A stretch of 64,000 nucleotides of DNA from Candidatus Aminicenantes bacterium (lineage in GTDB: Bacteria; Acidobacteriota; Aminicenantia; Aminicenantales; Saccharicenantaceae): NCBI GenBank assembly GCA_963736255.1, contig CAVTOI010000003.1:1300400-1364399 (forward strand), in the 5' to 3' direction. Shown here in pieces: positions 1 through 64,000 of the stretch; the stretch's first letter is position 1; every line of letters begins with the position of its first letter. The notes under the pieces were generated by a model that did not search any database, had not been told where the DNA came from, and saw only the letters and a program-made list of their open reading frames with translations. A program made the translations under genes and the position numbers.

Positions 1-1
1 C

Positions 2-481
2 GTCATCGACGCCAAGGGCGGCGTCTACGCGAAGGACGAGCTGAACAAGCTCCAGGGCGACCTGCAGGCCGCTCTGGACGCCGTCACGGCCCAGGCCAAG
101 AAGTTCTTCAAGAAGTACGGCCCCGCCAAGGAGATGCTGACCAAGGTCGTCGCCGACGCCGACAGCGTCAAGGCCCTCATCCCCGGGCGGATCGCTGAGG
201 CCAAGGCCGCCGCCGAGAACGCGCTGAACGAAGCCAAGATGGCCATCGAAGAAGCCAAGGCCCTTCTCGAGAAGGCCCCCAAGGGCAAGGGCACCAAGGC
301 TGACATCGAAGCCATGAAGGCCGACCTCGCCGGGATCGAGATGGCCGTCGCCGACGTCGACAGCGCCATGATGAGCGAGGATTATTTCGGCGCCAAGGAC
401 AAGGCTGCCGTCATCAAGGAAAAGGCCGCCGCGATCATCGAGCAGGTCAACGCCGCCATCGCCAAGATCAAGGGACGGTAA
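2..481 (+). CDS. Hypothetical Ala/Lys/Glu-rich coiled-coil protein, C-terminal part (5' end outside window)
   Basis: ORF open from position 2 in frame with 134..481; low-complexity Ala/Lys/Glu-rich helical repeats; no recognisable catalytic motif. Confidence 0.45.
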   Translation, partial: VIDAKGGVYAKDELNKLQGDLQAALDAVTAQAKKFFKKYGPAKEMLTKVVADADSVKALIPGRIAEAKAAAENALNEAKMAIEEAKALLEKAPKGKGTKADIEAMKADLAGIEMAVADVDSAMMSEDYFGAKDKAAVIKEKAAAIIEQVNAAIAKIKGR

Positions 482-492
482 GTCGCCTGACC

Positions 493-1581
493 TTGAGGCT
501 TAGCCGAACAGCCGCGATCTTTCTGGCTGTTTTGCTTTTTGGTTGTCGAACCGCGCCGGTCCCTCCGGAGGTTCTTGAAGCCGATCTTCAGGAACAGGAC
601 CTTCGAGGGGCCGGTGCTTCTCTTTTCGCCGGCCAGGAGCACGCGGCCTATCTCCAAACCCTGAATTCTGCCCGCCGGAGCCTCGAGAGGGAATCTCTCA
701 AGCTGGGCTGGCTGCGCGACTACGGCAAGGTCCGCACCGAGTATGCGGCCGTCCTTCGGACGGGCGCGTCCCTCAAATCGACGGTACAGGCGATCGTATC
801 ACGGAGAGCCTCGGTCCTGGCCGAGACGGCTGAGGCGGTGCGCCGCCGGCTGCGGACCCTCGACGAACTGACGCTCTCGCTCGTCGAGCGCGGCGTCGCC
901 CGGAATCGCCTGACCCGGGCCTCCCTGGCCCTCGTGGAGGCCGACGCCCTGGTCAAACAGGCCCGCTTCGAGGAGGCATCGGCGAGGCTCGGCAGGGCCT
1001 CGAGCCTGGCGGCCGATGCGGAGCGGGCGGTCATCTCCCACATCTCCCGCTATCTCGATCCGGCCCAGGTCACCAGCTGGAAGCGCGCGGCCGAGGAGAC
1101 CATCGCCGATTCGAAGAAACGCGGCGTCACCGCCCTGATCGTCAGCAAGCTCGAGCGCCGCCTGGCGGTTTACAAGAACGGCAGCCTGTACCGGACATAC
1201 GACGTCGGGCTGGGATTCAACGGCCTGGCCGACAAGCGTTTCGCCGGGGACAACGCCACACCCGAGGGCCGCTACCGGATCATCCGGAAGATCCCCTCGA
1301 GCCTCTATTACAAAGCCCTCCTCATCGACTACCCGAACGACGAGGACCGGCGCTCCTTTGCGCGGGAGAAAGCCCGGGGAGCGATCCCCCGCTCCGTGGG
1401 CATCGGCGGAGACGTCGAGATCCACGGCGGCGGCCAGGACAGCTTGACCCGCGGCTGCATCTCCCTCGACAACAACAAGATGGACGAGCTCTACGGCCTC
1501 GTCGCCGTGGGCACCCCGATCACGATCATCGGGACGATGGAGCTCGAGAACTACGTCATCAAGGCCATCAGGGACAACTGA
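493..1581 (+). CDS. L,D-transpeptidase (YkuD domain) lipoprotein
   Basis: N-terminal lipoprotein signal (LLFGC lipobox); C-terminal YkuD catalytic motifs (HGGG...TRGCISL). Confidence 0.8.
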   Translation: MRLSRTAAIFLAVLLFGCRTAPVPPEVLEADLQEQDLRGAGASLFAGQEHAAYLQTLNSARRSLERESLKLGWLRDYGKVRTEYAAVLRTGASLKSTVQAIVSRRASVLAETAEAVRRRLRTLDELTLSLVERGVARNRLTRASLALVEADALVKQARFEEASARLGRASSLAADAERAVISHISRYLDPAQVTSWKRAAEETIADSKKRGVTALIVSKLERRLAVYKNGSLYRTYDVGLGFNGLADKRFAGDNATPEGRYRIIRKIPSSLYYKALLIDYPNDEDRRSFAREKARGAIPRSVGIGGDVEIHGGGQDSLTRGCISLDNNKMDELYGLVAVGTPITIIGTMELENYVIKAIRDN

Positions 1582-1582
1582 C

Positions 1583-2233
1583 ATGACCATCAAGCGCCTT
1601 CTCATCGCCGCGGCGGCCCTGGCCTACCTCGGCTTTCTGGCCGTCCTCGGGGCTTCTTATTACATCGGCTTCAAGCAGGCCTCGGCCTGGCCCCCGGCGG
1701 GGCAGGAACAGGCCATTGCGGACAAGGACGTCCCCAAGGTCGAGAAGACCGTCCAGCTGCTGGAGAAGAGGATGACCGGGCTCCTACCGAGGGGTTTGTA
1801 TATCGTCATCGATACGGCCGAGAACAAGCTTTACCTCAAGGACGGGAACAGGGTCGTCCGCTCGGCCGTCGTCTCCTGTGGCAGCGGCGTCGTCCTCGAG
1901 GAGCCCGGCGGGAAGAAGCGGAGCTGGGTTTTCGACACGCCGCGCGGCGAGTTCAGCGTCAAGAACAAGATCACGAATCCCTATTGGGTCAAGCCGGACT
2001 GGGCCTTCGTAGAAGAAGGCGAGGCCATCCCGAGGGGCATGGAGGAGAGGATCGAGGCCGGGACGCTCGGCGACTACGCCCTCGGTTTCGGCCAGGGCTA
2101 TTTCATCCACGGCACCCTTTACACGCGGCTGCTCGGGCGGAACGTCACCCACGGGTGCGTCCGGGTAGGGGACGAGGACCTCAAAGCCGTGTTCAAGGCG
2201 GCATCGGTCGGCACCAAGATCTACATCTATTAG
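1583..2233 (+). CDS. L,D-transpeptidase (YkuD domain) protein
   Basis: TM/signal at N-terminus; YkuD signature ...YFIHGT...THGCVRV; starts 2 nt after the upstream paralog. Confidence 0.75.
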   Translation: MTIKRLLIAAAALAYLGFLAVLGASYYIGFKQASAWPPAGQEQAIADKDVPKVEKTVQLLEKRMTGLLPRGLYIVIDTAENKLYLKDGNRVVRSAVVSCGSGVVLEEPGGKKRSWVFDTPRGEFSVKNKITNPYWVKPDWAFVEEGEAIPRGMEERIEAGTLGDYALGFGQGYFIHGTLYTRLLGRNVTHGCVRVGDEDLKAVFKAASVGTKIYIY

Positions 2234-2244
2234 AGCGGCGAACC

Positions 2245-2928
2245 ATGAAAAGAATAGCGGCACTGGGGATCATCGCGGCGGCCGGACTGGGCTGGCTGAT
2301 GGGAGCGGCCGGGGCGGATAAGGTCGAGCTGGCGAAAAAGCAGCAGACCCTCAACGCGGAGTACAGCCTGGCCAAGGACGCGAATTTCTACTTCGTCTTC
2401 GATGTCCCGGGCCGGAAGCTCGAGCTGAGGGTCCGGGGGATGGTGCTCAGGACCTGGCCGCTCCGGTCGATAAGATTCTGGGGAGAACCTCATTTTTCCG
2501 GATCCGTTGAGCTGGCCGGAAAAACGGCGCTCAAGGCGCCCAAGCGGATCGTCATCAAGCCCGGAGAGACCGAAGAACCCGCGCCCGCACCGGCCCCGCC
2601 GGCCAAGCCCGCCGCGACAGGGGCGGCCGCGACCGCCGCGGACTTCGATCTCGAGGCCCTGGAGCTCAGGGACATGCCGAAGAGGTTCCAGCTCGGCTTC
2701 GATAACGGGCTCAACGTCACCATCAAGGCCAAGGACGCCGGGTCCCGGGGCCTCGGCGGCACGATGAGGGATGCCTGGCGCTGGTATATCGATCTTCCCC
2801 TGAGGAATCTCTTTGGGGCGAAGGAGGGGCAGGCCCTCTCCGAGTTGGAGCTCGTATTCGAGGACGAGAAGGATGCCCAGTCGATCTACTGGCATTTCTT
2901 CGACGGGATCAAGGGTATTATCCTATAG
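2245..2928 (+). CDS. Hypothetical secreted protein with Pro/Ala-rich linker
   Basis: ATG at 2245 followed by a signal-like peptide (MKRIAALGIIAAAGLGWL); in frame with table ORF 1984..2928 but the upstream part is Arg/Pro junk. Confidence 0.5.
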   Translation: MKRIAALGIIAAAGLGWLMGAAGADKVELAKKQQTLNAEYSLAKDANFYFVFDVPGRKLELRVRGMVLRTWPLRSIRFWGEPHFSGSVELAGKTALKAPKRIVIKPGETEEPAPAPAPPAKPAATGAAATAADFDLEALELRDMPKRFQLGFDNGLNVTIKAKDAGSRGLGGTMRDAWRWYIDLPLRNLFGAKEGQALSELELVFEDEKDAQSIYWHFFDGIKGIIL

Positions 2929-2982
2929 ATCCTGTTGTAAAAAAACGGATTACAGAATGTTCGGCCATTTTTTGATTTATAC

Positions 2983-3011
2983 TTGACAATATGGTACTAA
3001 GATTTTATAAT
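2983..3011 (+). promoter_or_regulatory. Sigma70-type promoter upstream of dnaK (TTGACA-17nt-TATAAT)
   Basis: Perfect -35 TTGACA (2983-2988), 17-nt spacer, perfect -10 TATAAT (3006-3011), ~38 nt upstream of the dnaK ATG in an AT-rich tract. Confidence 0.6.
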
Positions 3012-3048
3012 GTACTCGCACTAAATCGAAGCAATCAGGAGAATCGAC

Positions 3049-4998
3049 ATGGGTAAGATCATCGGCATCGACCTGGGCACGACGAACTCCGTCGTCGCCA
3101 TCCAGGAAGGCGAAAAGACGACCGTCATCCCCAATGAGGAAGGCGGCCGGACGACGCCGTCTGTCGTCGCGTTCTCGGCCAAGGGGGAGATCCTGGTCGG
3201 GCAGGTCGCGAAGAGACAACGGGTGACAAACCCCGAGAATACGATCTATTCGATCAAGCGATTCATGGGCCGGCGCTTCGGCGAGGTCGGCCAGGAGATC
3301 AAGCAGGTCCCGTTCAAGGTCACCGAGGCCCAGAACGCCGACGTCCGCGTCGAAGCGCACGGCAAGATGTACGCTCCGCCGGAGATCTCGGCGTTCATCC
3401 TTCAGAAGCTGAAAAAGGCCGCCGAGGACTATCTCGGGGAGAAGGTCGAACGGGCCGTCATCACCGTGCCCGCTTATTTCAACGACAGCCAGCGTAAGGC
3501 CACCAAGGACGCCGGACAGATCGCCGGGCTCAAGGTCGAGCGGATCATCAACGAGCCGACGGCCGCGGCCCTCGCCTACGGCATGGACAAGAAGAAGGAC
3601 GAGACGATCGCCGTCTACGACTTCGGCGGCGGCACCTTCGACATTTCGATCCTCGAGGTCGGCGAAGGCGTCGTCGAGGTCAAAGCGACCAACGGCGACA
3701 CGCACCTCGGCGGCGACGATCTCGACCAGAGGGTCCAGGACTGGATAGTCCAGGAATTCCGCCGCGAGTCGGGCATCGACCTGACCCGGGACAAGATGGC
3801 CATCCAGCGGCTCAAGGAAGCGGCCGAGAAGGCCAAGGTCGAGCTTTCGACCACCATGGAAACCGAGATCAACCTGCCCTTCATCACCGCCGATGCTTCC
3901 GGGCCGCGGCACCTGCTGATGAAGCTGACCCGGGCCAAGCTCGAGCAGCTCTGCGAGGACCTCGTCCAGCGCTCCGTCGCCCCGGTCCGGCAGGCCCTGT
4001 CCGACGCCAATCTCAAGGCTTCCGATATCCACGAGGTCATCCTCGTCGGGGGCCAGACCCGGATGCCCCGCATCCAGCAGCTCGTCCATGAGCTCTTCGG
4101 CCGCGAGCCCCACAAGGGCGTCAACCCGGACGAGGTCGTCGCCGTGGGCGCGGCCATCCAGGGCGGCGTCCTGTCGGGCGACGTCAAGGACGTCCTCCTG
4201 CTCGACGTCACCCCGCTGACGCTGGGCATCGAGACGCTGGGCGGCGTGTTCACCCGGATGATCACCCGCAATACGACCATCCCGACCAAGAAGACGGAGA
4301 TCTTTTCGACGGCGTCGGACAACCAGCCGAGCGTCGAGATCCATGTCCTTCAGGGCGAACGGGAGATGGCCAGCTACAACAGGACGCTCGGCAAGTTCCA
4401 CCTGGACGGCATCCCGCCGGCCCCGCGGGGCATCCCCAAGGTCGAGGTGACCTTCGACATCGACGCCAACGGCATCCTCCATGTCTCGGCCAAGGACCTC
4501 GGCACGGGCAAGCAGCAGGCCATCACGATCACCGGCCACAGCGGGCTCGACGAGAAGGAGATCAACCGCATGGTCAAGGACGCCGAATCCAACGCCGCCG
4601 AGGATAAAAAGCGGCGGGAAACGGTCGATGCCCGCAACCATGCCGACCAGCTCGTCTGGAGCATGGAGAAGCTTCTCCGCGAGAACAAGGATAAGGTCCC
4701 GGCCGAAGAGGCCGACCGTGTCCAGAAAGAGATCGAGAACACCAAGCAGGCCATTGAATCGGACGACGTCGACCGCATCCGCAAGGCCGTCGAGGACCTG
4801 TCGAACGCGTCGCACAAGCTGACCGAGATGATGTACCGCCAGGCGGGTCCGCAGCCCGGGCCCGAAGCCGGGGCGGGCGCGGGCCCCGGATACCAGTCCG
4901 GCGCCCAGCAGCAGTCCTCCGGCGGCGACGGGCACGGTGCGGACGAGGGCGAGGTCATCGACGCCGAAGTCGTCGACGAGGACAACAAGAAAAAATAG
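3049..4998 (+). CDS. dnaK: Molecular chaperone DnaK (Hsp70), full length (649 aa)
   Basis: [17 protein letters not shown]..., [21 protein letters not shown] motifs; C-terminal lid and Gly/Gln-rich tail; RBS AGGAG. Confidence 0.97.
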
Positions 4999-5062
4999 GC
5001 CCGGCGGCCTCTGACGGATAAAGCGGGACCCCGGGGGCCCAACGACTGTCCGAGGTGCGGTA

Positions 5063-6187
5063 ATGGCAAAGGAATATTATCAGGTCCTGGGGGTCGCCAG
5101 GGGAGCGGCCCTGCCCGACATCAAGAAGGCCTACCGCAAGCTGGCCCGGAAATACCATCCCGATCTCAACCCCGGGGACAAGACGGCCGAGGCCCGGTTC
5201 AAGGAGATCCAGGAAGCCTACGCGGTCCTCAGCGACCCGAAGAAGCGGGCCCAGTACGACCAGTTCGGCGACCTCGGAGGGGTCCCGCCGGGCGCGGGGC
5301 CGAGCGGCGGGCCCGGTGGACCGGGATTCGAAGGCTTCGATTTTTCCGACTACGGCTCGTCGACGTTCCGGGATTTTTTCGAGAATCTCTTCACCGGGGG
5401 CGGCGGGATCCGCGGCGCCGAAGCCGCCGGCGGCGTCCCCGAGCGCGGCGAGGACCTCCAATACTCCATGCAGATCGGGTTCGAGGACGCCATCCACGGG
5501 GTCCAGACCCGCATCCGCGTCAATCGCCAGGCCGCCTGCCAGCCCTGCGGCGGACAAGGCCATGCCGCCGGGTCGCGCAAGCGGGCCTGCCCGAGCTGCG
5601 GCGGCAGCGGCCGCGGCACGGTCCAGCGCGGCTTCATGAAGTTCTCGAGCGCCTGCCCGGCCTGCGGCGGGACCGGCCAGGCCCCCGGCGAGCCCTGTCA
5701 GGCCTGCGGCGGCCAGGGTGCCGTCCAGATCTCCGATCTTATCTCCGTCCGCATCCCTGCCGGCGTCGACGACGGCTCCAAGGTCCGCGTCCCCGGCCGG
5801 GGCAACGCCGGCCGGAACGGCGGGCCTCCCGGCGACCTGTACATCGTCATCGAGGTCGTGCCTCACGCCTATTTCCGTCGGGACGGCGCCAACATCTCGG
5901 TCAAGGTGCCCATCTCGGTCCCCGAGGCCACGCTGGGGGCCAAGATCGAGGTGCCGACCCTGTGGGGCCAGACGACGATCCGCATTCCGCCCGGGACGAA
6001 ATCGGGCCAGAAATTCCGCATCAAGGAGCAGGGCGCTCCTGTCGCAGGCCGCAAGGGCCGCGGCGACGAGTACGCCGAGGTGTATATCGTGCCGCCTCCG
6101 TTCGACAACGAGCGGATCCGGGAGATGATGAAGGAGCTGGAAAAGATCTCGGGGCCGAACCCGAGAGAGACGAGCGGGATGAACTGA
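5063..6187 (+). CDS. dnaJ: Chaperone DnaJ (type I; J domain, G/F region, 4x CxxCxGxG zinc fingers)
   Basis: YYQVLGV...[20 protein letters not shown] domain; [32 protein letters not shown] repeats. Confidence 0.95.
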
Positions 6188-6188
6188 C

Positions 6189-6602
6189 ATGAAAAAAGCG
6201 CGCAAGGAAACGAAAAAAGGGCCGAGCTCCTACTATCATATCTCCAGCGTCGCCGAGATGTACAAGATCCATCCGCAGACCCTCCGCCTCTACGAGAAGG
6301 AAGGCCTGCTCGCGCCGTCCCGGAGCACCGGCAACACCCGCCTCTACTCGGCCGACGACCTCAAACGCCTGGAGATCATCCTCAACCTCATCCGTGACCT
6401 CGGCGTGAACCTGGCCGGGGTCGAGGTCATCCTCAACATGAGGGACAAGATCGAGCGCATCGAGGCCGAAGTCTCCGATTTCCTCGAGTATGTCCGGCGG
6501 GAGTTCTTCCAAGGCAAGGAAGAGGAGTTCGAGGCCCGGCGCCGGGCCCTCGTCAGCGTCCGGCCGGGCGGCGTCGTCAAAGTCAGGCCCCGGAGCGGGT
6601 GA
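6189..6602 (+). CDS. hspR: MerR-family heat-shock repressor HspR
   Basis: MerR HTH (YHISSVAEMYKIHPQTLRLYEKEGLLAPSR...TRLYSADDLKRLEIILNL) immediately downstream of dnaK-dnaJ, the classic HspR position. Confidence 0.8.
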   Translation: MKKARKETKKGPSSYYHISSVAEMYKIHPQTLRLYEKEGLLAPSRSTGNTRLYSADDLKRLEIILNLIRDLGVNLAGVEVILNMRDKIERIEAEVSDFLEYVRREFFQGKEEEFEARRRALVSVRPGGVVKVRPRSG

Positions 6603-6605
6603 GGG

Positions 6606-7448
6606 ATGGATTATCGGGATTTCTTCGACTCGAGGAACATCAAGCACTACCTCGAGGAGATCTCCAAGTTCCCGGCCCTGACCGAGGAGGAGGAGAAGAA
6701 GCTCGGGGAGAGGATCCGCGGCGGGGACAAAGAGGCCCTCCAGATCCTCGTCAAATCCAACCTCAAGTTCGTCGTTTCCTACGTCAAGAAGTACCGGGGC
6801 ATGGGGCTGGGCCTCCTCGATCTCATCGACGAGGGCAACGTCGGGCTCATCGAGGCCGCCAAGCGCTTCGACCCCACCAGGGGCGTCCGCTTCGTCTCCT
6901 ATGCCGTCTGGTGGATCCGCCAGGCCATCGTCCACGCCCTGACGCTGTACTCGCGCATCACCCGCATTCCCCAGAAGCTCGCCGACCAGATCTCGCTGAT
7001 GAAAAAGAAGACGGCCGAGATCAAGAGCGAGCTCGGGCGCGACCCGACGCGGGAGGAGATCGCCAAGGCCATGGCGGTGACGGAGTCCGATATCGAGGAC
7101 CTGGAGATCCTCGGCGAGCGCAACGTGTCCCTGAGCGACAAGCCCGACGAGGACGGCCGGGAGGTCGAGGACAAGATCAGCGACGCCGCTTCCCCCTCCG
7201 TCGAGTACCAGATCATCAAGTCCTCGGTCCGGCAGCAGATCCGGGAGATCCTCGGCGAACTGGATGAGAAAGAGGCACTTGTGCTAAAATTGCGCTTCGG
7301 GCTGGACGACGACCGGCCGCGGACCCTCCAGGAGATAGGCGATCAGCTGAAGCTGACGCGGGAGAGGATCCGCCAGATCGAGCAGAAGGCCATGCGCAAG
7401 CTCAGCCGGTCGCACAAGCTCCAACACCTCAGAGGATATTTGAATTGA
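6606..7448 (+). CDS. RNA polymerase sigma factor, sigma-70 family (group 2-like; regions 1.2-4, 280 aa)
   Basis: Region 2 (DLIDEGNVGLIEAAKRFDPTRGVRFVSYAVWWIRQAI), region 3 and region 4.2 HTH (LQEIGDQLKLTRERIRQIEQKAMRKL); no region 1.1. Confidence 0.85.
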   Translation: MDYRDFFDSRNIKHYLEEISKFPALTEEEEKKLGERIRGGDKEALQILVKSNLKFVVSYVKKYRGMGLGLLDLIDEGNVGLIEAAKRFDPTRGVRFVSYAVWWIRQAIVHALTLYSRITRIPQKLADQISLMKKKTAEIKSELGRDPTREEIAKAMAVTESDIEDLEILGERNVSLSDKPDEDGREVEDKISDAASPSVEYQIIKSSVRQQIREILGELDEKEALVLKLRFGLDDDRPRTLQEIGDQLKLTRERIRQIEQKAMRKLSRSHKLQHLRGYLN

Positions 7449-8197
7449 GCGAACAAGCGGTCTGCGGCAAGTGCCAGGGGACGGGCTGGCTCCTCGAGGG
7501 CGCCGGCGGCTCCCCGGTGGCCCGGCGCTGCGAGTGCTACGGCGAGCGCTGGAAGCAGTCCCTGGTCGACCAGGCCAACATCCCGCAGCGCTACCAGAAC
7601 TGCACCCTGGAAAATTTCGAGATTCATGAGGATAACCATTCCCACCAAGACGCCCTCAAGCTCTCGCGGCAGTTCGTCAAGAACTACCCGGGCCAGAACG
7701 TCGGCTTGCTCTTCATCGGCCCCTGCGGCGTAGGGAAGACACACCTGGCCGTGGCCATTATCCAAGAGCTCATCAGGACCAAGGACGCCGCCTGCATCTT
7801 CTACGACTTCCGCGACCTCATCCGGGAGATCCAGAGCACCTTCACGCCGGATTCGACGCTGTCCGAATCCGACGTGCTCACTCCGGTTTTCCGGTCCGAC
7901 GTCCTCGTCCTCGATGAGCTCGGGGCGAAGCGGACGACGGCCTGGGTCGAGGAGACCGTCTTTTATATCATCAACCACCGCTACAACCATAAGAAATTGA
8001 CCCTGTTCACCACGAACTACCCCGACACCGACGAGGAAGAGGACAAGCGCGATTCGTTCTACAAGAAGAGCGACGACACCCTCATCGACCGCGTCGGGGT
8101 CCGCCTTCGGTCACGCATCTACGAGATGTGCAAGGTCGTCGAGATGGCGGGCGACGATTACCGAAAAAAGCGCAAGCAGGCCAGCTACCGGTTCTGA
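7445..8197 (+). CDS. DnaC/IstB-family AAA+ ATPase with N-terminal Cys4 zinc ribbon (helicase-loader-like)
   Basis: CGKCQGTGW...RRCEC zinc ribbon; Walker A (GPCGVGKTHLA) and Walker B (VLVLDELG) typical of DnaC/DnaI/IstB; overlaps the sigma gene stop by 4 nt. Confidence 0.7.
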   Translation: MSEQAVCGKCQGTGWLLEGAGGSPVARRCECYGERWKQSLVDQANIPQRYQNCTLENFEIHEDNHSHQDALKLSRQFVKNYPGQNVGLLFIGPCGVGKTHLAVAIIQELIRTKDAACIFYDFRDLIREIQSTFTPDSTLSESDVLTPVFRSDVLVLDELGAKRTTAWVEETVFYIINHRYNHKKLTLFTTNYPDTDEEEDKRDSFYKKSDDTLIDRVGVRLRSRIYEMCKVVEMAGDDYRKKRKQASYRF

Positions 8198-8274
8198 GAT
8201 TCCTGGCAGCCTGAAAGGCCATCGGCGTTCTCCTTGATTTTTTGTTATCCCCGTGTTATATTGCGCCAGCCTGC

Positions 8275-8597
8275 TCCTCGGTAGCTCAATCGGCAGAGCG
8301 GGTGGCTGTGTTATCGCAGCTTCCACGAGAGATCGTGGTTGAAAAACCGGGTGAATTCAGGGAAGCCTTCCCTTCGCGGAAGCGGAGAAAGGTAATCCTG
8401 AGCCAAGCCTTATCCCGGCGGGATGAGGAAGGTGCAGAGACTAGAGCATCGCTCGTACCGCGGCCTGGGGGCCGCGGGAAGCGCCCGGCACCCTCAGCCC
8501 TAATTCGGGACGGGTGAAGAGATAGTCCAAGCCCAGAAGAAATTTTGGGGCTCTTGTAACCACTAGGTTGCAGGTTCGAGTCCTGCCCGAGGAGCCA
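8275..8597 (+). tRNA. tRNA-Asn(GUU) gene interrupted by a group I intron in the anticodon loop (exons 8275..8309 and 8557..8597, CCA encoded)
   Basis: Exons join to a canonical 76-nt tRNA: acceptor TCCTCGG/CCGAGGA, U8, D arm GCTCAATCGGCAGAGC, anticodon arm GGTGG-CUGUUAA-CCACU, 5-nt variable loop, T arm GCAGGTTCGAGTCCTGC, discriminator G73 (an Asn identity element), CCA. Close to E. coli tRNA-Asn. Confidence 0.8.
8310..8556 (+). ncRNA. Group I self-splicing intron (~247 nt, no ORF) between tRNA-Asn nt U35 and U36
   Basis: 5' splice site follows a U that can form the P1 U.G pair (exon GGCUGU with internal guide GCAGCU at 8316-8321); P2 hairpin CCACGAgagaUCGUGG; R/S elements forming P7 (cagAGACUAgag and aagAGAUAGUCcaag, cf. 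Tetrahymena R/S); GC-rich hairpin CCGCGGCCugggGGCCGCGG; intron ends with G (omega G) before the 3' exon UAA. Confidence 0.72.
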
Positions 8598-8720
8598 TCT
8601 TTTCTTCCCCTATCACTCCGCTTGCATTCCCTCTCCGCTTTTCCGTAAGATGAGCACCATACGGGGGTGGGGAGAGTGGCCGCCGCATCCACCACGCATT
8701 GCCCCGGGGGGAGGTCATCC

Positions 8721-9779
8721 ATGAGCGGGCGTCAAAAAGGGTTTTTTATCCTCTTGGTTGCCGGATTGATCGGCATGCTTGGGCTTTCGGCCTGCGGGGC
8801 CAAGGAAGAGCCCGACGACACGACACCCAAACCCTACACCTGCAGCGGGACGCCGGCGACCTGCCTGAGGCTCGGCAGCGGCTGGACCTACGAGGGCGTG
8901 AGCCTGAGCATGGGCCAGACCGGGAACGGCGGATCCGACCCCGTCGCGATCCGGCTTGATGACGGTCGCACCCGGATCTATTATGCGGTCGCCGACACCC
9001 CGAACGATCCCGATTGGTGGGGGATGGTCAGCTGGATCTCCGACGACGGTCTGAATTTCACGAAGGAAGCGGGCTATCGTTTCGAAGGATATACTCTCTT
9101 CGGGCACTGGATCATTCTCAACCCCGACGGCTCTTACCGTATGTACTGGCTCGATCAAAAGCAGGGGCAGGTCAACGCCAGGGGCTATAAGGCCATCAAG
9201 AGCGCCCTATCCACGGACGGCGGCTGGACCTTTGTCGGGGAGCCGGGAGAGAGGCTGATCTTTTCAGGCACGGGATACGAGACAAATGGGATCGGAGTCG
9301 GCCGGGTCCTTTTGCTCGCCGACGGCCGATTCCGGATGTACTATGGCGGAACGAGCGACTATGTCCGGGTTTTAAGCGCCGTATCGACCGACGGCCTGAG
9401 CTTTATACGGGAAGACGGCGTCCGGCTCGACAAGCTTTGCCCGGCGGAAGGCGGTGCTCCGGGCGTGACCCCCGTCATCGACGCGCGGGGCGCGACGCAC
9501 ACTTTCCTATGGGGAACGCGATGCACGGGCAATTATGTGAATTCCAAAGCGGGCCTTTTCGACGGCACGACGGCCGACGGTCTGACCCTGGCTATCGCCG
9601 CCTCGCCTTTCGTCCAGGGCTATTCCAAAGACGGGACCATGAGTACCGTGGTCGGGCCACAGGACCACACCGTCGTCCAGACGCCCCAAGGCCTCAGGGT
9701 CTATTTCATCCTGTACGGGCCGGGCGGGATCGTCTCCGAGACGGCCCTCTACAGCGTGATCAATACGTCGATCAAGTGA
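8721..9779 (+). CDS. Predicted lipoprotein, beta-propeller/glycoside-hydrolase-like fold (unknown function)
   Basis: RBS GGAGGT then ATG 8721; lipobox LGLSAC; repeated ...G.R.YY... blade-like segments; family assignment (GH32/43/130-like) is tentative. Confidence 0.5.
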   Translation: MSGRQKGFFILLVAGLIGMLGLSACGAKEEPDDTTPKPYTCSGTPATCLRLGSGWTYEGVSLSMGQTGNGGSDPVAIRLDDGRTRIYYAVADTPNDPDWWGMVSWISDDGLNFTKEAGYRFEGYTLFGHWIILNPDGSYRMYWLDQKQGQVNARGYKAIKSALSTDGGWTFVGEPGERLIFSGTGYETNGIGVGRVLLLADGRFRMYYGGTSDYVRVLSAVSTDGLSFIREDGVRLDKLCPAEGGAPGVTPVIDARGATHTFLWGTRCTGNYVNSKAGLFDGTTADGLTLAIAASPFVQGYSKDGTMSTVVGPQDHTVVQTPQGLRVYFILYGPGGIVSETALYSVINTSIK

Positions 9780-9900
9780 GCCGCCGCGGTCTGGAGCCGT
9801 ACCCGTTGGCTTGATTCGGGGACCCGAAAACGCTAAACTGGCCCCGTCATCGCATGAGGCTCGTCCCCGCGGCCGCGCTCCGGCCCATCGAGGAGGAAGG

Positions 9901-10608
9901 ATGTCCAAGATAGACCGTCCGTTCGACGAAGAGCTGAAGAATCTCAAGGAGAAGCTCCTCGAGATGGGCGCCCGGGCCGAGGAGCAGATCACCCTGGCCG
10001 TCCGGGGGCTCAAGGACCGCGAAGAGAAGATGGCCTGCCAGGTCCTCGATCGGGAGGAGGCCATCAACTGCCTGGACATCGAGATCGATGAGATGTGCAT
10101 GCACATGCTGGCCCTGCGCCAGCCCATGGCCACGGACCTGCGGTTCATCACCTCGGCCATGAAGATCAGCAGCGACCTCGAGCGCATCGGTGACCTGGCC
10201 GTGAACATCGCCGAGCGGACGATCGACCTTCTCAAGCAGCCGGAGCTCAAGCCCCTGATCGACATTCCCCGCATGGCCGGATTGGCCCAGGTGATGGTCC
10301 GGGACGCCCTCAACGCGTTCATCAACCGGGACGACGCTCTGGCCCGGGACGTCTGTCTGAGGGACGACCAGGTCGATCAGCTCGAAAACCAGGTCTTCAG
10401 AGAGCTCCTGACCTACATGATGCAGGACGCGGGGACGATATCGGTCGCCGTCGACCTCATCCTCGTCGGCCGCCACCTCGAGCGCATCGCCGATCATGCC
10501 ACGAACATCGGCGAGGACGTCATCTACATGGTCCGCGGCAAGACGATCAAGCATCACATCGAGGAGGGACGGGCCACCGGCCTCAAGGGCTGCGCCGGCG
10601 GCGAATGA
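9901..10608 (+). CDS. phoU: Phosphate signalling complex protein PhoU
   Basis: RBS AGGAGGAAGG then ATG 9901; PhoU two-repeat architecture (E..D...D motifs; ...DLAVNIAERTI... and ...IADHATNIGEDVIYMV...). Confidence 0.85.
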   Translation: MSKIDRPFDEELKNLKEKLLEMGARAEEQITLAVRGLKDREEKMACQVLDREEAINCLDIEIDEMCMHMLALRQPMATDLRFITSAMKISSDLERIGDLAVNIAERTIDLLKQPELKPLIDIPRMAGLAQVMVRDALNAFINRDDALARDVCLRDDQVDQLENQVFRELLTYMMQDAGTISVAVDLILVGRHLERIADHATNIGEDVIYMVRGKTIKHHIEEGRATGLKGCAGGE

Positions 10609-10617
10609 CCGCCGGCG

Positions 10618-11355
10618 TCAGCTGAGCTTGCGGATCCTGACCTCGATGCCGTTTTCCCCCTTCAGGAGCTTGACCAGCCTGGACGTGTCCGTATCTCCGG
10701 TGTGATAGGGATAGAGGACTTTTGGCCGGAAGGCCCGGGCCGCATCGGCGACCTGCTCGGGGGACATGGTGTAAGGCAGGTTCATCGGCAGGAAAGCGAC
10801 GTCTATCGAGGACAGGGCCTTCATCTCCGGCGTGTCCTCCGTGTCGCCCGCGATGTAGACGCGCTTGTCGCCGAAGGTGACGACGTAGCCGTTGCCGCCG
10901 CCCTTGGGATGGAAGGGGCTTCCGTCCGGCCTCTTGTGGGCGATATTGTAGGCCGGAACGGCCTCGATCGCCAGACCCAGAACGGTGCGGCTTTCGCCGT
11001 TGGCCATGATGACGGCCCCCGGGAGCTTGGGGGCGCAGGACTTGGAGGCGACGATCGCCGTATCCGGTTTGAGGATGGCCTTGAGGGCTTTGGGGTCCAG
11101 ATGGTCGAAATGCTCGTGGGTCACCAGGACGAGATCGGCCTTGGGGAGTGTCCCGTAATCGGCGACGTCGCCGTACGGGTCGACGTGGATCGTCTTTCCG
11201 CCAAAGGCCATCATCAGCGTCCCGTGGCCGAGGAAGGTGATCTCGAGATCGCCCTTGGCGGTCGGGACGACGTCCTTCTCGAACTTCATCTGGCCGGCGG
11301 CGAATCCGGCCAGGCCCAGGACCAGGAACAGGACCGGCAGGGCGAGCTTGCTCAT
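10618..11355 (-). CDS. Secreted MBL-fold metallo-hydrolase
   Basis: Signal peptide MSKLALPVLFLVLGLAGFAAG after RBS GGAGG; metallo-beta-lactamase motif LVTHEHFDHLD. Confidence 0.8.
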   Translation of the reverse strand: MSKLALPVLFLVLGLAGFAAGQMKFEKDVVPTAKGDLEITFLGHGTLMMAFGGKTIHVDPYGDVADYGTLPKADLVLVTHEHFDHLDPKALKAILKPDTAIVASKSCAPKLPGAVIMANGESRTVLGLAIEAVPAYNIAHKRPDGSPFHPKGGGNGYVVTFGDKRVYIAGDTEDTPEMKALSSIDVAFLPMNLPYTMSPEQVADAARAFRPKVLYPYHTGDTDTSRLVKLLKGENGIEVRIRKLS

Positions 11356-11433
11356 GATGACCTCCTCCAATAAAGACGATGCCAAAAGGCCGGCTTTCCA
11401 TTATAATATCGCCTTGAAAGGAGCCCGGCAAGG

Positions 11434-12489
11434 GTGTCCCGAAGAATGAAGAGGACGCTGTTCCTTCGGATCTTCCTGGGCTACGTCGCCGTCATAGCCC
11501 TCCTGGCCACGGGGGTCATGATCTTCGCCCCCCCGCTCATGCGGACGCACCACATCGCGGAGCGCTCCGCGAGCCTCGACCACATGGCCCTCGTTCTCGA
11601 AGGGCAGGTCGTCCCTTACCTCACCGGCGCGGGAACGGGGGACCTGGCCCGTCTCATCACCTCCCTCGGCCGCCAAACGGGCACGAGGATCACGGTCCTC
11701 GACATGGCCGGCGACGTCCTGGCCGATTCGGAGAAGGAAGCCCGGGACATGGAGAACCACTTCTTCAGGCCGGAGATCCAGGCTTCCCTCAGGGGCGAGA
11801 AGCAGATGTCCATCCGGCTCAGCTCCACGCTCAAGGCCACCATGATGTACATGAGCGTCCCCCTCAAGGCCGGCGGCCGGGTCGTCGGGGCCCTCCGCTT
11901 GAGCTATTTCATGAAGGACTTCCAGGTCCTCATGGCCGCCCTTCGGGCCGATCTGCTGAAGGTCGTCGGCGTCGTGACCCTGATCGCGCTCGTCCTGGCG
12001 TTCTTCCTCGCGAGATCGGAGGCGGCGCCTCTCCGCGAGGTCATCGATGCGTCGACGCGGGTGGCGGCAGGAGATTTCGACGTCTCCGTCTCGACGCGGC
12101 GGAAAGGGGAGTTCAAGGGATTCGCCCACAGCTTCAACGCCATGTCCGGACGGCTCAAGGCCATGTTCGGGGAGATCCGGCTGCAGAACGAAGAGATCCT
12201 CGGCATCCTGGCCTCCGTCCAGGAAGGACTCTGCGTCATCGATCAGGATGCGCGGATCGTCGTCTGCAACGCGAGCTTCCGCCGGATCGCCGGCCGGGAG
12301 GCCCCGGATGGCCTTCATTTCTGGGAAGTGGTCCGCAGCTCGGCCGCGGCGGAGGCCGTACGGAAAGCCCGGGAAACGGGCGCCGAGGCGGCGGTGCAGG
12401 CGGCCATCGGCGAAATCACGTACTCGATGACCGTCACGCCATTGGCCCAAGGCGGCCGCTTCGTCGTGTCCCTTCACGAAACCGCCTGA
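11434..12489 (+). CDS. Membrane sensor protein with HAMP and PAS domains but no kinase/output domain
   Basis: N-terminal TM, periplasmic-like region, second TM, HAMP (LREVIDASTRVAAGDFDVSV), PAS (ILASVQEGLCVIDQDARIVVCN...); ORF ends after the PAS domain with no DHp/HATPase. Confidence 0.6.
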   Translation: MSRRMKRTLFLRIFLGYVAVIALLATGVMIFAPPLMRTHHIAERSASLDHMALVLEGQVVPYLTGAGTGDLARLITSLGRQTGTRITVLDMAGDVLADSEKEARDMENHFFRPEIQASLRGEKQMSIRLSSTLKATMMYMSVPLKAGGRVVGALRLSYFMKDFQVLMAALRADLLKVVGVVTLIALVLAFFLARSEAAPLREVIDASTRVAAGDFDVSVSTRRKGEFKGFAHSFNAMSGRLKAMFGEIRLQNEEILGILASVQEGLCVIDQDARIVVCNASFRRIAGREAPDGLHFWEVVRSSAAAEAVRKARETGAEAAVQAAIGEITYSMTVTPLAQGGRFVVSLHETA

Positions 12490-12522
12490 ACCCGGCCTCA
12501 AGCCGCCCCCGCTCGACGACAA

Positions 12523-13659
12523 TCAGCTGGATTCGCCCGGAAAGCGCCAGGGGCAGGGGGAAAGCGCGAGCTCCTTGTCCGGGATCCCGTCCGGATGGTC
12601 GGCCACGCAGGTCTCGGGGTCGCAGCATGTCTGGCAGACGCGCTTGAAGGCCCGGAAGCCGAGGAGCTTGACGCGGGGGCTCAGGAAGTCCTTCTTGACG
12701 GCCTCTTCCCGGAGCAGGTCCGTGCTCAAGTATTTCTTGTTGTCGTCGGACAGGACCGTGACCACGACCGCGTCACGGCCGAGCTCGTTCTGGGCCATCA
12801 GCGCGCCCAGGATGTTGGCCCCGGACGAGATGCCCACGGCCACCCCGATCTCGCCGGCGAGCTTCTGGGCCATGATGATCGAGTCGCCATCGTCGACGGA
12901 GACGACGCGGTCGAGCTTGGCCAAGTCGATGATGGGGGGAATGAACTCGTCGCTGATGCCCTGGATGCGGTGCTTCCCGACCTTGTGCCCGGTGGACATC
13001 GTCGGCGAGTTGGAGGGCTCGAGGGGATAAAGCTTGACCGAAGGGTTCTTCTGCTTCAGGAAGCGGCCCGTACCCATGATCGTCCCGCCCGTGCCCACGC
13101 CGGCGATGAAGGCGTCGGGCCGCAGGCCCTGCCAGCGGAGCTGCCACCAGATCTCGGGCCCCGTTGTCCGATAATGGGCGTCGACATTGTCCTCGTTGGA
13201 GAACTGCCGCGGCAGGAACGAGCTTTCGAGCGAGGCAGCGTACTCCTCGGAGAGCCTGATGCTGCCCAGGAACCCGCCTTCCTCCTTCGAGACGAGGCGG
13301 ACATGGGCGCCGAGGCACCGGATGAGGTCTTTGCGCTCCTGGCTCATCCAGTCGGGCATAAAGATGGTCACGGGATGCCCGAGGGCCCGTCCGAAGGCCG
13401 CGAAGGCAATGCCGGTGTTGCCGCTCGTCGCCTCGATGATCGTCGCCCCCGGCTTGAGGGTGCCCCGCTCATAGCCGCGACGGATGACATGATATGCCAT
13501 CCGGTCCTTGATGCTGCCGGTCATGTTGAGATTCTCGGCCTTGGCATAGATGACGCGCCGTTCGCCGTCGAAGCTCAGGTCTATGGCGAGGAGGGGAGTG
13601 TTGCCCGTCCAGTGTCCAAGTCCGTTCAGTCTCGCGTTGAGGATGTCTTCTGTTTTCAT
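12523..13659 (-). CDS. PLP-dependent cysteine synthase/CBS-family enzyme with Cys-rich C-terminal extension
   Basis: RBS GGAGG before MKTEDIL...; PLP-lysine motif (TGSIKDR), glycine loop ([10 protein letters not shown]); C-terminal ~60 aa with [10 protein letters not shown]...C..C cluster. Confidence 0.75.
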
Positions 13660-13762
13660 GGCCTCCCAATTATAGAGGAACTCCGGGCTTCGGGCAACGG
13701 CGGTACGAGGTGCGGATTGCGCGGCATCGCGAATCGGATAGAATAGGGGGGTCATAAAGGCC

Positions 13763-14257
13763 ATGACCTACTATCTCAGCCTCGGCAGCAACCTGGGGCG
13801 ACGGACGGCGAACCTGGCCCGGGCCCGGAGACTTCTGGCCGCCGCCGGCGTCGAGATCCTCAGGGAGTCGTCCGTCTACGAAACAGAACCAGTGGATTAC
13901 CGGGATCAACCCTGGTTCCTGAACCAGGTCCTCGAGGTCCGGACGGCGCTCGACCCGCCGGGGCTCCTCCGCCTGGCGAAATCCGTCGAAGCCGGCCTGA
14001 AACGCGTTCCGACTTTCGCCAAAGGCCCGCGGACGATCGATATCGACATCCTGCTCGCGGGCGACCTGGTGGTCGATACGCCGGGCCTGGTCATCCCGCA
14101 TCCCCGGCTCCACCTGAGGAACTTCGTCCTGGTGCCCCTGAGCGAGCTCGCCGCCCGGGTCATCCATCCCGTCCTGGGCAGGAGCGTCGGGGAGCTGGCC
14201 CAGGCGTCCGCCGACCCCTGCCTGGTGAAAAGGACAAGCCCCGGAGGGCGGCCATAG
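13763..14257 (+). CDS. folK: 2-amino-4-hydroxy-6-hydroxymethyldihydropteridine pyrophosphokinase (HPPK)
   Basis: [12 protein letters not shown]...YETEPV...RTIDIDIL...PHPRL motifs typical of FolK. Confidence 0.9.
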
Positions 14258-14325
14258 CCGCGAGGGCCGCCCGGGCTGGGAAGAAACCGGGCCTCCCCCG
14301 CGTCTAATTGGCAACGGAGATGACC

Positions 14326-16557
14326 ATGCGCAAGCCTGTTTTCGTTTGCCTCCTTTCTTGCGTTTTTTGCGTACTGTTCGCGGCCGCCATTCCGGTCCGG
14401 GCCGCCGAAGTCCGGGGGACGGTCGTCGGGGGTGTCCAGAATCCCGTCCCCAACGCGGTCGTCCTGCATCGGGCGAGCGGCCTCAAAGCGGCAACGGACG
14501 CCGAGGGGCGCTTTGTCCTCGACATCCCGGACACCGGCCGGATCGTTCTCGAGGTCGTCCACCCGGATTATTACGAGCGCGAGTTCCTGCTCGGGCCCAA
14601 GGAGCTTGGCCGGCCGATCGTCCTCGTTCTCGCGCCGCTCATCAAGCAGAGCGAGGAAGTCGTGGTCACGGCCCTGCGCTATCCCGAGTCTTCGCTCCAG
14701 GTCCCCGCGGCCAGCACGGTCGTCTCCGGCGAGACGCTCGCCGACAAGCTGGTCCCCAATATCAACGACGGCTTGCAGGACGTCCCCGGAGTGGGAGCGC
14801 TCGGCACTGCCGGATTCTCGCTCGTCCCGTCCGTCCGGGGATTGGCCCGGCGACGGGTCCTCTACCTTGTCGACGGCGCCCGGCTCGAAAGCGACCGCCG
14901 GACGGGGCCCAACGCGTCGTTCGTCAGCCCCGAGGATATCGAGCGCGTCGAGGTCCTGCGGAGCGCCTCGTCGGTCTTCTACGGTTCGGACGCCATCGGC
15001 GGGGTCATCCATCTCATGACCCGCTCGCCCCGATTCGACGGCGGGATGCACGGACGGTTCCAGGCGGGATACGGAACGACGAACGGGGAGAAGCGAATCG
15101 GCTTGGGGCTCGAGGGTTCGTCCGGGCCGTGGGCTTTCCTGCTCTCTTTTCAATATGCGGACGCAGGCCTGTACCGCGCCCCGGGAGGGACGCAGGTCCT
15201 CCAGTCCCAATACACGCAGGGGAGCCTGCTGGCCAAAGCCGCCTACCGGACGGACAAGCGTGAGATCGATCTCAGTCTTCTCGCCGCCCGCGGGACGGAC
15301 ATCGGCAAGCCCAACAGCACGGCGGCCACCAAGCCGACCTGGTATCCGAGGGAGAACCAGAACCTCATCCAGGCCCATTGGACGGAGAAGAACGTCGGCA
15401 AGGACGGGGAGATCCACGTTCAGGCCTTCGCCAATCCCAATTTCCTGGAAACGCTGACCGACACCTATAGCGGCTTCCTGACCAAAGAATCCTATGCCAA
15501 GACCGACAGCACGGAATTCGGCGTCCAGGCCTCGTATTCGAAAAAGGTCGCGCCGTCGCTGCGGCTGGAAGGCGGCCTCGACTACTTCGGACGGACCGGC
15601 GCCCACGCTTTCAATTCCACCACCTCTTATGACGAATTCGGGGCCGTCACGTCAGTGCAGGAGGAATACCCTTACGACACCGCGAGCCGGGGCGATCTCG
15701 GCGCTTTCCTCTCCGCGGATTTCTCCGGTATCGAACGCCTCGATATCCTCGGCGGCGTGCGCTACGACCTGCTGCAGATGAGGGCCGAACCCCATCAGGG
15801 CGAGATCGGCACCCCGGAAATCCGGCCGATCCTGACCAAGGATGAGCAGCCGACCGGCTTCCTGGCGGTTTCCTACAGGCTCGCCAGCGACCTCACGGCC
15901 TTCGTCAACGCATCCCGGGCCTATCGTCTGGCCAGCATCAACGAGCGTTTCTATACCGGCATCAGCGGCCGCGGGTTCATCATCGGCCAGCCCGACCTGA
16001 GGCCGGAGAGCAGCTTCAACCTGGACGGCGGGCTCAAGCTGCTTGGCCGCCGTTACTTCCTCGGCCTGTATGCCTTCCGCTACCGGATCGACGACATGAT
16101 CGAGCGCTACCAGCTCGATCCGACGACCTATACCTACGGGAATATCGAGCGGGGCCGCCTCCAGGGGCTCGAATTCGAAGCCGAGGCTTTTGTCCTCTCA
16201 GGCTGGAAGATCTTCGGCAACTTCGCTGCGATCCGGGGCCGAAGCCTGGCCACGGGCGAGCCCCTGAACGATGTCCCCCCCTTCCGCGTTTTCACCGGGA
16301 CGCGGTACTGGAAGGGCCGATTCTCGGCCGAGCTCAACGCGACCTTCAGCCTGGCCAAGGACGATCCGGGTCCGGCCGAGATCGCGGTCGCTTCCTCGGA
16401 GCTGGTCAACCTCAAGGCCGGCTATCTCTGGCAGGGCCTGACCTTCAGCGTCGTCCTCGGCAACGTCTTCAATACCGCCTACATCAGCCGGGCCGACAGC
16501 GACGCCATGATCGAGCCGGGGCGAAGCCTGCGGGTCGGCATCACCTACGGCTTCTAA
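14326..16557 (+). CDS. TonB-dependent outer-membrane receptor with N-terminal carboxypeptidase-regulatory-like domain
   Basis: Signal peptide, CarbopepD_reg-like segment, plug domain, long beta-barrel ending in ...ITYGF (C-terminal aromatic); likely start MRKPVF (table ORF starts 18 nt earlier at an alternative codon). Confidence 0.85.
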   Translation: MRKPVFVCLLSCVFCVLFAAAIPVRAAEVRGTVVGGVQNPVPNAVVLHRASGLKAATDAEGRFVLDIPDTGRIVLEVVHPDYYEREFLLGPKELGRPIVLVLAPLIKQSEEVVVTALRYPESSLQVPAASTVVSGETLADKLVPNINDGLQDVPGVGALGTAGFSLVPSVRGLARRRVLYLVDGARLESDRRTGPNASFVSPEDIERVEVLRSASSVFYGSDAIGGVIHLMTRSPRFDGGMHGRFQAGYGTTNGEKRIGLGLEGSSGPWAFLLSFQYADAGLYRAPGGTQVLQSQYTQGSLLAKAAYRTDKREIDLSLLAARGTDIGKPNSTAATKPTWYPRENQNLIQAHWTEKNVGKDGEIHVQAFANPNFLETLTDTYSGFLTKESYAKTDSTEFGVQASYSKKVAPSLRLEGGLDYFGRTGAHAFNSTTSYDEFGAVTSVQEEYPYDTASRGDLGAFLSADFSGIERLDILGGVRYDLLQMRAEPHQGEIGTPEIRPILTKDEQPTGFLAVSYRLASDLTAFVNASRAYRLASINERFYTGISGRGFIIGQPDLRPESSFNLDGGLKLLGRRYFLGLYAFRYRIDDMIERYQLDPTTYTYGNIERGRLQGLEFEAEAFVLSGWKIFGNFAAIRGRSLATGEPLNDVPPFRVFTGTRYWKGRFSAELNATFSLAKDDPGPAEIAVASSELVNLKAGYLWQGLTFSVVLGNVFNTAYISRADSDAMIEPGRSLRVGITYGF

Positions 16558-16593
16558 CGCCGCTTTGCGGCCGGATCGGCTTGCCCGAAGGGT

Positions 16594-16646
16594 AAAAATG
16601 CCGGTCTTGGGTTTTCTTGTCTTACTGAGAAATCCGGCGTTTTTAT
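16594..16646. terminator. Bidirectional intrinsic terminator (A-run, GC stem, U-run) between convergent TonB-receptor and yraN genes
   Basis: AAAAATGCCGG...(stem-loop)...CCGGCGTTTTTAT; sits between the stop codons at 16557 (+) and 16659 (-). Confidence 0.55.
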
Positions 16647-16659
16647 GAATAGTCCAGGC
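16609..16659 (+). repeat. ~50-nt conserved terminator-associated repeat, copy 1 (second copy at 28616..28667)
   Basis: gggttttcttgtcttactgagaaatccggcgtttttatgaatagtccaggc versus gggttcttcttgtcttacggagaagcccggcgtttttatgaaaggtccaggc (~86% identity). Confidence 0.6.
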
Positions 16660-16997
16660 TAGAACGCGTCGATGAAATGCTCGAGCCGGCAATCGTCCGG
16701 GCCGCGGAAAAGAATGGCGACGACGTCGAAGCGGCAATCGACGCCGGGGCTGGGATTCGCGACGAGGTAGCCCTGGGCGATCCTGCGGATCTGCCTCTGC
16801 TTTCCGGGCGTTACCGCTTCCTCAGGCCGCCCGTGGGACTCGTCCGCCCGGGTCTTGACCTCGATGAAAACGAGGGTTTCTCCGTCGCGGGCGACGATGT
16901 CGATCTCGCCGCGGAACATCTTGAAGCGTCTGGCAAGGATGTCGTACTTCTTCCTGATGAGGTAGCGGCAGGCGATCTCCTCGCCTTCGAGCCCCAT
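16659..16997 (-). CDS. yraN: YraN-family (UPF0102) endonuclease
   Basis: MGLEGEEIACRYLIRKKYDILARRFKMFRGEIDIVARDGETLVFIEVKTR... typical of YraN; the longer table ORF (to 17177) overlaps cysS and is unlikely. Confidence 0.7.
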   Translation of the reverse strand: MGLEGEEIACRYLIRKKYDILARRFKMFRGEIDIVARDGETLVFIEVKTRADESHGRPEEAVTPGKQRQIRRIAQGYLVANPSPGVDCRFDVVAILFRGPDDCRLEHFIDAF

Positions 16998-17055
16998 GGC
17001 TTGGGTCGGTCTCTTGGGGGCGGTCACCGGCGGTCTCCCGGGCTTTTGCGACAGG

Positions 17056-18543
17056 TCAGGCCTTGGGCGGGCCGGCCTTCTTCCAGCGGACCCCGTCCTT
17101 CGTGTCCTCGAGAATGATGCCCATATCCAGGAGCTCGCGGCGGATCGCGTCGGCCCTGGCGAAGTCCTTCTCCGCACGCGCCTTCAGCCGGGCCTCGATC
17201 TTGGCTTGGACCTCGGCCTCCAGGCGCTTCTCGACATCTGAGAACTCGCCGGGAGTGACAGAGGCGTTTCCCCGAACTTGTCTCGTTACAGTGATCTTCC
17301 CCGAGGCTGCGACCGTGGACGAGGGCTTAATGGCCAGGACCGCGTCGATCTCCGTGAAGAAGGCGGCGAGCTTTGCTGCCCCGTCTTTCGAGATCTCGCC
17401 CTGGACGAGAAGGGGATTGGCGTTCTTGATCAGGGTGAACACCGCGGCCAGGGCTTCGGCGATGTTGAGGTCGTCCTCGAGCCCGGCGACAAAACCGGCC
17501 AGGGCGGCCACGATGAGCGGCTCGACGGAGGTCGTCTGTCCCGCGGTCCCCGCGAGGTCCTTGAGCTCGCCGAGGAAGTTGCCCATCCTCTGGCGCGCCG
17601 TCCTGGCCTGGTCCAGGGCCTCGAAGGTGAAGTTGAGCATCCTCCGGTAATGCGTCGAGAGGAGGAGATAGCGGACGTCGGAAGGCTCATATCCCTTGGC
17701 CAGGATGTCCGCCAGGGTGTAGAAATTGCCCTTCGATTTCGACATCTTCTCGCCGTCGACGACGAGATGGTGGCAGTGGAGCCAATAGTGGGCCAGACTG
17801 ACGCCGTTGGCCGCCTCGGATTGCGCGATCTCGTTCTCGTGGTGGGGGAAGATGTTGTCGACGCCGCCGCAATGGATGTCGAACGTGGTCCCGAGGTACT
17901 TGGCGCTCATGGCCGAGCACTCGACGTGCCAGCCCGGCCGGCCCGGGCCGATCTCGGCCTCCCAAAAGGGCTCGCCCGGCTTGGCAGCCTTCCAGAGGGC
18001 GAAGTCGTGGACGCTCTCCTTCTCATATTCGTCGGCGTCGCCGCGGGCCCCCGGCCGGCGGTCCTCGAGGTTGATCTTGGACAGGCGCCCGTAGGCGGGG
18101 TACTTGTCGATGGCGAAATAGACCGAGCCTTCCTTCTTGTAGGCGAAGCCTTTTTCGAGGAGAGTCCTGATCAGGGCGACCATCTCCGGGATGTGGGCCG
18201 TCGCCCTCGGGTATTGATCGGCCGGCAGGATGGCCAGGGTGTCGCGGTCCCGGCCGAAGGCCTCGATGAACGGCTTCGTGTACTCGTCGAGGCCCACTCC
18301 CTTGGCTTGGGCCCCCCGGATGGTCTTGTCATCGACGTCGGTGATGTTCATGACGTGGGCGACTTTGAAGCCCCGGAAGAGCAGGAAGCGCTTGAGCAGG
18401 TCCTCGAAGATGTAGGCCCGCCAGTTGCCGATATGGGGGTAATCGTAGACCGTCGGGCCGCACGTATAGAGCTTGACGTGCCCGGGCTCGATCGGGACGA
18501 AGTCCTCGACCTTGCCGCCCAAGGTGTTGTGGAACCGGATCAT
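17056..18543 (-). CDS. cysS: Cysteine--tRNA ligase
   Basis: MIRFHNTL..., HIGN (HIGH motif), KMSKS motif (GEKMSKSKGN); full length. Confidence 0.95.
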   Translation of the reverse strand: MIRFHNTLGGKVEDFVPIEPGHVKLYTCGPTVYDYPHIGNWRAYIFEDLLKRFLLFRGFKVAHVMNITDVDDKTIRGAQAKGVGLDEYTKPFIEAFGRDRDTLAILPADQYPRATAHIPEMVALIRTLLEKGFAYKKEGSVYFAIDKYPAYGRLSKINLEDRRPGARGDADEYEKESVHDFALWKAAKPGEPFWEAEIGPGRPGWHVECSAMSAKYLGTTFDIHCGGVDNIFPHHENEIAQSEAANGVSLAHYWLHCHHLVVDGEKMSKSKGNFYTLADILAKGYEPSDVRYLLLSTHYRRMLNFTFEALDQARTARQRMGNFLGELKDLAGTAGQTTSVEPLIVAALAGFVAGLEDDLNIAEALAAVFTLIKNANPLLVQGEISKDGAAKLAAFFTEIDAVLAIKPSSTVAASGKITVTRQVRGNASVTPGEFSDVEKRLEAEVQAKIEARLKARAEKDFARADAIRRELLDMGIILEDTKDGVRWKKAGPPKA

Positions 18544-18875
18544 CCCGCCCATATTAGCCGTTCGGCCCCGTATCCGTCAACATGCAATGGGCGGGGTATT
18601 GGTGGAAAAGAACAGGGACAGGCCGCCGAAAATGTGGCTGAGGGGATCGCCGGAGTGAGCATGAAGCGGTGAGTTAGACTTCACGGGACGGAGATGCGGC
18701 CCCCTCCCATCAGCTCCGGACCGGGAAGGCGTTAAAACTCATCGCAGCGAACGGAGACGATCCCCGAGGACACACGGCAGCCGGCGTTGGTTTATCCCCG
18801 AACAAGGGTTGTACCCCGGGGGCGAAAGTGGCATAATTGGGCTTCCTCATACCCCCTTTTAAAAGGCATTCATAA

Positions 18876-20189
18876 ATGAACGTCAAGATCGGCATCCGCA
18901 GAGAGGACATCAACAAATGGGAAAAGCGGGTCCCCCTGATCCCGTCCCATGCCCGCGAGCTCAGCGACCGCCTGCCCGTCGAATTCCGAGTCCAGCCATC
19001 GAAGATCCGCATTTTCACGGACGATGATTACCGCCTGTCCGGCATTCCCGTCGAGGAGGGACTCTCGCCCTGCCCCATCGTCCTGGCCCTCAAGGAGATC
19101 CCTATCGAGCTCATCGAAAAGGACAAGACGTATCTCTTCTTTTCCCATACCGCCAAGGGCCAGAGCCAGAACAGGCCCATGCTCAAGAGGATGATGGACC
19201 TCGGTTGCACCATCATCGATTACGAGAAGATGGTCGACGAGCAGGGGCGCCGGGTCCTCTATTTCGGGAACTATGCCGGGCACGCCGGGATGATCGACGT
19301 GCTCTGGACCCTCGGCAAGCGGCTCCAGACCGAGGGCATCGCGAATCCCTTCACGATGCTCCACCCGACCCACTATTACCAGAGCCTCGTCGACGCCCGG
19401 GAAGCCGTCGGCAAGCTCGCCTGGAAGATCGCCAAAGAGGGCGTGCCGCCCGCGCTGAGCCCCCTCATCTTCGGGTTCTTCGGCTACGGGCATGTCTCGC
19501 AGGGTGCCCAGGAGATCTTCGACCTGCTGCCGGTCGAGAATGTCAGTCCGGCCGACATCCCCAAGCTCTTCGAGGACGGCGGGAAGGTCCACAGGAACCT
19601 CTACAAGGCCGTCTTCCATGAAGAGGACATGGTCAGGCCGATCGACGGGCAGAAGGCCTTCGATCTCCAGGATTATTACCAGAATCCGCAATCTTACCGG
19701 GCCGTCACCGAGGAGGTCCTGCCGTACCTCACGGCCCTCGTCAACGGGATCTATTGGGACCCGAAATTCCCCAAGTACATCACCAAGGCCTTCTTGAAGA
19801 AGCTTTACGGCGGCGGCAACCGGCCGAGGTTCCGCGTCATCGGCGACATCACCTGCGACATCGACGGCTCGATCGAATCCACGGTCCGGGCCACCGATTC
19901 GGAGAACCCGGTTTATGTCTTCGATCCGTTCCAGGACAAGGCCTTGACCGGTTTCGAGGGCGTGGGCCCCGCGGTGCTGGCCGTCTACAATCTCCCCGCC
20001 GAGCTGCCGCTCGAGTCCTCCACCTACTTCAGCGGCAAGCTCAAGGAGCACGTCCCGGCCCTCGCCGCGGCGCGCTTCGACAAGCCCTTCGCCGAGTGCG
20101 GCCTGCCCGACGTGCTTCGCCGGGCCGTCATCGTCTACCGCGGCGAGCTCACGTCCGGCTACGCTTATCTCGGGAAATTCCTCGTCTGA
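18876..20189 (+). CDS. Lysine-ketoglutarate reductase / saccharopine dehydrogenase (L-lysine-forming), AlaDH/PNT-like fold
   Basis: Resembles the LKR half of the eukaryotic LKR/SDH and LYS1 (N-terminal substrate-binding and Rossmann domains), paired with an SDH gene downstream; assignment by overall similarity. Confidence 0.7.
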   Translation: MNVKIGIRREDINKWEKRVPLIPSHARELSDRLPVEFRVQPSKIRIFTDDDYRLSGIPVEEGLSPCPIVLALKEIPIELIEKDKTYLFFSHTAKGQSQNRPMLKRMMDLGCTIIDYEKMVDEQGRRVLYFGNYAGHAGMIDVLWTLGKRLQTEGIANPFTMLHPTHYYQSLVDAREAVGKLAWKIAKEGVPPALSPLIFGFFGYGHVSQGAQEIFDLLPVENVSPADIPKLFEDGGKVHRNLYKAVFHEEDMVRPIDGQKAFDLQDYYQNPQSYRAVTEEVLPYLTALVNGIYWDPKFPKYITKAFLKKLYGGGNRPRFRVIGDITCDIDGSIESTVRATDSENPVYVFDPFQDKALTGFEGVGPAVLAVYNLPAELPLESSTYFSGKLKEHVPALAAARFDKPFAECGLPDVLRRAVIVYRGELTSGYAYLGKFLV

Positions 20190-20215
20190 ACAGAATTCGA
20201 CTCATGGAGAATCGG

Positions 20216-21538
20216 ATGAAAAGAGTGCTCGTACTCGGCGCCGGCCTGGTGGCCAAGCCGCTCGTCAACTACCTCCTCGGCCAGCCGGACTTTTCGGTGA
20301 CGGTCGCCGACGTGGAAGCCGGCCGGGCCGCCAAGCTTGTCGCCGGCCATCCCCGCGGCGCGTCCGAGGTCCTCGATATTTCGGACAGGGCCGCCCTGGC
20401 ATCGGCCATAGGCCGGGCCGACCTTGTCGTCAGCATGGTCCCCTACACCTTCCACCCCGTCGTCGCCGAGCTGGCCGTCGAAAAGGGCAGGCCGATGGTC
20501 ACCGCCTCCTACGTCAGCCCGGGGATGAGGGAGCTCGACGCGCGGGCCAAGGAGAAGGGCCTGATCCTCCTCAACGAGGTCGGCCTCGATCCCGGCATCG
20601 ACCATATGGAGGCCATGCGCGTCATTCACGAGGTCCACGATGCCGGGGGCAAGGTCTCCGGCTTCACTTCCTGGTGCGGCGGGCTCCCGGCGCCCGAGGC
20701 CAATACCAATCCCTTCGGCTACAAGTTCTCCTGGAGCCCCCGGGGTGTCCTGCTTGCGTCCAAGAACTCAGCCAAGTTCCTCAAGGACGGCCGCATCGTG
20801 ACCATTGCCGCGGCCGACCTCTTCGCCGGGCCCGAGACGATCAGCATCCCCGGTCTCGGCGAGTTCGAAGGCTATCCCAACCGCGACTCCGTGTCCTACC
20901 GGGAAACCTACGGCATCCCCGAGGCCCAGACCGTTTTCCGGGGGACGCTGCGCTACCCCGGATGGTGCGAGACCGTCAGAAAGATGGTCGAGCTGGGACT
21001 TCTCGACGATACGCCGAAGGACCGCACGGGCGTCTCCTTCGACGGCCTGGCGCGGGAGCTGGCCCAAGCCGCCCCGGGCGCCGACACGAAGGGCGCCGTG
21101 GCTTCAAGGCTCGGGCTCGCGCCGGAGTCGGCTGTCCTGTCCCGCTTCGAATGGCTGGGGCTGTTCGGGGGAGCGCCTCTTCCCATGGCGAAAGGCTCGG
21201 CCCTCGACAATCTGACCGCCCTCATGATGGCCAGGCTCGGCTACGAAAAGGGGGAGAGGGACATGGTCGTCCTCCAGCACGAGTTCCTGGTCCGCACGGA
21301 ATCCGGACGGACGGAGAGGATCGTCTCGACCCTCGTCGACTACGGCGTCCCCGGCGGCGATTCCTCGATGTCGCGCACGGTCGGGCTGCCCGCTGCGATC
21401 GGCGCCCGTCTCATCCTCGAAGGCAGGATCAATCTGCCCGGGGTCCAGGTCCCCGTTCGACCCGAGATCTATGGCCCGATCCTCGACGAGCTCGAGAAGC
21501 TGGGCGTCCGTTTCGAGGAGAAACGCCAGGTCCTCTGA
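20216..21538 (+). CDS. Saccharopine dehydrogenase (NADP+, L-glutamate-forming)-family oxidoreductase
   Basis: RBS GGAGA then ATG 20216; N-terminal Rossmann VLVLGAGLVAKP; Sacchrp_dh-like C-terminal; the table ORF from 19754 is an upstream in-frame read-through. Confidence 0.8.
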   Translation: MKRVLVLGAGLVAKPLVNYLLGQPDFSVTVADVEAGRAAKLVAGHPRGASEVLDISDRAALASAIGRADLVVSMVPYTFHPVVAELAVEKGRPMVTASYVSPGMRELDARAKEKGLILLNEVGLDPGIDHMEAMRVIHEVHDAGGKVSGFTSWCGGLPAPEANTNPFGYKFSWSPRGVLLASKNSAKFLKDGRIVTIAAADLFAGPETISIPGLGEFEGYPNRDSVSYRETYGIPEAQTVFRGTLRYPGWCETVRKMVELGLLDDTPKDRTGVSFDGLARELAQAAPGADTKGAVASRLGLAPESAVLSRFEWLGLFGGAPLPMAKGSALDNLTALMMARLGYEKGERDMVVLQHEFLVRTESGRTERIVSTLVDYGVPGGDSSMSRTVGLPAAIGARLILEGRINLPGVQVPVRPEIYGPILDELEKLGVRFEEKRQVL

Positions 21539-21622
21539 GCCCCGCCGGACAAGGCCGGCGCGCCTTGCCGCGTGTTTGACATCCGGCCCCCCGGAGCCTA
21601 TGTTGGCAGGGAGGTAGCGGCC

Positions 21623-22429
21623 ATGAAACGAAAACCCTATGTCGCCGGACAATTCTACCCGGGCAGCCGAGAGAAGCTGCGGGAGACGCTCGCCGCGCTG
21701 ACCGGCCCGGCCGCGGCCCGCAAAAGGGCCATCGCGGTCGTTTCCCCTCATGCCGGCTACGTCTATTCGGGGCCCGTCGCCGGGGCGGTTTACTCCGCGA
21801 CAGCGATCCCCGGGGTCGCGGTTATCCTCGGACCAGGACACCGGGAGATCGGCTCCCTTTTCGCTTTACAGGCCCGAGGCAGCTGGTCGACCCCGCTCGG
21901 GGACAGCCCCATCGAAGAGACCCTGGCCTCCCGTATCCTCGCCGCGTGTCCCCTCGCCGATGACGACGAGCAGGCTCATCTGTGGGAGCATTCGCTGGAG
22001 GTCCAGCTGCCCTTCCTCCAGTACTTCCGGGCCGACATCGCTATCGTGCCGATCTGCGTTTCGCATGAAGCCCGATACGGTGAGCTCGAAACGCTCGGGA
22101 AGGCCTTGGCCAAGGCCCTCAAGGAGGATGGCCGCGAGATCCTCATCGTGGCCAGCACGGACATGAGCCACTACGTCCCGCTGAAGACCGCGGAGAGGAA
22201 GGACATGCTGGCCATCCGCAAGGTGCTCGATCTCGACCCGGCCGGCCTGTTCGAGACCGTAACCTCCGAGCGGATCTCGATGTGCGGCTTCCAGCCCACC
22301 ACCGCGGCCCTCGTCGCGGCGCTCGGCCTTGGGGCCACGGGGGCCGAGCTCGTCCGCTACGGAACATCGGGCGACGCGTCGGGGGACACATCGCAAGTTG
22401 TTGGATACGCTGGAATTATGATTCTTTAG
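21623..22429 (+). CDS. MEMO1-family protein (AmmeMemoRadiSam system protein B)
   Basis: RBS GGAGG then MKRKPYVAGQFYPG...; conserved AVVSPHAGYVYSG and MSHY motifs of the Memo family. Confidence 0.8.
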   Translation: MKRKPYVAGQFYPGSREKLRETLAALTGPAAARKRAIAVVSPHAGYVYSGPVAGAVYSATAIPGVAVILGPGHREIGSLFALQARGSWSTPLGDSPIEETLASRILAACPLADDDEQAHLWEHSLEVQLPFLQYFRADIAIVPICVSHEARYGELETLGKALAKALKEDGREILIVASTDMSHYVPLKTAERKDMLAIRKVLDLDPAGLFETVTSERISMCGFQPTTAALVAALGLGATGAELVRYGTSGDASGDTSQVVGYAGIMIL

Positions 22430-22441
22430 CAGCCCGGCCTC

Positions 22442-22485
22442 TGACTCTGAGTCATTTGACACCCGGTCGCTTCTAATGCTATAAA
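22442..22485 (+). promoter_or_regulatory. Putative hrcA promoter (TTGACA-18nt-TATAAA) overlapped by a perfect palindrome TGACTC-T-GAGTCA
   Basis: Palindrome 22442-22454 directly abuts the -35 TTGACA (22456-22461); -10 TATAAA at 22480-22485; ~18 nt before the hrcA ATG; no canonical CIRCE (TTAGCACTC-N9-GAGTGCTAA) found. Confidence 0.45.
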
Positions 22486-22502
22486 GGCCTTTAAGGAAAA
22501 GT

Positions 22503-23558
22503 ATGGCTAAATCCGCGCTTCGCGACAAGGACAAGAGGGTCCTGGGGCTGCTCGTAGAGAGCTTCGTCCGCCACGGGCGTCCCGTGAGCTCGGGCGCGCT
22601 GTGCCAGACCAAGCGGGTCGCGGCCTCGTCGGCCACGCTCCGCAACATCATGGTCAAGCTCGAAGAGATGGGCTACCTGTCCCAGCCGCACACCTCCGCG
22701 GGGCGCGTCCCGACAGACAAGGGCCTGCGTTTCTATGTCGGGCGGCTCCTCGAGGAAAAAGCCCTGCCGGAAGAACGGGTCCCCTTCATCCAGGAGGAAT
22801 TCCCCAACCGGACGGCCGACCTCGATTCTCTGCTCCTCCAGGCTTGCCGGGTCCTGGCCGACAACTCCGACGCCCTGGGGTTCGTCATCTCGCCGCGCAT
22901 CTTCCGGCTGCCGTTCGAGCACCTCCGTTTCATCAAGATCTCCGACCGCCGGATCATGGTCATCCTCGTGACGCCCTTCCACATGGTCCTGACGGAGACG
23001 CTCGAATCGTCCCTGCCATTGACGCAGACCGAGCTCGACCAGGCCTCCCAATATGTCAACCAGAATTTTCGCGGCCGGACGATCCTCGCCGTCCGCGAGG
23101 CGCTCGTCCTCGACCTTCCCAAGTACCGCGTCAAGCACCAGGACACCCTGAACAAGCTCCTCGACCTGCTCAAGACGTCGATCGACAGGGAAGGGGAGGA
23201 CCGCATCTTCCTCCAGGGGACCTCACGCCTGCTCGGCAAGGGCGGGCTCTCCGACATGAACAAGCTGCGGTCCCTTTTCCGGAGCTTCGAGGAGAAAGCC
23301 GCCTTGGCCCGGCTCATCTCCGATTTCATCAGCCTGGACCGGGTCAAGGTCCTCATCGGGTCGGAGGCCAACTTCCCGAACGTCGAGGACTGCTCGCTCG
23401 TCCTGTCCCACTACGGCTACAGCAATCAGGTCCTGGGGACCCTCGGCATCATCGGCCCGAAGCGCATCCCGTATGAGAAAATCATCCCGCTCGTCGACCG
23501 CGTGGCCAAGCGCGTCAGCCTGGCCATCACGGTCTTCGGCAGAGAGGTCAGCCTATGA
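22503..23558 (+). CDS. hrcA: Heat-inducible transcription repressor HrcA
   Basis: N-terminal winged HTH (RKRVLGLLVESFVRHGRPVSSGAL) and HrcA C-terminal domain; first gene of hrcA-grpE-dnaK-dnaJ. Confidence 0.9.
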   Translation: MAKSALRDKDKRVLGLLVESFVRHGRPVSSGALCQTKRVAASSATLRNIMVKLEEMGYLSQPHTSAGRVPTDKGLRFYVGRLLEEKALPEERVPFIQEEFPNRTADLDSLLLQACRVLADNSDALGFVISPRIFRLPFEHLRFIKISDRRIMVILVTPFHMVLTETLESSLPLTQTELDQASQYVNQNFRGRTILAVREALVLDLPKYRVKHQDTLNKLLDLLKTSIDREGEDRIFLQGTSRLLGKGGLSDMNKLRSLFRSFEEKAALARLISDFISLDRVKVLIGSEANFPNVEDCSLVLSHYGYSNQVLGTLGIIGPKRIPYEKIIPLVDRVAKRVSLAITVFGREVSL

Positions 23559-24181
23559 CGGACGAAAAAGACAAGGGCGGCGACGAGATCGAGTTCCTCC
23601 CGGACGCCCCGCCCGCCGGCGAGGGTCGAGCACCCGGGCCCCCGGCCGCCGCGAAAGCGGAGCCGGAGGACAAGGCGGCCGACGATGGGCACCGCGTCAA
23701 GGACAAGCTCAAGAAGAAGGACGCCGAGATCAAGAGCCTCAAGAAGGACCTCGACGAGCTCAAGGAGGCGCACCTCCGCCGTCTCGCCGACATGGAGAAC
23801 CTGCGTAAGCGGTTCGAGCGGGAGAAGTCCGAGTTCCAGCAATACGCCCTGAGCGGCCTCCTGGGCGATCTCCTCGTCGTCGGCGACAATTTCGAGCGGG
23901 CCATGAAGATCGGTCCCTCCGAGGCGGAGGGGAAAACGTTCCGTGAGGGCGTCGAGCTCATTTTCCGGATGTTCCAGAATCTGCTCGCCAAGCACGGGGT
24001 CCGGCCGATCGTCCTCGAGAACCGGGCCTTCGATCCGAACTTCCACCACGCCACGATCGTCGAGGAGTCCGCCGAGGTCGAAGAGCCCACGGTCGCGGAG
24101 GAGCTCCAAAAGGGATACATGCTCCACGACCGGCTGCTGCGGCCGACCCTGGTCAAGGTCCTCGTTCCGAAGAAAGGATAA
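23555..24181 (+). CDS. grpE: Nucleotide exchange factor GrpE
   Basis: Coiled-coil plus GrpE C-terminal domain (...NFERAMK..., ...HATIVEES...GYMLHDRLLRPTLVKV); overlaps the hrcA stop by 4 nt. Confidence 0.9.
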   Translation: MTDEKDKGGDEIEFLPDAPPAGEGRAPGPPAAAKAEPEDKAADDGHRVKDKLKKKDAEIKSLKKDLDELKEAHLRRLADMENLRKRFEREKSEFQQYALSGLLGDLLVVGDNFERAMKIGPSEAEGKTFREGVELIFRMFQNLLAKHGVRPIVLENRAFDPNFHHATIVEESAEVEEPTVAEELQKGYMLHDRLLRPTLVKVLVPKKG

Positions 24182-24187
24182 GAGCGC

Positions 24188-25780
24188 ATGGGACGCGTCA
24201 TCGGCATCGACCTCGGCACCACCTACTCCTGCGTCGCGTATCTCGAAGGCGGCCGGCCCGTCGTCATCCCCAACCTCGAGGGCCTTCCGACGACGCCTTC
24301 GGTCGTGTCATTCACCGGCTCGGGGGAGCGCCTCGTCGGCACGTTGGCCATGCGCCAGGCCGTCACCAATCCCACCAACACGTTCTACGCGGTCAAGCGC
24401 CTGATCGGGCAGAAGTTCCGCTCGGCCGAGATCCAGGAAGCGATGGCGAAGCTGCCCTATAAGCTGAAGGAGGCCGCCAACGGCGACGTCGCCGTCGTCC
24501 TGGGGGACAAGACCCTGAGCCCGCCCGAGATCTCGGCCATGGTCCTCGGCTATCTCAAGGCCTGCGCCGAGTCGTTCTTCGGCGAGCCCGTGACGGAAGC
24601 CGTGATCACGGTCCCGGCCCATTTCAATGACGCCCAGCGGCAGGCCACCAAGGATGCGGCCACGATCTGCGGGCTCGAGGTGCAGCGCGTCATCAACGAG
24701 CCGACTGCCGCGGGGCTGGCGTACGGCCTCGACGCCAAGAAGAACGGCCTGGCCGCCGTCTACGACCTCGGCGGCGGGACGTTCGACATCACCATCCTCG
24801 AAGCGAGCGACGGTGTCTTCAACGTCCTGGCCACCAACGGCGACTCCTACCTTGGCGGCGAGGACTTCGACAACCGCATCCTCGAGTGGCTGGCGGCGAC
24901 CTTCAAAGCCGAGACCGGGATCGATCTCGGCGACGACAAGCTCGCGCTCCAGCGGGTCAAGGAAGCCGCCGAGAAGGCCAAGAGGGAGCTCTCGTTCATG
25001 TCGGAGACCGAGATCAACCTGCCGTTCATCAGCTCGGACCGGGCCAAGTCCAATCATATCCGCAAGACCCTCAGCCGCACGACCTTCGAGGCCATGACGG
25101 CCGACCTCGTCGAAAGGACACTGCCCCACATCCAGAAGGCCCTCGAGGATGCCAGGCTGACGGTCGACAGGATCGACCACGTCATCCTCGTCGGGGGCCA
25201 GACCCGGATGCCCCTGGTCCGGGAGCGGGTGGCCAATTTCTTTGGCCGGGAGCCTGAAGAGAAGGTCGACCCCGATCAGATCGTGGCCATGGGCGCGGCC
25301 ATACAATCGGGGATCCTCGCCGGCCAGGTCCGCGATCTCGTCCTCCTGCTGGACGTGACGCCGTTCGCCCTGGGCATCGAGACCGAGAATGACGGCTACG
25401 AGATGGTCATCGAGAGGAACACGACCATCCCGACCCGCAAGGTCAAGTCCTTCACGACCGTGGAGCACAACCAGAGGCGGGTCCGGATCCACGTCCTCCA
25501 GGGCGAGGGGTTCCTGGCCTCGATGAACAAGTCCCTGGCGGTCTTCGAGCTCGTCGGCATCGACCCCGCCCCGGCGGGGGTGCCCCAGATCGATGTCACA
25601 TTCGAGATCAACGCCGACGGCCTGGCCCGCGTCTCCGCCAAGGACAAGGAGACGGGCCTCGAGCAGAAGGTGGAGGTGCGGCCGTCCTCGGGCCTCACGC
25701 CGGCGGAGGTGGCCGAGCTGAGGAAGCGGCAGACGGGCGGCGGCCGGCCCGCCGCGGCCAAACAGAGAGCGGATGAATAA
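24188..25780 (+). CDS. dnaK: Hsp70 chaperone DnaK paralog, C-terminally short (530 aa; no full helical lid)
   Basis: [18 protein letters not shown]..., [23 protein letters not shown]; ends shortly after the beta-sandwich substrate-binding domain with a basic tail. Confidence 0.9.
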
Positions 25781-26900
25781 GAAGGACTACTACCAGGTCC
25801 TCGGCGTGCCGCGGGACGCCCCGCCCGAGGACGTCAAGAAAGCTTACCGCCAGCTCGCCCTGAGGCACCATCCGGACCGCAATCCGGGGAGCAAGGAGGA
25901 CGAGGAGAAGTTCAAGGAAGCGGCAGAGGCCTACAGCGTCCTGGCCGATGCTGAGAAGCGGTCCGTCTACGACCGCTTCGGCCACGATGGGCTCCGGGGC
26001 CAGGGCTTTTCCGGCTTCGATTCGTCCGTCTTCGAGGACTTCCAGGATATCCTCGGGAATTTCTTCGGCTTCAGCATCGGCGATCTCTTCGGCGGCAGGG
26101 AGCGCGGCCGCGGCGGGGCCCGGCGCAGCCGGGGCCGGGACCTGGCGCTGGAGGTGGAGATCGGCCTCGACGAGGCCGCGGCCGGGACCGAGAAGGAGAT
26201 CAAGCTCAATCGGGCCGAGACCTGCCCCGTCTGCCGCGGCTCGAAGCGCAAGGCCGGGACGCGGCCGGCGCCGTGCGCGACGTGCGGGGGGCACGGTCAG
26301 CTCCGCTACCAGCAGGGGTTCTTCAGCATGGCCAGGACCTGCCCGCGCTGCCAGGGCGCCGGCGAGGTCAATGCCTCGCCCTGTGAATCGTGCCAGGGGC
26401 GGGGCCACGTCAGGGAGAAGCGGGCCCTCAAGGTCCGCATCCCGGCCGGCGTCGACGACGGCTCGCGGCTGAGGCTCGTCGGCGAGGGCGAGGCGGGCGA
26501 CGAAGGCATGCCGGCGGGGGACCTTTACGTCGTGACCCGCGTCCGCAAGCACCCCTTCTTCGAGAGGGACGGGAACGACCTCGTCTGCGAGATCGGCGTT
26601 TCGTTCGCCCAGGCCGCGCTCGGTGCCCGGGTCGAGATCCCCACTCTCGAAGGGAATGAGGTCGTCAAGGTCCCGGCCGGAACGCAGCCGGGCGAGACGA
26701 TCCGCCTCAAGGGCAAGGGCGTCCAGGATATATCCGGGCGGCGCAAGGGCGACCTCTTCGTCAAGATCCTGGTGCGGACGCCCGACAACCTGAACAAAGA
26801 GCAGAAGGCGCTCCTCCAAAAGCTCGCCGGTCTCCGCGGCGAGGACGTCGAAGCGGTCGACAAGACCGTCATCCACAGGCTGAAGAGCATCCTGCAGTGA
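25773..26900 (+). CDS. dnaJ: Chaperone DnaJ (second copy, type I with zinc fingers)
   Basis: DYYQVLGV...HHPDRNPG J domain; [41 protein letters not shown] zinc centre; overlaps dnaK2 by 8 nt. Confidence 0.93.
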
Positions 26901-26913
26901 GCCGGCGAGAAGA

Positions 26914-27658
26914 GTGACCGCCAACCAGTTCTACGTTCCGCTCATCGCCGGGGACGCGACCCTCATCGTTCTTTCCGGCGAGGAGCATCGCCACCTGGCC
27001 CGGGCGGCCCGTGTCCGCGCGGGGGAGGAGGTCTGGCTCATCGATGCCCACGGCCGCCGCTGCCTGACCCGAGTCGAAAAGGTCGGCGACGACCGGACCG
27101 AGGTCGTGGTCCTGGCGATGGAAGCGCCAGAAACGCCACCGGACGCGGATCTCCCTGGCTCTGTGCCTTATGGAAGCGAAGAAGCTCGAGACCGTCATCG
27201 AGAAGGCCGCCGAGCTCGGCTGCGCAGAGGTCATCCCGGTCGTCAGCGCCCGGTCGCTCAAGGGCTCGGGCGAGAGGACGGACCGGAAGCTCGAACGGTG
27301 GAAGAGGATCGTGCGGGAGGCGGCCAAACAGTGCAAGGCGCCTCTCCTGACGGAGGTCCATCCGCCCCGGCCGCTCAAGGAGCTCCTCCGTGATCCCGGC
27401 GCGGACCGGCGGCTCTTTCTGAGCGAGCACGACGGCCGGCTGCTCAGGGACATCGTCATGGCGGGCGCCGCGCCGGCGGGGGAGCCGCCGTCTTCGGTCC
27501 TCCTCATCGTCGGGCCCCCCGGCGGCTGGACGGAAGGGGAGGAGAGCGGCATCCGGCAGGCCGGGTTCGAGGCCGTGTCCCTCGGCCGCCGCATCCTCCG
27601 GGCGGAGACCGCGGCCGTCGCGGGAGCGGCCATGATCGCGCATTTCTGGAACGAGTGA
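26914..27658 (+). pseudogene. rsmE: 16S rRNA (uracil1498-N3)-methyltransferase RsmE split by a frameshift (N-terminal part 26914..~27140 in one frame, remainder 27068..27658 in the +1 frame)
   Basis: N-terminal PUA-like part (MTANQFYVPLIAGD...VEKVGDDRTEVVVLAMEAPE) then frame change to KRQKRHRTRISLALCLMEAKKLETVIEKAAELG...LIVGPPGGWTEGEE...RILRAETAAV (SPOUT domain); either frame alone gives garbage for the other half; the switch lies ~27125-27150. Confidence 0.7.
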
Positions 27659-27659
27659 C

Positions 27660-28598
27660 ATGTTCCTCCAAGGACAGAAAGTCGGCAAGTACGAGATCAT
27701 CCGGTCGCTCGGCAGCGGCGGGTTCGGCTCCGTCTACCTGGCCAAGGACACTTGGCTCGATATCAAGGTCGCCATCAAAGTGCCCCACAAGCAATCGGCC
27801 GAGCTCTACAAGCTCCTCAAGGAGCCGCGCCTCCAGGCCGCTCTCAGTCACCCGAACATCGTCCGCATGCTGGCCGCGGAAAAGGAGAAGGCCATCTTCT
27901 TCATGGTCATGGAGTACATCAAGGGCCCGACGCTCGAGAAGATCCTGGAGAAGGAGCGCATCCTGGGGACGGAGCAGGCCATCGACTTCATCAAGCAGAT
28001 CTCCTACGGCGTCGACCACGCCCACAAGGCCAAGATCATCCACCGCGACCTGCGGCCGTCGAACATCATCGTTTCCGAGGACGGCACGGCCAAGATCACC
28101 GATTTCGGGACCTCGGCCTGGCTCAACGCCGTGCCCTATGCGTCGACGCGGATCGGCTCGCCGCCTTACATGGCCCCCGAGCAGTTCCTGGGCAAGGCGT
28201 CCTATGCCGCCGACCTCTACTCCCTCGGCTGCATTTTCTACGAGATGATCATCGGCCGGCCGCCCATCTTCGACCCGGACCCGTTCAAGATCCTGGAGAA
28301 AGCCCAGCAGGGCAAGATCACGCCGCCGCGGATCAAGAACGCGCGCATCCCCCGGGAGGTCGACGCCATTATCATGCGGGCCCTGGCGCCCAAGGTCGAG
28401 GACCGCTACCAGAGCGCTTCGGAGATCATCCGCGACCTGTCCCTCTACAAAGGCAAGACCCCCAAGACCTCCGAGATCGACGACATCATGCTGCGGATCA
28501 AGGCCCGGGAGCAGAAGACGACGGCCCTCTGCTGGAACTGCCGCCGGCCTCTGCCGCCCAAGTCGCGCGCCTGTCCGCACTGCGGCGAAACCGTCTGA
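27660..28598 (+). CDS. Hanks-type serine/threonine protein kinase with C-terminal zinc ribbon
   Basis: GSGGFGSVYLAKD, VAIK, HRDLRPSNI, DFG, APE motifs; C-terminal CWNC...CPHCG. Confidence 0.85.
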   Translation: MFLQGQKVGKYEIIRSLGSGGFGSVYLAKDTWLDIKVAIKVPHKQSAELYKLLKEPRLQAALSHPNIVRMLAAEKEKAIFFMVMEYIKGPTLEKILEKERILGTEQAIDFIKQISYGVDHAHKAKIIHRDLRPSNIIVSEDGTAKITDFGTSAWLNAVPYASTRIGSPPYMAPEQFLGKASYAADLYSLGCIFYEMIIGRPPIFDPDPFKILEKAQQGKITPPRIKNARIPREVDAIIMRALAPKVEDRYQSASEIIRDLSLYKGKTPKTSEIDDIMLRIKAREQKTTALCWNCRRPLPPKSRACPHCGETV

Positions 28599-28605
28599 CC
28601 TGGAC

Positions 28606-28654
28606 CCTTCATCGGAACGCCGTCTGGGTTCTTCTTGTCTTACGGAGAAGCCCG
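28606..28654 (+). terminator. Intrinsic terminator after the kinase gene (long GC stem followed by TTTTTAT)
   Basis: aacgccg...gggttcttc...gagaagccc...cggcgtttttat; contains repeat copy 2 (28616..28667). Confidence 0.5.
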
Positions 28655-28773
28655 GCGTTTTTATGAAAGGTCCAGGCCGATTTCCCCCCGAGAGGCGATT
28701 GACTTCGCCGCGGGGGATGATATACGATGAGGCCTCGAGAACACGGCCTCCGCACTCGCACAAAGGAGCGTCC

Positions 28774-29697
28774 ATGAGCCCATTTTCGGATACGAGCCTC
28801 GTTTGGAAGAACGGCCAGCTCATCCCTTGGAAGGACGCGACGATCCACCTGGCCTCCCACGTCGTTCACTACGGGAGCTGCCTCTTCGAGGGCCTGCGGG
28901 CCTACGAGACGCCCATGGGGACGGCCATCTTCCGGCTCAAGGAGCACACCCGGCGACTGTACAACTCGTGCAAGATCTACCGGATGGAGGTCCCCTACAC
29001 GCAGGACGAGTTCAACAAGGCGGTCGTCGATTGCGTCCGGGCCAACGCGCTCAAGGCCTGCTACATCCGGCCCATCATCTACCGCGGCTACAACATGCTC
29101 GGCGTCAATCCCTTCCCCAACCCCGTCGATTGCGCCGTCATGGTCTGGGAGTGGGGCAAGTACCTGGGTCCCGAGGCCTTGGAGAACGGCATCGACGTCT
29201 GCGTATCCTCCTGGGCCCGGATGGCCCCGAACTCTTTCCCGGCCTTGGCCAAGGCCGGGGCCAACTACATGAACTCACAGCTCATCAAGATGGAGGCCCT
29301 GCTTGACGGCTACGAGGAGGGCATCGCGCTCAATATCCGCGGCCACGTCAGCGAGGGGAGCGGCGAGAACCTCTTCTTGGTCATCGACGGCGCTGTCCTG
29401 ACCCCGCCGCTGTCGTCATCGGTCCTGCCGGGCATCACCCGGGACTCGGTCATGACGCTCTTCCGCGACATGGGCGTCCGAGTCGTCGAGGAGACGATAC
29501 CGCGGGAGATGCTCTACGTCGCCGATGAGGTCTTCTTCACGGGCTCGGCCGCTGAGATCACCCCCATCAGGTCGATCGACAAGATCACGATCGGCTCCGG
29601 CAAGCGCGGGCCTCTGACCGAGAAGGTCCAGAAGGCCTTTTTCGAGGTCGTTGACGGCAAGCGGGCCGACACCCGCGGCTGGCTGACGTTCGTTTGA
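28774..29697 (+). CDS. ilvE: Branched-chain amino acid aminotransferase (class IV PLP)
   Basis: RBS AAGGAG then MSPFSDTSLVWKNGQLIPW...; class IV aminotransferase motifs (E..R.Y.........ENLF); the table ORF from 28663 includes upstream junk. Confidence 0.9.
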   Translation: MSPFSDTSLVWKNGQLIPWKDATIHLASHVVHYGSCLFEGLRAYETPMGTAIFRLKEHTRRLYNSCKIYRMEVPYTQDEFNKAVVDCVRANALKACYIRPIIYRGYNMLGVNPFPNPVDCAVMVWEWGKYLGPEALENGIDVCVSSWARMAPNSFPALAKAGANYMNSQLIKMEALLDGYEEGIALNIRGHVSEGSGENLFLVIDGAVLTPPLSSSVLPGITRDSVMTLFRDMGVRVVEETIPREMLYVADEVFFTGSAAEITPIRSIDKITIGSGKRGPLTEKVQKAFFEVVDGKRADTRGWLTFV

Positions 29698-29719
29698 GAC
29701 CGTTCGCGAGGAGGTTCTC

Positions 29720-30877
29720 ATGGTCATCGATGAATTCCTGAAGATCGCCATCGAGCGGGATGCTTCGGACCTTCACTTCAAGGCCGGCAACAACCCCATG
29801 ATCCGGGTCCACGGCACCCTCACGCCGCTGACCGGCTATCCCCGGCTGACCGCCGCCGACTGCGAGGAGCTCTCGTTCCAGATGATGACCGAGGCCCAGC
29901 GCAAGCGGCTGCTCGAGGACCTCGATATCGACCTGGCCTACAGCCTGCCGGGCTTCGGCCGCTTCCGCGGCAGCATCTACCACCAGCGCGGCTCCCTGGC
30001 CATTGCCCTGCGCATCATTCCCCTCGAGATCAAGACCATCCGGCAGCTCCTCCTGCCCGAGGTCCTGGAGAAGATCGCTTTCTACCAGCGCGGCCTCGTC
30101 CTCGTCACGGGCACGACGGGAAGCGGCAAGACGACGAGCCTGGCGGCCATGGTCGACTACATCAATACCTTCCGCCGCGAGAACATCATTACCATCGAGG
30201 ACCCCATCGAGTACCTCCACAAGGACAAGAAGAGCACGATCAGCCAGCGCGAGGTCGGCATGGACGTCACCAGCTTCGCCCGGGGCCTCCGCGGCTGCAT
30301 GCGCGAGGACCCCGACGTCATCCTCGTCGGCGAGATGCGGGACCTCGACACGATCGACACGGCCCTCCTGGCGGCCGAGACCGGCCATCTCGTCCTGAGC
30401 ACGCTCCACACGCTCGACGCGCCCGAGAGCATCAACCGGATCATCTCCGTCTTCCCCCCGCACCACCAGCGCCAGGTCCGGCTCCAGCTGGCCTCGATCC
30501 TCAAGGCCATCATCTCCATGCGCCTCATCCCGCGCATGGACGGTCAGGGCCGCGTCCCTGCCGTCGAGGCCATGATCGCCACGCCGTACATCCAGGAGTG
30601 CATCGCCGAGAAGGACAAGACCGGCCTCATCCGCGACGCCATCACGGCCGGCGTCTCCCAGTACGGCATGCAGACCTTCGACCAGTCCATCTACCAGCTC
30701 TACCGCGACGGCTACATCTCCTTCGAGCAGGGGATGAAGTACTCCTCCAACCCCGACAACTTCAAGCTCCGCATCATGGGCATCCAGTCGACTCTCGACA
30801 TCGCCACCGAGGAGATGGAGAAGGGCATGAGCAAGGTCGAGCGGGCGGAGGGAGGGTCGGAAGAAGAGCCCAAATGA
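29720..30877 (+). CDS. pilT: Type IV pilus retraction ATPase PilT
   Basis: Walker A GTTGSGKTT, Asp box, Walker B, His box (LVLSTLHT), AIRNLIRE-like motif. Confidence 0.9.
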   Translation: MVIDEFLKIAIERDASDLHFKAGNNPMIRVHGTLTPLTGYPRLTAADCEELSFQMMTEAQRKRLLEDLDIDLAYSLPGFGRFRGSIYHQRGSLAIALRIIPLEIKTIRQLLLPEVLEKIAFYQRGLVLVTGTTGSGKTTSLAAMVDYINTFRRENIITIEDPIEYLHKDKKSTISQREVGMDVTSFARGLRGCMREDPDVILVGEMRDLDTIDTALLAAETGHLVLSTLHTLDAPESINRIISVFPPHHQRQVRLQLASILKAIISMRLIPRMDGQGRVPAVEAMIATPYIQECIAEKDKTGLIRDAITAGVSQYGMQTFDQSIYQLYRDGYISFEQGMKYSSNPDNFKLRIMGIQSTLDIATEEMEKGMSKVERAEGGSEEEPK

Positions 30878-33537
30878 AGGCCCAGCGCGTCCGCGAGACC
30901 TTCCTCCAGTACTTCGCCGAGCGGGGCCACAAGATCGTCCGGAGCTCCCCGCTCCTGCCCAAGGACGACCCGACCATCCTGTTCGCCAACGCCGGGATGA
31001 ACCAGTTCAAGAACGTCTTCCTGGGGCTCGAAAAGCGGGGCTACACGCGGGCCGCCACGGTCCAGAAGTGCATGCGCGTCAGCGGCAAGCACAACGATCT
31101 CGAGACCGTCGGCCGGACGGCCAAGCATCACACCTTCTTCGAGATGCTCGGCAACTTTTCCTTCGGGGACTACTTCAAGCGCGAGGCCGTCAGCTTCGCC
31201 TGGGAGCTCGTCACCGGGGTCTTCGGCCTGCCGAAGGACCGTCTCTACGCGACGGTCTACCTCGACGACGACGAGGCCTTCCGCCTCTGGGCCGACGAGA
31301 TCGGCGTGCCGAAGTCGAGGATCTTCCGCTACGGCAAGAAGGACAACTTCTGGGCCATGGGCGACACCGGCCCCTGCGGTCCCTGCTCCGAGATCCACTA
31401 TGATCTCGGCGAGGAGATCGAGCCGGGCGACCCCTTCGCCCTGATCGAGAAGGGGAGCGACCGCTTTGTCGAGCTCTGGAACCTCGTCTTCATGGAATTC
31501 GACCAGGGCGCCGACGGCGTGATGCGGCCTCTGCCCTCGCCTTCGATCGACACGGGCATGGGCCTCGAGCGCATGACCGCCGTCGTCCAGGGCAAGCGGA
31601 GCAACTACGACACCGACCTGTTCATGCCGCTCATCGATGCCGCGTGCGAGATGGCCCGCCGCGAGTACCCGGCCGGCGACGAAGGCGACGTCGCGATCCG
31701 GATCATCGCCGATCACGTCCGGGCGGTGACCTTCCTCATCGGCGACGGCGTCTCGCCGGCCAACGACGGGCGCGGCTACGTCCTCCGGCGCCTCATCCGC
31801 CGGGCCTTCCGGCGGGGTAACTTCGTCGGCATCGACCGGCCGTTCCTGTTCGAGCTCGTCGGGCGCGTCGCCGACGTCATGAAGGAGGCCTACCCCGAGC
31901 TCCTGGCCTCGGTCGAATACATCTCCAAGGTCTGCCTGGCCGAGGAGGAGCGGTTCGCCTTCACCCTCTCCTCGGGCCTGCGCTTTTTCGACCAGGTCGT
32001 CCGCGAGACCCGGGAGCAGGGCGGCGTCGTCCTGCCCGGCGATAAGGTGTTCAGGCTCTACGACACCTTCGGCTTCCCGCTCGACCTGTCGCAGGAGCTG
32101 GCCAGCGAGAAGACCTTGTCCGTGGACGAGGCCGGATTCGCCCGGGAGCTCGAGGAGCAGAAGAAACGGGCCCGGCTGTCCTGGAAAGGCGAGGCGAAGA
32201 GGAAAGAGAAGCAGATCTACGATGACTTCAGGGACCTCAAGGTCCGCTCCTGCGTCCACGAGATGACCGGGACGGCCGATGTTCGCGTCCTCGGCCTTCT
32301 CAAGGACGGCCACAAGGCCGAGGTCCTGCGGGCGGGCGACGCCGGAGAGGTCATCCTCGAGGAGACACCCTTCTACGCCGAAGCCGGCGGCCAGGTCGGC
32401 GATACCGGCTCGCTCAAGGGCCCGCGATTCTCCGCCCTTGTCACCGGCGTTTTCTATGCCACCCCCGACGTCATCGTCCACGGCGTCCAGGTCCTCTCGG
32501 GCGAGCTCCGCGAGGGGGACCGCGTCGACGCCGCGCCCGACCTTGTCCGCCGGCAGGCCGTATCGAACAACCACACGGCCACCCACCTTCTCCACGCGGC
32601 CCTGAGGCAGGTCCTCGGCGACCACGTCAAGCAGGCCGGCTCCCTCGTCTCTCCGGAGCGGCTGCGCTTTGATTTTACCCATTTCGCGGCCCTGAAGCGC
32701 GAGGAGGTCCGGCGGGTCGAGGAGATCGTCAACGCCGGGGTCCGGGCCGATATCGCCCTTGAAACGCGCGTGACCTCGCTCGACGAAGGCATCCGCGAAG
32801 GGGCCATGGCCATCTTCGAGGAAAAGTACGGCGAATCGGTCCGGGTCGTCGGCATCGGCGACTTCAGCAAGGAGCTCTGCGGCGGCGTCCACGTCCGGGC
32901 CACGGGCCAGATCGGGCTATTCAAGATCGTCTCCGAGACGAGCGTCGCGGCGGGCATGCGCCGGATCGAGGCCGTGACCGGCGATGAGGCCACTCGCTAC
33001 GTCCGGGAGCTCGAGGACGATCTCACGGGCATGGAGAAGAGCCTGGGTGTCGCGCGAAAGGACCTGCCGGCCAGGATCGACAAGCTCCAGGCCCGGGTCG
33101 ACGAGCTCGAGAAGGAAGCGAGGGAGCTTCGGAAGAAGATGATCGCCGGAGCGGGCGGAGTCGCTTCGGGCGAGGGCGCCGGCGTTCCGGCCGCGGTCCC
33201 GACCGTCAAGGGCATCTCCGTCCTGGTCCAGAGGAAGGACGGATTGACCATGGCCGAGCTGCGGGAAACGGCCGACGCCCTGAAAAATCGGCTCAAGAGC
33301 GGCGGCGTCGTCGTTTTGGGAGGCGTCAGCGGGGACAAGGCCTTCGTCGTCGCCAGCGTGACGAAAGACGCGGCCGGCCGCGTCCCGGCCAACGCCCTCA
33401 TCAAAGAGCTCGCGGCGGTCATCGGCGGCGGGGGAGGGGGGCGCCCCGACTTCGCCCAGTCCGGCGGCCCCGGCACCGGGGAGCTCGACAAGGCCCTTGG
33501 CCTCGTCCCCGGCCTGGTCGAGCGCCTGGCGGCCTGA
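30874..33537 (+). CDS. alaS: Alanine--tRNA ligase
   Basis: ATG 30874 overlaps the pilT stop (ATGA); MKAQRVRETFLQYFAERGHKIV...FANAGMNQFK; editing domain HxxxH, C-Ala domain; the table ORF from 30598 is upstream read-through. Confidence 0.95.
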   Translation: MKAQRVRETFLQYFAERGHKIVRSSPLLPKDDPTILFANAGMNQFKNVFLGLEKRGYTRAATVQKCMRVSGKHNDLETVGRTAKHHTFFEMLGNFSFGDYFKREAVSFAWELVTGVFGLPKDRLYATVYLDDDEAFRLWADEIGVPKSRIFRYGKKDNFWAMGDTGPCGPCSEIHYDLGEEIEPGDPFALIEKGSDRFVELWNLVFMEFDQGADGVMRPLPSPSIDTGMGLERMTAVVQGKRSNYDTDLFMPLIDAACEMARREYPAGDEGDVAIRIIADHVRAVTFLIGDGVSPANDGRGYVLRRLIRRAFRRGNFVGIDRPFLFELVGRVADVMKEAYPELLASVEYISKVCLAEEERFAFTLSSGLRFFDQVVRETREQGGVVLPGDKVFRLYDTFGFPLDLSQELASEKTLSVDEAGFARELEEQKKRARLSWKGEAKRKEKQIYDDFRDLKVRSCVHEMTGTADVRVLGLLKDGHKAEVLRAGDAGEVILEETPFYAEAGGQVGDTGSLKGPRFSALVTGVFYATPDVIVHGVQVLSGELREGDRVDAAPDLVRRQAVSNNHTATHLLHAALRQVLGDHVKQAGSLVSPERLRFDFTHFAALKREEVRRVEEIVNAGVRADIALETRVTSLDEGIREGAMAIFEEKYGESVRVVGIGDFSKELCGGVHVRATGQIGLFKIVSETSVAAGMRRIEAVTGDEATRYVRELEDDLTGMEKSLGVARKDLPARIDKLQARVDELEKEARELRKKMIAGAGGVASGEGAGVPAAVPTVKGISVLVQRKDGLTMAELRETADALKNRLKSGGVVVLGGVSGDKAFVVASVTKDAAGRVPANALIKELAAVIGGGGGGRPDFAQSGGPGTGELDKALGLVPGLVERLAA

Positions 33538-33604
33538 CCCCCGGATTCACCCCTGGCGGGGATTGCTATAAAGACCGCGTTTTGCCAAGATAGAGCGAGC
33601 GGCG

Positions 33605-34168
33605 ATGAAGAACGCCAAACGGATATCTGCGGCCCTGCTCCTTTTCGCGCTCGCTCCCTGCCTCATCGCGGCCTCGGCGGCCGACCTCCGCAAGCTCTAC
33701 CACCCCATCGTCAAGAAGGTCGCCGGGAAGAACGGCATCGATCCGGAGCTCGTCCACATCATCATCCGGGCCGAATCCAATTACGATGCCTTCGCCGTCT
33801 CCTCGGCCGGGGCCATGGGACTGATGCAGCTCATGCCGGCCACGGCTTACGAATACGGCGTCAAGAACATCTTCGATCCGGCCCAGAACATCGAAGGCGG
33901 GGTCCGCTACCTCAAGGACCTGGTCCGCCTCTATAAAGGCCAGAAGGACCAGACCAAGCTCGTCCTCGCCGCCTACAACGCGGGCCAGGAGGCCGTCCGC
34001 AGGTACAAGGGCATCCCGCCGTATCCGGAAACGAAGTCCTATATCGCCGGGATCATGCGGACCTACAAGAAGCCGACGGTCTCAACGCTCAACGCCACCT
34101 ACATGGTCAGGGATGCGAACGGAAAGACCATTCTGGTGAACGACCCGGAAACGGTCAAGAAGAAATAG
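33605..34168 (+). CDS. Lytic transglycosylase (SLT domain) with signal peptide
   Basis: ESNYDAFAVSSAGAMGLMQLMPATA...AYNAG motif set. Confidence 0.8.
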   Translation: MKNAKRISAALLLFALAPCLIAASAADLRKLYHPIVKKVAGKNGIDPELVHIIIRAESNYDAFAVSSAGAMGLMQLMPATAYEYGVKNIFDPAQNIEGGVRYLKDLVRLYKGQKDQTKLVLAAYNAGQEAVRRYKGIPPYPETKSYIAGIMRTYKKPTVSTLNATYMVRDANGKTILVNDPETVKKK

Positions 34169-34173
34169 GATCG

Positions 34174-35121
34174 CTACCGGCTGGCGGGCTGAAGGAAGCC
34201 TTTGATGAGCAGGTTGCGGGGGAAGATCTCGAAGACCGCGGGCAGCCGGCCGAGCTGATCGCCGTCGAGCTCGAGCAGGACGTTCTCGCCCTCCCCGGGC
34301 CAGGCCTCGACCTTCCGGCCCTTCACCACCGTGACCTTCGGGTGGGTGACGTGGCTGCCGTTCATGAGCTTCCACCCGTGGCGGCAGAACTCGAAAAAGC
34401 GGAAGCCCCGGATAAGGACCGCGTCGAAGAGGCCGTCGTCCAGCTCAGCGCCCGGCGCGACCTTCATGCCCTTGCCGAAGATCTTGCCGTTGGCCACGGC
34501 GCCGATGAGGTATTCGCCGTCGGGCAGGTCCCTGCCGTCGACGCGGATGCGGACCCGCTTGTTCCTGTAGCGGGCCATCGTCGAGACGAGGCAGCGGACG
34601 TAGGAGGAGGCCCTTCGCTGGAGGCGCCGCTCCGTGACCTCGCGGACGACCTCGCCGCCGATGCCGAAATCGGCGATGTTCAGGAAGAAGCGGTCCTCTT
34701 CGCGGCCGTCGTTCGATGTGTAGCGGACCTTGCCCACGTCCATGCGCACGGCCGTGGCGTCGGAGATGACCTTCAGGGCCCCCTTGAGCCCCGCCGGGAT
34801 GTTCAGGCTCCTGACGAGGTCGCAGCCCGTTCCCGAGGGGACGACGCCCAGAGTGGCTTCGGGGTTGATGATCCGGCGGTCCTCGTAGAAACCGTTGGCG
34901 ATCTCGTTCATCGTCCCGTCGCCGCCGACGCCGATAACGAGCTCGGCGCCGTCCTTGATGGCCTCGCGGGCGATATCGGTCGCGTGCTGGGGCTTCTCGG
35001 TGAACTCGAACTTGAACTCCCGGACGAAGTGCCGCAGGCCTTCGCGGATCTCGCCCCAGCGCTTGCGGGTCCGGCCCCGGTTCGACTCCGGGTTGATGAT
35101 GACCTTGGTCTTAAGCCGCAT
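34174..35121 (-). CDS. Diacylglycerol/lipid kinase-family protein (DAGK_cat, YegS-like)
   Basis: ...LVIGVGGDGTMNEIANG... catalytic-domain signature. Confidence 0.8.
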   Translation of the reverse strand: MRLKTKVIINPESNRGRTRKRWGEIREGLRHFVREFKFEFTEKPQHATDIAREAIKDGAELVIGVGGDGTMNEIANGFYEDRRIINPEATLGVVPSGTGCDLVRSLNIPAGLKGALKVISDATAVRMDVGKVRYTSNDGREEDRFFLNIADFGIGGEVVREVTERRLQRRASSYVRCLVSTMARYRNKRVRIRVDGRDLPDGEYLIGAVANGKIFGKGMKVAPGAELDDGLFDAVLIRGFRFFEFCRHGWKLMNGSHVTHPKVTVVKGRKVEAWPGEGENVLLELDGDQLGRLPAVFEIFPRNLLIKGFLQPASR

Positions 35122-35653
35122 CGGGGGGTCCTGGCGCGGCCGGGGGAGGGGCGGCGGGGGAGGGAGGCGGCGGCGCGGCAGGCAGGGCCTTCTTGCCGAA
35201 GAGGGAGACGCCGATGATGCCGCCGAGCGCGCCGACGACCGTGAATACGGCGGCCGATACGAACAGTCCGAGGAGGAACCATCCCGGCGAGGTCATGCCG
35301 GAGCCATTGAGCATCTCGTCGAGGTTGGCCGGCATCTCGCCGCCGATCTCCGAGGCCTTTTCGACGATGCGCCGGGCCAGCTCCATGTTGAAGGAGCGCA
35401 GGGGGATGGAAACGACGGCCTCGACGACGGCGGCGACGATCCCGGTCAGGGCGCCGACGATGGCGCCGTCGCCCGCCTTGAGGATGCCGGGGGTCGAGGC
35501 GGAGAGGAGCTTGACGGCCATGGCCGCGCCGCCCACGATCCACAGGCAGCAGATGCAGTTGCCGGCGCCGATGAAGGGGAGGCCCGAGAGCAACCCGGCC
35601 ACGGCTCCCGCGATGAGGGCCGGCCGGAGATAAGCGGGTTTCTGCTGGTCCAT
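35111..35653 (-). CDS. Hypothetical membrane protein with Pro/Ala-rich C-terminal tail
   Basis: Four predicted TM helices; GNCICC motif; no assignable family. Confidence 0.4.
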   Translation of the reverse strand: MDQQKPAYLRPALIAGAVAGLLSGLPFIGAGNCICCLWIVGGAAMAVKLLSASTPGILKAGDGAIVGALTGIVAAVVEAVVSIPLRSFNMELARRIVEKASEIGGEMPANLDEMLNGSGMTSPGWFLLGLFVSAAVFTVVGALGGIIGVSLFGKKALPAAPPPPSPAAPPPAAPGPPDAA

Positions 35654-35674
35654 GGATCCTCCTTGCCGTCCGGC

Positions 35675-36205
35675 CTATTCTACTTTGTTTGAGCCGGGTC
35701 TTTCAAGTGCCCGGGCGGCGGCCCGTTCCCTCCTCGTTCGGAAGAAGTCGGCCACCCCGGCCACGAGATAGAACGGCAGGACCGTGCCCCAGGCGAACCC
35801 CGTGGCGAAGCGCAGGCCGATCGGGCTCCGCCAGAGGCCGAGGATGCCGCCCGCGCCGTCAAGCGCCATCGGCAGCGTCAGCGCGATGAACAGCCGGGCC
35901 GGGGGGAGGGCGATGCGGGAGAAGCCTCTCAGGAACGGGTAGAGGACAAGTCCGGCCGCGAACCCGGCGTAGATCCCCAGGCAGCGGCCGCAGACGGCCA
36001 GCGGATGGCCGTCGAGGACAAAGCACCTTTCGGCGATCTGATGGCAGACCGGTGCGAAGACCGCATAAAGGAGCCGGGCCGGGCCGGAGGCGCCCCGGGC
36101 GGCGAGCCAGGGGGCCAGGATGATGGCCGCCAGCCAGATGACAGTCCCGGCGAGCGTCAGGAACCAGACCCTGCGCACGGACCGTGGGGCCACGGAAATC
36201 GGCAT
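35675..36205 (-). CDS. DUF2085-like membrane protein
   Basis: Multi-TM with conserved CHQ...CGRC motif typical of DUF2085. Confidence 0.5.
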   Translation of the reverse strand: MPISVAPRSVRRVWFLTLAGTVIWLAAIILAPWLAARGASGPARLLYAVFAPVCHQIAERCFVLDGHPLAVCGRCLGIYAGFAAGLVLYPFLRGFSRIALPPARLFIALTLPMALDGAGGILGLWRSPIGLRFATGFAWGTVLPFYLVAGVADFFRTRRERAAARALERPGSNKVE

Positions 36206-36347
36206 GCGTGCTATTATATTCGATACCGTCCCGGCCTGTCACTTTAAGCGCGCCAGGGAGTTAACGATTGACACGACCGGATGGTCTTGGGTAAATTAGG
36301 CGTGGATCCATATCCCATCACCCGGTCTCGTCAAAGAGGAGGACAAG

Positions 36348-38186
36348 ATGACCCGAAACCGCAGAGCCGGCTTGGTCCTGTTGGGCTCTCTCGTCCTGAC
36401 TTCGTCCTGGGCCGTGGCCCAGACCGAGGAGGCCAACAATATCCTCGGCCAGGCGGGCCCGAGCGTCCTGGCCCTCGTCAGCTACGGCTCCGACAAGGCC
36501 GAGATCATCAAGGGATCGGCCCTCGCCCTCAGCGAGGACATCGTCGTCACGGCCTATCACGTCGTTTCGCAGGCTTTCGACGTCGAAGGCCTCAACATCA
36601 AGGGCAAGAAGGTCAAGATCGACGGCATCATGGGTGTCGACAAGGCCCACGACATTGCCCTCCTTAAGCTCAAAGGGAAGCTCCAGGCCCTGCCCGTCGG
36701 CTCCATCGACAGCCTGACCGAGGGCGCCCGCCTCTTCGCCCTGGGCTCCAACGAATTGGGCCAGGTGGTCATCTCCGAGGGCACCTTCCGCAGGACCGTG
36801 GATCTCGGCGCCGCGGGCAAGATCCTCGAGATCTCGATGCCCTGCCCGGACGAGTTCCGCGGCGGGCCGCTCGTCGACGTCAACGGCCAGCTCATCGGCA
36901 TGGTGTTCGTTGGCGAGAAGAACCTCAACCTCAAGTTCGGTATGCCCATCGCCAGCCTCGTCAGCGTGCCTCGGACGGGGAAAGTCGCCGAGTTCAAATC
37001 CCAGGCCCCGGTGAATTACTTCGAGACCGTCGAAGGGAACAACTTCGCCGGCCGGGCGGCCCTGGGGCTCGACCAGCAGATGACGGCCCGGGTCCACATC
37101 GAAAGATCCGTCAAGCTCGATCCGTCCGACCTCCAGGGGCATCTCATCCTTGCCGAGATCTATTCCCGGCAGAGGGATTACACCCAGGCGGTGGCCGCCT
37201 ACCGGACGGTCTCCCAGCTCGATCCGAACCGGGCCGAGGCCTTTTATGGCCTGGGGACGATCCTGTTCAAGCAGACGCAGTATAAGGACGCGGCCGAAGC
37301 GTTGGAAAAGGCGGCGGCGTTGGGCTACGCCGGCAAGGAGGTCTATCTCGACCTCGGCGGCGCCTATGAGGCCGTCCCCGATCTCGCCAAAGCCGCCGCG
37401 GCCTATGAAAAGTACATCAGCCTCGGGCCGGCCGATGCTTGGGCCGCCCAGCTGCGCCTCGGCATCTGCCGGACGAAGCTCGAACAGTATGACGCATCCA
37501 TCGCCGCCCTCCTCGAAGCGCAGAAAGCCCAGCCCAATGACCTCAAGGTCCGCGACGCCCTGGCCGAGGCCTACGTCAAGGCCGGACAGCCCGAGAACGC
37601 CGAGGCCGTCTATGCGGCCATGGCCGGGCTCAATCCTCCCGAGGCCAAGAACTACTACCGCCAGGCTTACCAGATGTACGAGGCCGCGGGAAGGCCCGAC
37701 CGGGCCGTCGCCCCGCTCCTGAAGATCATCGAGCTCGATCCCAAGAACGAGACGAACTTCTATTATCTTGGCATGACTTACTTCAAGTCGCAGCAGTATG
37801 ATCAGGCCGTCGCCGCCTTCCAGCAAAGCCTGGCCATCAAGCCGGACTTCCCCCATGCCTGGTACCAGATCGGGTCTTCCTATTTCAGCGCCAAGAAGTA
37901 CAAGGAGGCCGCCGAGGCCTACAAGAAGTACGTCGCGCTGGCACCCAACGACGCGTCCGGCTGGCTGAACATCGGCGTCGCCTACAACCAGGCCAAGAAC
38001 TACGAGGCGGCCCTCGAGCCGCTGAAAAAGTGCGTCGAGCTCAAGCCCGACGACGCCGTGGCCCTGGCCAACCTGGCCATCGTCTATATCAACCTGAAGG
38101 ACAACTACAGCGCCAAGGAGATCTACAACAAGCTGCTGACCCTGGACCCGTCCATGGCCGAGAAGCTGAAGAAGTACATCCGTTGA
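36348..38186 (+). CDS. Secreted trypsin-like serine protease fused to a long TPR-repeat domain
   Basis: RBS AGGAGG; signal peptide; N-terminal chymotrypsin-fold segment (TAYHVV...; GGPLVD); ~400 aa of TPR repeats. Confidence 0.7.
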   Translation: MTRNRRAGLVLLGSLVLTSSWAVAQTEEANNILGQAGPSVLALVSYGSDKAEIIKGSALALSEDIVVTAYHVVSQAFDVEGLNIKGKKVKIDGIMGVDKAHDIALLKLKGKLQALPVGSIDSLTEGARLFALGSNELGQVVISEGTFRRTVDLGAAGKILEISMPCPDEFRGGPLVDVNGQLIGMVFVGEKNLNLKFGMPIASLVSVPRTGKVAEFKSQAPVNYFETVEGNNFAGRAALGLDQQMTARVHIERSVKLDPSDLQGHLILAEIYSRQRDYTQAVAAYRTVSQLDPNRAEAFYGLGTILFKQTQYKDAAEALEKAAALGYAGKEVYLDLGGAYEAVPDLAKAAAAYEKYISLGPADAWAAQLRLGICRTKLEQYDASIAALLEAQKAQPNDLKVRDALAEAYVKAGQPENAEAVYAAMAGLNPPEAKNYYRQAYQMYEAAGRPDRAVAPLLKIIELDPKNETNFYYLGMTYFKSQQYDQAVAAFQQSLAIKPDFPHAWYQIGSSYFSAKKYKEAAEAYKKYVALAPNDASGWLNIGVAYNQAKNYEAALEPLKKCVELKPDDAVALANLAIVYINLKDNYSAKEIYNKLLTLDPSMAEKLKKYIR

Positions 38187-38217
38187 CGTGAGAGTCCGGC
38201 AAGACCCGGACACGAAA

Positions 38218-38302
38218 GGGCAGATGGCGGAATTGGCAGACGCGCTAGGCTTAGGACCTAGTTCCTGATGAAGGAGTGCGGGTTCGAGTCCCGCTCTGCC
38301 TA
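38218..38302 (+). tRNA. tRNA-Leu(UAG), long variable arm, no encoded CCA
   Basis: GGGCAGA-UG-GCGGAAUUGGCAGACGC-G-CUAGG-CUUAGGA-CCUAG-long arm-GCGGGUUCGAGUCCCGC-UCUGCCU-A; near identical in architecture to E. coli tRNA-Leu. Confidence 0.85.
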
Positions 38303-38372
38303 CTGAGGTCCGGCCCCGCCCGGACCTGGGTCCCGCGCCGTCGCCGAACCCCCGAGTGAAAGAAGACATGCA

Positions 38373-39650
38373 ATGAACGCAGCAGGACGACAGAGCCGGC
38401 TCAGCGACCTCAGCCCGAGCCGCAAAGAGATCGAGCTCGAGATCCCCGAAGAGGAATTCCGCCAGGAATACGAGAGGATCCTCGGCGAGTACGTGGCCAA
38501 GGTCAAGCTCGACGGCTTCCGCAAGGGCCATGCGCCCCGGGAGCGGGTCCGGGGACTCTTCGACCACGACATCCGCCATGACGTCTATGACTCCCTCATC
38601 CCCCGGGTCCTCGAGGAGGAGCTCCGGGCCCTGCGCCTGAACCCGGTCAACGTGCCGGAGCTCAAGGACCTCAAGCACGAGGCCGGCCAGCCGGTGCGGT
38701 GCACGGCCGTTTTCGAGGTCCTGCCCGATTTCGAGCTGCCCGATTACCGGGCGGTCCGGATCGGGAAAAAGCCCGTGTCCGTGTCGGAGGAGGACGTCGA
38801 CAAGGCCCTGGAAGACATCCGGGCACGGGCCGCCGAGTACGTCCCTGTCGAGGGCCGCGGCGTCGCCGACGGCGATTATGCCGTCATCGAGATGCAGGGC
38901 CGCGACCAGGCGGCCAAGCGCCTCCTGCCCGTCGAGAAGGCCGTCGTCCTGGCCGGCCATGCCGAGAACGAGCCGGCCCTGAACGAGAAGATCATCGGCA
39001 TGACCCCGGGTGAGGAGCGCTTCTTCGAGGTCGTCTACCCCAAGGACCATGCCAACAAGCGCGTGGCCGGCAAGGATATCGTCTACGGCCTCAAGGTCCG
39101 CGAGATCAAGGAAAAGAAGCTCCCCGGCCTGGACGACGAATTCGCCAAGAGCCTGGGCTCGCCCGAGGGCCTGGCGGCCCTCCGCGACAAGGTCCGCCAG
39201 GAGCTCCTTGCGGGCCGGGAGCGGGCCAGCCAGAACGAGACAGCCTCGGAGGTCCTCAAGGCCATCGGGGACAAGGTGACGCTGGAGCTGCCCGAATCCG
39301 TGATCGAGCAGGAGACCCTGGCCGTCCTGAGGAGGCTTCTATCCGCCTATCGGGACCATCGGATCCCGCCGGAAGCCGCGCAGAGCCTGAAGGCCGAGGC
39401 CCGCAACCAGGCCGTCGACCACCTCCGCAACCACCTCATTCTCGAGAGGATCGCCCAAAAAGAGGGCCTCACGGTAGGGGAGGAGGAGGTCCAGGAGGAG
39501 ATCCGCAGCCTGGCCAAGGCCAACCACGTCTCTGAGAGCGTCTTGGGGGAAATGATCCGCAAGGACGAGCACCGCCGGGAGGAAATGGCCGAGAACCTGC
39601 TCTTCCGCAAGACAGTTGACTTTCTCATGAAAATGGCTATAATTGGTTGA
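38373..39650 (+). CDS. tig: Trigger factor
   Basis: N-terminal ribosome-binding domain with GFRKGH signature (KLDGFRKGHAP); FKBP and C-terminal domains. Confidence 0.9.
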   Translation: MNAAGRQSRLSDLSPSRKEIELEIPEEEFRQEYERILGEYVAKVKLDGFRKGHAPRERVRGLFDHDIRHDVYDSLIPRVLEEELRALRLNPVNVPELKDLKHEAGQPVRCTAVFEVLPDFELPDYRAVRIGKKPVSVSEEDVDKALEDIRARAAEYVPVEGRGVADGDYAVIEMQGRDQAAKRLLPVEKAVVLAGHAENEPALNEKIIGMTPGEERFFEVVYPKDHANKRVAGKDIVYGLKVREIKEKKLPGLDDEFAKSLGSPEGLAALRDKVRQELLAGRERASQNETASEVLKAIGDKVTLELPESVIEQETLAVLRRLLSAYRDHRIPPEAAQSLKAEARNQAVDHLRNHLILERIAQKEGLTVGEEEVQEEIRSLAKANHVSESVLGEMIRKDEHRREEMAENLLFRKTVDFLMKMAIIG

Positions 39651-39775
39651 CCAAGGCTTCTAATCCCTGCGACTCCCCCAGGAGCGTGTCAGATCGAAGA
39701 TAAAACCGGCTGGATCAAGCGCCGGATGACTTTTATGCCTGAAACGGCCGGGGGCCCCGGGGGGCCCGGAGCGCA

Positions 39776-42226
39776 ATGATGCAGGATTCCAACGAACACA
39801 CCGAGGTCCTCAAGAACATCCCTCTTATACCGCTGAGGGACCTGGTCGTGTTCCCGGCCACCCTCGTCCCCTTCATCGTCGGCCGGTCCTCGTCCATCCA
39901 GGCTCTGGAGAAGGCCGCCGAGAAGGACAAGATGATCTTCCTGGCCGCCCAGATGGACGCCTCGGTCGACAACCCGACCCCCAAGGATATCTACTCGGTC
40001 GGCGTGACGGCCAAGATCATCCGGACGATCAAGAGCGATGACCGGAACATGAAGGTCATCGTCGAGGGCAAGAGCCGGGCCCGGGTCGTCGAGTACCTGA
40101 GCACCTACCCCTTTTACCAGATCCTGGCCAAGGCCATCAAAGAGGTCGACGACCACCTGCCCGAATCGCGGGAGCTGCTGAAGCGGGTCCTGGCCCTCTT
40201 CGAGGACTACCTCAAGCTCAACCAGAACACCAACCTGGATTCGATCATTCCGGCGCTCCGCGAGAATACGCCCGAGCGGATCACCGACATCATCGCCTCC
40301 CACGTCTACATGCCCCTCGAGGAAAAGCAGAACCTTCTCGAGACGGTCAACAGCTTCGAGCGGCTGAGACGGCTCAACTACGTCCTCGAGAACGAGATCC
40401 TGAAGATCCACTCCGCCTACCAGAAGGACCCCAACCGCGCGGCGGCCCGGCGGCGGGGCGCGCTCAAGGACCAGCCGGCCGGACAGAAGCCGTTCCCTCC
40501 GGGAGTGCCGGGCGGGCGGAAAGAAGACCAGCCCAACGAGATCGAAGACCTGCGTCAGAAGGTGGCCAAGGCCAAGATGCCGCCGGACGCCCAGGAGAAG
40601 GCCTATAAAGAGATCGAGCGGCTCGAGTCCATGCCCCCGATGTCGGCTGAGGCCACGGTCAGCCGGAACTACCTCGACTGGCTCATCTCCCTGCCCTGGG
40701 TCAAGAAGACGCGGGAGAAACGGGAGCTCAAGGAAGCCGAGAGGATCCTCAACGAAGACCATCACGGCCTCGACAAGGTCAAGGAGCGCATTCTCGAATA
40801 CCTGTCCATCCGCCAGCTGGTCAAGAATCCCAGGGGCGTCATCCTGGGGCTCATCGGGCCGCCGGGCGTCGGCAAGAGCTCGCTCGGCAAGTCCATCGCC
40901 AGGGCCACGGGCCGGAAGTTCGTCCGGCTCTCGCTCGGCGGCGTCCGCGATGAGGCCGAAATCCGCGGCCACCGGCGGACCTACATCGGCGCCTACCCCG
41001 GCCGCATCATCCAGATGATCAAGCGGGGCGGGACCAAGAACCCCGTCTTCCTCCTCGACGAGGTGGACAAGATGAGCATGGACTTCCGGGGCGACCCGGC
41101 ATCGGCCCTCATGGAAGTCCTCGACCCCGAGCAGAACAGCACCTTCCTCGACCACTACATCGACACCGATTTCGACCTGTCCCAGGTCATGTTCATCGTC
41201 ACGGCCAACCTGATGGACCCCATCCCCAAGCCCCTGATCGACCGGATGGAGATCATCCGCATTGCGGGCTACACGGAGGACGAGAAGCTCGAGATCGCCA
41301 AGCGCTTCCTCCTGCCCAAGCAGCGGGAGGCCCACGGCCTGACCGAGGACAACATCAGGTTCAGCGACCACGCCCTGATGAAGCTCATCCGCAGCTACAC
41401 CCGCGAGGCCGGCGTGCGGAACCTCGAGAGGGAGATCACCACGGTCTGCCGCAAAGTCGTGAAGAAAGTCGTCGAGCAGGGCAAGGACCACAAGGAGCAC
41501 ATCACCCCGAAGAACCTCGAGATCTACCTCGGCATCCCGAAATTCCGGCGCTCGGAGTTCGACAAGAAGGACGAAGTCGGGGTCAGCACGGGCATGGCCT
41601 GGACGGAGTTCGGCGGCGAGCTGCTGCGGTTCGAGGCGACCAAGATCCACGGCAAGGGTACCTTCACGCTGACCGGCCAGCTCGGCGAGATCATGCAGGA
41701 ATCGGCGCAGGCCGCGTTCTCGTTCGTCCGGGGCAAGATCTACGAGCTCGACATCGCCCGCGACCTGCACCGCAACTCCGACATCCACATCCACGTTCCC
41801 GAAGGAGCGACGCCCAAGGAAGGGCCCTCGGCCGGCATCACCATCGCCACGGCCATCATCTCGCTCCTGACCGATATCCCGGTCACCAAGAAAGTGGCCA
41901 TGACCGGCGAGATCACGCTGAAGGGCAAGGTCCTGCCCGTCGGCGGCATCAAGGAGAAGCTCCTGGCCGCCTACCGGGAGGGCATTCGCGAGGCCATCCT
42001 GCCCCGCGACAACGAGCCCGACCTCAAGGACCTGCCCAAGACCATCAAATCGAAGATGACCATCCACCTCGTCGAGACGATGGACGATGTCCTGAAGACC
42101 GCCCTGACCCGCGAGCTGCCGAAGAAGCCCGCCGAGAGCCGCGAAAAGAAGGCGGCCGAGGCGGAGCGGCCCGCCGCCAGGACGGCGGAGGACGAAGCGG
42201 CCAAGGAGCCGCCCCTGACGAACTGA
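39776..42226 (+). CDS. lon: ATP-dependent Lon protease
   Basis: LON N-domain, AAA+ (GPPGVGKSS), protease domain with catalytic Ser ([10 protein letters not shown]) and Lys. Confidence 0.95.
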
Positions 42227-42296
42227 AACTGCTTTTATTGACCGGATAATCGACCGGAAAATCAACCGGCAATTCCGCTTGGGAGAAAGACCACAC

Positions 42297-43619
42297 ATGG
42301 TGACGAAGAAGAACGAAACGACGGAAACGGCGCCCCTCAACAGGGACTACAACCTCATCGATCTCGAGGCCAAGGACCTTCCGGCCCTGGGCAAGGTCGG
42401 CACCGCGATGGGCGTGCCCGAGGACGAGATCGAGGGGTCGACGAAGCACCATCTTGTCTTCAAGATCCTGGAGGCCCAGGCCAAAAAGCAGGGCCTGCTC
42501 TTCTCGGAAGGCGTTCTGGAGTGCCTCGAGGACGGCTTCGGCTTCCTCCGCGCCCCGGAGTTCAGCTACCTGCCGAGCCAGGACGACATCTACGTCTCGC
42601 CCTCGCAGATCCGCAAGTTCCAGCTGAGGACGGGCGATACGATCTCCGGCGTCGTCCGGGCCCCCAAGAACGGTGAGAAGTACTTCGCCCTCATCAAGAT
42701 CGAGGCCGTCAATTTCCTGCACCCCGACGTCATCATCGAGGAGCGCCGGAACATCCACTTCGAGAGCCTGACGCCGCTCTATCCGTTCGAGATGATCAAG
42801 CTCCAGGACGGCAACCCCAAGAACATGAACGCCCGGGTCATGGAGCTCCTGACCCCCGTCGGCAAGGGCCAGCGCGGCCTCATCGTCTCCCCGCCGCGGG
42901 CCGGCAAGACGACCATCCTCAAGACGATCGCCAAGTCCATCGAGAAGAACCACCCCGAGATCTTCCTCATCGTCCTGCTCATCGCCGAGCGCCCGGAGGA
43001 GGTCACCGACTTCAAGCGCAGCGTCAACGGCGAGGTCGTGGCTTCGACCTTCGACGAGCCGCCGACCCGCAACGCCCAGGTCGCCAATATCGTCCTCGAG
43101 AAGGCCAAGCGCCTGGTCGAGATCAAGCGGGACGTCGTCATCCTGCTCGACTCGATCACGCGCCTGGCCCGGGCCCACAACGCCATCGTCCCGCCCTCGG
43201 GCAAGGTCCTGTCGGGCGGCATCGACGCCAACGCCCTGCACAAGCCCAAGAAGTTCTTCGGCTCGGCCCGCAAGATCGAGGAGGGCGGCTCGCTGACGAT
43301 CCTGGCCACGGCCCTGGTCGACACCGGGAGCCGGATGGACGAGGTCATCTTCGAGGAATTCAAGGGCACGGGCAACATGGAGATCAACCTCGACCGGCGC
43401 CTGGTCGACAAGCGCGTCTTCCCGGCCATCGACATCAGCCGGTCCGGAACCCGGAAAGAAGAGCTTCTCATCGAGGAGAACGACCTCAACCGGATCTGGG
43501 TCCTGCGCAAGGTGCTCAGCCAGATGAACGAGGTCGAGGCCGTCGAGCTCCTCATCGACAAGCTCGGCAAGACCAAGACCAACCAGGACTTCCTCAACCA
43601 GATGACCAAGGGCATGTAG
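42297..43619 (+). CDS. rho: Transcription termination factor Rho
   Basis: RBS GGGAGA then MVTKKNE; CSD RNA-binding domain; Walker A (PPRAGKTT), Q and R loops. Confidence 0.95.
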
Positions 43620-44324
43620 GTGTCCGCCGTGCGGACCCTGGGCCTCATCGGCGGCATGACCTGGCACTCGACGGTCGACTACTACGGCTCATCAACCAGG
43701 GCGTACAGGAGCGGCTGGGCGGCACCCACTCGGCCAAGATCGTCCTCCACTCGGTCGACTTTCAGCCCGTCGAGGCATCTGCAGGACAGGGGAGAGTGGG
43801 GGGCTCTCGGCGAGACTGATGGCCGGGCCGCCAGGAGCCTCGAAAGCGCCGGCGCCGAGGCCGTCGTCATCTGCGCCAACACGATGCACCGGCTGGCCGA
43901 CGACATCACGGCGGCCGTGAGGATCCCGCTCATCCATATCGCCGACGCGACGGCCGCGACGGTCAAGGCGGAAGGCCTCAAGACCGTCGGCCTCCTCGGC
44001 ACCCGTTACACGATGGAGATGGACTTCTACCGCGGGCGGCTCGCAGACAAGCACGGCCTGAAGGTGCTCGTGCCCGACGAGCCGGGACGGACGGTCGTTC
44101 ACGACGTCATCTACAAGGAGCTGGCGCACGGCCTCGTGAGGCCGGAATCGCGCCGGGCCTACGTCGAGGTGATCGAGGACCTGGTCAAGCGCGGCGCCGA
44201 GGGCGTCATCCTGGGCTGCACCGAGATCCCGATGCTCGTCGGGGCCAAGGACAGCCCGGTCCCGGTCTTCGACACGACGGCGCTCCATGCCGCGGCCGCG
44301 GTGGATTTCGCCCTTTCAGCCTGA
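43620..44324 (+). CDS. Aspartate racemase-family protein with an internally frame-scrambled segment (~43686..43795)
   Basis: Both catalytic-Cys motifs present ([19 protein letters not shown]). Residues ~23-58 read as [35 protein letters not shown], whereas the -1 frame over the same DNA gives the family-typical [36 protein letters not shown], implying a -1 then +1 compensating indel pair. Confidence 0.7.
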
Positions 44325-44388
44325 GCTTCGCCGAAGGGCCGTCGTCGGCTTGACGAACGGGCTGGGGGGGAATATATCTTAATGAATT

Positions 44389-45336
44389 ATGCTCCTCCAG
44401 GCTAGACGCGCCACTGCTGTCTTCACCCTATCGTTTTCTTGCCTGGTTCTCATATCCGGGGCCAGCCTTGCCCAAGACAGGGGGAGCTTCAGGCCGAACC
44501 TGAGCCTCAAGCTCAGCGCCGGGTATGGCTACGCGGCTATCGGCGATATCAACCGGCATATCAAAGCGTTTGACGATTACATGGCTGATTCCCTTTCGTT
44601 CTACGAGGGCGGGATGATGCGGGGGATCGGGCACATCATTCCGGATTTCGAAGCCGAATTGAGCATCAGGATCAGCCCCCGGCTTGATCTGGCACTAGGA
44701 ACGGGATACATCTCCGGGTCCAGGAAAGACGATTTTCAGACCGTAGGCCGATTCCCGATATTCTTCCAGTTCGACGCTGATGACGTCCTTTATGAATTCG
44801 ACATCGAGCCCAAGGTCAGGGCCATTCCGCTAAAGCTGGGGCTTTACTATTCATGGGCGCTGACTCCCAGGATCGATCTTCTCCTGAACGCCGGGTCGGG
44901 GCTCTACTTCTCAAAAGCCGCCCTGATCAAGAGCAATGATATCCACTATCTGAACGCAAATACGATCCCCGAGATGCCCTACGTTATCAGTCAAGATGAC
45001 GTCAGCGGGACCGGGCTCGGCTTTCACGGCGGCATCGGTCTTGAATACCGATTGACCCGAGGCATTTTCCTGGTCCTCGATGTCCAGGGACGATATGCCA
45101 GAGTCGGAAAGCTCAGCGGCATACGGACCTACGGATTCCTTAACTATCACGTTGACGGGCCCCAGGGAGGAACGGACGAGGGGACCCTCTACATAGGGAC
45201 TAGGGACATGACGGCAGAAGGTTATGGCGACAATTGCCCCGATCTGGCAGTCTCCTCTTCACCGACCATGAAAAGGGCCTCCCTCGACCTCAGCGGGGTG
45301 TCTTTAAGGGCGGGCTTTCGAATCAAGCTCTTCTAG
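44389..45336 (+). CDS. Hypothetical outer-membrane beta-barrel protein
   Basis: Signal peptide; alternating amphipathic beta-strand pattern; C-terminal ...GFRIKLF with terminal Phe (OMP signature); lower-GC 5' region and no clear RBS. Confidence 0.45.
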   Translation: MLLQARRATAVFTLSFSCLVLISGASLAQDRGSFRPNLSLKLSAGYGYAAIGDINRHIKAFDDYMADSLSFYEGGMMRGIGHIIPDFEAELSIRISPRLDLALGTGYISGSRKDDFQTVGRFPIFFQFDADDVLYEFDIEPKVRAIPLKLGLYYSWALTPRIDLLLNAGSGLYFSKAALIKSNDIHYLNANTIPEMPYVISQDDVSGTGLGFHGGIGLEYRLTRGIFLVLDVQGRYARVGKLSGIRTYGFLNYHVDGPQGGTDEGTLYIGTRDMTAEGYGDNCPDLAVSSSPTMKRASLDLSGVSLRAGFRIKLF

Positions 45337-45398
45337 GCCCGGGCCACGTGCTTCCGGATCGCCTTGAGCGATTCGATCAGCTTGGAGGACTGCTCCCT
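45333..45398 (-). pseudogene. Remnant of the 3' end (~21 codons) of a gemA-like gene
   Basis: Minus-strand reading EQSSKLIESLKAIRKHVARA* versus the C-terminus of the 48385..48840 protein ...EASKLIESLKAIREHDARP*; nucleotide identity ~75% with synonymous changes. Confidence 0.5.
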
Positions 45399-45412
45399 CC
45401 CGGCCTATCCTC

Positions 45413-46201
45413 CTACCGGGTCGGGGCGTAGGACAGGTCGGGCCTGTAGCGCCCGGTCTTCGTTTCCGTCCTCCGGATCAGGGCCCGGGTGCGCCTCGAG
45501 AGCGCGGCGCCCGCGTCGCCGAGGGACTTCCAGAATTTTTCTTCGGCCAGGGCGTAGTCCGCGGCGGATTTGCCGTACTCGAACCAGACATAGACCGGCT
45601 CCTCGTTGCCGTAGCCACCCTGATAGGTCATGAAGGGGTCCCGGGCCTTGCGGGCGGCGCTGAGTGAGATCCATTCTTTGTTGAGGCCCTCGAATTCCGT
45701 TTCTTTCCCGGGAACGAGCCAGACGTAATCCCAGGTGTAGTAGCCGGCTTCGGACGGCTTCAGGCGTTCCGGCGAGGGCAAGAAGGAGAGGTCGGTCCGG
45801 AACGTCCAGAATCGGAAGACGCGCTCGAGCTCGGCGGCCGTCATGCGGGCATGGAGCGCCTGGAACCTCGGGAGACCCATCTTCGCGGCCGCCTCCCGCC
45901 AGGCCTGGTGCAAACCGTCGACGGCCCCGTATCCGCTCTCGAGGCCGTAAATGATGTAATAACGGCTGTCATCTGTTGCATAGGTATCGAAGGTAGTTGG
46001 GAAGGCGTTCTCTTTCAAGGCCGTGATGAGGGCCTTCAGGGCGGCCTCATATTCGCCAACTCTGGCCACTTCGACCTGGATATCGGCCATGAGATAGAGC
46101 GGCGGGGGAGGGGGCGGACCGCTTGCGTTCTGAGGGACCGCCATCGTCGCTAAGACCGGAATGAGCGCCAGCAATAAAATCGGGAACGCTGTTCTTTTCA
46201 T
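45413..46201 (-). CDS. Hypothetical secreted protein with two tandem ~80-aa alpha+beta domains
   Basis: RBS GGAGG; signal peptide MKRTAFPILLLALIPVLA; internal duplication (…YIIYGLESGYGAVDGLHQAW… / …VYVWFEYGKSAADYALAEEKFW…); no confident family. Confidence 0.45.
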   Translation of the reverse strand: MKRTAFPILLLALIPVLATMAVPQNASGPPPPPPLYLMADIQVEVARVGEYEAALKALITALKENAFPTTFDTYATDDSRYYIIYGLESGYGAVDGLHQAWREAAAKMGLPRFQALHARMTAAELERVFRFWTFRTDLSFLPSPERLKPSEAGYYTWDYVWLVPGKETEFEGLNKEWISLSAARKARDPFMTYQGGYGNEEPVYVWFEYGKSAADYALAEEKFWKSLGDAGAALSRRTRALIRRTETKTGRYRPDLSYAPTR

Positions 46202-46356
46202 GGGGCCTCCATGCGAACATCCCGCCGGAGAGTCCCCCGGGGGCAGACGAAAGCGTACGATGTTGGCCCCGGCCGGTCAAGCGAGAAGTTTTGGAGATAT
46301 GCATTGTGCCCAGGACCCAGAATATGTAAACTCTGGGGCGACTAAGGAGGGCCGCC

Positions 46357-48174
46357 ATGAGTCGTCGCGCCACCTTCTCTATCGCTCTCGCCTTCGTCTC
46401 CCTGCTCTTCTTCGCCTCCGCCCCGCCCGCCAGCCCTTGGGGTGCCTTCCGCGGCCTCGCCGGGATCAAGGTCACGGACACGCACCAGCAGATCCTGCGC
46501 GCCGCGTACATTCTGTTCATGGCCGATCCGCGCTTTGCCGGAATGAACGGCATCCCGGTCGCCCACGGCATGGTCGCTTCCATCGACAGCGTGATCCAGT
46601 ATGAGGGCGTCGACGCCGCCCTCACCACCTATAAGCCCTACGGCCCCGGCCCCGACGCCGAGGGCGCGACCGTCTACTCGTGCCACTGGTTCAACCCCTT
46701 GACGGGCCGCGGCCAGGCCCCTCAAGCGGCCGCCGATTGGTACCAGCGCTTCATCCAAGCCATCCTGGGCATCTCCGGCGGCGACGAAGAGACCTTCAAA
46801 GGCATGGCTTGGTCGGCCCATTTTCTGGCCGACATGTTCGTCCCCTACCATGTGATCGGCCTTCCTGCCGACGAGGCCCTGGCCAGGTACCGCGCCGGGA
46901 ACTTCATCCTGAGCGATGCCGATGCCGGGCCGCCGTTCCTGACGGACCCCTCCGCCTCACTCTCGCGCAACCCCGAAGGCAGCCTCCTCGACCGGGGCAT
47001 CAATGCCGTCGACGAGTGGCGGCGCGAAGGCTGGGGCGTCAAGTCGAACTTTCGGGAGTCGCTCAAGGTCCTCGAGGCCAGCGTCAAGGCGTCCGGGGCC
47101 GGCCAGCCGGTCAATCCTCTCGACTGGTTCGATCCTTGGTACTGGAACGGGCAGCCGATAGGACTCGACGCCATGATCGATTTTCAGGCGGACCGCAACG
47201 CCGACCCTGGCAGGTCCGTGTTCTCGACCCACGCCTCGCACGAATCCTGGGCCCATGGACGCTTCGTCGAGAGCGGCGGCTACAAGAATAACCGGCGCAC
47301 GATCCTGCCCTATGACGAGCTCTGGAAGAACGGCCCTCCGGATTACGCCTTCGGCGGTGCGGCGTGGCAAGCCCAGGTCTGGCAGGCCCAGGATTTCGTC
47401 GCCAAGTGCGCCCTCAGGACGCGGAAGAACCTCGAGGCCTACTGGCACACTCCGGAATACGCCATCCGCAGCGCGGCCGAGGCCGTCTACACCCTTTGGC
47501 GCTCGGCCTACACGGCGCTCCAGCCGTCCATCCAGATCGGCCGCGATCCCGCCCGGCCGGAGGACGGCCTGGTCATCCAGGCGGCCGTCAAGAACTATGC
47601 CTATGAGAACTGTCATGACGCCAAGCTCCGCATGAAGGTCCTCAAAGGGAGTAACGTCGTCATCCAGCAGGACCAGACGATCGCCCAGCCCCTCTCGAGC
47701 ATTTTCGACGGCCATCAGGCCTGGTTCGTCCGGGTCAACCCGAACGAGGAGTGGACTGTGGTCGTTGAGGTGGTCGGGTCGTTCGACGTCACGCCCGACC
47801 TCCAGTACGGCATCGCGTACGTCAATTATCGCCCCGACCCGACGCAGCGGCAGGCGCGGCCGGTCGAGGAGGCTAGCATCGAGGATTTCGCCGGCACGTA
47901 CATCCTGGGCGATCCGCAGCGGTCGGCCTCGAGCTACAACGGCACGGTCACGTTCGCCGCGGACGGCACCTTCACCTCTTCCGAATTCGTCGACGGGCGG
48001 AGGATGGATGGGCGGGGGAACTGGACCTTCGACCGGCAAGCCCTGAGATTCAGCATCGACTGGCCGGGGGGCGGGGCGTTCCAGGGCTCGGTCAGCGGCA
48101 ATACGACCGACTTTGCGATCGTCGGACATTGGAATAACGGATCGGCCGGGACCCTGCGGATCTACAAGCGATAG
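46357..48174 (+). CDS. Secreted protein with an N-terminal zinc-dependent phospholipase C / P1-nuclease-like domain and C-terminal beta-rich domain
   Basis: RBS GGAGGG; signal peptide; motif AWSAHFLADMFVPYHV resembles the metal-ligand segment (…HYLGDVNQPMHA…) of Zn-PLC; tentative. Confidence 0.4.
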   Translation: MSRRATFSIALAFVSLLFFASAPPASPWGAFRGLAGIKVTDTHQQILRAAYILFMADPRFAGMNGIPVAHGMVASIDSVIQYEGVDAALTTYKPYGPGPDAEGATVYSCHWFNPLTGRGQAPQAAADWYQRFIQAILGISGGDEETFKGMAWSAHFLADMFVPYHVIGLPADEALARYRAGNFILSDADAGPPFLTDPSASLSRNPEGSLLDRGINAVDEWRREGWGVKSNFRESLKVLEASVKASGAGQPVNPLDWFDPWYWNGQPIGLDAMIDFQADRNADPGRSVFSTHASHESWAHGRFVESGGYKNNRRTILPYDELWKNGPPDYAFGGAAWQAQVWQAQDFVAKCALRTRKNLEAYWHTPEYAIRSAAEAVYTLWRSAYTALQPSIQIGRDPARPEDGLVIQAAVKNYAYENCHDAKLRMKVLKGSNVVIQQDQTIAQPLSSIFDGHQAWFVRVNPNEEWTVVVEVVGSFDVTPDLQYGIAYVNYRPDPTQRQARPVEEASIEDFAGTYILGDPQRSASSYNGTVTFAADGTFTSSEFVDGRRMDGRGNWTFDRQALRFSIDWPGGGAFQGSVSGNTTDFAIVGHWNNGSAGTLRIYKR

Positions 48175-48384
48175 AACCGCGATCGCTCGCCGAGCTGGGG
48201 CCGGCACTCCGCCGCAAAATACACGGGCGGAGGTCAACCGCGACCCGCATGAGGCCTCGGGGATGGTCACGACGCTCGTGGGGCGGCGCGCCGCGAACCG
48301 AGAAGGTCATCGACTTCACGCGGTACGACCTCGGCGCCAGGGAGCCCGGCGAGACAGGCCGGAACGGGAGTCTGATAAGCTCTT

Positions 48385-48840
48385 CTAGGGCCGAGCGTCA
48401 TGCTCCCGGATCGCCTTCAGCGATTCGATCAGCTTCGAGGCCTCTTTCCGGTTCAAATGATCGAGGTCCGGGCGCTGATAGTACTTGTGAATGAAATTCG
48501 TCAGGTGCGTTTCTTCCCAGCCGAGCTGGCTGGCCAGGGCCTTGACGAACAGCTTCTGCTTGAGGGTCATGCCGAACGAGTTGGCCCGGAAATAATCGCT
48601 GCGCACGAAGAAGCGCATCATCTTCCGGAACCCGGCCTCGTCGAGGTCCTTGGCGCTCTCGACGTCGGCGATCCTCCTCAGGATGCAGCGGTAATCCGGG
48701 TCGCTGAGCTTGAGCTCCTTCTTGACGACGTGAATGAGGGCCAGCTTCTTCCGGTCGAGTCCGCCCCCGGGCTTTTCCTGGGCGGCGGGCTCCGATGCAG
48801 GCGCCGTCGGCTTCAGCGGGACTTTCGGCTTTTTTGCCAT
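48385..48840 (-). CDS. GemA-like (phage Mu gp16, DUF1018) family protein
   Basis: RKKLALIHVVKKELKLSDPDYRCILRRIADVESAKDL... matches the GemA family core; overlaps the ligD stop by 28 nt. Confidence 0.6.
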   Translation of the reverse strand: MAKKPKVPLKPTAPASEPAAQEKPGGGLDRKKLALIHVVKKELKLSDPDYRCILRRIADVESAKDLDEAGFRKMMRFFVRSDYFRANSFGMTLKQKLFVKALASQLGWEETHLTNFIHKYYQRPDLDHLNRKEASKLIESLKAIREHDARP

Positions 48841-51284
48841 CGTTCGAACCTGGTCAACGCCGCGGCGAGATCGAGCCTTTTTTTAAACAGGCCCCGCCAG
48901 GCGTCGCCCTTCTTGGCCAGACGTTCCGGGACCGTGCGGATGTTGAAATCGAGAGGATCGAGCTTGGCCGTGACGTCCTTCCAATCGAGAGGCATCGAGA
49001 CGGGCGCTCCCTCGCGCGGCCGCACGGCGTAGGGGGAAGCCATGGTCGCCCCGTTGCGGTTCTGCAGATAATCCAGGTACACCCGGCCCTTGCGCTTGGC
49101 CGGGCTGCGCTCCAGGCTCGTCAGGTCCGGGTACCGGCGGTTGACGACCAGGCACACGAGGTGGGCCAGCTCCCGGGCCTGCTCGTAGCTGAAGCGGGGC
49201 GCCAGGGGGATATAGATATGGAGCCCTGTGGCCCCGGACGTCTTGCAGAAGGCCGGGATGGCCATCTCGTCGAGGAAGGCCTTGGCCGCCAGCACGGCCT
49301 CGACGACGCTGGGGAACGAGGTCTCGAGCGGATCGAAATCGAGGACGATGTAATCCGGTGACTCAAGACGGGGGACCGATGAGCTCCAGACGTTGATCTC
49401 GATGCAGCCGAGGTTGGCCTCGTAGAGCAGCGTGTCCCTGTTCTCGCAGACGAGGTAGCGGATGGTCTTGCGCTCGCTCTCGGTGGCGAGATCTACGGTT
49501 TTAACCCACTCGGGCGGCGTCTGAGCCAGGTTCTTTTGGAAAAAGTTCTTGCCCTCGATTCCGTCGGGATGCCGGTTCAGCGCCTGGGGCCGGGCCTTGA
49601 GGTAGGGGAGGATCCACTCGGAGACCCTCCAATAGTATTCGACCAGGTCGCCCTTGGTGGTTCCCTCGCCGGGCCAGTAGACCTTTTCGAGGTGGGTCAG
49701 TTCGGCGCGCGTCCTGATATTGGTCTTTTGCAGGACCGCCTCCCGGGGCGCGGGTTCCTCCCGTACGACTTCACGGGCGCTCTTGTCCTCCCTGAGGCCC
49801 AGGAAGACGGGGTGGCGCATCAGCCCCTCGGCGGTCCATTCGCTGAACTTGACCTCGCAGATCAGGCGCGGCTCGACCCAAGTCACCGGCATGTCCGACG
49901 GCGGCTCATCGACGAACGGGGACCGTGGCGTCGCGAGAGGCGTGAGCTTGGCGTATATGTCCTTCAGGGTGCGCCCGGTGAAGCCCGTGCCGACGTGGCC
50001 GATATACGCGAGCCGGCCCTTCCTGAAGGCGCCCAGGATCAAGGCCCCGAAGTATTGGCGGGAAGCGCGCGGCTGGGTGAAGCCGCAGATGACGGCCTCC
50101 TGCCTTCGCTGGGTCTTGATCTTGAGCCACTCCCGGGTCCGCGCTCCCGAGCGATAAGGACTGGCCAGGTCTTTGGCCACGATGCCCTCGAGCCCGTTCG
50201 TTTCTGCGGCGCGGAAGAAGGCCTTGCCGCGCGTCTCGATCGCCTCACTCAGCCGCACGGTATCGGAAACGGGGAGGAGCTTCTCCAGGATGGCCCTGCG
50301 GCGCTTGAGCGGAAGTCCCCGGAGGTCGCGGCCCGCGGCATAGAGGATATCGAAGACGTAGTAGAGGATGCGGCCCTCCCCGGGGCGCATCGCGTTCTGA
50401 AGGTCCTGGAAGTGGGGCCGGCCTTTCGAGTCGACGGCAACGATCTCGCCGTCGAACACGGCGTTCACGGGAAAGCCGGCCAAGGCTGCGGCGACCGTGG
50501 GAAATCGGGCGTTCTGCGACTTGCCGTTGCGGGACAGGAGGCGCACCTTGCCCCCCTTGATCTCGGCGAGCGAGCGGAAGCCGTCCCACTTGACCTCGAA
50601 GGTCCAGCCCTCGCGGTCGAAGGGGCCGTCGACCAAGGTGGCCAGCATGGGGCTCGTCTCCGTCGGGAAAGGCGCCTTGGCCGCCCCCGTGAGGTCAAGG
50701 TCCTCCGGCGAGGGCGTGCGGCCGGGCTTCGGCGGCGGGGGATCGGCGGCGCTGGCTCCTGCGGCCTTGCGGGCGGCGGGCGGGCGGTCTGTCCGCTTCA
50801 TCAGGAGCCATTGGTTGTCCTTGTCGCCCTGTCTTTTAATGCGGACGAGCGTGAAAGCGCCCTTGAGCCTCTTCCCTTTGAGGGTGAAATCGATGTGGCC
50901 CTTGGCGAGGGAGGCGTCCATGGACCGCCCTTCCTGTCCGGGGCCGGGCTCCGTGAGCGTATAAGTCCCCTTGTCCCAGATCTCGACCAGCCCGGCGCCG
51001 TACTGGCCCTCCGGGATCCGGCCCTTGAAATCCTTGTAGGCAAGGGGATGGTCCTCGACCATGATGGCCAGGCGCTTGTCGCGGGGGTCCATCGACGGGC
51101 CCTTGGGCACAGCCCAGCTCTTCAGGACGCCGGCGTGCTCCAGACGGAGATCGTAGTGGAGGTGCGAGGCCTGGTGCTTCTGGACGACGAAATGACGGCC
51201 GCCGCCGCTCCCCGCGGCAGGGGAGGGCTTCGGTTCGGGCGTCTTGCCGAAAGCTCTTTTCCGGCGATATTCCTTCAGGGCCAT
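48813..51284 (-). CDS. ligD: ATP-dependent DNA ligase LigD (phosphoesterase-ligase-polymerase three-domain NHEJ ligase)
   Basis: N-terminal PE domain (YRRKRAFGKTPEP...HYDLRLE), ligase adenylation motif (KWDGFR), C-terminal primase-polymerase domain. Confidence 0.9.
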   Translation of the reverse strand: MALKEYRRKRAFGKTPEPKPSPAAGSGGGRHFVVQKHQASHLHYDLRLEHAGVLKSWAVPKGPSMDPRDKRLAIMVEDHPLAYKDFKGRIPEGQYGAGLVEIWDKGTYTLTEPGPGQEGRSMDASLAKGHIDFTLKGKRLKGAFTLVRIKRQGDKDNQWLLMKRTDRPPAARKAAGASAADPPPPKPGRTPSPEDLDLTGAAKAPFPTETSPMLATLVDGPFDREGWTFEVKWDGFRSLAEIKGGKVRLLSRNGKSQNARFPTVAAALAGFPVNAVFDGEIVAVDSKGRPHFQDLQNAMRPGEGRILYYVFDILYAAGRDLRGLPLKRRRAILEKLLPVSDTVRLSEAIETRGKAFFRAAETNGLEGIVAKDLASPYRSGARTREWLKIKTQRRQEAVICGFTQPRASRQYFGALILGAFRKGRLAYIGHVGTGFTGRTLKDIYAKLTPLATPRSPFVDEPPSDMPVTWVEPRLICEVKFSEWTAEGLMRHPVFLGLREDKSAREVVREEPAPREAVLQKTNIRTRAELTHLEKVYWPGEGTTKGDLVEYYWRVSEWILPYLKARPQALNRHPDGIEGKNFFQKNLAQTPPEWVKTVDLATESERKTIRYLVCENRDTLLYEANLGCIEINVWSSSVPRLESPDYIVLDFDPLETSFPSVVEAVLAAKAFLDEMAIPAFCKTSGATGLHIYIPLAPRFSYEQARELAHLVCLVVNRRYPDLTSLERSPAKRKGRVYLDYLQNRNGATMASPYAVRPREGAPVSMPLDWKDVTAKLDPLDFNIRTVPERLAKKGDAWRGLFKKRLDLAAALTRFERWQKSRKSR

Positions 51285-51301
51285 GGCGCGTCTCGCGGGG
51301 C

Positions 51302-52144
51302 CTAGTGCCGCGTCGCGGACAGGCTCTCCTTGAGCTTGGCCATGATGTCCTCGACCTCGGTCGCTCGCGGCGCCTCTTCTTCGGGGACATGGACGGTCTT
51401 GCCCTTGGCCTTGGCGGCGATGATCGAGCGCAGGCGCGCGGCGTAGGTATCCTTGTAGGCTTCAGGTTCGAATTCGCCCCCGAACTTCTTGATCAGGTCG
51501 AGGGCCAGCTCCATCTGGTTCTTGGGGACGTCGGCCTTGGCCGGCAGGTCGAGCCCGGACGCGTCCCGGAGCGAGGCGGCGAAACGGAGCATGATAAGCA
51601 GGATGACCCGGCCCTCCGGCTTGAGCATGACGAGATGCTCGCGATCCCTGAGGACGAAGATGCCGATGCCGACCTTCTTCGAGACGGCCATGGCCTCGCG
51701 GAACAGGGCGTAGGCCGTGCCGGCCTTCTTCTGGGGCTCGAGATAGTACGGCTTCTCGATGTACTTGGGGTCGACGTCCTTTTCGTCGACGAAGACCCCG
51801 ATCTCGATGGCCGAGGTCCGCTTGACGTCGGCCTTCTCGAAATCCTCGTCCTTCAGGACGACGTAATCGCCGTCCCGGTATTCGTACCCCTTGACGATAT
51901 CCTGGAACGGGACTTCCTCGCCCGTCAGGCGGCAGACCTTCTTATAGGCGATGGGGCAGAGGTCGTCCTTGCGCAGGTAGTTCATCTCGTGGATCTCGGG
52001 CTTGACCGCCGTATAGAGATTGACCGGCACGTTGACCAGGCCGAAGCTGATCATGCCCCGCCAGGAAGGGCGGGCGCCGGCGGCCGGCTTGTCTTCGTCA
52101 GGGGTCTGGGCGCGCTTGGCGCTTTTGGTCTTCTTGGTGGCCAT
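51302..52144 (-). CDS. ku: NHEJ protein Ku
   Basis: Ku core (ISFGLVNVPVNLY...), Lys-rich N-terminus; immediately upstream of ligD on the same strand. Confidence 0.9.
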   Translation of the reverse strand: MATKKTKSAKRAQTPDEDKPAAGARPSWRGMISFGLVNVPVNLYTAVKPEIHEMNYLRKDDLCPIAYKKVCRLTGEEVPFQDIVKGYEYRDGDYVVLKDEDFEKADVKRTSAIEIGVFVDEKDVDPKYIEKPYYLEPQKKAGTAYALFREAMAVSKKVGIGIFVLRDREHLVMLKPEGRVILLIMLRFAASLRDASGLDLPAKADVPKNQMELALDLIKKFGGEFEPEAYKDTYAARLRSIIAAKAKGKTVHVPEEEAPRATEVEDIMAKLKESLSATRH

Positions 52145-52163
52145 GGGTCTCCTCCAATCCGCT

Positions 52164-52846
52164 TCAGCGGGCGATCCTGTAGTTGAAGTCGGCCGTCCCG
52201 AACGCGGCCCAGAGCTTCAGCCAGACCATGATCATCATCTCCAGGCCGCGGGCGGCCGTCAAGTCGCCGAGGTCGATCACCGTCTTCCAGCCGAATTCGT
52301 CCCGGAGGAAGCGGGTCACCCGGTCCCGCGCCTCCGGGTCGTTGCCGGCCACGAAGACGTCGTGGTCGCCGCCGGCGAGGCCGGCGGGATTGACCATGAT
52401 GTGGGCCGTGACCGTGTTGAGCGACTTGACCACACGGAGGCCCGGATGGGCCCGCTGGATCCTCTCGGCGAGCGAATCGGTGTTGGCGACGAAGAGCTGC
52501 ATCTGTCCTTCGCCCCATGGCCCCGAGGGCGTTGGCGATATCGATCAGGATCTTCTCCTTGAGGTCCGCGGGCCGGGCCGTGGCCAGGACGTCGAGGGAG
52601 GCGTGGCCGGCCGTGGCGTTCATGAGCATCTCGCCGTGGGCGGCGGCTTCGGCGAACGTCCCCAGGCGGACCTTCTTGTTCTTGGCCAGCCAATCGCGGA
52701 AGCTCACGGACCCATCGTCCGGCGGCCTTTTCCTCCATCTTCCTGCGCACGTCGCGTGTCCCGAGCATGACATCGTGGCCGCGACGGACCAAGGTCGACC
52801 CGAGGGTCTTTCCGACGACCCCGGTACCGAGTATGCCGACCTTCAT
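52164..52846 (-). pseudogene. F420-dependent-type NADP oxidoreductase (Rossmann fold) disrupted by two frameshifts
   Basis: Three consecutive minus-strand frames each hold a family-typical segment: MKVGILGTGVVGKTLGSTLVRRGHDVMLGTRDV (52846 down to ~52750), RDWLAKNKKVRLGTFAEAAAHGEMLMNATAGHASLDVLATARPADLKEKILIDIANALGAMG (~52740-52520), and QMQLFVANTDSLAERIQRAHPGLRVVKSLNTVTAHIMVNPAGLAGGDHDVFVAGNDPEARDRV... (52502-52164); outside these, each frame is Arg/Pro junk. Confidence 0.65.
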
Positions 52847-53706
52847 ATCACACCTCCACCTGACCGCGGATAGGGAGAAACCCTTTCTTGAGGCAGGCCT
52901 CTATCGAATCCCCCCAATAATTAAAGCAAGATTCATGCCATGAGAGAGATAGGATGGGGATTCGCGGCGGCGTTGAAATGCCGATATCAGGGACTTGGGT
53001 CCACGAGGCGAATGTATCTACATTATTATGTATAACATAACTCAATAATGACGCAACTCATTTAATATCAGTTGTTTAATATCATAGGCGGAAATCATGC
53101 AGGTGCGCAATGAGACTTGTTCCTCATGCTCGTCCTTGGCCCGGTTGAGCTGAGTCCGCCGCCGGCAATAACAAGCTTTCCTATCCGGAAGAACAGATGT
53201 TGTCGTTTAATACTTAGCAGGGGATAGGTCACTGTGAGATCTCGACATTTCCTATAAATTGGGAATTCAGGGGACCTATGGATTCCATTGGTTCCTGAGA
53301 GTATTTGGCGAATAAGCGTGGAGAAGTCAACGAGTGATATAGGATCCCTGTATATGGACCTGTGGTATGTCAACAATCGTTGGCAAGTCCCGGCATCAAG
53401 GCCGCGCAGTACCAGAAAAATCGCCTTGCCGGAGAAGGGCCCCGAATCTACATAGTGAGCGCGATCCGGACCTCGCAGGGCCTGGGGCGACCATGCCTTG
53501 GGGAAGAACCTTATGACCGGCGGGACATTTCCACAGCTGCACAGGGCCTGGGCAGCGCTTTTCCCACAGCCTGTGGGTTATTCTTATACGCTCATAACAA
53601 AAGCTTTAGGAACGGCCCCCGCAATGAGTCGCATAACATCTATTATGTAAACTAACATCGGGAAGCGAAAGGGGCCGTAAGGCGGGAGAGGTTTGGAGCC
53701 GGATCG

Positions 53707-54564
53707 CTAGCCCTTGAGAGCCGGCGCTTCGTCCTTCTTCCGGATCTGATCGATGATCTCCTGCAGCACGGCGATGATCTCCTGTTTCGAGATCGTTTGC
53801 TTCTTGAATTCGAGCCTCAAGCGGAATTTGTCGTTGTCATCCGGAACGAAGTTGTAAACGTAATATTTAAGTTTCTTTGTCTTTCCCTTGAGATATTTGG
53901 CCAGGTCCCGCGTATCTTCCCGGGTCAGCCGGCGCTCGGCAATGTCATGGGCCAGCTTGACCATTTCGTCCTCGGTTTTGAGCTTGGCGATCTCGACGAT
54001 CGTCGACCGGCTGAACCCGCCGGCTTCCGCGATGATGTCGCGGGCTTTTTTGGGAATATGGGCGATCGACAGGATCTCGGTGATCGTCGAGCGGGCCTTG
54101 CCGATCTTGGCCGCGATCTGCTCGTGGTTGTAGCTGTGGATGTCGGCCAGGGCCTGCAGGCCGTCGGCCTCCTCGAAGATGTCGAGGTCCTTGCGCTGGA
54201 GATTCTCGATGAGGGCGATCTCCATGGCCTCATTGTCCTCGACGTCCATGTCGATACAGGGCAAGTCCTTGAGGCCGATGTTCCGGGAGGCCATGAAACG
54301 GCGTTCGCCGGCAATGATCTCGAATCGGTTGCCCTTGGCCCTGACGAGGATGGGCTCGAGGATGCCCTTGCTGCGTATGGATTCCTGGAGCTCCTCGATA
54401 TTGCCGAGCTCGCAGCGCGCCTGGTGAGGGTTCGGGTCGATCTTATCAATGGGGATCATGCGGATCCTCGGTCCGAGGGCGCGCGACGAGATCAGATCGA
54501 CGAAATGGCCGTCGTGTTTCATTCTGACCGTAGAGGGCAATCCCGATCGTTTAGTTTTTTGCAC
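53707..54564 (-). CDS. parB: ParB-family partition protein with atypical C-terminal region
   Basis: ParB N-terminal domain with GERRFMAS box and HTH; C-terminal ~70 aa Lys-rich and unlike canonical dimerisation domains. Confidence 0.8.
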   Translation of the reverse strand: MQKTKRSGLPSTVRMKHDGHFVDLISSRALGPRIRMIPIDKIDPNPHQARCELGNIEELQESIRSKGILEPILVRAKGNRFEIIAGERRFMASRNIGLKDLPCIDMDVEDNEAMEIALIENLQRKDLDIFEEADGLQALADIHSYNHEQIAAKIGKARSTITEILSIAHIPKKARDIIAEAGGFSRSTIVEIAKLKTEDEMVKLAHDIAERRLTREDTRDLAKYLKGKTKKLKYYVYNFVPDDNDKFRLRLEFKKQTISKQEIIAVLQEIIDQIRKKDEAPALKG

Positions 54565-55315
54565 GGCTCATCAGCTCCTCGGCGACCTTCCGGTATTGCT
54601 CCGCGCCTATCGAACTCGGCGCATAAGTGAAGATCGATTCCTTATAGGCGGGGCTCTCCTCGAGCTTGACGCTCTTCGAGATGAAGGTCTTGAATACCTT
54701 CGTCCCGAAAACCTTGCGGATCCTCTGGACGACGTCCCTGGCCAGGTTGGTCCGTTTGTCGTAAAGGGTTATGACGACGCCCATGACCTTAAGATGGGGA
54801 TTGGCGATCCTCTTGACTTTCTCGATCGTCTCGAGAAGGTCGTCCGTCCCCTCGAGACAAAGATAGGACGATTGTATAGGGATCAGGATGAAGTTCGCGG
54901 CGACAAGGGCATTCAGGGTGATGAGCCCCAGGGTCGGCGGGGTATCGATGAAGATATAGTTGTACTTGCCCCGGATCTGCTCGAGGGCGTCCTTGAGCCT
55001 GAAGTGGGCATCGAATTCGCCGCTCAAGGATGGTTCGAGCTTGGCCATTGAGATCTTAGTGATGGCCATGTCGAGTCCGGGGATGTTCGAGCGGACGATG
55101 ATATCCTCGATCCTCTCGTTCTTGTCCATCAGGACATCGTAAAGCGATTTCTCATATTTTTCCGGATTAGCAACTGTAGAGATCGTGCTGTGGGCCTGGG
55201 GGTCCATATCGATCAGCAGAACCTTCTTCCCCATCAAGGCGATGCCCGCAGCGACGTTGATCGACGTCGTCGTCTTACCGACGCCGCCCTTCTGATTCGT
55301 GATGGCGATGATCAA
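54551..55315 (-). CDS. parA: ParA/Soj-family partition ATPase
   Basis: Deviant Walker A KGGVGKTT; full ParA architecture; overlaps parB. Confidence 0.92.
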   Translation of the reverse strand: MIIAITNQKGGVGKTTTSINVAAGIALMGKKVLLIDMDPQAHSTISTVANPEKYEKSLYDVLMDKNERIEDIIVRSNIPGLDMAITKISMAKLEPSLSGEFDAHFRLKDALEQIRGKYNYIFIDTPPTLGLITLNALVAANFILIPIQSSYLCLEGTDDLLETIEKVKRIANPHLKVMGVVITLYDKRTNLARDVVQRIRKVFGTKVFKTFISKSVKLEESPAYKESIFTYAPSSIGAEQYRKVAEELMSRAKN

Positions 55316-55935
55316 GAGTCTCTCTCCCTCCTGGGCCGGATCAACAACCTCATGTCCTTATATAGACCAGGGACTGGAGGAAAGCAATAGAAAGAGGAAA
55401 ATTATTTCATAATATTGGCTAGCTATCATAAATGACATCTGGCAATGTCGGCGTGCCGACAATTCCCTTAACGCAAATAATATGAATAAGTTAAACGTCT
55501 GTTGATTACCCGGCCAGCGGAGTTGAGGGGCGATGACGCGGAGTTATTCGGAGTCTTCCGGCGGCTTGAGAGGGGCCACGCTGGCATAATACGCGCGTGC
55601 TGGCCGCGAGAGCCGTCTATCGGTCGCCAAAGTCGAGTCTCACCTCCCCGCGCGTCCCCGCGGATCAGTCGACTGACAACGGTGAACTCTCACCTTTCGG
55701 TGATATCGTAGGTCCGTTAACGATTCCTTAGACGGAACGCTGGAGGTGGTGGATAATCTATCCAACAAACCAGGCCTAGCATTAGCGCGTGATTTTCCGG
55801 CCTGGGAATCCCCGGAATGCCACGGCGGTGAATATTCGTAAGTAACAGATAATAAAAGAAATATGGGCATGAATATAACATGCTGATAGAAAACAATATA
55901 GAGCCGCGGTTGACGCGGACCACTTTTTACGTAGA

Positions 55936-57381
55936 ATGAGGTCCGAAATGATCTCGCCCCGCCCGCCCGCCGCGTCGGAACCGGGGTTCCTGCGGAAGCT
56001 CGGTCTCATCGACACCACGTTCCTGGTCATCGGGGCGGTCGTCGGCTCGGGGATCTTCATGACCCCGGGGCTCATCGCCGTAGGGCTCCCCTCGCCCGGT
56101 CTCCTTCTCGTCGTCTGGCTGGCCGGGGGCCTCATCACGCTCTGCGGGGCGCTCTCGTTCGCGGAACTCGGGGCGATGTACCCTCAGGCCGGCGGCCAAT
56201 ACATCTACCTGCGCGAGGCTTACGGGCCCGCCGCAGCCTTCCTTTTCGGGTGGGCTTTTTTCGGGTTCATCATGTGCGGCGGACTGGCCGCCCTGGCCGT
56301 CGCTTTCGCCGAATTCCTGGGCTCGTTCGTCCCGTTCCTCTCGACGGGCCATATCCTGCTCAAGCTCGAGGTCCTGGGGCTGCCCTTCAGCCTCTCCGCA
56401 GGCCAGCTTGTCGCCGCCGCCTCGATCCTTTTCCTGACCTTCCTCAACTCGTTCGGCATCCGGTCCGGCGCCGTCGTCCAGAACGTCCTGACCGTCTTCC
56501 GGCTGGTCACGGTCGCCGCCCTCGTGGGGCTCGGGATCCTCTTCGGGGTCAAAGCGGGCGGCTCGAACTTTCACCCGCTCTTTCCCGCCGGCCCGGGATT
56601 CCCCGCCGTCCTCGGCTCGATCGGCCTGGCCCTCGTCGCTATCTTCTGGACCTATGACGGCTGGTATTCCGTCAACTGCACGGCCGAGGAGATCCGGGAC
56701 CCGGCCAAGAACATCCCGCGCGGACTGACGCTCGGGGTCCTCGCCGTCACCGGGATCTATGTCCTGGTGAATCTCGTCTACCTCCTGGCCCTGCCTCTCG
56801 AACGGCTGAAGGGTGTCGTCCGCGTCGGCGAGCTGGCCGCATCGGCCCTGTTCGGGGCCGGCGGCGCGGCCCTCTTCTCCGCTGTGGTCATGATCTCGAT
56901 CTTCGGCTGTCTCGATGCCAACCTCCTCTTCGGCCCCCGCGTCTTCTACGCCATGGCCAGGGACGGCTATTTCTTCCGGGCCATGGGACGCCTCGGGGGC
57001 CGGAGCCGGGTGCCCGTCGGGGCCCTCTGGGGACAGGCCGCCTGGTCGGCCGTCCTTTGTCTCTCCGGCAAGTACGAATCGCTCTATAAGTACATGGTCT
57101 TCGCCCTGCTCCTGTTTTTCGCCGCGACGGGACTGGCCGTCTTCATCCTGCGGCGGCGCGCGCCGGACGTGGCCCGTCCCTATCGGACTTGGGGTTTCCC
57201 GGTCGTGCCCGTCGTCTTCATCGCCATGTCGCTGGCCGTTTTCGCCAGCATCGTCGCCAGCCAGCCCTTGAAATCGCTGGTCGGGGCGGGGCTCCTCGCC
57301 GCCGGCATCCCCGTTTACCTCATCTGGAAGGGCCGCGCTGGGCGCGCCGCGCTGTCCGGGCTAAAAAAGGATTCCCCCTGA
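55936..57381 (+). CDS. APC-superfamily amino acid/polyamine/organocation permease
   Basis: 12 predicted TM helices; APC signatures (GAVVGSGIFMTPG...); first gene of the corrinoid methyltransferase cluster. Confidence 0.85.
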   Translation: MRSEMISPRPPAASEPGFLRKLGLIDTTFLVIGAVVGSGIFMTPGLIAVGLPSPGLLLVVWLAGGLITLCGALSFAELGAMYPQAGGQYIYLREAYGPAAAFLFGWAFFGFIMCGGLAALAVAFAEFLGSFVPFLSTGHILLKLEVLGLPFSLSAGQLVAAASILFLTFLNSFGIRSGAVVQNVLTVFRLVTVAALVGLGILFGVKAGGSNFHPLFPAGPGFPAVLGSIGLALVAIFWTYDGWYSVNCTAEEIRDPAKNIPRGLTLGVLAVTGIYVLVNLVYLLALPLERLKGVVRVGELAASALFGAGGAALFSAVVMISIFGCLDANLLFGPRVFYAMARDGYFFRAMGRLGGRSRVPVGALWGQAAWSAVLCLSGKYESLYKYMVFALLLFFAATGLAVFILRRRAPDVARPYRTWGFPVVPVVFIAMSLAVFASIVASQPLKSLVGAGLLAAGIPVYLIWKGRAGRAALSGLKKDSP

Positions 57382-57427
57382 GCGGGATTTCGTTTAAGAT
57401 GGGACCGCGGAGCCGTCAGGGACACCG

Positions 57428-59209
57428 ATGAGCGACACGATGTTCACCGTCGAGATACTGCCCGAGGGGACGAAGGTCAGGGCCCGGGCCGGAGACGTCC
57501 TGGCCGACATCCTCGTCAGGGCCGGCATCCCGCTCAGCCTCTATTGCCACCAGAGGGGCGTTTGCGGCAAATGCGCCGTCCGCATCCTCAGCGGCCCCCT
57601 CCCCTTCCCCGCCGCGCTCGAAGCGACCCTCCTGGAGAGACGCGGTTTGGGCCCCGACCACCGTCTCGCCTGCCTCTACGTCGTCCGCAGCGACGTCACC
57701 GTCGAAACGCTGCCGGGCTCGCGGCTGGAGAAGGTCGCCGTTCTCGACACAGGGCTGCCGTCGGCCGCGTTCGTCGATCCGGCAGTCAAGAAGCTCTCCG
57801 TCGTCCTGCAGAAGCCGTCGCTCTATGCACCGGTCGCCGTGGCCGATTCCCTCCGGGCCCAGCTCAGATCCCCCGACCTCGTGATGACCTTGGCCGCCTT
57901 GTCGAAGCTCGGCGGGTCGATCCTCGGCCCGTCCCACCCCGTCGCCGCCGTCCTCTACGACGACCGCGAGGTCCTCGATATCGAGCCGGACGAGCCCGGG
58001 CGTGAGGCGTTCGGGCTGGCCATCGACCTGGGCACGACGACAGTTGCGGCCGAGCTCGTGGACCTGCAGACCGGGCGGATCGCCGACCGGGCCGCCGCTG
58101 TCAACGCCCAGAACTCCTACGGCGCCGACGTCGTCTCCCGCATCACCTTCGCGTTCGAGAACCCCGACAACCTCAGGCGCCTGAAGGGGGCGGCCGTCCA
58201 GCTTATCAACGACCTCGTCGGCTCGATGTGCCGGCGGAGCGGCGTGCCCCGGCACAGGATCTACGACGCCGTCGTGGCCGGAAATGCGGCCATGAACCAC
58301 ATCCTCTGCGGCGTCGCCGTCGATTCGCTGGCCCTGGCGCCCTTCCATGCCGTGTTCTCGAAGCTGCCGCCGCTCGCGGCTGCCGAGATCGGCTTCGCGC
58401 TCCATCCGCAGGCCCGCGTCTACATCTCGCCGAACATCAAGAGTTTCGTCGGCGGCGACATCACGGCCGGGCTCGTGGCCTCGTCGTTCGCGGCGGAGCC
58501 GGGGGCGGGTCTGTTCATCGACCTCGGTACGAACGGCGAGATCGTGCTCAAGAAGGGCGGCGAGTTCGCCGCCACGTCGACGGCTGCCGGGCCGGCCTTC
58601 GAAGGCATGAACATCAGCTGTGGCATGCTGGCCGTGCCGGGGGCCATCCATAAGGCCGAGTGGGACAACGGCTTCAAGTGCCGCACGGTCGATGACCTGC
58701 CGCCTCAAGGCGTCTGCGGGACGGGGCTCATCGACATCCTCGCCGGTGCCCTCGCCCGCGGCCTCCTCGGCCGCGACGGCCGGATCGCCGGCCCGGAGAA
58801 GCGCATCCGCCTGACCGACCGTTTGGCCCTGACCCAGCAGGATATCCGGGACGTCCAGCTGGCCGTTGCCGCGGTCCGGAGCGGGGTGCGGCTCATGCTC
58901 CGCGAATTCCGCCTGACCGTCGCCGAGCTCGATCGTGTCGTCGTCGCCGGTGCCTTCGGCAGCTCGCTCGACATCGGCAACGCCGTTGCCCTGGGGCTGC
59001 TTCCGGACGTGCCCCCCGACAGGATCGCCTTCATCGGCAACGCGTCCCTGGCCGGGGCCCGGCTTCTTCTGCTCTCCCGCCCGGCCCGATCGGTCGCGGA
59101 GACGCTGGCGGCCAAGGTCTCCCATATCTCCCTGGCCACCCGGCCTGATTTCCAGGAGGAGTTCGTTCGGTCCCTCGAATTCAACAGCTATCCGAAAGAA
59201 GAGAAATGA
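57428..59209 (+). CDS. Corrinoid reductive activase (RamA/RACo-like): N-terminal [2Fe-2S] ferredoxin domain plus ASKHA ATPase (DUF4445)
   Basis: CHQRGVCGKCAV ... C motif of plant-type ferredoxin; ASKHA motifs (AIDLGTTTV, DLGTNGEIV, GTGLID). Confidence 0.8.
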   Translation: MSDTMFTVEILPEGTKVRARAGDVLADILVRAGIPLSLYCHQRGVCGKCAVRILSGPLPFPAALEATLLERRGLGPDHRLACLYVVRSDVTVETLPGSRLEKVAVLDTGLPSAAFVDPAVKKLSVVLQKPSLYAPVAVADSLRAQLRSPDLVMTLAALSKLGGSILGPSHPVAAVLYDDREVLDIEPDEPGREAFGLAIDLGTTTVAAELVDLQTGRIADRAAAVNAQNSYGADVVSRITFAFENPDNLRRLKGAAVQLINDLVGSMCRRSGVPRHRIYDAVVAGNAAMNHILCGVAVDSLALAPFHAVFSKLPPLAAAEIGFALHPQARVYISPNIKSFVGGDITAGLVASSFAAEPGAGLFIDLGTNGEIVLKKGGEFAATSTAAGPAFEGMNISCGMLAVPGAIHKAEWDNGFKCRTVDDLPPQGVCGTGLIDILAGALARGLLGRDGRIAGPEKRIRLTDRLALTQQDIRDVQLAVAAVRSGVRLMLREFRLTVAELDRVVVAGAFGSSLDIGNAVALGLLPDVPPDRIAFIGNASLAGARLLLLSRPARSVAETLAAKVSHISLATRPDFQEEFVRSLEFNSYPKEEK

Positions 59210-60099
59210 CCCATCCGCTTCTCTCCCTCGCCCGGACAAGGACCGTCCTTTTCGACGGCGCCCTGGGCACGGAGCTCATGGCCCGGGGCCTCGACCGGGG
59301 CGCCGCCCCGGAGCTCTGGAACATCGACCGGCCGGACGCCGTCCGGGAAGTCCACGCGGCCTATTTCGCGGCCGGGGCCGATATCGTCTCCACGAACAGC
59401 TTCGGCGGCACGCCGATCAGGCTGGCGGCCCACGGGCTCGAGGCCCGCGCCTTCGAATTGAACCGCGCCGCGGCCCGCCTCGCGCGCGAGACCGCCCCGG
59501 CCGGGGGCTTCGTGGCCGGTAGCATGGGCCCGACCGGAATATTCCTGTCGCCCCAAGGCCCTGCGACCGAGGCCGGGCTCGTCGCGGCCTACGCCGAGCA
59601 GGCCCGCGGGCTCGCGGCGGGCGGGGTCGATCTCTTCATCATCGAGACCCAGTACGACTTGCGAGAAGCACTGGCTGCCCTGAAGGGCGCGCAGAGCGTT
59701 TCGCGGCTGCCCGTATTCGTCACGCTGACGTTCAGCGCCTTCCCGCGCGGCTATTTCACCATCATGGGCGATCCTGCCGCCCGATCGGCCGCGGAAGCGG
59801 AAAAGGCCGGCGCCGCCGCGGTCGGGGCCAACTGCAACTTGACGAGCGAGCAAATGGTCGGCTGCGTCAAAGCCATCCGGGCGGCCACGTCCCTTCCGGT
59901 CGTCGCCCAGGCCAACGCCGGACAACCCGTCCCGGCGTCGGACGGGACCGTCGGCTATTCCCAGACGCTCGAGGACTTCGTCCGATTCGTACCCGGGACC
60001 GTCGCGGCCGGCGCCGGCTTCGTCGGCGGCTGCTGCGGAACGAACCCGGAGACTATCCGGGCCATGGCCCGGATCATCCGCCGTGAGGAGAAATCATGA
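59206..60099 (+). CDS. Homocysteine S-methyltransferase-domain protein (MetH N-terminal-like, Zn/thiol type); candidate methylcorrinoid:acceptor methyltransferase (MT2)
   Basis: Pfam S-methyl_trans-like architecture with zinc ligands GANCN and GGCCGT (FVGGCCGTNPETIRAM); translationally coupled to ramA (upstream) and the corrinoid protein (downstream). Confidence 0.75.
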   Translation: MTHPLLSLARTRTVLFDGALGTELMARGLDRGAAPELWNIDRPDAVREVHAAYFAAGADIVSTNSFGGTPIRLAAHGLEARAFELNRAAARLARETAPAGGFVAGSMGPTGIFLSPQGPATEAGLVAAYAEQARGLAAGGVDLFIIETQYDLREALAALKGAQSVSRLPVFVTLTFSAFPRGYFTIMGDPAARSAAEAEKAGAAAVGANCNLTSEQMVGCVKAIRAATSLPVVAQANAGQPVPASDGTVGYSQTLEDFVRFVPGTVAAGAGFVGGCCGTNPETIRAMARIIRREEKS

Positions 60100-60749
60100 T
60101 CAAGAACGAGATCTTTGCCAAGATGACCGAGGCCATCGTCGCCGGGGACCGGAAAGCCGCCCGCGCCCTTGCCGAGGAAGCGGTGCGCTCGGGGCTCGAC
60201 CTCCCCGAGGTCGTGGAGAAGGGCTATGTCCCCGGCATCCAAAAGGTCGGGGAGCTCTGGGAGCAGGGCGAGTACTTCCTGCCCGAGCTCATCACCAGCG
60301 CGGAGGCCATGAAAGCGGCCATGGCGGTCCTCGAGCCCGAGCTCAACCGCAAAGGGGTCGGCGCCCGGATGGGCGGCAAGATCGTCATCGGGACCGTCGA
60401 GGGCGACATCCACGACATCGGCAAGAACCTCGTCGCGTCCATGCTCCAGGCCGGCGGCTTCGAGGTCTTCGACCTGGGCGCCGACGTCAAGCTCGAGAAG
60501 TTCATCGAGACGGCCGAGGCGGTGGGCGCCGGCATGATCTGCCTGTCCGCCCTGCTGACGACGACCATGGTCGGCCAGCGGCGGTTCATCGCCCTCCTTC
60601 GCGACAAGGGCCTTCGGGACAAGTACAGGGTTCTCGTGGGCGGCGCCCCGGCCAGCGGGAAGTGGGCCGAGGAGATCGGTGCGGACGGTTACGCCGAGAA
60701 CGCCGTCGCCGCCGTCAAGCTGGCCAAATCACTGGCCGGGCATTCCTGA
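60096..60749 (+). CDS. B12-binding corrinoid protein (MtmC/MtbC/MttC/MtgC family)
   Basis: N-terminal B12-binding_2 helical cap plus Rossmann B12-binding domain with DxHxxG (GDIHDIGKN) and downstream S/T..L..G motifs. Confidence 0.85.
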   Translation: MIKNEIFAKMTEAIVAGDRKAARALAEEAVRSGLDLPEVVEKGYVPGIQKVGELWEQGEYFLPELITSAEAMKAAMAVLEPELNRKGVGARMGGKIVIGTVEGDIHDIGKNLVASMLQAGGFEVFDLGADVKLEKFIETAEAVGAGMICLSALLTTTMVGQRRFIALLRDKGLRDKYRVLVGGAPASGKWAEEIGADGYAENAVAAVKLAKSLAGHS

Positions 60750-60792
60750 GACCGCCCGGCGCGACGTCATTGACGATGTGAAAGGTGCGGAG

Positions 60793-62262
60793 ATGATCGA
60801 GACAAAAAGACCGAAGCTGGAGCTCCTGTCCCCTGCTCTCGTCGAGCAGATCGTCGATGAAGGGCTGACCATCCTCGAAAAGCACGGCGTCATGGTCGAG
60901 AACGCCGAGGCGCTGGGCCTTCTCGCGGGCGCGGGGGCCGACGTCGATCTCGGCTCGGAGCGCGTCCGGATCGGCCGCAAGCTCGTCCAGGATTGCCTGG
61001 CGACGACCCCGGCCTCCGTCGCGCTTTACGACCGGGAGGGAAGCCGGGCCTTTACCGTCGGCGGGGACGAGGTCCATTTCGACCCGGGCTCGGCCGCCGT
61101 GACCCTACTCGACCATGCCACCCAAGCGGAGCGCAAGGCCACGACGGCCGACGTCGTCGACATGTACAAGCTCGTCGAGACCCTGGAGCACATCCACTTC
61201 CAGAGCACGGCCCTCATCGCCTCCGACGTTCCGGGCGCAGTCGCCGACGCCTTCCGCCTCTACCTCGGCCTGCTCCTGTCCGAGAAGCCTTTCGTCACCG
61301 GGACCTTCCGGGTCGAGGGCTTCGGGCCGATGAAGGACCTCCTCGCTGCGGTGCGCGGCGGAGAGGGGGCGCTCAGGGCCAAGCCGCTGGCTATCTTCGA
61401 CGCCTGCCCCTCCCCTCCCCTCAAGTGGAGCAACCTGACGACCCAGAGCCTGATCGATGCGGCCCGGGCCGGCATCCCGTCCGAGCTCATCTCGATGGGC
61501 ATGACGGGGGCGACCTCTCCGACGACGATCGCCGGGACCCTCGTCCAGCACGTGGCCGAGAACCTGTCCGGGCTGGTCATCGGCCAGCTGGCCGGCCGCG
61601 GCGCGCCGGTCATCTTCGGCGGCTCGCCGTCGAGCTTCGACATGCGGAAAGGCACGACCCCCATGGGCGCGATGGAAACGATGATGATCGACGCCGCCTA
61701 TGCCCAGATCGGCAAGTTCCTGAAGCTGCCGACGCACGCCTACATGGCGCTGAGCGACGCCAAGGTCAATGACCCTCAAGCCGGCTTCGAGACGGCCCTT
61801 GGCGCGGTCCTCGGCGCCCTGGCCGGCGTCAACGTCATCTCGGGGCCGGGCATGCTCGATTACGAGAGCAGCATGAGCCTGGAAAAGCTGGCCATCGACG
61901 ACGGCATCTGCGCCATGGTCTACCGCCTGCTCGACGGCATCGCCCAGCGGGACGACCCCATCGCGCTGGGCGCTTTCGAGGGCTTTGTGCCGGGGATGTC
62001 TTTCCTCACCCATCCCCATACCCGCCAGTGGTACAAGAAGGAGCACATCGGCGCCGGGCTCGCGGACAGAGATAACTACCAGGCCTGGGTCGCGGCCGGC
62101 CGGACCTCGATCGTCGACAAGGCCCATGCCGACGTCGGCCGGCGCCTTGGAAAATATGCCGCTCCTCCGCTCGACGAGGCCGTCCGGAAAGAGCTCGATC
62201 GCATCATGGGCGACTACGGCCGGGTTTCGGGCGCCGGCGACTGGAAGCTGCCCGTTCTCTAA
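60793..62262 (+). CDS. MttB-superfamily (trimethylamine methyltransferase family) substrate:corrinoid methyltransferase, non-pyrrolysine type (MT1)
   Basis: 489-aa TIM-barrel MttB-family protein (MIETKRPKLELLSPALVEQIVDEGLTILEKHGV...); no in-frame amber codon; the table ORF from 60679 includes upstream junk. Confidence 0.85.
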   Translation: MIETKRPKLELLSPALVEQIVDEGLTILEKHGVMVENAEALGLLAGAGADVDLGSERVRIGRKLVQDCLATTPASVALYDREGSRAFTVGGDEVHFDPGSAAVTLLDHATQAERKATTADVVDMYKLVETLEHIHFQSTALIASDVPGAVADAFRLYLGLLLSEKPFVTGTFRVEGFGPMKDLLAAVRGGEGALRAKPLAIFDACPSPPLKWSNLTTQSLIDAARAGIPSELISMGMTGATSPTTIAGTLVQHVAENLSGLVIGQLAGRGAPVIFGGSPSSFDMRKGTTPMGAMETMMIDAAYAQIGKFLKLPTHAYMALSDAKVNDPQAGFETALGAVLGALAGVNVISGPGMLDYESSMSLEKLAIDDGICAMVYRLLDGIAQRDDPIALGAFEGFVPGMSFLTHPHTRQWYKKEHIGAGLADRDNYQAWVAAGRTSIVDKAHADVGRRLGKYAAPPLDEAVRKELDRIMGDYGRVSGAGDWKLPVL

Positions 62263-62454
62263 GGTGCATCTCTCATTTCCGGGAGTCGCTCTCGAGGCTG
62301 CGACGGATGTCGCTCCAAGCCCCCGTGAGGGAAGGGGGACCCGCCGAAGGCGGGGGAAACCGTATAAGGAGGTTTCCGGGGCGCGGGGGCAAGGAGCGAT
62401 ATCCGAAGCGATGCCGAAGAGAAGGGACTCCCGGAATCGGGAGATGAACCTATT

Positions 62455-63855
62455 TTAGTCCAGGTCCCAGACTTCAAGGTATTCCGGGACTTCGACCGTC
62501 CAGCTCCGTTCCTTGCGGACGCGCTCGGCCAGATTCGCGGCCACATCCGCGTCGCCGTGAGTGACGAAGAGCCGCTTGGGCGGGCTCTTGAACCCGTCCA
62601 GCCAGCGGGAGAGCCCCCGGCAGTCGGCGTGGGCTGAGAAACCGTTGATCTTGGCCACCTTGGCCCTGACGGGGAGCGTCTGGCCGAGGATGCGGATCTC
62701 CTGCGCGCCCTCGAGGATCTGCCGGCCCAGGGTATCCCGGGCCTGGTAGCCGACGAAAAGGATGGTCGATTCGGGCCGGCCGATGTTCCGGGCGAGATGG
62801 TGCTTGATCCGCCCTCCCGTGACCATGCCCGATCCGGCCATGATCACGGCCGGGCCGCGGGCCGAATTGATGGCCTTGGATTGCTCGGGCGTGCGGACGA
62901 TGGTCAGTCCGGGAAAACGGAAGGGGCTCCGGCCCGAGGCGACCAGCCGGCGGGCCTCCTCGTCGTAGAACTCGTCGTGGCGCTCGAAGGCCTGGGTGAC
63001 CTCGCGGGCCATGGGGCTGTCGAGATAGACGGGCAGCGGCGGGATGGCCTGGCTGTAGACGAGCCGGCTGAGGTGGAACATCAGGTCCTGGGCCCGCTCG
63101 ATGGCGAAGGTCGGGATGATGACGTTGCCTCCCGCCGCGGCCGTTTCGCGGATCGTCCGGCCGAGCAGTTCGTCGATGCGGTCCCGGTCCTCGTGCTCTC
63201 TGTCGCCGTAGGTCGATTCCATGACGACGTAATCGGCCTTCGCGAAAAGCGAGGGATCGCAGACAAAGGGCATGTCCCATTGGCCGATGTCGCCTGAAAA
63301 GACGAATGTCCGCGTCTTCGCGCCGTCCCGCAGGGTCAGCTCGACCATGGCCGAGCCGAGAATGTGGCCCGCGTCGAGGAAGCGGACCGAAGCCGACCGG
63401 CCCAGGTCGTAGGGCTCATCGTAGGCCACCTCATCGACAAGCGGCATGGCGGCCTGGACGTCCTCCGTGGTGTAGAGCGGGATGACCGGGTGGTCCACGG
63501 TCCTCCCCTCCTTCGCGTGGCGCCGCCGCTTGAAGGCCGCGTCCTCTTCCTGGATGTCCGCGGCGTCCATGAGCGCGATGGACAGGATGTCGGCGGTCGC
63601 GGCCGTCGTCAGGATCGTCCCCGAGAAGCCCTCGGCGACGAGCCGGGGAATGAGGCCGCTGTGGTCCAAGTGGGCATGGGTGAGGAGAAGGAAATCGAGG
63701 TCCTCGGGCGCGACGGGAAAAGGGTCCCAGTTGCGGCTAAGCAGCGATCGCTCCTGATAGAGCCCACAGTCGACGAGGACGCGGAGGCCGTCGGTCTCGA
63801 TGAAGTACGATGACCCCGTGACCTGTCGGGCGGCCCCCAGGAATGCCAGCTTCAT
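62455..63855 (-). CDS. MBL-fold beta-CASP ribonuclease (RNA-metabolising metallo-beta-lactamase)
   Basis: HAHLDHSG motif, beta-CASP and RMMBL C-terminal motifs (…NGFSAHAD…); RBS AGGAGG. Confidence 0.8.
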   Translation of the reverse strand: MKLAFLGAARQVTGSSYFIETDGLRVLVDCGLYQERSLLSRNWDPFPVAPEDLDFLLLTHAHLDHSGLIPRLVAEGFSGTILTTAATADILSIALMDAADIQEEDAAFKRRRHAKEGRTVDHPVIPLYTTEDVQAAMPLVDEVAYDEPYDLGRSASVRFLDAGHILGSAMVELTLRDGAKTRTFVFSGDIGQWDMPFVCDPSLFAKADYVVMESTYGDREHEDRDRIDELLGRTIRETAAAGGNVIIPTFAIERAQDLMFHLSRLVYSQAIPPLPVYLDSPMAREVTQAFERHDEFYDEEARRLVASGRSPFRFPGLTIVRTPEQSKAINSARGPAVIMAGSGMVTGGRIKHHLARNIGRPESTILFVGYQARDTLGRQILEGAQEIRILGQTLPVRAKVAKINGFSAHADCRGLSRWLDGFKSPPKRLFVTHGDADVAANLAERVRKERSWTVEVPEYLEVWDLD

Positions 63856-63863
63856 GACGCCTC

Positions 63864-64000
63864 CTAGTAGGGGTGGGATCGGTAGAATTCCGCCTGGGAT
63901 GCGACGAAGACGTTCCGGACCCAGATCCGGAAGAGGACGTAGATCTGCATCAGGACGAGACCGGCGACGACCTGGGGGACGCCGGGGGTGCCGAAGAGAC
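63864..64000 (-). CDS. Hypothetical membrane protein, C-terminal fragment (rest beyond window end)
   Basis: Minus-strand frame open from the window end to stop at 63864-63866: ...LFGTPGVPQVVAGLVLMQIYVLFRIWVRNVFVASQAEFYRSHPY*. Confidence 0.35.
   Translation of the reverse strand, partial: LFGTPGVPQVVAGLVLMQIYVLFRIWVRNVFVASQAEFYRSHPY

Follow-up and report, generated by a model that had tools for sequence, protein, structure and literature searches.

A tRNA-Asn(GUU) gene whose anticodon loop is split between nucleotides 35 and 36 by a 247-nt group I intron is found in the 64-kb stretch of DNA of an uncultured Candidatus Aminicenantes bacterium analysed here (the window). With a probability of about 0.9 this is a chromosomal tRNA gene carrying an ORF-less intron of the known Asn.4Ug class, with nearest relatives labelled IA1, that is an old resident of Aminicenantes. 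The intron itself is real and very probably functional, as judged from its sequence and those of its homologues. It is a member of the already described tRNA-Asn 35/36 class, and what is new is the host lineage.

The split tRNA-Asn gene and its splice junction

The presence of a group I intron of this length in the anticodon loop of tRNA-Asn(GUU) had been predicted from the sequence, and ARAGORN in intron mode and the Rfam model RF00028 agree on it. ARAGORN places tRNA-Asn(gtt) at 8275-8597 with the 247-nt intron between 35 and 36 (gctgt-intron-taacc), and when exons 8275-8309 and 8557-8597 are joined, the resulting 76 nt fold as a cloverleaf whose anticodon loop reads CUGUUAA, with G73 and a CCA encoded in the gene (8595-8597). 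The parts of the locus are as follows.

8234..8262, + strand: promoter-like site TTGATT, 17-nt spacer, TG-TATATT, 12 nt upstream of the tRNA (consensus scan)
8275..8309, + strand: 5' exon of tRNA-Asn(GUU), with the acceptor 5' strand, D arm, anticodon stem 5' strand and loop positions 32-35 (CUGU) (ARAGORN -i)
8310..8556, + strand: group I intron, 247 nt, without ORF, omega-G at 8556 (RF00028 match; boundaries from intronless alleles)
8557..8597, + strand: 3' exon, with loop positions 36-38 (UAA), anticodon stem 3' strand, variable loop, T arm, acceptor 3' strand, G73 and CCA (ARAGORN)

The site at 8234-8262 is a putative promoter by its match to the consensus (one site found, 0.2 expected). 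The block is kept in related intron-bearing loci and slightly altered in one locus without intron. A terminator-like site was not found downstream of the tRNA in the site scan.

At this syntenic position, about 30 related Aminicenantes species have a tRNA-Asn gene without interruption. The predicted joined exons match that gene in 76/76 positions in 16 of the species, which bears out the 76-nt tRNA-Asn of the original prediction and fixes the junction at 35/36 (CUGU/UAA); about 14 more species show 88-99% identity. Taken separately, the 5' exon matches the corresponding part of uninterrupted genes of related species in 35/35 positions and the 3' exon matches the intronless alleles in 41/41. 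The uninterrupted gene of locus L002, identical to the ligated exons, scores 69.9 bits with the Rfam tRNA model (RF00005).

A host tRNA-Thr(UGU), with the splice site two nucleotides upstream at 33/34, has next to no probability. Such calls do arise from the programs: ARAGORN gives tRNA-Thr (mostly UGU), with the intron 1-3 nt further 5', in loci L020 and L040 and in 23 metagenome loci, ARAGORN and tFind often return tRNA-Thr for the 35/36 intron class, and the Asn/Thr ambiguity of this class is already found in the literature. However, a 33/34 junction in the window would leave U instead of G as the last intron nucleotide, the intronless alleles of 16 species read exactly CUGUUAA, and 21 of the 23 mislabelled metagenome genes are called tRNA-Asn once they are re-joined at CUGU/UAA. 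The tRNA-Thr reading was rejected on the terminal-G rule and the intronless alleles.

Since the split gene escapes ARAGORN in its default mode as well as the Rfam tRNA model, it is invisible to routine annotation. Intron-bearing Aminicenantes genomes consequently appear to be without tRNA-Asn, by which estimates of their completeness are distorted, as has been described for Patescibacteria, where split genes are likewise missed by tRNA finders (PMC13011429).

Fold of the intron and its predicted splicing

RF00028 (Intron_gpI, gathering score 50) matches positions 8300-8549 with 87.8 bits and an E-value of 4.8e-21 over model positions 1-253 of 253, so that the covariance match proposed as a check is obtained over the full-length model. 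The minimum free energy (MFE) of the intron has a z-score of -4.5, with none of 200 shuffles folding as well. A chance origin is excluded by the covariance-model E-value together with this z-score. The MFE fold independently recovers P1-P6a, P7.1, P7.2, P8, P9 and P9.0. The elements of the fold are listed below.

8304..8321, + strand: P1, 5' exon GGCUGU (8304-8309) with internal guide GCAGCU (8316-8321) (alignment, MFE fold)
8310..8313, + strand: possible P10 guide GUUA, partner UAAC at 8557-8560 in the 3' exon (4 Watson-Crick pairs)
8323..8338, + strand: P2 hairpin CCACGA-GAGA-UCGUGG (100% of cells paired; 5/6 pairs with compensatory changes)
8347..8353, + strand: P3 5' strand CCGGGUG, partner 8482-8488 (100% paired; one pair C-G to U-A in 5 sequences)
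8357..8401, + strand: P4 (8357-8362 with 8396-8401) around P5 and P5a (8365-8393, GGAA loop) (MFE fold agrees)
8402..8433, + strand: P6 and P6a hairpin (8/12 pairs with compensatory changes)
8437..8443, + strand: P7 5' strand G-(A bulge)-GACUA, partner UAGUCC at 8523-8528 (6/6 pairs invariant in 24/24 sequences)
8444..8454, + strand: P7.1 hairpin GAGC-AUC-GCUC (MFE fold; stem invariant in 21/21 Aminicenantes introns)
8458..8477, + strand: P7.2 hairpin CCGCGGCC-UGGG-GGCCGCGG (7/8 pairs with compensatory changes)
8482..8488, + strand: P3 3' strand CGCCCGG (alignment)
8489..8516, + strand: P8 and P8a hairpin (P8 100% paired, one A-U to G-C; P8a 3/3 pairs covary)
8523..8528, + strand: P7 3' strand UAGUCC, preceded by J8/7 AAGAGA (8517-8522) (invariant in 24/24)
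8529..8555, + strand: P9.0 (AAG 8529-8531 with CUU 8553-8555) around the P9 hairpin (8532-8549, GAAA loop) (alignment)

The P1 U.G pair, the guide GCAGCU, the P2 hairpin, the P7 strands and the terminal omega-G, all named in the original prediction, are thus each present. At the 5' splice site, U8309 and G8316 form a wobble pair that is U.G in 24/24 aligned introns; five of the six P1 pairs are invariant, and the P1 loop of the window intron comprises 6 nt. At the other end, the terminal G at 8556 is matched by a G before UAACC in 24/24 aligned introns. P7 (8437-8443 / 8523-8528), which from general knowledge of group I introns we take to be the guanosine-binding helix, is a conserved core block of the RF00028 alignment.

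The structure was assessed on an alignment of 24 introns with a hand-drawn structure of 88 pairs. Of all cells, 94.2% are paired, compared with 87.9% in shuffles and 34-47% with slid partners, the latter comparison being inflated by the use of the window sequence in drawing the structure. Compensatory changes occur in 35 of the 88 pairs, with 131 cells changed on both sides (slid controls, 5-16 pairs), and no measure of pairing is reached by any of 500 shuffles. Core helices are 94-100% paired across the 24 homologues and the catalytic-core blocks are invariant; covariation is uninformative for P7 and most of P1, P3 and P4, as these do not vary. P4 is essentially invariant, 5/6 pairs of P5a and 3/7 pairs of P9 show compensatory changes, and in P9.0 100% of cells pair, a single pair having changed from A-U to G-C. 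The stem of P7.1 does not covary, and its loop varies (AUC, GCGA, UUCG, GAAA). Compensatory changes in the peripheral helices combined with an invariant core are the signature of selection on the fold, and the P1-P9 fold that had been proposed as a check is thereby supported by MFE and by covariation. The P10 pairs form in just 11-20 of the 24 introns and do not covary, so that P10 (8310-8313 with 8557-8560) is a weakly supported candidate pairing.

According to the proposed course of splicing, a precursor of 323 nt would be transcribed from the tRNA gene's own promoter, and its intron would fold to a P1-P9 ribozyme with peripheral P2, P5a, P6a, P7.1/P7.2 and P9. With U35 held in the U.G pair of P1, the phosphate that follows it would be attacked by an exogenous guanosine bound at P7. 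G8556 would next occupy the G site, where P9.0 and, in the window copy, also a P10 of 4 bp would place it. Attack of the free 3'-OH of U35 on the 3' splice site would then join CUGU to UAA, so that the anticodon is again GUU. Sequence anatomy, covariation and the exact junction are established directly for the window, and the two chemical steps are what the family, together with the published splicing in vitro of homologous tRNA-Asn 35/36 introns, leads one to expect. Members of the tRNA-Asn/Asp 35/36 intron class of Patescibacteria self-splice precisely in vitro (Nakagawa et al. 2026, PMC13011429), and mutation of omega-G to C blocks exon ligation in a Patescibacteria tRNA-Asn 35/36 intron (PMC13011429).

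It is very unlikely that the intron is a decayed, non-splicing relic, in which case the split gene would be a tRNA pseudogene and another tRNA-Asn elsewhere would do the work. The 64-kb window, the extent to which the genome was viewed, contains no second tRNA-Asn gene according to ARAGORN in intron mode, and one could lie outside it; splicing would be essential if the split gene were the sole tRNA-Asn gene. A crippled copy does exist in locus L020, where 65 nt are deleted (P1 3' strand, P2 and the 5' strands of P3, P4 and P5) and no RF00028 match is obtained; this 5'-truncated copy is presumably dead, and intron-bearing alleles are therefore not always functional. In the window copy, by contrast, all core elements are intact, the core blocks being invariant and the peripheral helices compensated in the 24 introns. 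Furthermore, the exons of alleles with the intron are intact and conserved to the same degree as in alleles without it, with compensatory changes in the T-stem in loci L035, L036 and L041, which indicates that intron-bearing alleles are under selection as tRNA genes. Wherever an Aminicenantes locus extends far enough to include the syntenic site, tRNA-Asn is the gene located there.

Published relatives and subgroup

The original prediction had regarded tRNA-Asn as an undescribed host and 35/36 as a new insertion site, but both are described by Williams 2020 and PMC13011429. With Williams 2020 (bioRxiv 10.1101/2020.01.27.920355) the number of tRNA types known to be split by introns rose to 21, and the tRNA-Asn 35/36 type, 'Asn.4Ug', is attributed to Williams 2020 as cited in PMC13011429. 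Table S5 of PMC13011429 contains Asn 35/36 introns labelled IA1 from Nitrospirota (GCF_900169565.1, GCA_951812745.1, GCA_958295805.1) and Bipolaricaulota (GCA_004102645.1). Like the window intron these reside in tRNA-Asn(GUU) at 35/36 with U(-1) and a terminal G, and the compact ones, at 248-283 nt, are of similar length. The window intron aligns with them over 219-241 of its 247 nt at 56-61% overall identity, and the core blocks GCAGCUUCC, CGGGUGAAUUCAGGGAAGCC, CCUGAGC, GUGCAGAGACUAGAG, AGCGCCCG and GAGAUAGUCC are identical. They differ from the window in the region between P7 and P3', which forms one long stem instead of two separate hairpins, and in their host phyla, the window belonging to Acidobacteriota.

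The Patescibacteria 35/36 class, compared by its description and its HNH protein, shares the tRNA-Asn host and the site with the window. Some of its introns carry an HNH gene in the P1 loop, whereas the window copy has no ORF, and its hosts have reduced genomes, in contrast to the free-living-type genome of about 60% GC to which the window belongs. In the complete-genome survey table of PMC13011429, Acidobacteriota appear with tRNA-Leu(UAA) IC3 introns only, and a literature search found no report of group I introns in Aminicenantes. Relative to that table, the per-phylum counts of Williams 2020 lying outside the comparison, Aminicenantia appears to be the first Acidobacteriota host of this intron. 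The tRNA-Asn 35/36 lineage is thus extended to the class Aminicenantia, while the understanding of how group I introns work is unchanged.

Additional P7.1/P7.2 pairings between the P7 5' strand and the P3 3' strand are an IA1 feature in classifications of the Michel-Westhof type. In the window, the 38 nt between P7 and P3' form two such hairpins (8444-8454 and 8458-8477). These pairings are also named as a class criterion in PMC3984707. The IA1 and IC3 labels in PMC13011429 were assigned by 14 subgroup covariance models, whereas the IA1 label of the window intron is transferred from its nearest published relatives and carries some doubt, given the core shared with IC3. The IC3 subgroup originally expected is at odds with the IA1 label of the full-length published relatives and with the presence of the extra P7.1/P7.2 hairpins.

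Membership in IC3, with the classic bacterial tRNA introns and apart from the IA1-labelled tRNA-Asn lineage, is considered improbable. The P4'-P6-P7 block (GGUAAUCCUGAGCCAAGCC ... GAAGGUGCAGAGACUAG) is common to the window and the IC3 introns of tRNA-Leu, tRNA-Arg and tRNA-fMet, IC3 is also the label of one tRNA-Asn 35/36 intron in the literature, that of Bacillota_A, and an insertion between P7 and P3' occurs in some IC3 tRNA-Arg introns as well. Nevertheless, full-length similarity is restricted to IA1-labelled Asn introns: IC3 tRNA-Leu and tRNA-Arg introns align over just 71-89 nt of the core, a tRNA-fMet intron over 36 nt, and the IC3 Asn intron of Bacillota_A gives no BLAST match with the window intron. 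The classic IC3 introns occupy other sites (cyanobacterial tRNA-Leu(UAA), 34/35; tRNA-fMet, 33/34; tRNA-Arg(CCU) and Azoarcus tRNA-Ile(CAU), 36/37) than the tRNA-Asn intron of the window (35/36), and those of tRNA-Leu and tRNA-fMet that were compared contain no P7.1/P7.2 between P7 and P3', where the window has two hairpins, one of them strongly covarying. The IA1-labelled lineage is also indicated by the HNH protein of locus L040, which is 58% identical (E 2e-47) to the HNH protein of an IA1-labelled Patescibacteria tRNA-Asn intron encoded at the same position in the P1 loop.

Distribution in Aminicenantes and association with HNH genes

The intron is present at the same position in 22 loci, on the contig of the window and in 21 other species genomes, in all cases with U(-1) and a terminal G. 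Its presence and absence among Aminicenantes species is very patchy, in a near-random pattern, and with L016 and L056 the window shares 98-99% identity in the intron but 82-88% in the flanks. The intron is most probably an old resident of Aminicenantes that is often lost precisely and occasionally exchanged. A metagenome scan for exact matches to a 19-nt core motif returned at least 120 loci; among the matches listed, at least 90 are tRNA-Asn genes interrupted at 35/36, which together encode at least 52 different mature tRNAs. The number of loci retrieved by one motif and the diversity of host tRNAs indicate that the lineage is common.

This distribution also bears on whether the insertion could be an assembly artefact or chimera, or a protein-coding region, either of which is practically negligible as an explanation. 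The window does stem from a metagenome assembly, and an open frame of 91 aa (8242-8517, + strand) covers much of the intron. However, 21 MAGs from separate assemblies and at least 90 contigs of metagenomes have the insertion at this very nucleotide, and the open frame has neither an HNH motif nor a detected homologue; in L040 the same frame is the continuation of the intronic HNH gene through conserved P1/P2 RNA. The frame was rejected as a gene because it lacks motif and homologue and reads through conserved RNA. A viral origin was rejected as well, as the related intron on viral contigs sits in the major head protein gene and never in a tRNA gene.

The window intron contains no homing endonuclease, as had been predicted, and tblastn detects no HNH homologue in the whole window. 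The endonuclease ORF inside the intron by which mobile introns are recognized is thus absent here. In locus L040 an HNH gene lies inside the intron, in the P1 loop, and in five relatives with ORF-less introns a free-standing homologue of this HNH gene is located about 70-170 bp from the intron-bearing tRNA-Asn gene, upstream in L056, L029, L006 and L070 and downstream in L041. The assignment as HNH follows from an invariant CxxC...HH...CxxCH pattern and from homology to PF01844-assigned proteins (PMC13011429). Pfam matches of the intron-associated protein reach 17-19 bits against a curated cut-off of 21.4, with E <= 0.01 for 6 of 9 homologues, and a profile search against PDB sequences gave no match. 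The small HNH homing endonuclease, inside or beside the intron in relatives and absent from the window, probably helps the intron to spread. Locus L104 was also placed with L041 as a case with a downstream HNH gene.

In the collaborative (trans) homing of phages, an ORF-less intron is accompanied by an adjacent free-standing endonuclease that targets the insertion site (Hausner, Hafez and Edgell 2014, PMC3984707). The five Aminicenantes relatives share the arrangement of an ORF-less intron with a free-standing HNH gene nearby, whereas the window is without any endonuclease gene. Moreover, the phage system resides in a protein gene and the present one in a bacterial chromosomal tRNA gene. Tentatively, and with the odds somewhat against it, the Aminicenantes tRNA-Asn loci may represent a natural series of stages in the birth of a mobile intron, in a chromosome instead of a phage: the free HNH protein would cut intronless alleles at or near 35/36, the intron would protect its carrier, and both would be co-converted. 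The arrangements seen are the empty site (about 30 species), the ORF-less intron alone (the window and most carriers), the intron plus a free HNH gene, and the HNH gene in the P1 loop (L040). With more than 50 species having one syntenic locus with or without the intron and the HNH gene in three positions, these loci are a good set for the study of gain, precise loss and endonuclease invasion. Collaborative homing, if true, would explain both the near-random pattern of presence and absence and the high identity of the introns of L016 and L056 in spite of their more divergent flanks.

The split tRNA-Asn gene and its splice junction

With introns allowed, ARAGORN calls a tRNA-Asn(gtt) gene at 8275-8597 with a 247-nt intron at positions 35/36, and joining the two exons yields the textbook 76-nt cloverleaf of the original prediction, in which the anticodon loop reads CUGUUAA, G73 is the discriminator and the CCA end is gene-encoded. 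The group I intron predicted for this loop was recovered in the covariance search proposed for the locus, as a match to the full Rfam Intron_gpI model at 8300-8549 (87.8 bits versus a gathering score of 50, E 4.8e-21). The elements of the locus are:

5063-8197, chaperone-type cluster: DnaJ, MerR-family (HspR-like) regulator, sigma-70-family factor and DnaC/IstB-like ATPase
7445-8197, DnaC/IstB-like ATPase, just 5' of tRNA-Asn
8234-8262, promoter-like site 5' of the tRNA-Asn gene
8275-8309, 5' exon of tRNA-Asn (ARAGORN, introns allowed)
8557-8597, 3' exon of tRNA-Asn (ARAGORN, introns allowed)
8444-8454, hairpin between P7 and P3'
8458-8477, hairpin between P7 and P3'

The feature at 8275-8597 is real and correctly identified, and the split gene is very probably functional. 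The ATPase carries an N-terminal CxxC...CxC motif, and in the related locus L001 DnaK is located farther upstream.

The window lies within the 445-kb ENA metagenome contig ERZ25039554:contig_24036. Using the ATPase gene as bait, 73 loci were collected from species-representative genomes, nearly all of them Candidatus Aminicenantes (Acidobacteriota) MAGs with 60-91% protein identity. In these relatives a tRNA-Asn gene is situated 3' of the DnaC-like gene, mostly directly adjoining it; the order ATPase-then-tRNA-Asn is common to more than 50 Aminicenantes loci. The tRNA-Asn is uninterrupted and identical to the predicted ligated exons at 76/76 positions in 16 species, among them L002, whose gene reaches 69.9 bits under the Rfam tRNA model, and uninterrupted at 88-99% identity in about 14 more. 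The intron occupies the same nucleotide in 21 further species genomes, with lengths of 243-260 nt except in L040 (554 nt) and L020 (182 nt, truncated). The predicted insertion between nucleotides 35 and 36 is thus borne out by the ARAGORN call and by the uninterrupted alleles. The latter also rule out a different exon join, namely a tRNA-Thr(UGU) with a 33/34 junction, which in the window would make the last intron nucleotide a U.

This join, or one close to it, is called for many homologues. Intron-mode ARAGORN labels the homologues in L020, L040 and 23 metagenome loci (among the matches listed) as tRNA-Thr, mostly UGU, setting the intron one to three nucleotides too far 5', an error that PMC13011429 also describes. 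Over the window, default-mode ARAGORN calls a single tRNA-Leu and misses the split tRNA-Asn, and the Rfam tRNA model does not match the gene at 8275-8597. Under routine annotation tools, intron-carrying genomes seemingly contain no tRNA-Asn.

The exons of intron-bearing alleles are intact, and compensatory T-stem changes occur in three of the relatives (L035, L036 and L041), which argues that these alleles are under selection as working tRNA genes; such selection would imply splicing in vivo. In L020 (6814-7071) the intron lacks its first 65 nt, comprising the P1 3' strand, P2 and the 5' strands of P3, P4 and P5, and an RF00028 search of this truncated intron gave no match. For this MAG there are two readings: its tRNA-Asn gene has lost function and a second copy must exist at another place, or the deletion arose in the assembly. 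Judged from this copy, at least some relatives may harbor a second tRNA-Asn gene.

Intron fold, proposed splicing and affiliation

The helices P1-P10 were drawn on the window sequence and tested on an alignment of 21 Aminicenantes introns and three tRNA-Asn 35/36 introns from the literature, of which two belong to Nitrospirota and one to Bipolaricaulota. Over 88 pairs, 94.2% of the cells are standard pairs, versus 87.9% in column shuffles and 34-47% with partners slid by 1-3 columns, the drawn structure having an advantage over the slid controls as it derives from one aligned sequence. Both-side changes are found in 35 pairs (131 cells), and none of 500 shuffles attains any of the five measures. 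Compensatory changes strongly support P2, P5a, P6/P6a, P7.2, P8a and P9, and one covarying pair each stands behind P3, P8 and P9.0. No variation is seen in P7 or in most of P1, P3 and P4, which makes these helices uninformative for covariation; the P7.1 stem is constant within Aminicenantes with variable loops. P10 (GUUA:UAAC) lacks conservation: of the 24 introns, just 11-20 form each of the four pairs. The unconstrained minimum free energy fold (-118.4 kcal/mol, z = -4.5) recovers the drawn helices, including the predicted P2 hairpin, except for the P7 pseudoknot. The predicted U.G pair of P1 at the 5' splice site and the terminal omega-G are each present in 24/24 introns. At the level of the aligned sequences, the intron fold is demonstrably under selection.

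While intron anatomy and junction are observed directly, the splicing chemistry is proposed from the intron family and from published assays on homologues, for which Nakagawa et al. reported precise self-splicing in vitro that is abolished by an omega-G to C mutation (PMC13011429). The tRNA-Asn precursor would be transcribed from the promoter-like site and matured by guanosine-initiated self-splicing, with P1 presenting U35 in the U.G pair and P7 supplying the guanosine site. P9.0, together with P10 in the window copy, would hold the terminal G and 3' exon in place, and exon ligation would restore the GUU anticodon.

Subgroup IC3 had been expected, which is not what the comparison yields. The tRNA-Asn introns of Nitrospirota and Bipolaricaulota, labelled IA1 in Table S5 of PMC13011429, are plainly homologous to the window intron (219-241 of 247 nt alignable, 56-61% overall identity, long core blocks identical), whereas just 71-89 nt of core are shared with IC3 introns and the IC3-labelled Bacillota_A tRNA-Asn intron gave no match. 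Together with the two hairpins between P7 and P3', this places the window intron in the IA1-labelled tRNA-Asn lineage, although the subgroup label is indirect, being taken from published relatives, and some IC3 tRNA-Arg introns also contain an insertion between P7 and P3'.

Neither the host tRNA nor the insertion site is new, contrary to the original prediction. As stated in the preprint of Williams (bioRxiv 10.1101/2020.01.27.920355), intron-split bacterial tRNA types were raised from 4 to 21. The survey of 4,934 complete genomes by Nakagawa et al. contains 28 introns at 35/36 (19 Patescibacteria, three each Cyanobacteriota and Nitrospirota, one each Bacillota_A, Bipolaricaulota and Pseudomonadota), 25 of them classed IA (PMC13011429). 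The window intron is a member, from a seemingly new host lineage, of this class, which was first described in 2020 and experimentally validated in 2026. That the lineage seems new follows from Table S5, where Acidobacteriota have tRNA-Leu(UAA) IC3 introns only (PMC13011429), and from a literature search that returned no paper linking Aminicenantes with group I introns, the per-phylum counts of Williams standing outside this comparison.

Distribution, probable loss and exchange

The 19-nt core motif GGGTGAATTCAGGGAAGCC occurs in at least 120 metagenome loci. In at least 90 of those listed, a tRNA-Asn gene is interrupted at CUGU|UAA, with at least 52 distinct mature tRNAs and, among the matches listed, introns of 238-575 nt. 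On a neighbour-joining tree of 50 Aminicenantes DnaC-like proteins, intron presence requires at least 14 state changes against a random-label mean of 16.3 (15% of shuffles are as low), and is not distinguishable from random labelling. Intron and host divergence are nevertheless closely correlated (Spearman 0.90, 171 pairs). Most simply, the intron has long resided in the class, has often been lost precisely and has at times been exchanged among relatives. The locus is of some value for comparative work on how introns are lost and endonucleases invade.

The window is an outlier from this correlation: its intron differs from those of the related loci L016 and L014 by just 0.8% and 2.7%, while the DnaC-like proteins have diverged by about 16%. 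This near-identity ends at the tRNA boundaries (flanks 61-89%). With L056 included, tRNA plus intron are 96-100% identical, flanking genes 82-88% and intergenic spacers 19-86%. In L005 and L008 the flanks are at least as similar to the window, yet the introns have diverged by about 9-10%. A near-identical intron amid diverged flanks and proteins hints at recent lateral replacement or exchange through the invariant exons.

The motif, which covers the P3-P5 core, was also found in 55 IMG/VR viral contigs (L195-L249), in none of which ARAGORN called a split tRNA at the motif position. L195 contains a related group I intron of about 240 nt (2506-2746, minus strand; RF00028 93.7 bits) directly 5' of an ORF matching a phage major head protein (phrog_1357), and 3'-flank sequences of several viral contigs resemble the L195 coding sequence.

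Endonuclease genes at the locus

As predicted, the window intron carries no endonuclease: its P1 loop has 6 nt, and a search of the whole window found no HNH homologue. In the 554-nt intron of L040 (6857-7410) the P1 loop contains an ORF that starts with TTG at 6872 and stays open through the whole ribozyme up to a TAG in the 3' exon (7418-7420). This ORF and the one in the same loop of a Patescibacteria tRNA-Asn intron, the latter assigned to HNH PF01844 (PMC13011429), share 58% identity (E 2e-47). Pfam matches of the intron-associated proteins are sub-threshold (17-19 bits versus 21.4; six of nine homologues at E <= 0.01), and CxxC...HH...CxxCH is invariant in the homologues. By tblastn, about 20 metagenome tRNA-Asn copies among the matches listed, mostly of 546-575 nt, contain an HNH homologue within the intron. 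Free-standing HNH genes are found in five relatives:

L056, 497-784, 5' of the tRNA
L029, 6778-7065, 5' of the tRNA
L006, 6784-7071, 5' of the tRNA
L070, 4988-5275, 5' of the tRNA
L041, 7401-7634, shorter, 3' of the tRNA

The four upstream genes lie between the DnaC-like gene and the tRNA promoter and encode intact homologues about 105 aa long; compared with the window, the cassette is a cleanly inserted segment of about 360 nt. Similar copies lie 5' of the tRNA in metagenome loci L177, L138 and L184. The L041 copy lacks the N-terminal quarter and has R at one invariant cysteine; an intact copy 3' of the tRNA is present in metagenome locus L104. These free-standing genes adjoin ORF-less intron-bearing tRNA-Asn genes. 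The intron is present in all six genome loci that have the HNH gene, and the gene is absent from each of 31 intronless loci (Fisher p = 0.003). The arrangement resembles the collaborative or trans homing of phages (PMC3984707), here on a bacterial chromosome; by this analogy, we hypothesize collaborative homing at the Aminicenantes tRNA-Asn locus.

The 347-nt tRNA-Asn intron of GCA_958295805.1 (Nitrospirota) has about 100 nt extra in the P1 loop, whose translation contains RRHTNRREYVIYCADCHRRL and looks like an HNH protein reduced to its N- and C-terminal ends; the insertion is probably a decayed endonuclease remnant that has lost the middle part.

Follow-up and report, generated by a model that had tools for sequence, protein, structure and literature searches.

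Five co-directional genes on the forward strand of a 64-kb window (the whole 64,000-nucleotide stretch of DNA analyzed) from Candidatus Aminicenantes, an uncultured sediment bacterium, encode a LAT-type APC permease, a RACo-type activase, a homocysteine methyltransferase-like protein (MT2), a corrinoid protein, and an MttB-family methyltransferase (MT1), in that order (positions 55936 to 62262; Table 1). A first-pass annotation had described a translationally coupled gene set here, and all five open reading frames were recovered exactly where it had placed them, with strong Pfam domain assignments in each. The activase/MT2 and MT2/corrinoid protein junctions are both ATGA overlaps, the two remaining gaps measure 46 and 43 nt, and a scan of the operon interior for terminators gave none of note. 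Across Aminicenantes, the position between parAB and a beta-CASP RNase gene is conserved, and loci with MT1 identities down to 73% carry the identical five genes there in the identical order. Coupling was borne out by the two overlaps and by a conserved promoter-like site upstream, and the five genes form a genuine operon.

Alignment of nine orthologous Aminicenantes loci showed conservation of the −10 element (TAGAAT/TACAAT) and of both AT-rich repeats; no riboswitch was found upstream of the operon. Because the conserved promoter-like site extends over the ATG at 55936, translation of the permease probably begins at ATG 55948; the APC assignment of the first pass stood, and its start codon would move. 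Downstream, the spacer hairpin has a minimum free energy of −124.4 kcal/mol (z = −10.0 against 200 shuffles) and inverted-repeat arms at 62262-62290 and 62423-62451. The corresponding place in orthologous loci holds another hairpin or no spacer, and the hairpin probably acts as a bidirectional terminator or represents a palindromic insertion.

Table 1. Genes and flanking elements of the operon, in window coordinates
Feature	Coordinates	Strand	Basis
AT-rich direct repeat AGATAATAAAA, 5′ of promoter-like site	55847-55857		
AT-rich direct repeat TGATAGAAAACAATATA, 5′ of promoter-like site	55884-55900		
Promoter-like site, TTGACG-16 nt-TAGAAT	55910..55937	+	Consensus scan, 10/12
LAT-family (APC superfamily, SLC7-like) amino acid permease/exchanger	55936..57381	+	AA_permease_2 PF13520, 200.8 bits
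RACo-type ATP-dependent reductive corrinoid activase	57428..59209	+	Fer2 + RACo_linker + Raco_middle + RACo_C_ter, 231 bits
MT2, stand-alone homocysteine-binding Zn methyltransferase	59206..60099	+	S-methyl_trans PF02574, 230.4 bits, whole length
Corrinoid (cobalamin-binding) protein	60096..60749	+	B12-binding_2 PF02607 + B12-binding PF02310
MT1, non-pyrrolysine MttB-superfamily methyltransferase	60793..62262	+	MTTB PF06253, 303.8 bits
Spacer, 192 nt, between MT1 and convergent beta-CASP RNase gene	62263..62454	.	Single long hairpin

The permease matched TIGR00909 and TIGR00911 (L-type amino acid transporter), both under cutoff. Among solved structures it is nearest to BasC (6f2g, 196.5 bits), then to xCT, b0,+AT, y+LAT, and LAT1/2; against the S-methylmethionine permease model it scored only 21.6 bits. 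In Aminicenantes loci the operon begins with orthologs of 66 to 90% identity; a 41% homolog lies immediately 5′ of MT1 at an Acidobacteriota locus (L013). We propose, from these similarities, that the permease imports the methyl donor, possibly exchanging it for the demethylated product; because its linkage to the module is limited to Aminicenantes and two other loci (L013 and L103), the cargo could instead be methionine or homocysteine.

The activase joins an N-terminal plant-type [2Fe-2S] ferredoxin domain (cluster cysteines C40-x5-C46-x2-C49...C82) to an ASKHA ATPase domain and aligns over its full length with Carboxydothermus RACo (3zyy, 317.8 bits); NCBIfam scores were below cutoff for both AcsV (394.7; cutoff, 800) and RamA (TIGR04270, 163; cutoff, 500). 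Its Pfam domains and cysteines identify what had been called a RamA/RACo-like activase as the RACo type. The corrinoid protein has a helical cap and a Rossmann domain with the motif D104-x-H106-x-x-G109 (the DxHxxG of the first pass), and it matches PF02607 and PF02310. It scored above cutoff as a “methyltransferase cognate corrinoid protein” (TIGR02370, 226.9; cutoff, 215.3), below cutoff for MtgC (NF047995, 234.9; cutoff, 310), and only 136 for MetH. These scores assign it to the cognate type of methylamine methyltransferases, with a predicted role as methyl carrier.

MT2 had been read as a thiol-type enzyme, and the profile searches agree, with PF02574 matched over the whole protein and no match to pterin-binding (PF00809) or URO-D domains. 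The motifs listed in the first pass (GANC, GGCCG, DxHxxG, and the [2Fe-2S] cysteines) are all present in the translations; in MT2, GANC (C210) and GGCCG (C276, C277) supply the Zn ligands, which are invariant in 41 homologs together with E147 of an IET motif. Among solved structures, MT2 scores best against the Thermus/Thermotoga MetH homocysteine modules (148 to 139 bits), far above MmuM (87.5) and BHMT (64), and it scores under the NCBIfam cutoffs for the last two. Across many phyla and gene orders, its homologs are immediate neighbors of corrinoid proteins. We propose that MT2 acts as a methylcob(III)amide:homocysteine methyltransferase.

MT1 belongs to the MttB superfamily, as first annotated: Foldseek with its predicted structure gave TM 0.80 to Methanosarcina MttB (7xcl) and 0.77 to 0.78 to MtgB, and MttB was the top PDB sequence score (213 bits). 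The TIGR02369 score (389) was below the cutoff of 525. MT1 shares 33% identity with M. barkeri MttB and 30% with D. hafniense MtgB, and alphaproteobacterial homologs reach no more than 34% (4yyc, 137 bits); at the sequence level, the MT1 subfamily is distinct from both MttB and MtgB, being about 30 to 33% identical to each. The claimed lack of an amber/Pyl codon was confirmed, with no internal stop in the reading frame. The MttB pyrrolysine aligns to Leu320 (codon CTG, 61750-61752) in the protein alignment, and the UAG of Rfam PYLIS_3 stands opposite CUG in the nucleotide alignment. Residual similarity to the PYLIS region of mttB persists at the nucleotide level, and the protein retains the SDAK motif that follows the pyrrolysine site. 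In the active site, Ser100 and Ser350 take the places of MttB Gly110 and Tyr364, and none of the four glycine betaine contacts of MtgB (Y97, R312, H348, and F356) is kept, the equivalents being S100, H315, S350, and E358. These replacements are conserved within the subfamily and compatible with a substrate other than glycine betaine. The AF2 model (pLDDT, 70; pTM, 0.78) has low confidence precisely in the active-site loops, so the pocket is read here from the alignment. MT1 is proposed to act as a methyl donor:cob(I)amide methyltransferase.

Gene neighborhoods were counted at 87 loci carrying the MT1 subfamily in several phyla, with partners defined as lying within 5 kb of MT1. Corrinoid proteins were found at 61 loci and PF02574 homocysteine methyltransferases at 44; the activation partner was a PF02965 protein (MetH-type SAM activation) at 27 and RACo at 22. 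Pterin-binding proteins occurred within 5 kb at 0/87 loci, and a search of the entire window found no such gene; beyond these regions, an MtgD-like pterin-binding partner or a canonical MetH may be encoded elsewhere in the genome. With these partners, the unit resembles MetH with an MttB module replacing the folate module. Where MT1 was flanked by 4 kb or more on each side (27 loci), a corrinoid protein and MT2 were nearby together at only 14, and no partner at all was present at 7, so the association is strong but not universal. [quoted passage not shown] No further gene family was enriched beside the module (none accounted for more than 3 of 113 flanking genes), as would be expected of a self-contained biosynthetic unit more than of a catabolic pathway.

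We consider it fairly likely, from sequence comparison, that the products of the operon together form a cobalamin-dependent methionine synthase that is made of separate proteins and does without folate, and in which an MttB-family module replaces the methyl-tetrahydrofolate module of MetH. Transfer of an amine methyl group to a thiol such as homocysteine, making methionine, had been suggested from the first reading, and the MetH-like MT2, the recurrent clusters, and the 0/87 count for pterin-binding partners support it. The LAT-type permease would import a methylated amine, probably quaternary or otherwise cationic and amino acid-like, and might export the demethylated product in exchange. The donor would bind in the TIM-barrel pocket of MT1, which would move a single methyl group onto the Co(I) corrinoid held by the carrier protein; the methyl-Co(III) protein would then dock on MT2 and yield its methyl group to a Zn-bound homocysteine thiolate, forming methionine and regenerating Co(I). 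Accidental Co(II) would be re-reduced by the RACo-type activase using its [2Fe-2S] cluster and ATP.

MetH and the operon have in common the homocysteine-binding Zn module, the DxHxxG B12 module, and the chemistry of the second half-reaction, and the SAM-binding activation module of MetH (PF02965) also occurs in sister clusters of the operon. Unlike MetH, the operon consists of separate proteins without a folate module and has instead a TIM barrel of the MttB family, which differs in fold family; its corrinoid protein is nearer the methylamine type (227 to 235 bits) than the MetH B12 domain (136 bits), and its reactivation would be of the ATP/ferredoxin type, that of MetH being of the SAM/flavodoxin type. 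In the D. hafniense MtgB/MtgC/MtgA and E. limosum MtpB/MtcB/MtyB/MthB systems (the latter by description), too, a non-pyrrolysine member of the MttB superfamily serves as MT1 and works with a cognate corrinoid protein and a RamA-like activase; the first half-reaction (quaternary amine to Co(I)) is presumably shared. Their MT2, however, is a pterin-binding methylcorrinoid:THF methyltransferase serving catabolism or acetogenesis, and their transporter is BCCT rather than LAT/APC. In the MttB/MttC/RamA system, MT2 is a URO-D-type CoM methyltransferase in contrast to the PF02574 protein found here, and Methanosarcina RamA carries two [4Fe-4S] clusters, whereas the window activase has an N-terminal [2Fe-2S] domain like RACo.

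MtgBCDE of Ruegeria pomeroyi, Phaeobacter inhibens, and Sinorhizobium meliloti is a modular glycine betaine demethylase and split methionine synthase (Price et al. 2018; Mausz et al. 2025, PMC12478193). In this system as in the operon, MT1 belongs to the MttB family, the corrinoid protein and the PF02574 module (MtgE/Bmt in the former) are separate polypeptides, and a RamA-like protein handles reactivation; the MttB-type donor module and the homocysteine acceptor module draw on one and the same corrinoid carrier, a sharing demonstrated genetically in Ruegeria (PMC12478193). The hosts differ, being aerobic Alphaproteobacteria for MtgBCDE and an anaerobic sediment lineage for the operon. As in Ruegeria, the corrinoid protein might be shared by two pathways and completed by a pterin-binding methyltransferase encoded elsewhere: MT1 would feed tetrahydrofolate through the corrinoid protein for oxidation or acetogenesis, methyl-THF would supply MT2 through the same protein for methionine, and direct amine-to-methionine flow would be incidental. 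R. pomeroyi needs MtgC and MtgD for glycine betaine use and methionine synthesis alike (PMC12478193), and two Aminicenantales loci (L006 and L101) have a CdhD/AcsC-like corrinoid Fe-S protein gene beside the module, a hint of a Wood-Ljungdahl methyl branch in the lineage. Several MT1 loci (L104 to L113) also have the corrinoid protein and activase without a nearby MT2. We nonetheless regard such a two-pathway arrangement as unlikely here. MtgD is essential and carries the corrinoid/tetrahydrofolate flux in MtgBCDE, whereas pterin-binding genes are absent within 5 kb of MT1 at all 87 loci and from the window; linkage in the marine bacteria is the opposite, with mtgD clustering with mtgBC and mtgE usually unlinked, whereas MT2 is translationally coupled to the corrinoid protein here; and the recurring co-linear unit is MT1, activation protein, corrinoid protein, and MT2.

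In E. coli, mmuP and mmuM couple a permease of the APC type to a PF02574 enzyme. By that precedent, the permease and MT2 would form a cobalamin-free, MmuP/MmuM-like or Bmt-like pair methylating homocysteine from an imported sulfonium or betaine (e.g., S-methylmethionine, DMSP, or glycine betaine), with MT1, the corrinoid protein, and the activase as a separate demethylation pathway. Phaeobacter Bmt, the homocysteine module of a split MetH, does methylate homocysteine directly from DMSP or betaine in vitro. Such a division of the operon is nevertheless very improbable, given that MT2 is clearly nearer the MetH modules than MmuM or BHMT and under the cutoffs for both, is coupled to the activase on its 5′ side and the corrinoid protein on its 3′ side, and has homologs beside corrinoid proteins across many phyla and gene orders; the poor match of the permease to the S-methylmethionine permease model also argues against it. 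We give hardly any credence to a thiol acceptor other than homocysteine (e.g., sulfide, cysteine, or mercaptopropionate) or to reverse methyl flow, in which methionine or a methylthioether would be the donor and an amine, reached by way of the corrinoid, the acceptor, yielding a quaternary amine osmolyte. Zn-dependent corrinoid methyltransferases of methanogens (MtsA) are reversible on methylthioethers, and the permease resembles carriers of methionine and other neutral amino acids. To our knowledge, however, all characterized PF02574 enzymes use homocysteine or selenohomocysteine as the acceptor, and MT2 keeps the family-invariant residues, including E147. Quaternary amine to Co(I) and methyl-Co(III) to thiolate likewise appear, as far as we know, to be the thermodynamically favored directions in all studied MttB-family and MetH systems, and the MetH-type activation proteins found as partners point to methionine synthesis.

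For the preferred reading, a synthase fed by MT1, there is a published counterpart. Williams et al. (2022, Environ Microbiol, PMC9324843) described the cluster type in Electryoneota and “diverse bacteria” and proposed corrinoid-dependent methionine synthesis for it, reached independently and as a genomic hypothesis only, so membership says nothing yet about the substrate. We recovered the cluster type in Phycisphaerae, Acidobacteriota, Ignavibacteria, and many metagenome contigs, with MT1s 44 to 55% identical to that of the window and sharing its pocket signature. The published cluster and the operon have three core proteins in common and are alike in proposed function, and both MT1s fall in a subfamily separate from MtgB/MttB and slightly nearer MttB. 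The operon differs in its gene order, in the LAT-type permease at its head, and in having an ATP-dependent RACo-type activase instead of the PF02965 protein. Because the cluster type and its functional hypothesis were already published (PMC9324843) and genetics has established a related modular system (PMC12478193), the first-pass annotation had rated the novelty of the operon too high. The Aminicenantes operon is a variant of the published cluster type, with a RACo activase and an amino acid exchanger, and it probably serves to scavenge ready-made methyl groups for methionine and SAM, beside MetH or in its place.

Five plus-strand open reading frames make up the operon, as the first-pass annotation had listed them, and all five were confirmed from translations and Pfam matches. 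The translational coupling that it had claimed was found as ATGA overlaps joining the activase stop to the start of MT2 (homocysteine methyltransferase) and the MT2 stop to the start of the corrinoid protein gene; the remaining two junctions are gaps of 46 and 43 nt. A promoter-like TTGACG-16-TAGAAT lies directly upstream of the operon (sequence scan), and its -10 element and two preceding AT-rich repeats are kept across nine orthologous loci (alignment). The permease was first assigned the ATG at 55936, which the -10 element overlaps, so translation more likely begins at 55948. No riboswitch was found in the 620 nt preceding the operon (Rfam, gathering and E-value thresholds), and no SAM or cobalamin riboswitch across 25 sister loci (Rfam). 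The remaining window genes are housekeeping genes (dnaK, dnaJ, grpE, hrcA, cysS, alaS, lon, rho, tig, ku, and ligD), with no folate or one-carbon genes found among them, and no PF00809 match came from the 41 window ORFs, of 55 predicted, that were scanned with Pfam.

Coordinates of the operon genes, of neighboring features, and of related loci (L numbers are handles for loci recovered from genomes or metagenomes with relatives of MT1 or MT2)
Feature	Source	Coordinates	Strand	Evidence or content
LigD-like NHEJ gene	Window	48813-51284	-	Translation
Ku NHEJ gene	Window	51302-52144	-	Translation
Perfect palindrome	Window	55444-55464		AATGTCGGCGTGCCGACAATT
APC-type amino-acid permease	Window	55936-57381	+	PF13520, 200.8 bits
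RACo-type activase	Window	57428-59209	+	Fer2, RACo_linker, Raco_middle, RACo_C_ter (Pfam)
MT2, full-length homocysteine S-methyltransferase domain	Window	59206-60099	+	PF02574, 230.4 bits
Corrinoid protein	Window	60096-60749	+	B12-binding cap and B12-binding domains (Pfam)
MT1, MTTB-family	Window	60793-62262	+	PF06253, 303.8 bits
Spacer after MT1	Window	62263-62454		192 nt
Copy of spacer	L097 (Aminicenantes)	19735-19912		70% identical
Divergent upstream region	L001 (GCA_041304185.1, 3.19-Mb contig)	1616-9949		
Second Aminicenantales arrangement	L006	6701-14655		
Second Aminicenantales arrangement	L101	1606-8097		
URO-D-linked pair	L011 (Bacteroidales)	7041-10231		URO-D fused to thioredoxin domain
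URO-D-linked pair	L010 (Dehalococcoidia)	10001-17344		RACo present
URO-D-linked pair	L048 (Nitrospinota)	2-4421		RACo present
URO-D-linked pair	L037 (unclassified bacterium)	6333-10825		Preceded by sodium:solute symporter

A tRNA-Asn(GUU) gene on the plus strand (8273-8598) carries a 247-nt group I intron (about 8310-8556) in its anticodon loop, matched by Rfam RF00028 across the whole model at 87.8 bits. ARAGORN does not find the gene with the intron in place and calls tRNA-Asn(gtt) when exon 8273-8309 is joined to the sequence from 8557 onward; the intron has a DnaC/IstB-like ATPase gene on one side and, on the other, an ORF (8667-9779) that matches no Pfam family. The Ku and LigD-like genes, read from translations alone, lie just upstream of parAB. 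The palindrome occupies the parA-permease intergenic region, is kept in one or two copies in every aligned Aminicenantes locus, and may serve the adjacent ParB as a parS-like site or the operon as an operator. The spacer after MT1 folds into one very stable hairpin (-124 kcal/mol, z = -10); the same position holds a different hairpin in the close relatives L086 and L088 and no spacer in L003. Together with the copy elsewhere in L097, these differences suggest that such palindromes form a family of insertion elements and may double as bidirectional terminators.

The assignment of MT1 to the MttB superfamily holds, with PF06253 matching residues 2-469 of 489 at 303.8 bits (cut-off, 25). Scores against Methanosarcina barkeri MttB (213 bits) and Desulfitobacterium hafniense MtgB (205 bits) are nearly equal, and the Sinorhizobium meliloti homologue 4yyc scores 137 bits. 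Identity is 30 to 33% to MtgB and MttB and at most 34% to plasmid-borne alphaproteobacterial homologues, in a comparison set made up of MttB, MtgB, the S. meliloti structure, and these plasmid-borne proteins. Against TIGR02369 (MttB proper, equivalog), MT1 scores 389.2, below the cut-off of 525. The AF2 model of MT1 (pLDDT, 70.1; pTM, 0.78) superposes on 7xcl (MttB; TM, 0.80), 9yce and 2qne (MtgB; 0.77 to 0.78), and 4yyc (0.76), and the next fold class reaches a TM of at most 0.37; the predicted fold is the MttB/MtgB TIM barrel with C-terminal dimerization extension, its active-site loops being of low confidence. MT1 is predicted to methylate its cognate Co(I) corrinoid protein from a methylated amine, a role that the adjacent cognate-type corrinoid protein supports.

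MT1 was correctly described as lacking an amber (pyrrolysine) codon: its ORF is uninterrupted, Pyl334 of MttB aligns to Leu320, and the UAG of the Rfam mttB element PYLIS_3 aligns to a CUG at 61750-61752. PYLIS_3 matches inside MT1 genes were the sole Rfam matches in the riboswitch search. The match in window MT1 (61750-61849; 27.3 bits), with the model UAG on this Leu codon, is below threshold, and matches at or above the gathering score occur in the MT1 genes of 11 sister loci (L017, L139, L140, L146-L149, L151, L155, L159, and L160). Because the ORFs have no UAG, we read these matches as leftover mttB coding-sequence similarity, not function; the Rfam model can therefore give false positives on nonpyrrolysine homologues.

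MtgB binds glycine betaine via four residues, each needed for activity: Y97 and F356 through cation-pi contacts, and R312 and H348 at the carboxylate (mutagenesis and ligand-bound structure; Picking et al. 2026, PMC13080624). The Y97/R312/H348/F356 positions are S100/H315/S350/E358 in window MT1 (alignment), none of the four contacts being kept, and glycine betaine was rejected as the default donor on this ground. In MttB, the residues aligned with S100 and S350 are Gly110 and Tyr364, which organize the pyrrolysine site. S, H/Q, S, and E are kept at the four sites in all relatives from homocysteine-type clusters, within the subfamily motifs PGS(A/S)A, PT(H/Q)xY(M/I)xLSDAK, and SGPGMLD(F/Y)E; because the replacements are conserved throughout these relatives, MT1 is neither MtgB nor MttB. 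With the arginine lost and acidic D356 and E358 present, the pocket suggests a donor without a carboxylate beside the methylated nitrogen. The AF2 model falls below a pLDDT of 50 in loops 204-213, 231-240, 278-291, 320-326, and 352-359, and because it is unreliable in exactly these active-site loops, the pocket was read from the alignment only. Neighboring genes gave no substrate clue: clustering of 763 ORFs from 85 loci and Pfam searches of 113 genes flanking MT1 modules found no enriched transporter, catabolic enzyme, or further family beyond the core. Recurrent neighbors (peptidases, glycosidase-like proteins, an aminotransferase, and TldD/PmbA) reflect lineage synteny only.

MT2 had been called a thiol-type enzyme, and Pfam agreed, with full-length PF02574 and no pterin-binding (PF00809) or URO-D match. 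The GANC and GGCCG ligand motifs are present, and C210, C276, and C277 are invariant in 41 homologues. The nearest solved relatives are the Hcy modules of Thermus and Thermotoga MetH (148 to 139 bits), with MmuM (87.5) and BHMT (64) more distant. MT2 is an MtgE relative and not an equivalog, because its score against NF005718 (alphaproteobacterial "BHMT," MtgE-type), 214 bits, is under the cut-off of 338. The corrinoid protein carries the DxHxxG motif reported for it as D104-x-H106-x-x-G109, scores above the cut-off of TIGR02370, "methyltransferase cognate corrinoid protein" (226.9 versus 215.3 bits), and is far closer to MtgC and MtbC than to the MetH B12 domain.

The predicted RamA/RACo-like [2Fe-2S] and ASKHA architecture of the activase was borne out by all four Pfam domains and by the cysteines C40-x5-C46-x2-C49...C82. 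Residues 12-582 align end to end to Carboxydothermus RACo (3zyy; 317.8 bits), and the N terminus is a [2Fe-2S] domain as in RACo, not the [4Fe-4S] clusters of RamA; because it is under the AcsV and RamA equivalog cut-offs, the protein is a member of the RACo/RamA family (COG3894) and neither named orthologue. The PF13520 match likewise upheld an APC-type transporter, which among solved structures is closest to the LAT-family exchangers BasC, xCT, b0,+AT, y+LAT, and LAT1/2; it scores 194 bits against TIGR00911, far under the cut-off of 701.8.

The closest homologues (MT1, 73 to 97% identity; MT2, 70 to 91%) are all metagenomic, and the named ones are from Candidatus Aminicenantes, Aminicenantales, or Acidobacteriota. 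The five genes occur in the same order (APC/RACo/MT2/corrinoid protein/MT1 in Aminicenantes) in L002, L003, and L004 (three independent assemblies of genomes or reads) and in 16 metagenome contigs, flanked by parA-parB on one side and a convergent beta-CASP RNase gene on the other, in loci whose MT1 identity goes as low as 73%. A phmmer search with MT2 against 1.84 billion representatives gave 16,527 matches (E-value up to 0.001), the best 150 of which were mostly stand-alone proteins of ~295 residues. A GTDB genome scan with an alignment of MT2-type proteins yielded 80 loci, which were probed by tblastn with the window proteins and four E. coli MetH modules; many short MetH genes were among them, where matches of the pterin probe served as a positive control. 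Clusters of the order MT1/X/corrinoid protein/MT2, X being the gene between MT1 and the corrinoid protein, were found in Acidobacteriota (L013 and L017), Phycisphaerae (L015), and Ignavibacteria (L020). Their MT1s are 44 to 48% identical to window MT1 and share its pocket signature; X in L015 is a stand-alone MetH activation-domain protein (PF02965), and in L013, 22 nt separate MT1 from an APC permease (41% identical) upstream of it.

A second scan, of metagenomes with an MT1-subfamily alignment, yielded 80 further loci; partner counts cover 87 loci, a partner being counted if at most 5 kb from MT1. A corrinoid protein was present in 61/87 loci, a PF02574 protein in 44, a PF02965-type activation protein in 27, RACo in 22, and an APC permease in 13, while a pterin-binding protein was found near MT1 in none of the 87 (tblastn, E. 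coli MetH pterin module). Where at least 4 kb flanked MT1 on both sides (n = 27), 20 loci had a corrinoid protein (14 also MT2), 20 had an activase of either type, and 7 had no partner. Recurring orders were MT1/activation protein/corrinoid protein/MT2, corrinoid protein/MT2/activation protein/MT1, corrinoid protein/activation protein/MT1, and RACo/corrinoid protein/MT1.

Other arrangements were also recovered. L001 encodes an MT1 identical to that of L002 behind a different upstream region. There, an 827-amino-acid ORF fuses an FAD_binding_2 domain to the last 80 residues of MT2 and to the corrinoid protein; ahead of it are genes for an OYE-type flavoprotein, for a URO-D methyltransferase, and for another corrinoid protein. 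Either a real rearrangement has destroyed MT2 in this locus, or the assembly is chimeric. In L006 and L101, a CdhD/AcsC-like corrinoid Fe-S protein gene is followed by RACo (34% identical to that of the window), MT2, corrinoid protein, and MT1 (67%), and the module thus adjoins Wood-Ljungdahl-type genes; L006 has, in addition, a distant second MttB paralogue (27%) after the module. In four further loci, a pair of stand-alone homocysteine methyltransferase and corrinoid protein genes has a URO-D-family methyltransferase, not an MttB homologue, as its neighbor. Such loci may encode methionine synthases that draw on yet other methyl donors. The pattern suggests that modular methionine synthases are a wider group whose donor modules can be exchanged.

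Clusters of a nonpyrrolysine MtgB/MttB homologue, a homocysteine S-methyltransferase, a corrinoid protein, and an activation protein were described in Ca. Electryoneota and "diverse bacteria," with an MT1 clade apart from MtgB and MttB and nearer MttB (Williams et al. 2022, PMC9324843). By that published description, the window operon is alike in having an MT1 apart from MtgB and MttB, with PF02574 and corrinoid protein genes adjacent; it has no PF02965 gene, the reactivation role falling to the RACo-type activase, and this activase, the probable LAT-type permease, and the fixed Aminicenantes order set it apart. The split methionine synthase is also established, and was shown to have its corrinoid protein in common with an MttB-family glycine betaine methyltransferase (Price et al. 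2018; Mausz et al. 2025, PMC12478193). The window operon resembles this MtgBCDE system in its separate Hcy-binding (MtgE/Bmt-type), corrinoid (MtgC-type), and reactivation proteins, whereas the pterin-binding MtgD essential there has no counterpart gene near MT1 in the 87 loci. We found no publication describing this operon in Aminicenantes, and because the cluster type and the split synthase were already described, we regard it as a variant of a published kind.

The recurring unit comprises the homocysteine, cobalamin, and reactivation modules of MetH with an MttB-family barrel where the folate module would be. The most economical reading, which we consider probable though well short of assured, is that the operon would carry out folate-independent, B12-dependent methionine synthesis from a methylated amine. 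MT1 would demethylate the amine and pass the methyl group to the Co(I) corrinoid protein, and MT2 would hand it to Zn-activated homocysteine, giving methionine. RACo and ATP would rescue oxidized Co(II) in Aminicenantes, and in the sister clusters SAM would do so through reductive methylation. The Aminicenantes permease would bring the donor in, perhaps against the demethylated product, in the manner of LAT-family exchangers and other precursor/product antiporters. Our observations consist of the parts list, motifs, coupling, and co-occurrence; the chemistry of the cycle is inferred from the characterized families MetH, MtgB/MtgC, RACo, and MtgBCDE.

The real flux might instead run through a pterin-binding protein from another part of the genome, making the corrinoid protein part of a hub as in Ruegeria MtgBCDE. 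Some relatives have no nearby MT2, and our view here spans 64 kb of the genome, both of which leave room for such a protein; yet MT2 is tightly linked in the operon, pterin genes are near MT1 in none of the 87 loci, and marine bacteria are reported to have the opposite pattern, with mtgD linked and mtgE apart, so that we think the hub rather unlikely. MT2 might also act as a direct methyltransferase of the MmuP/MmuM or Bmt kind, as Phaeobacter Bmt does in vitro. Its affinities and its coupling to the corrinoid protein make this very improbable, and MmuP/MmuM-type S-methylmethionine salvage was rejected as the main reading. Other thiol acceptors or a reversed methyl flow, which family precedent and thermodynamics both disfavor, have hardly any chance of being right.

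Within the reading of the operon as a folate-independent, B12-dependent methionine synthase, a bolder version, which we hold only tentatively and think somewhat unlikely, takes the donor to be of a class new to the MttB superfamily: a cationic, amino-acid-like quaternary amine (N-epsilon-trimethyllysine or similar) with LAT-type uptake. On this version, the operon may be the main methionine synthase in Aminicenantes, RACo having replaced the SAM-dependent MetH activation module. The swap of a SAM-type activation module for ATP-type RACo is a clear case of nonorthologous displacement in corrinoid enzyme maintenance within an otherwise conserved system.

To our knowledge, most MttB-superfamily proteins are without a known substrate, and those with one all feed catabolism or methanogenesis via folate or coenzyme M. 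Specialists will find the result no surprise, given that both the cluster type and the hypothesis have been in print since 2022 and that a related system was demonstrated in 2025. In the abundant, uncultured Aminicenantes, heterologous reconstitution of an operon this compact and conserved, which brings a transporter and an activase with it, offers a practical way to the methyl donor. If the novel-donor version is true, there would be a family of modular methionine synthases in which one homocysteine methyltransferase and corrinoid protein pair works with exchangeable donor modules, of the MttB type here and of the URO-D type in the Bacteroidales, Dehalococcoidia, and Nitrospinota loci. If the methionine-synthesis reading is true, an MT1 subfamily wired to a homocysteine methyltransferase would be a third B12-dependent, folate-free methionine route, beside MetH and core-MetE/Mes, and methylated-amine turnover in anoxic sediments would be tied to methionine and SAM supply.
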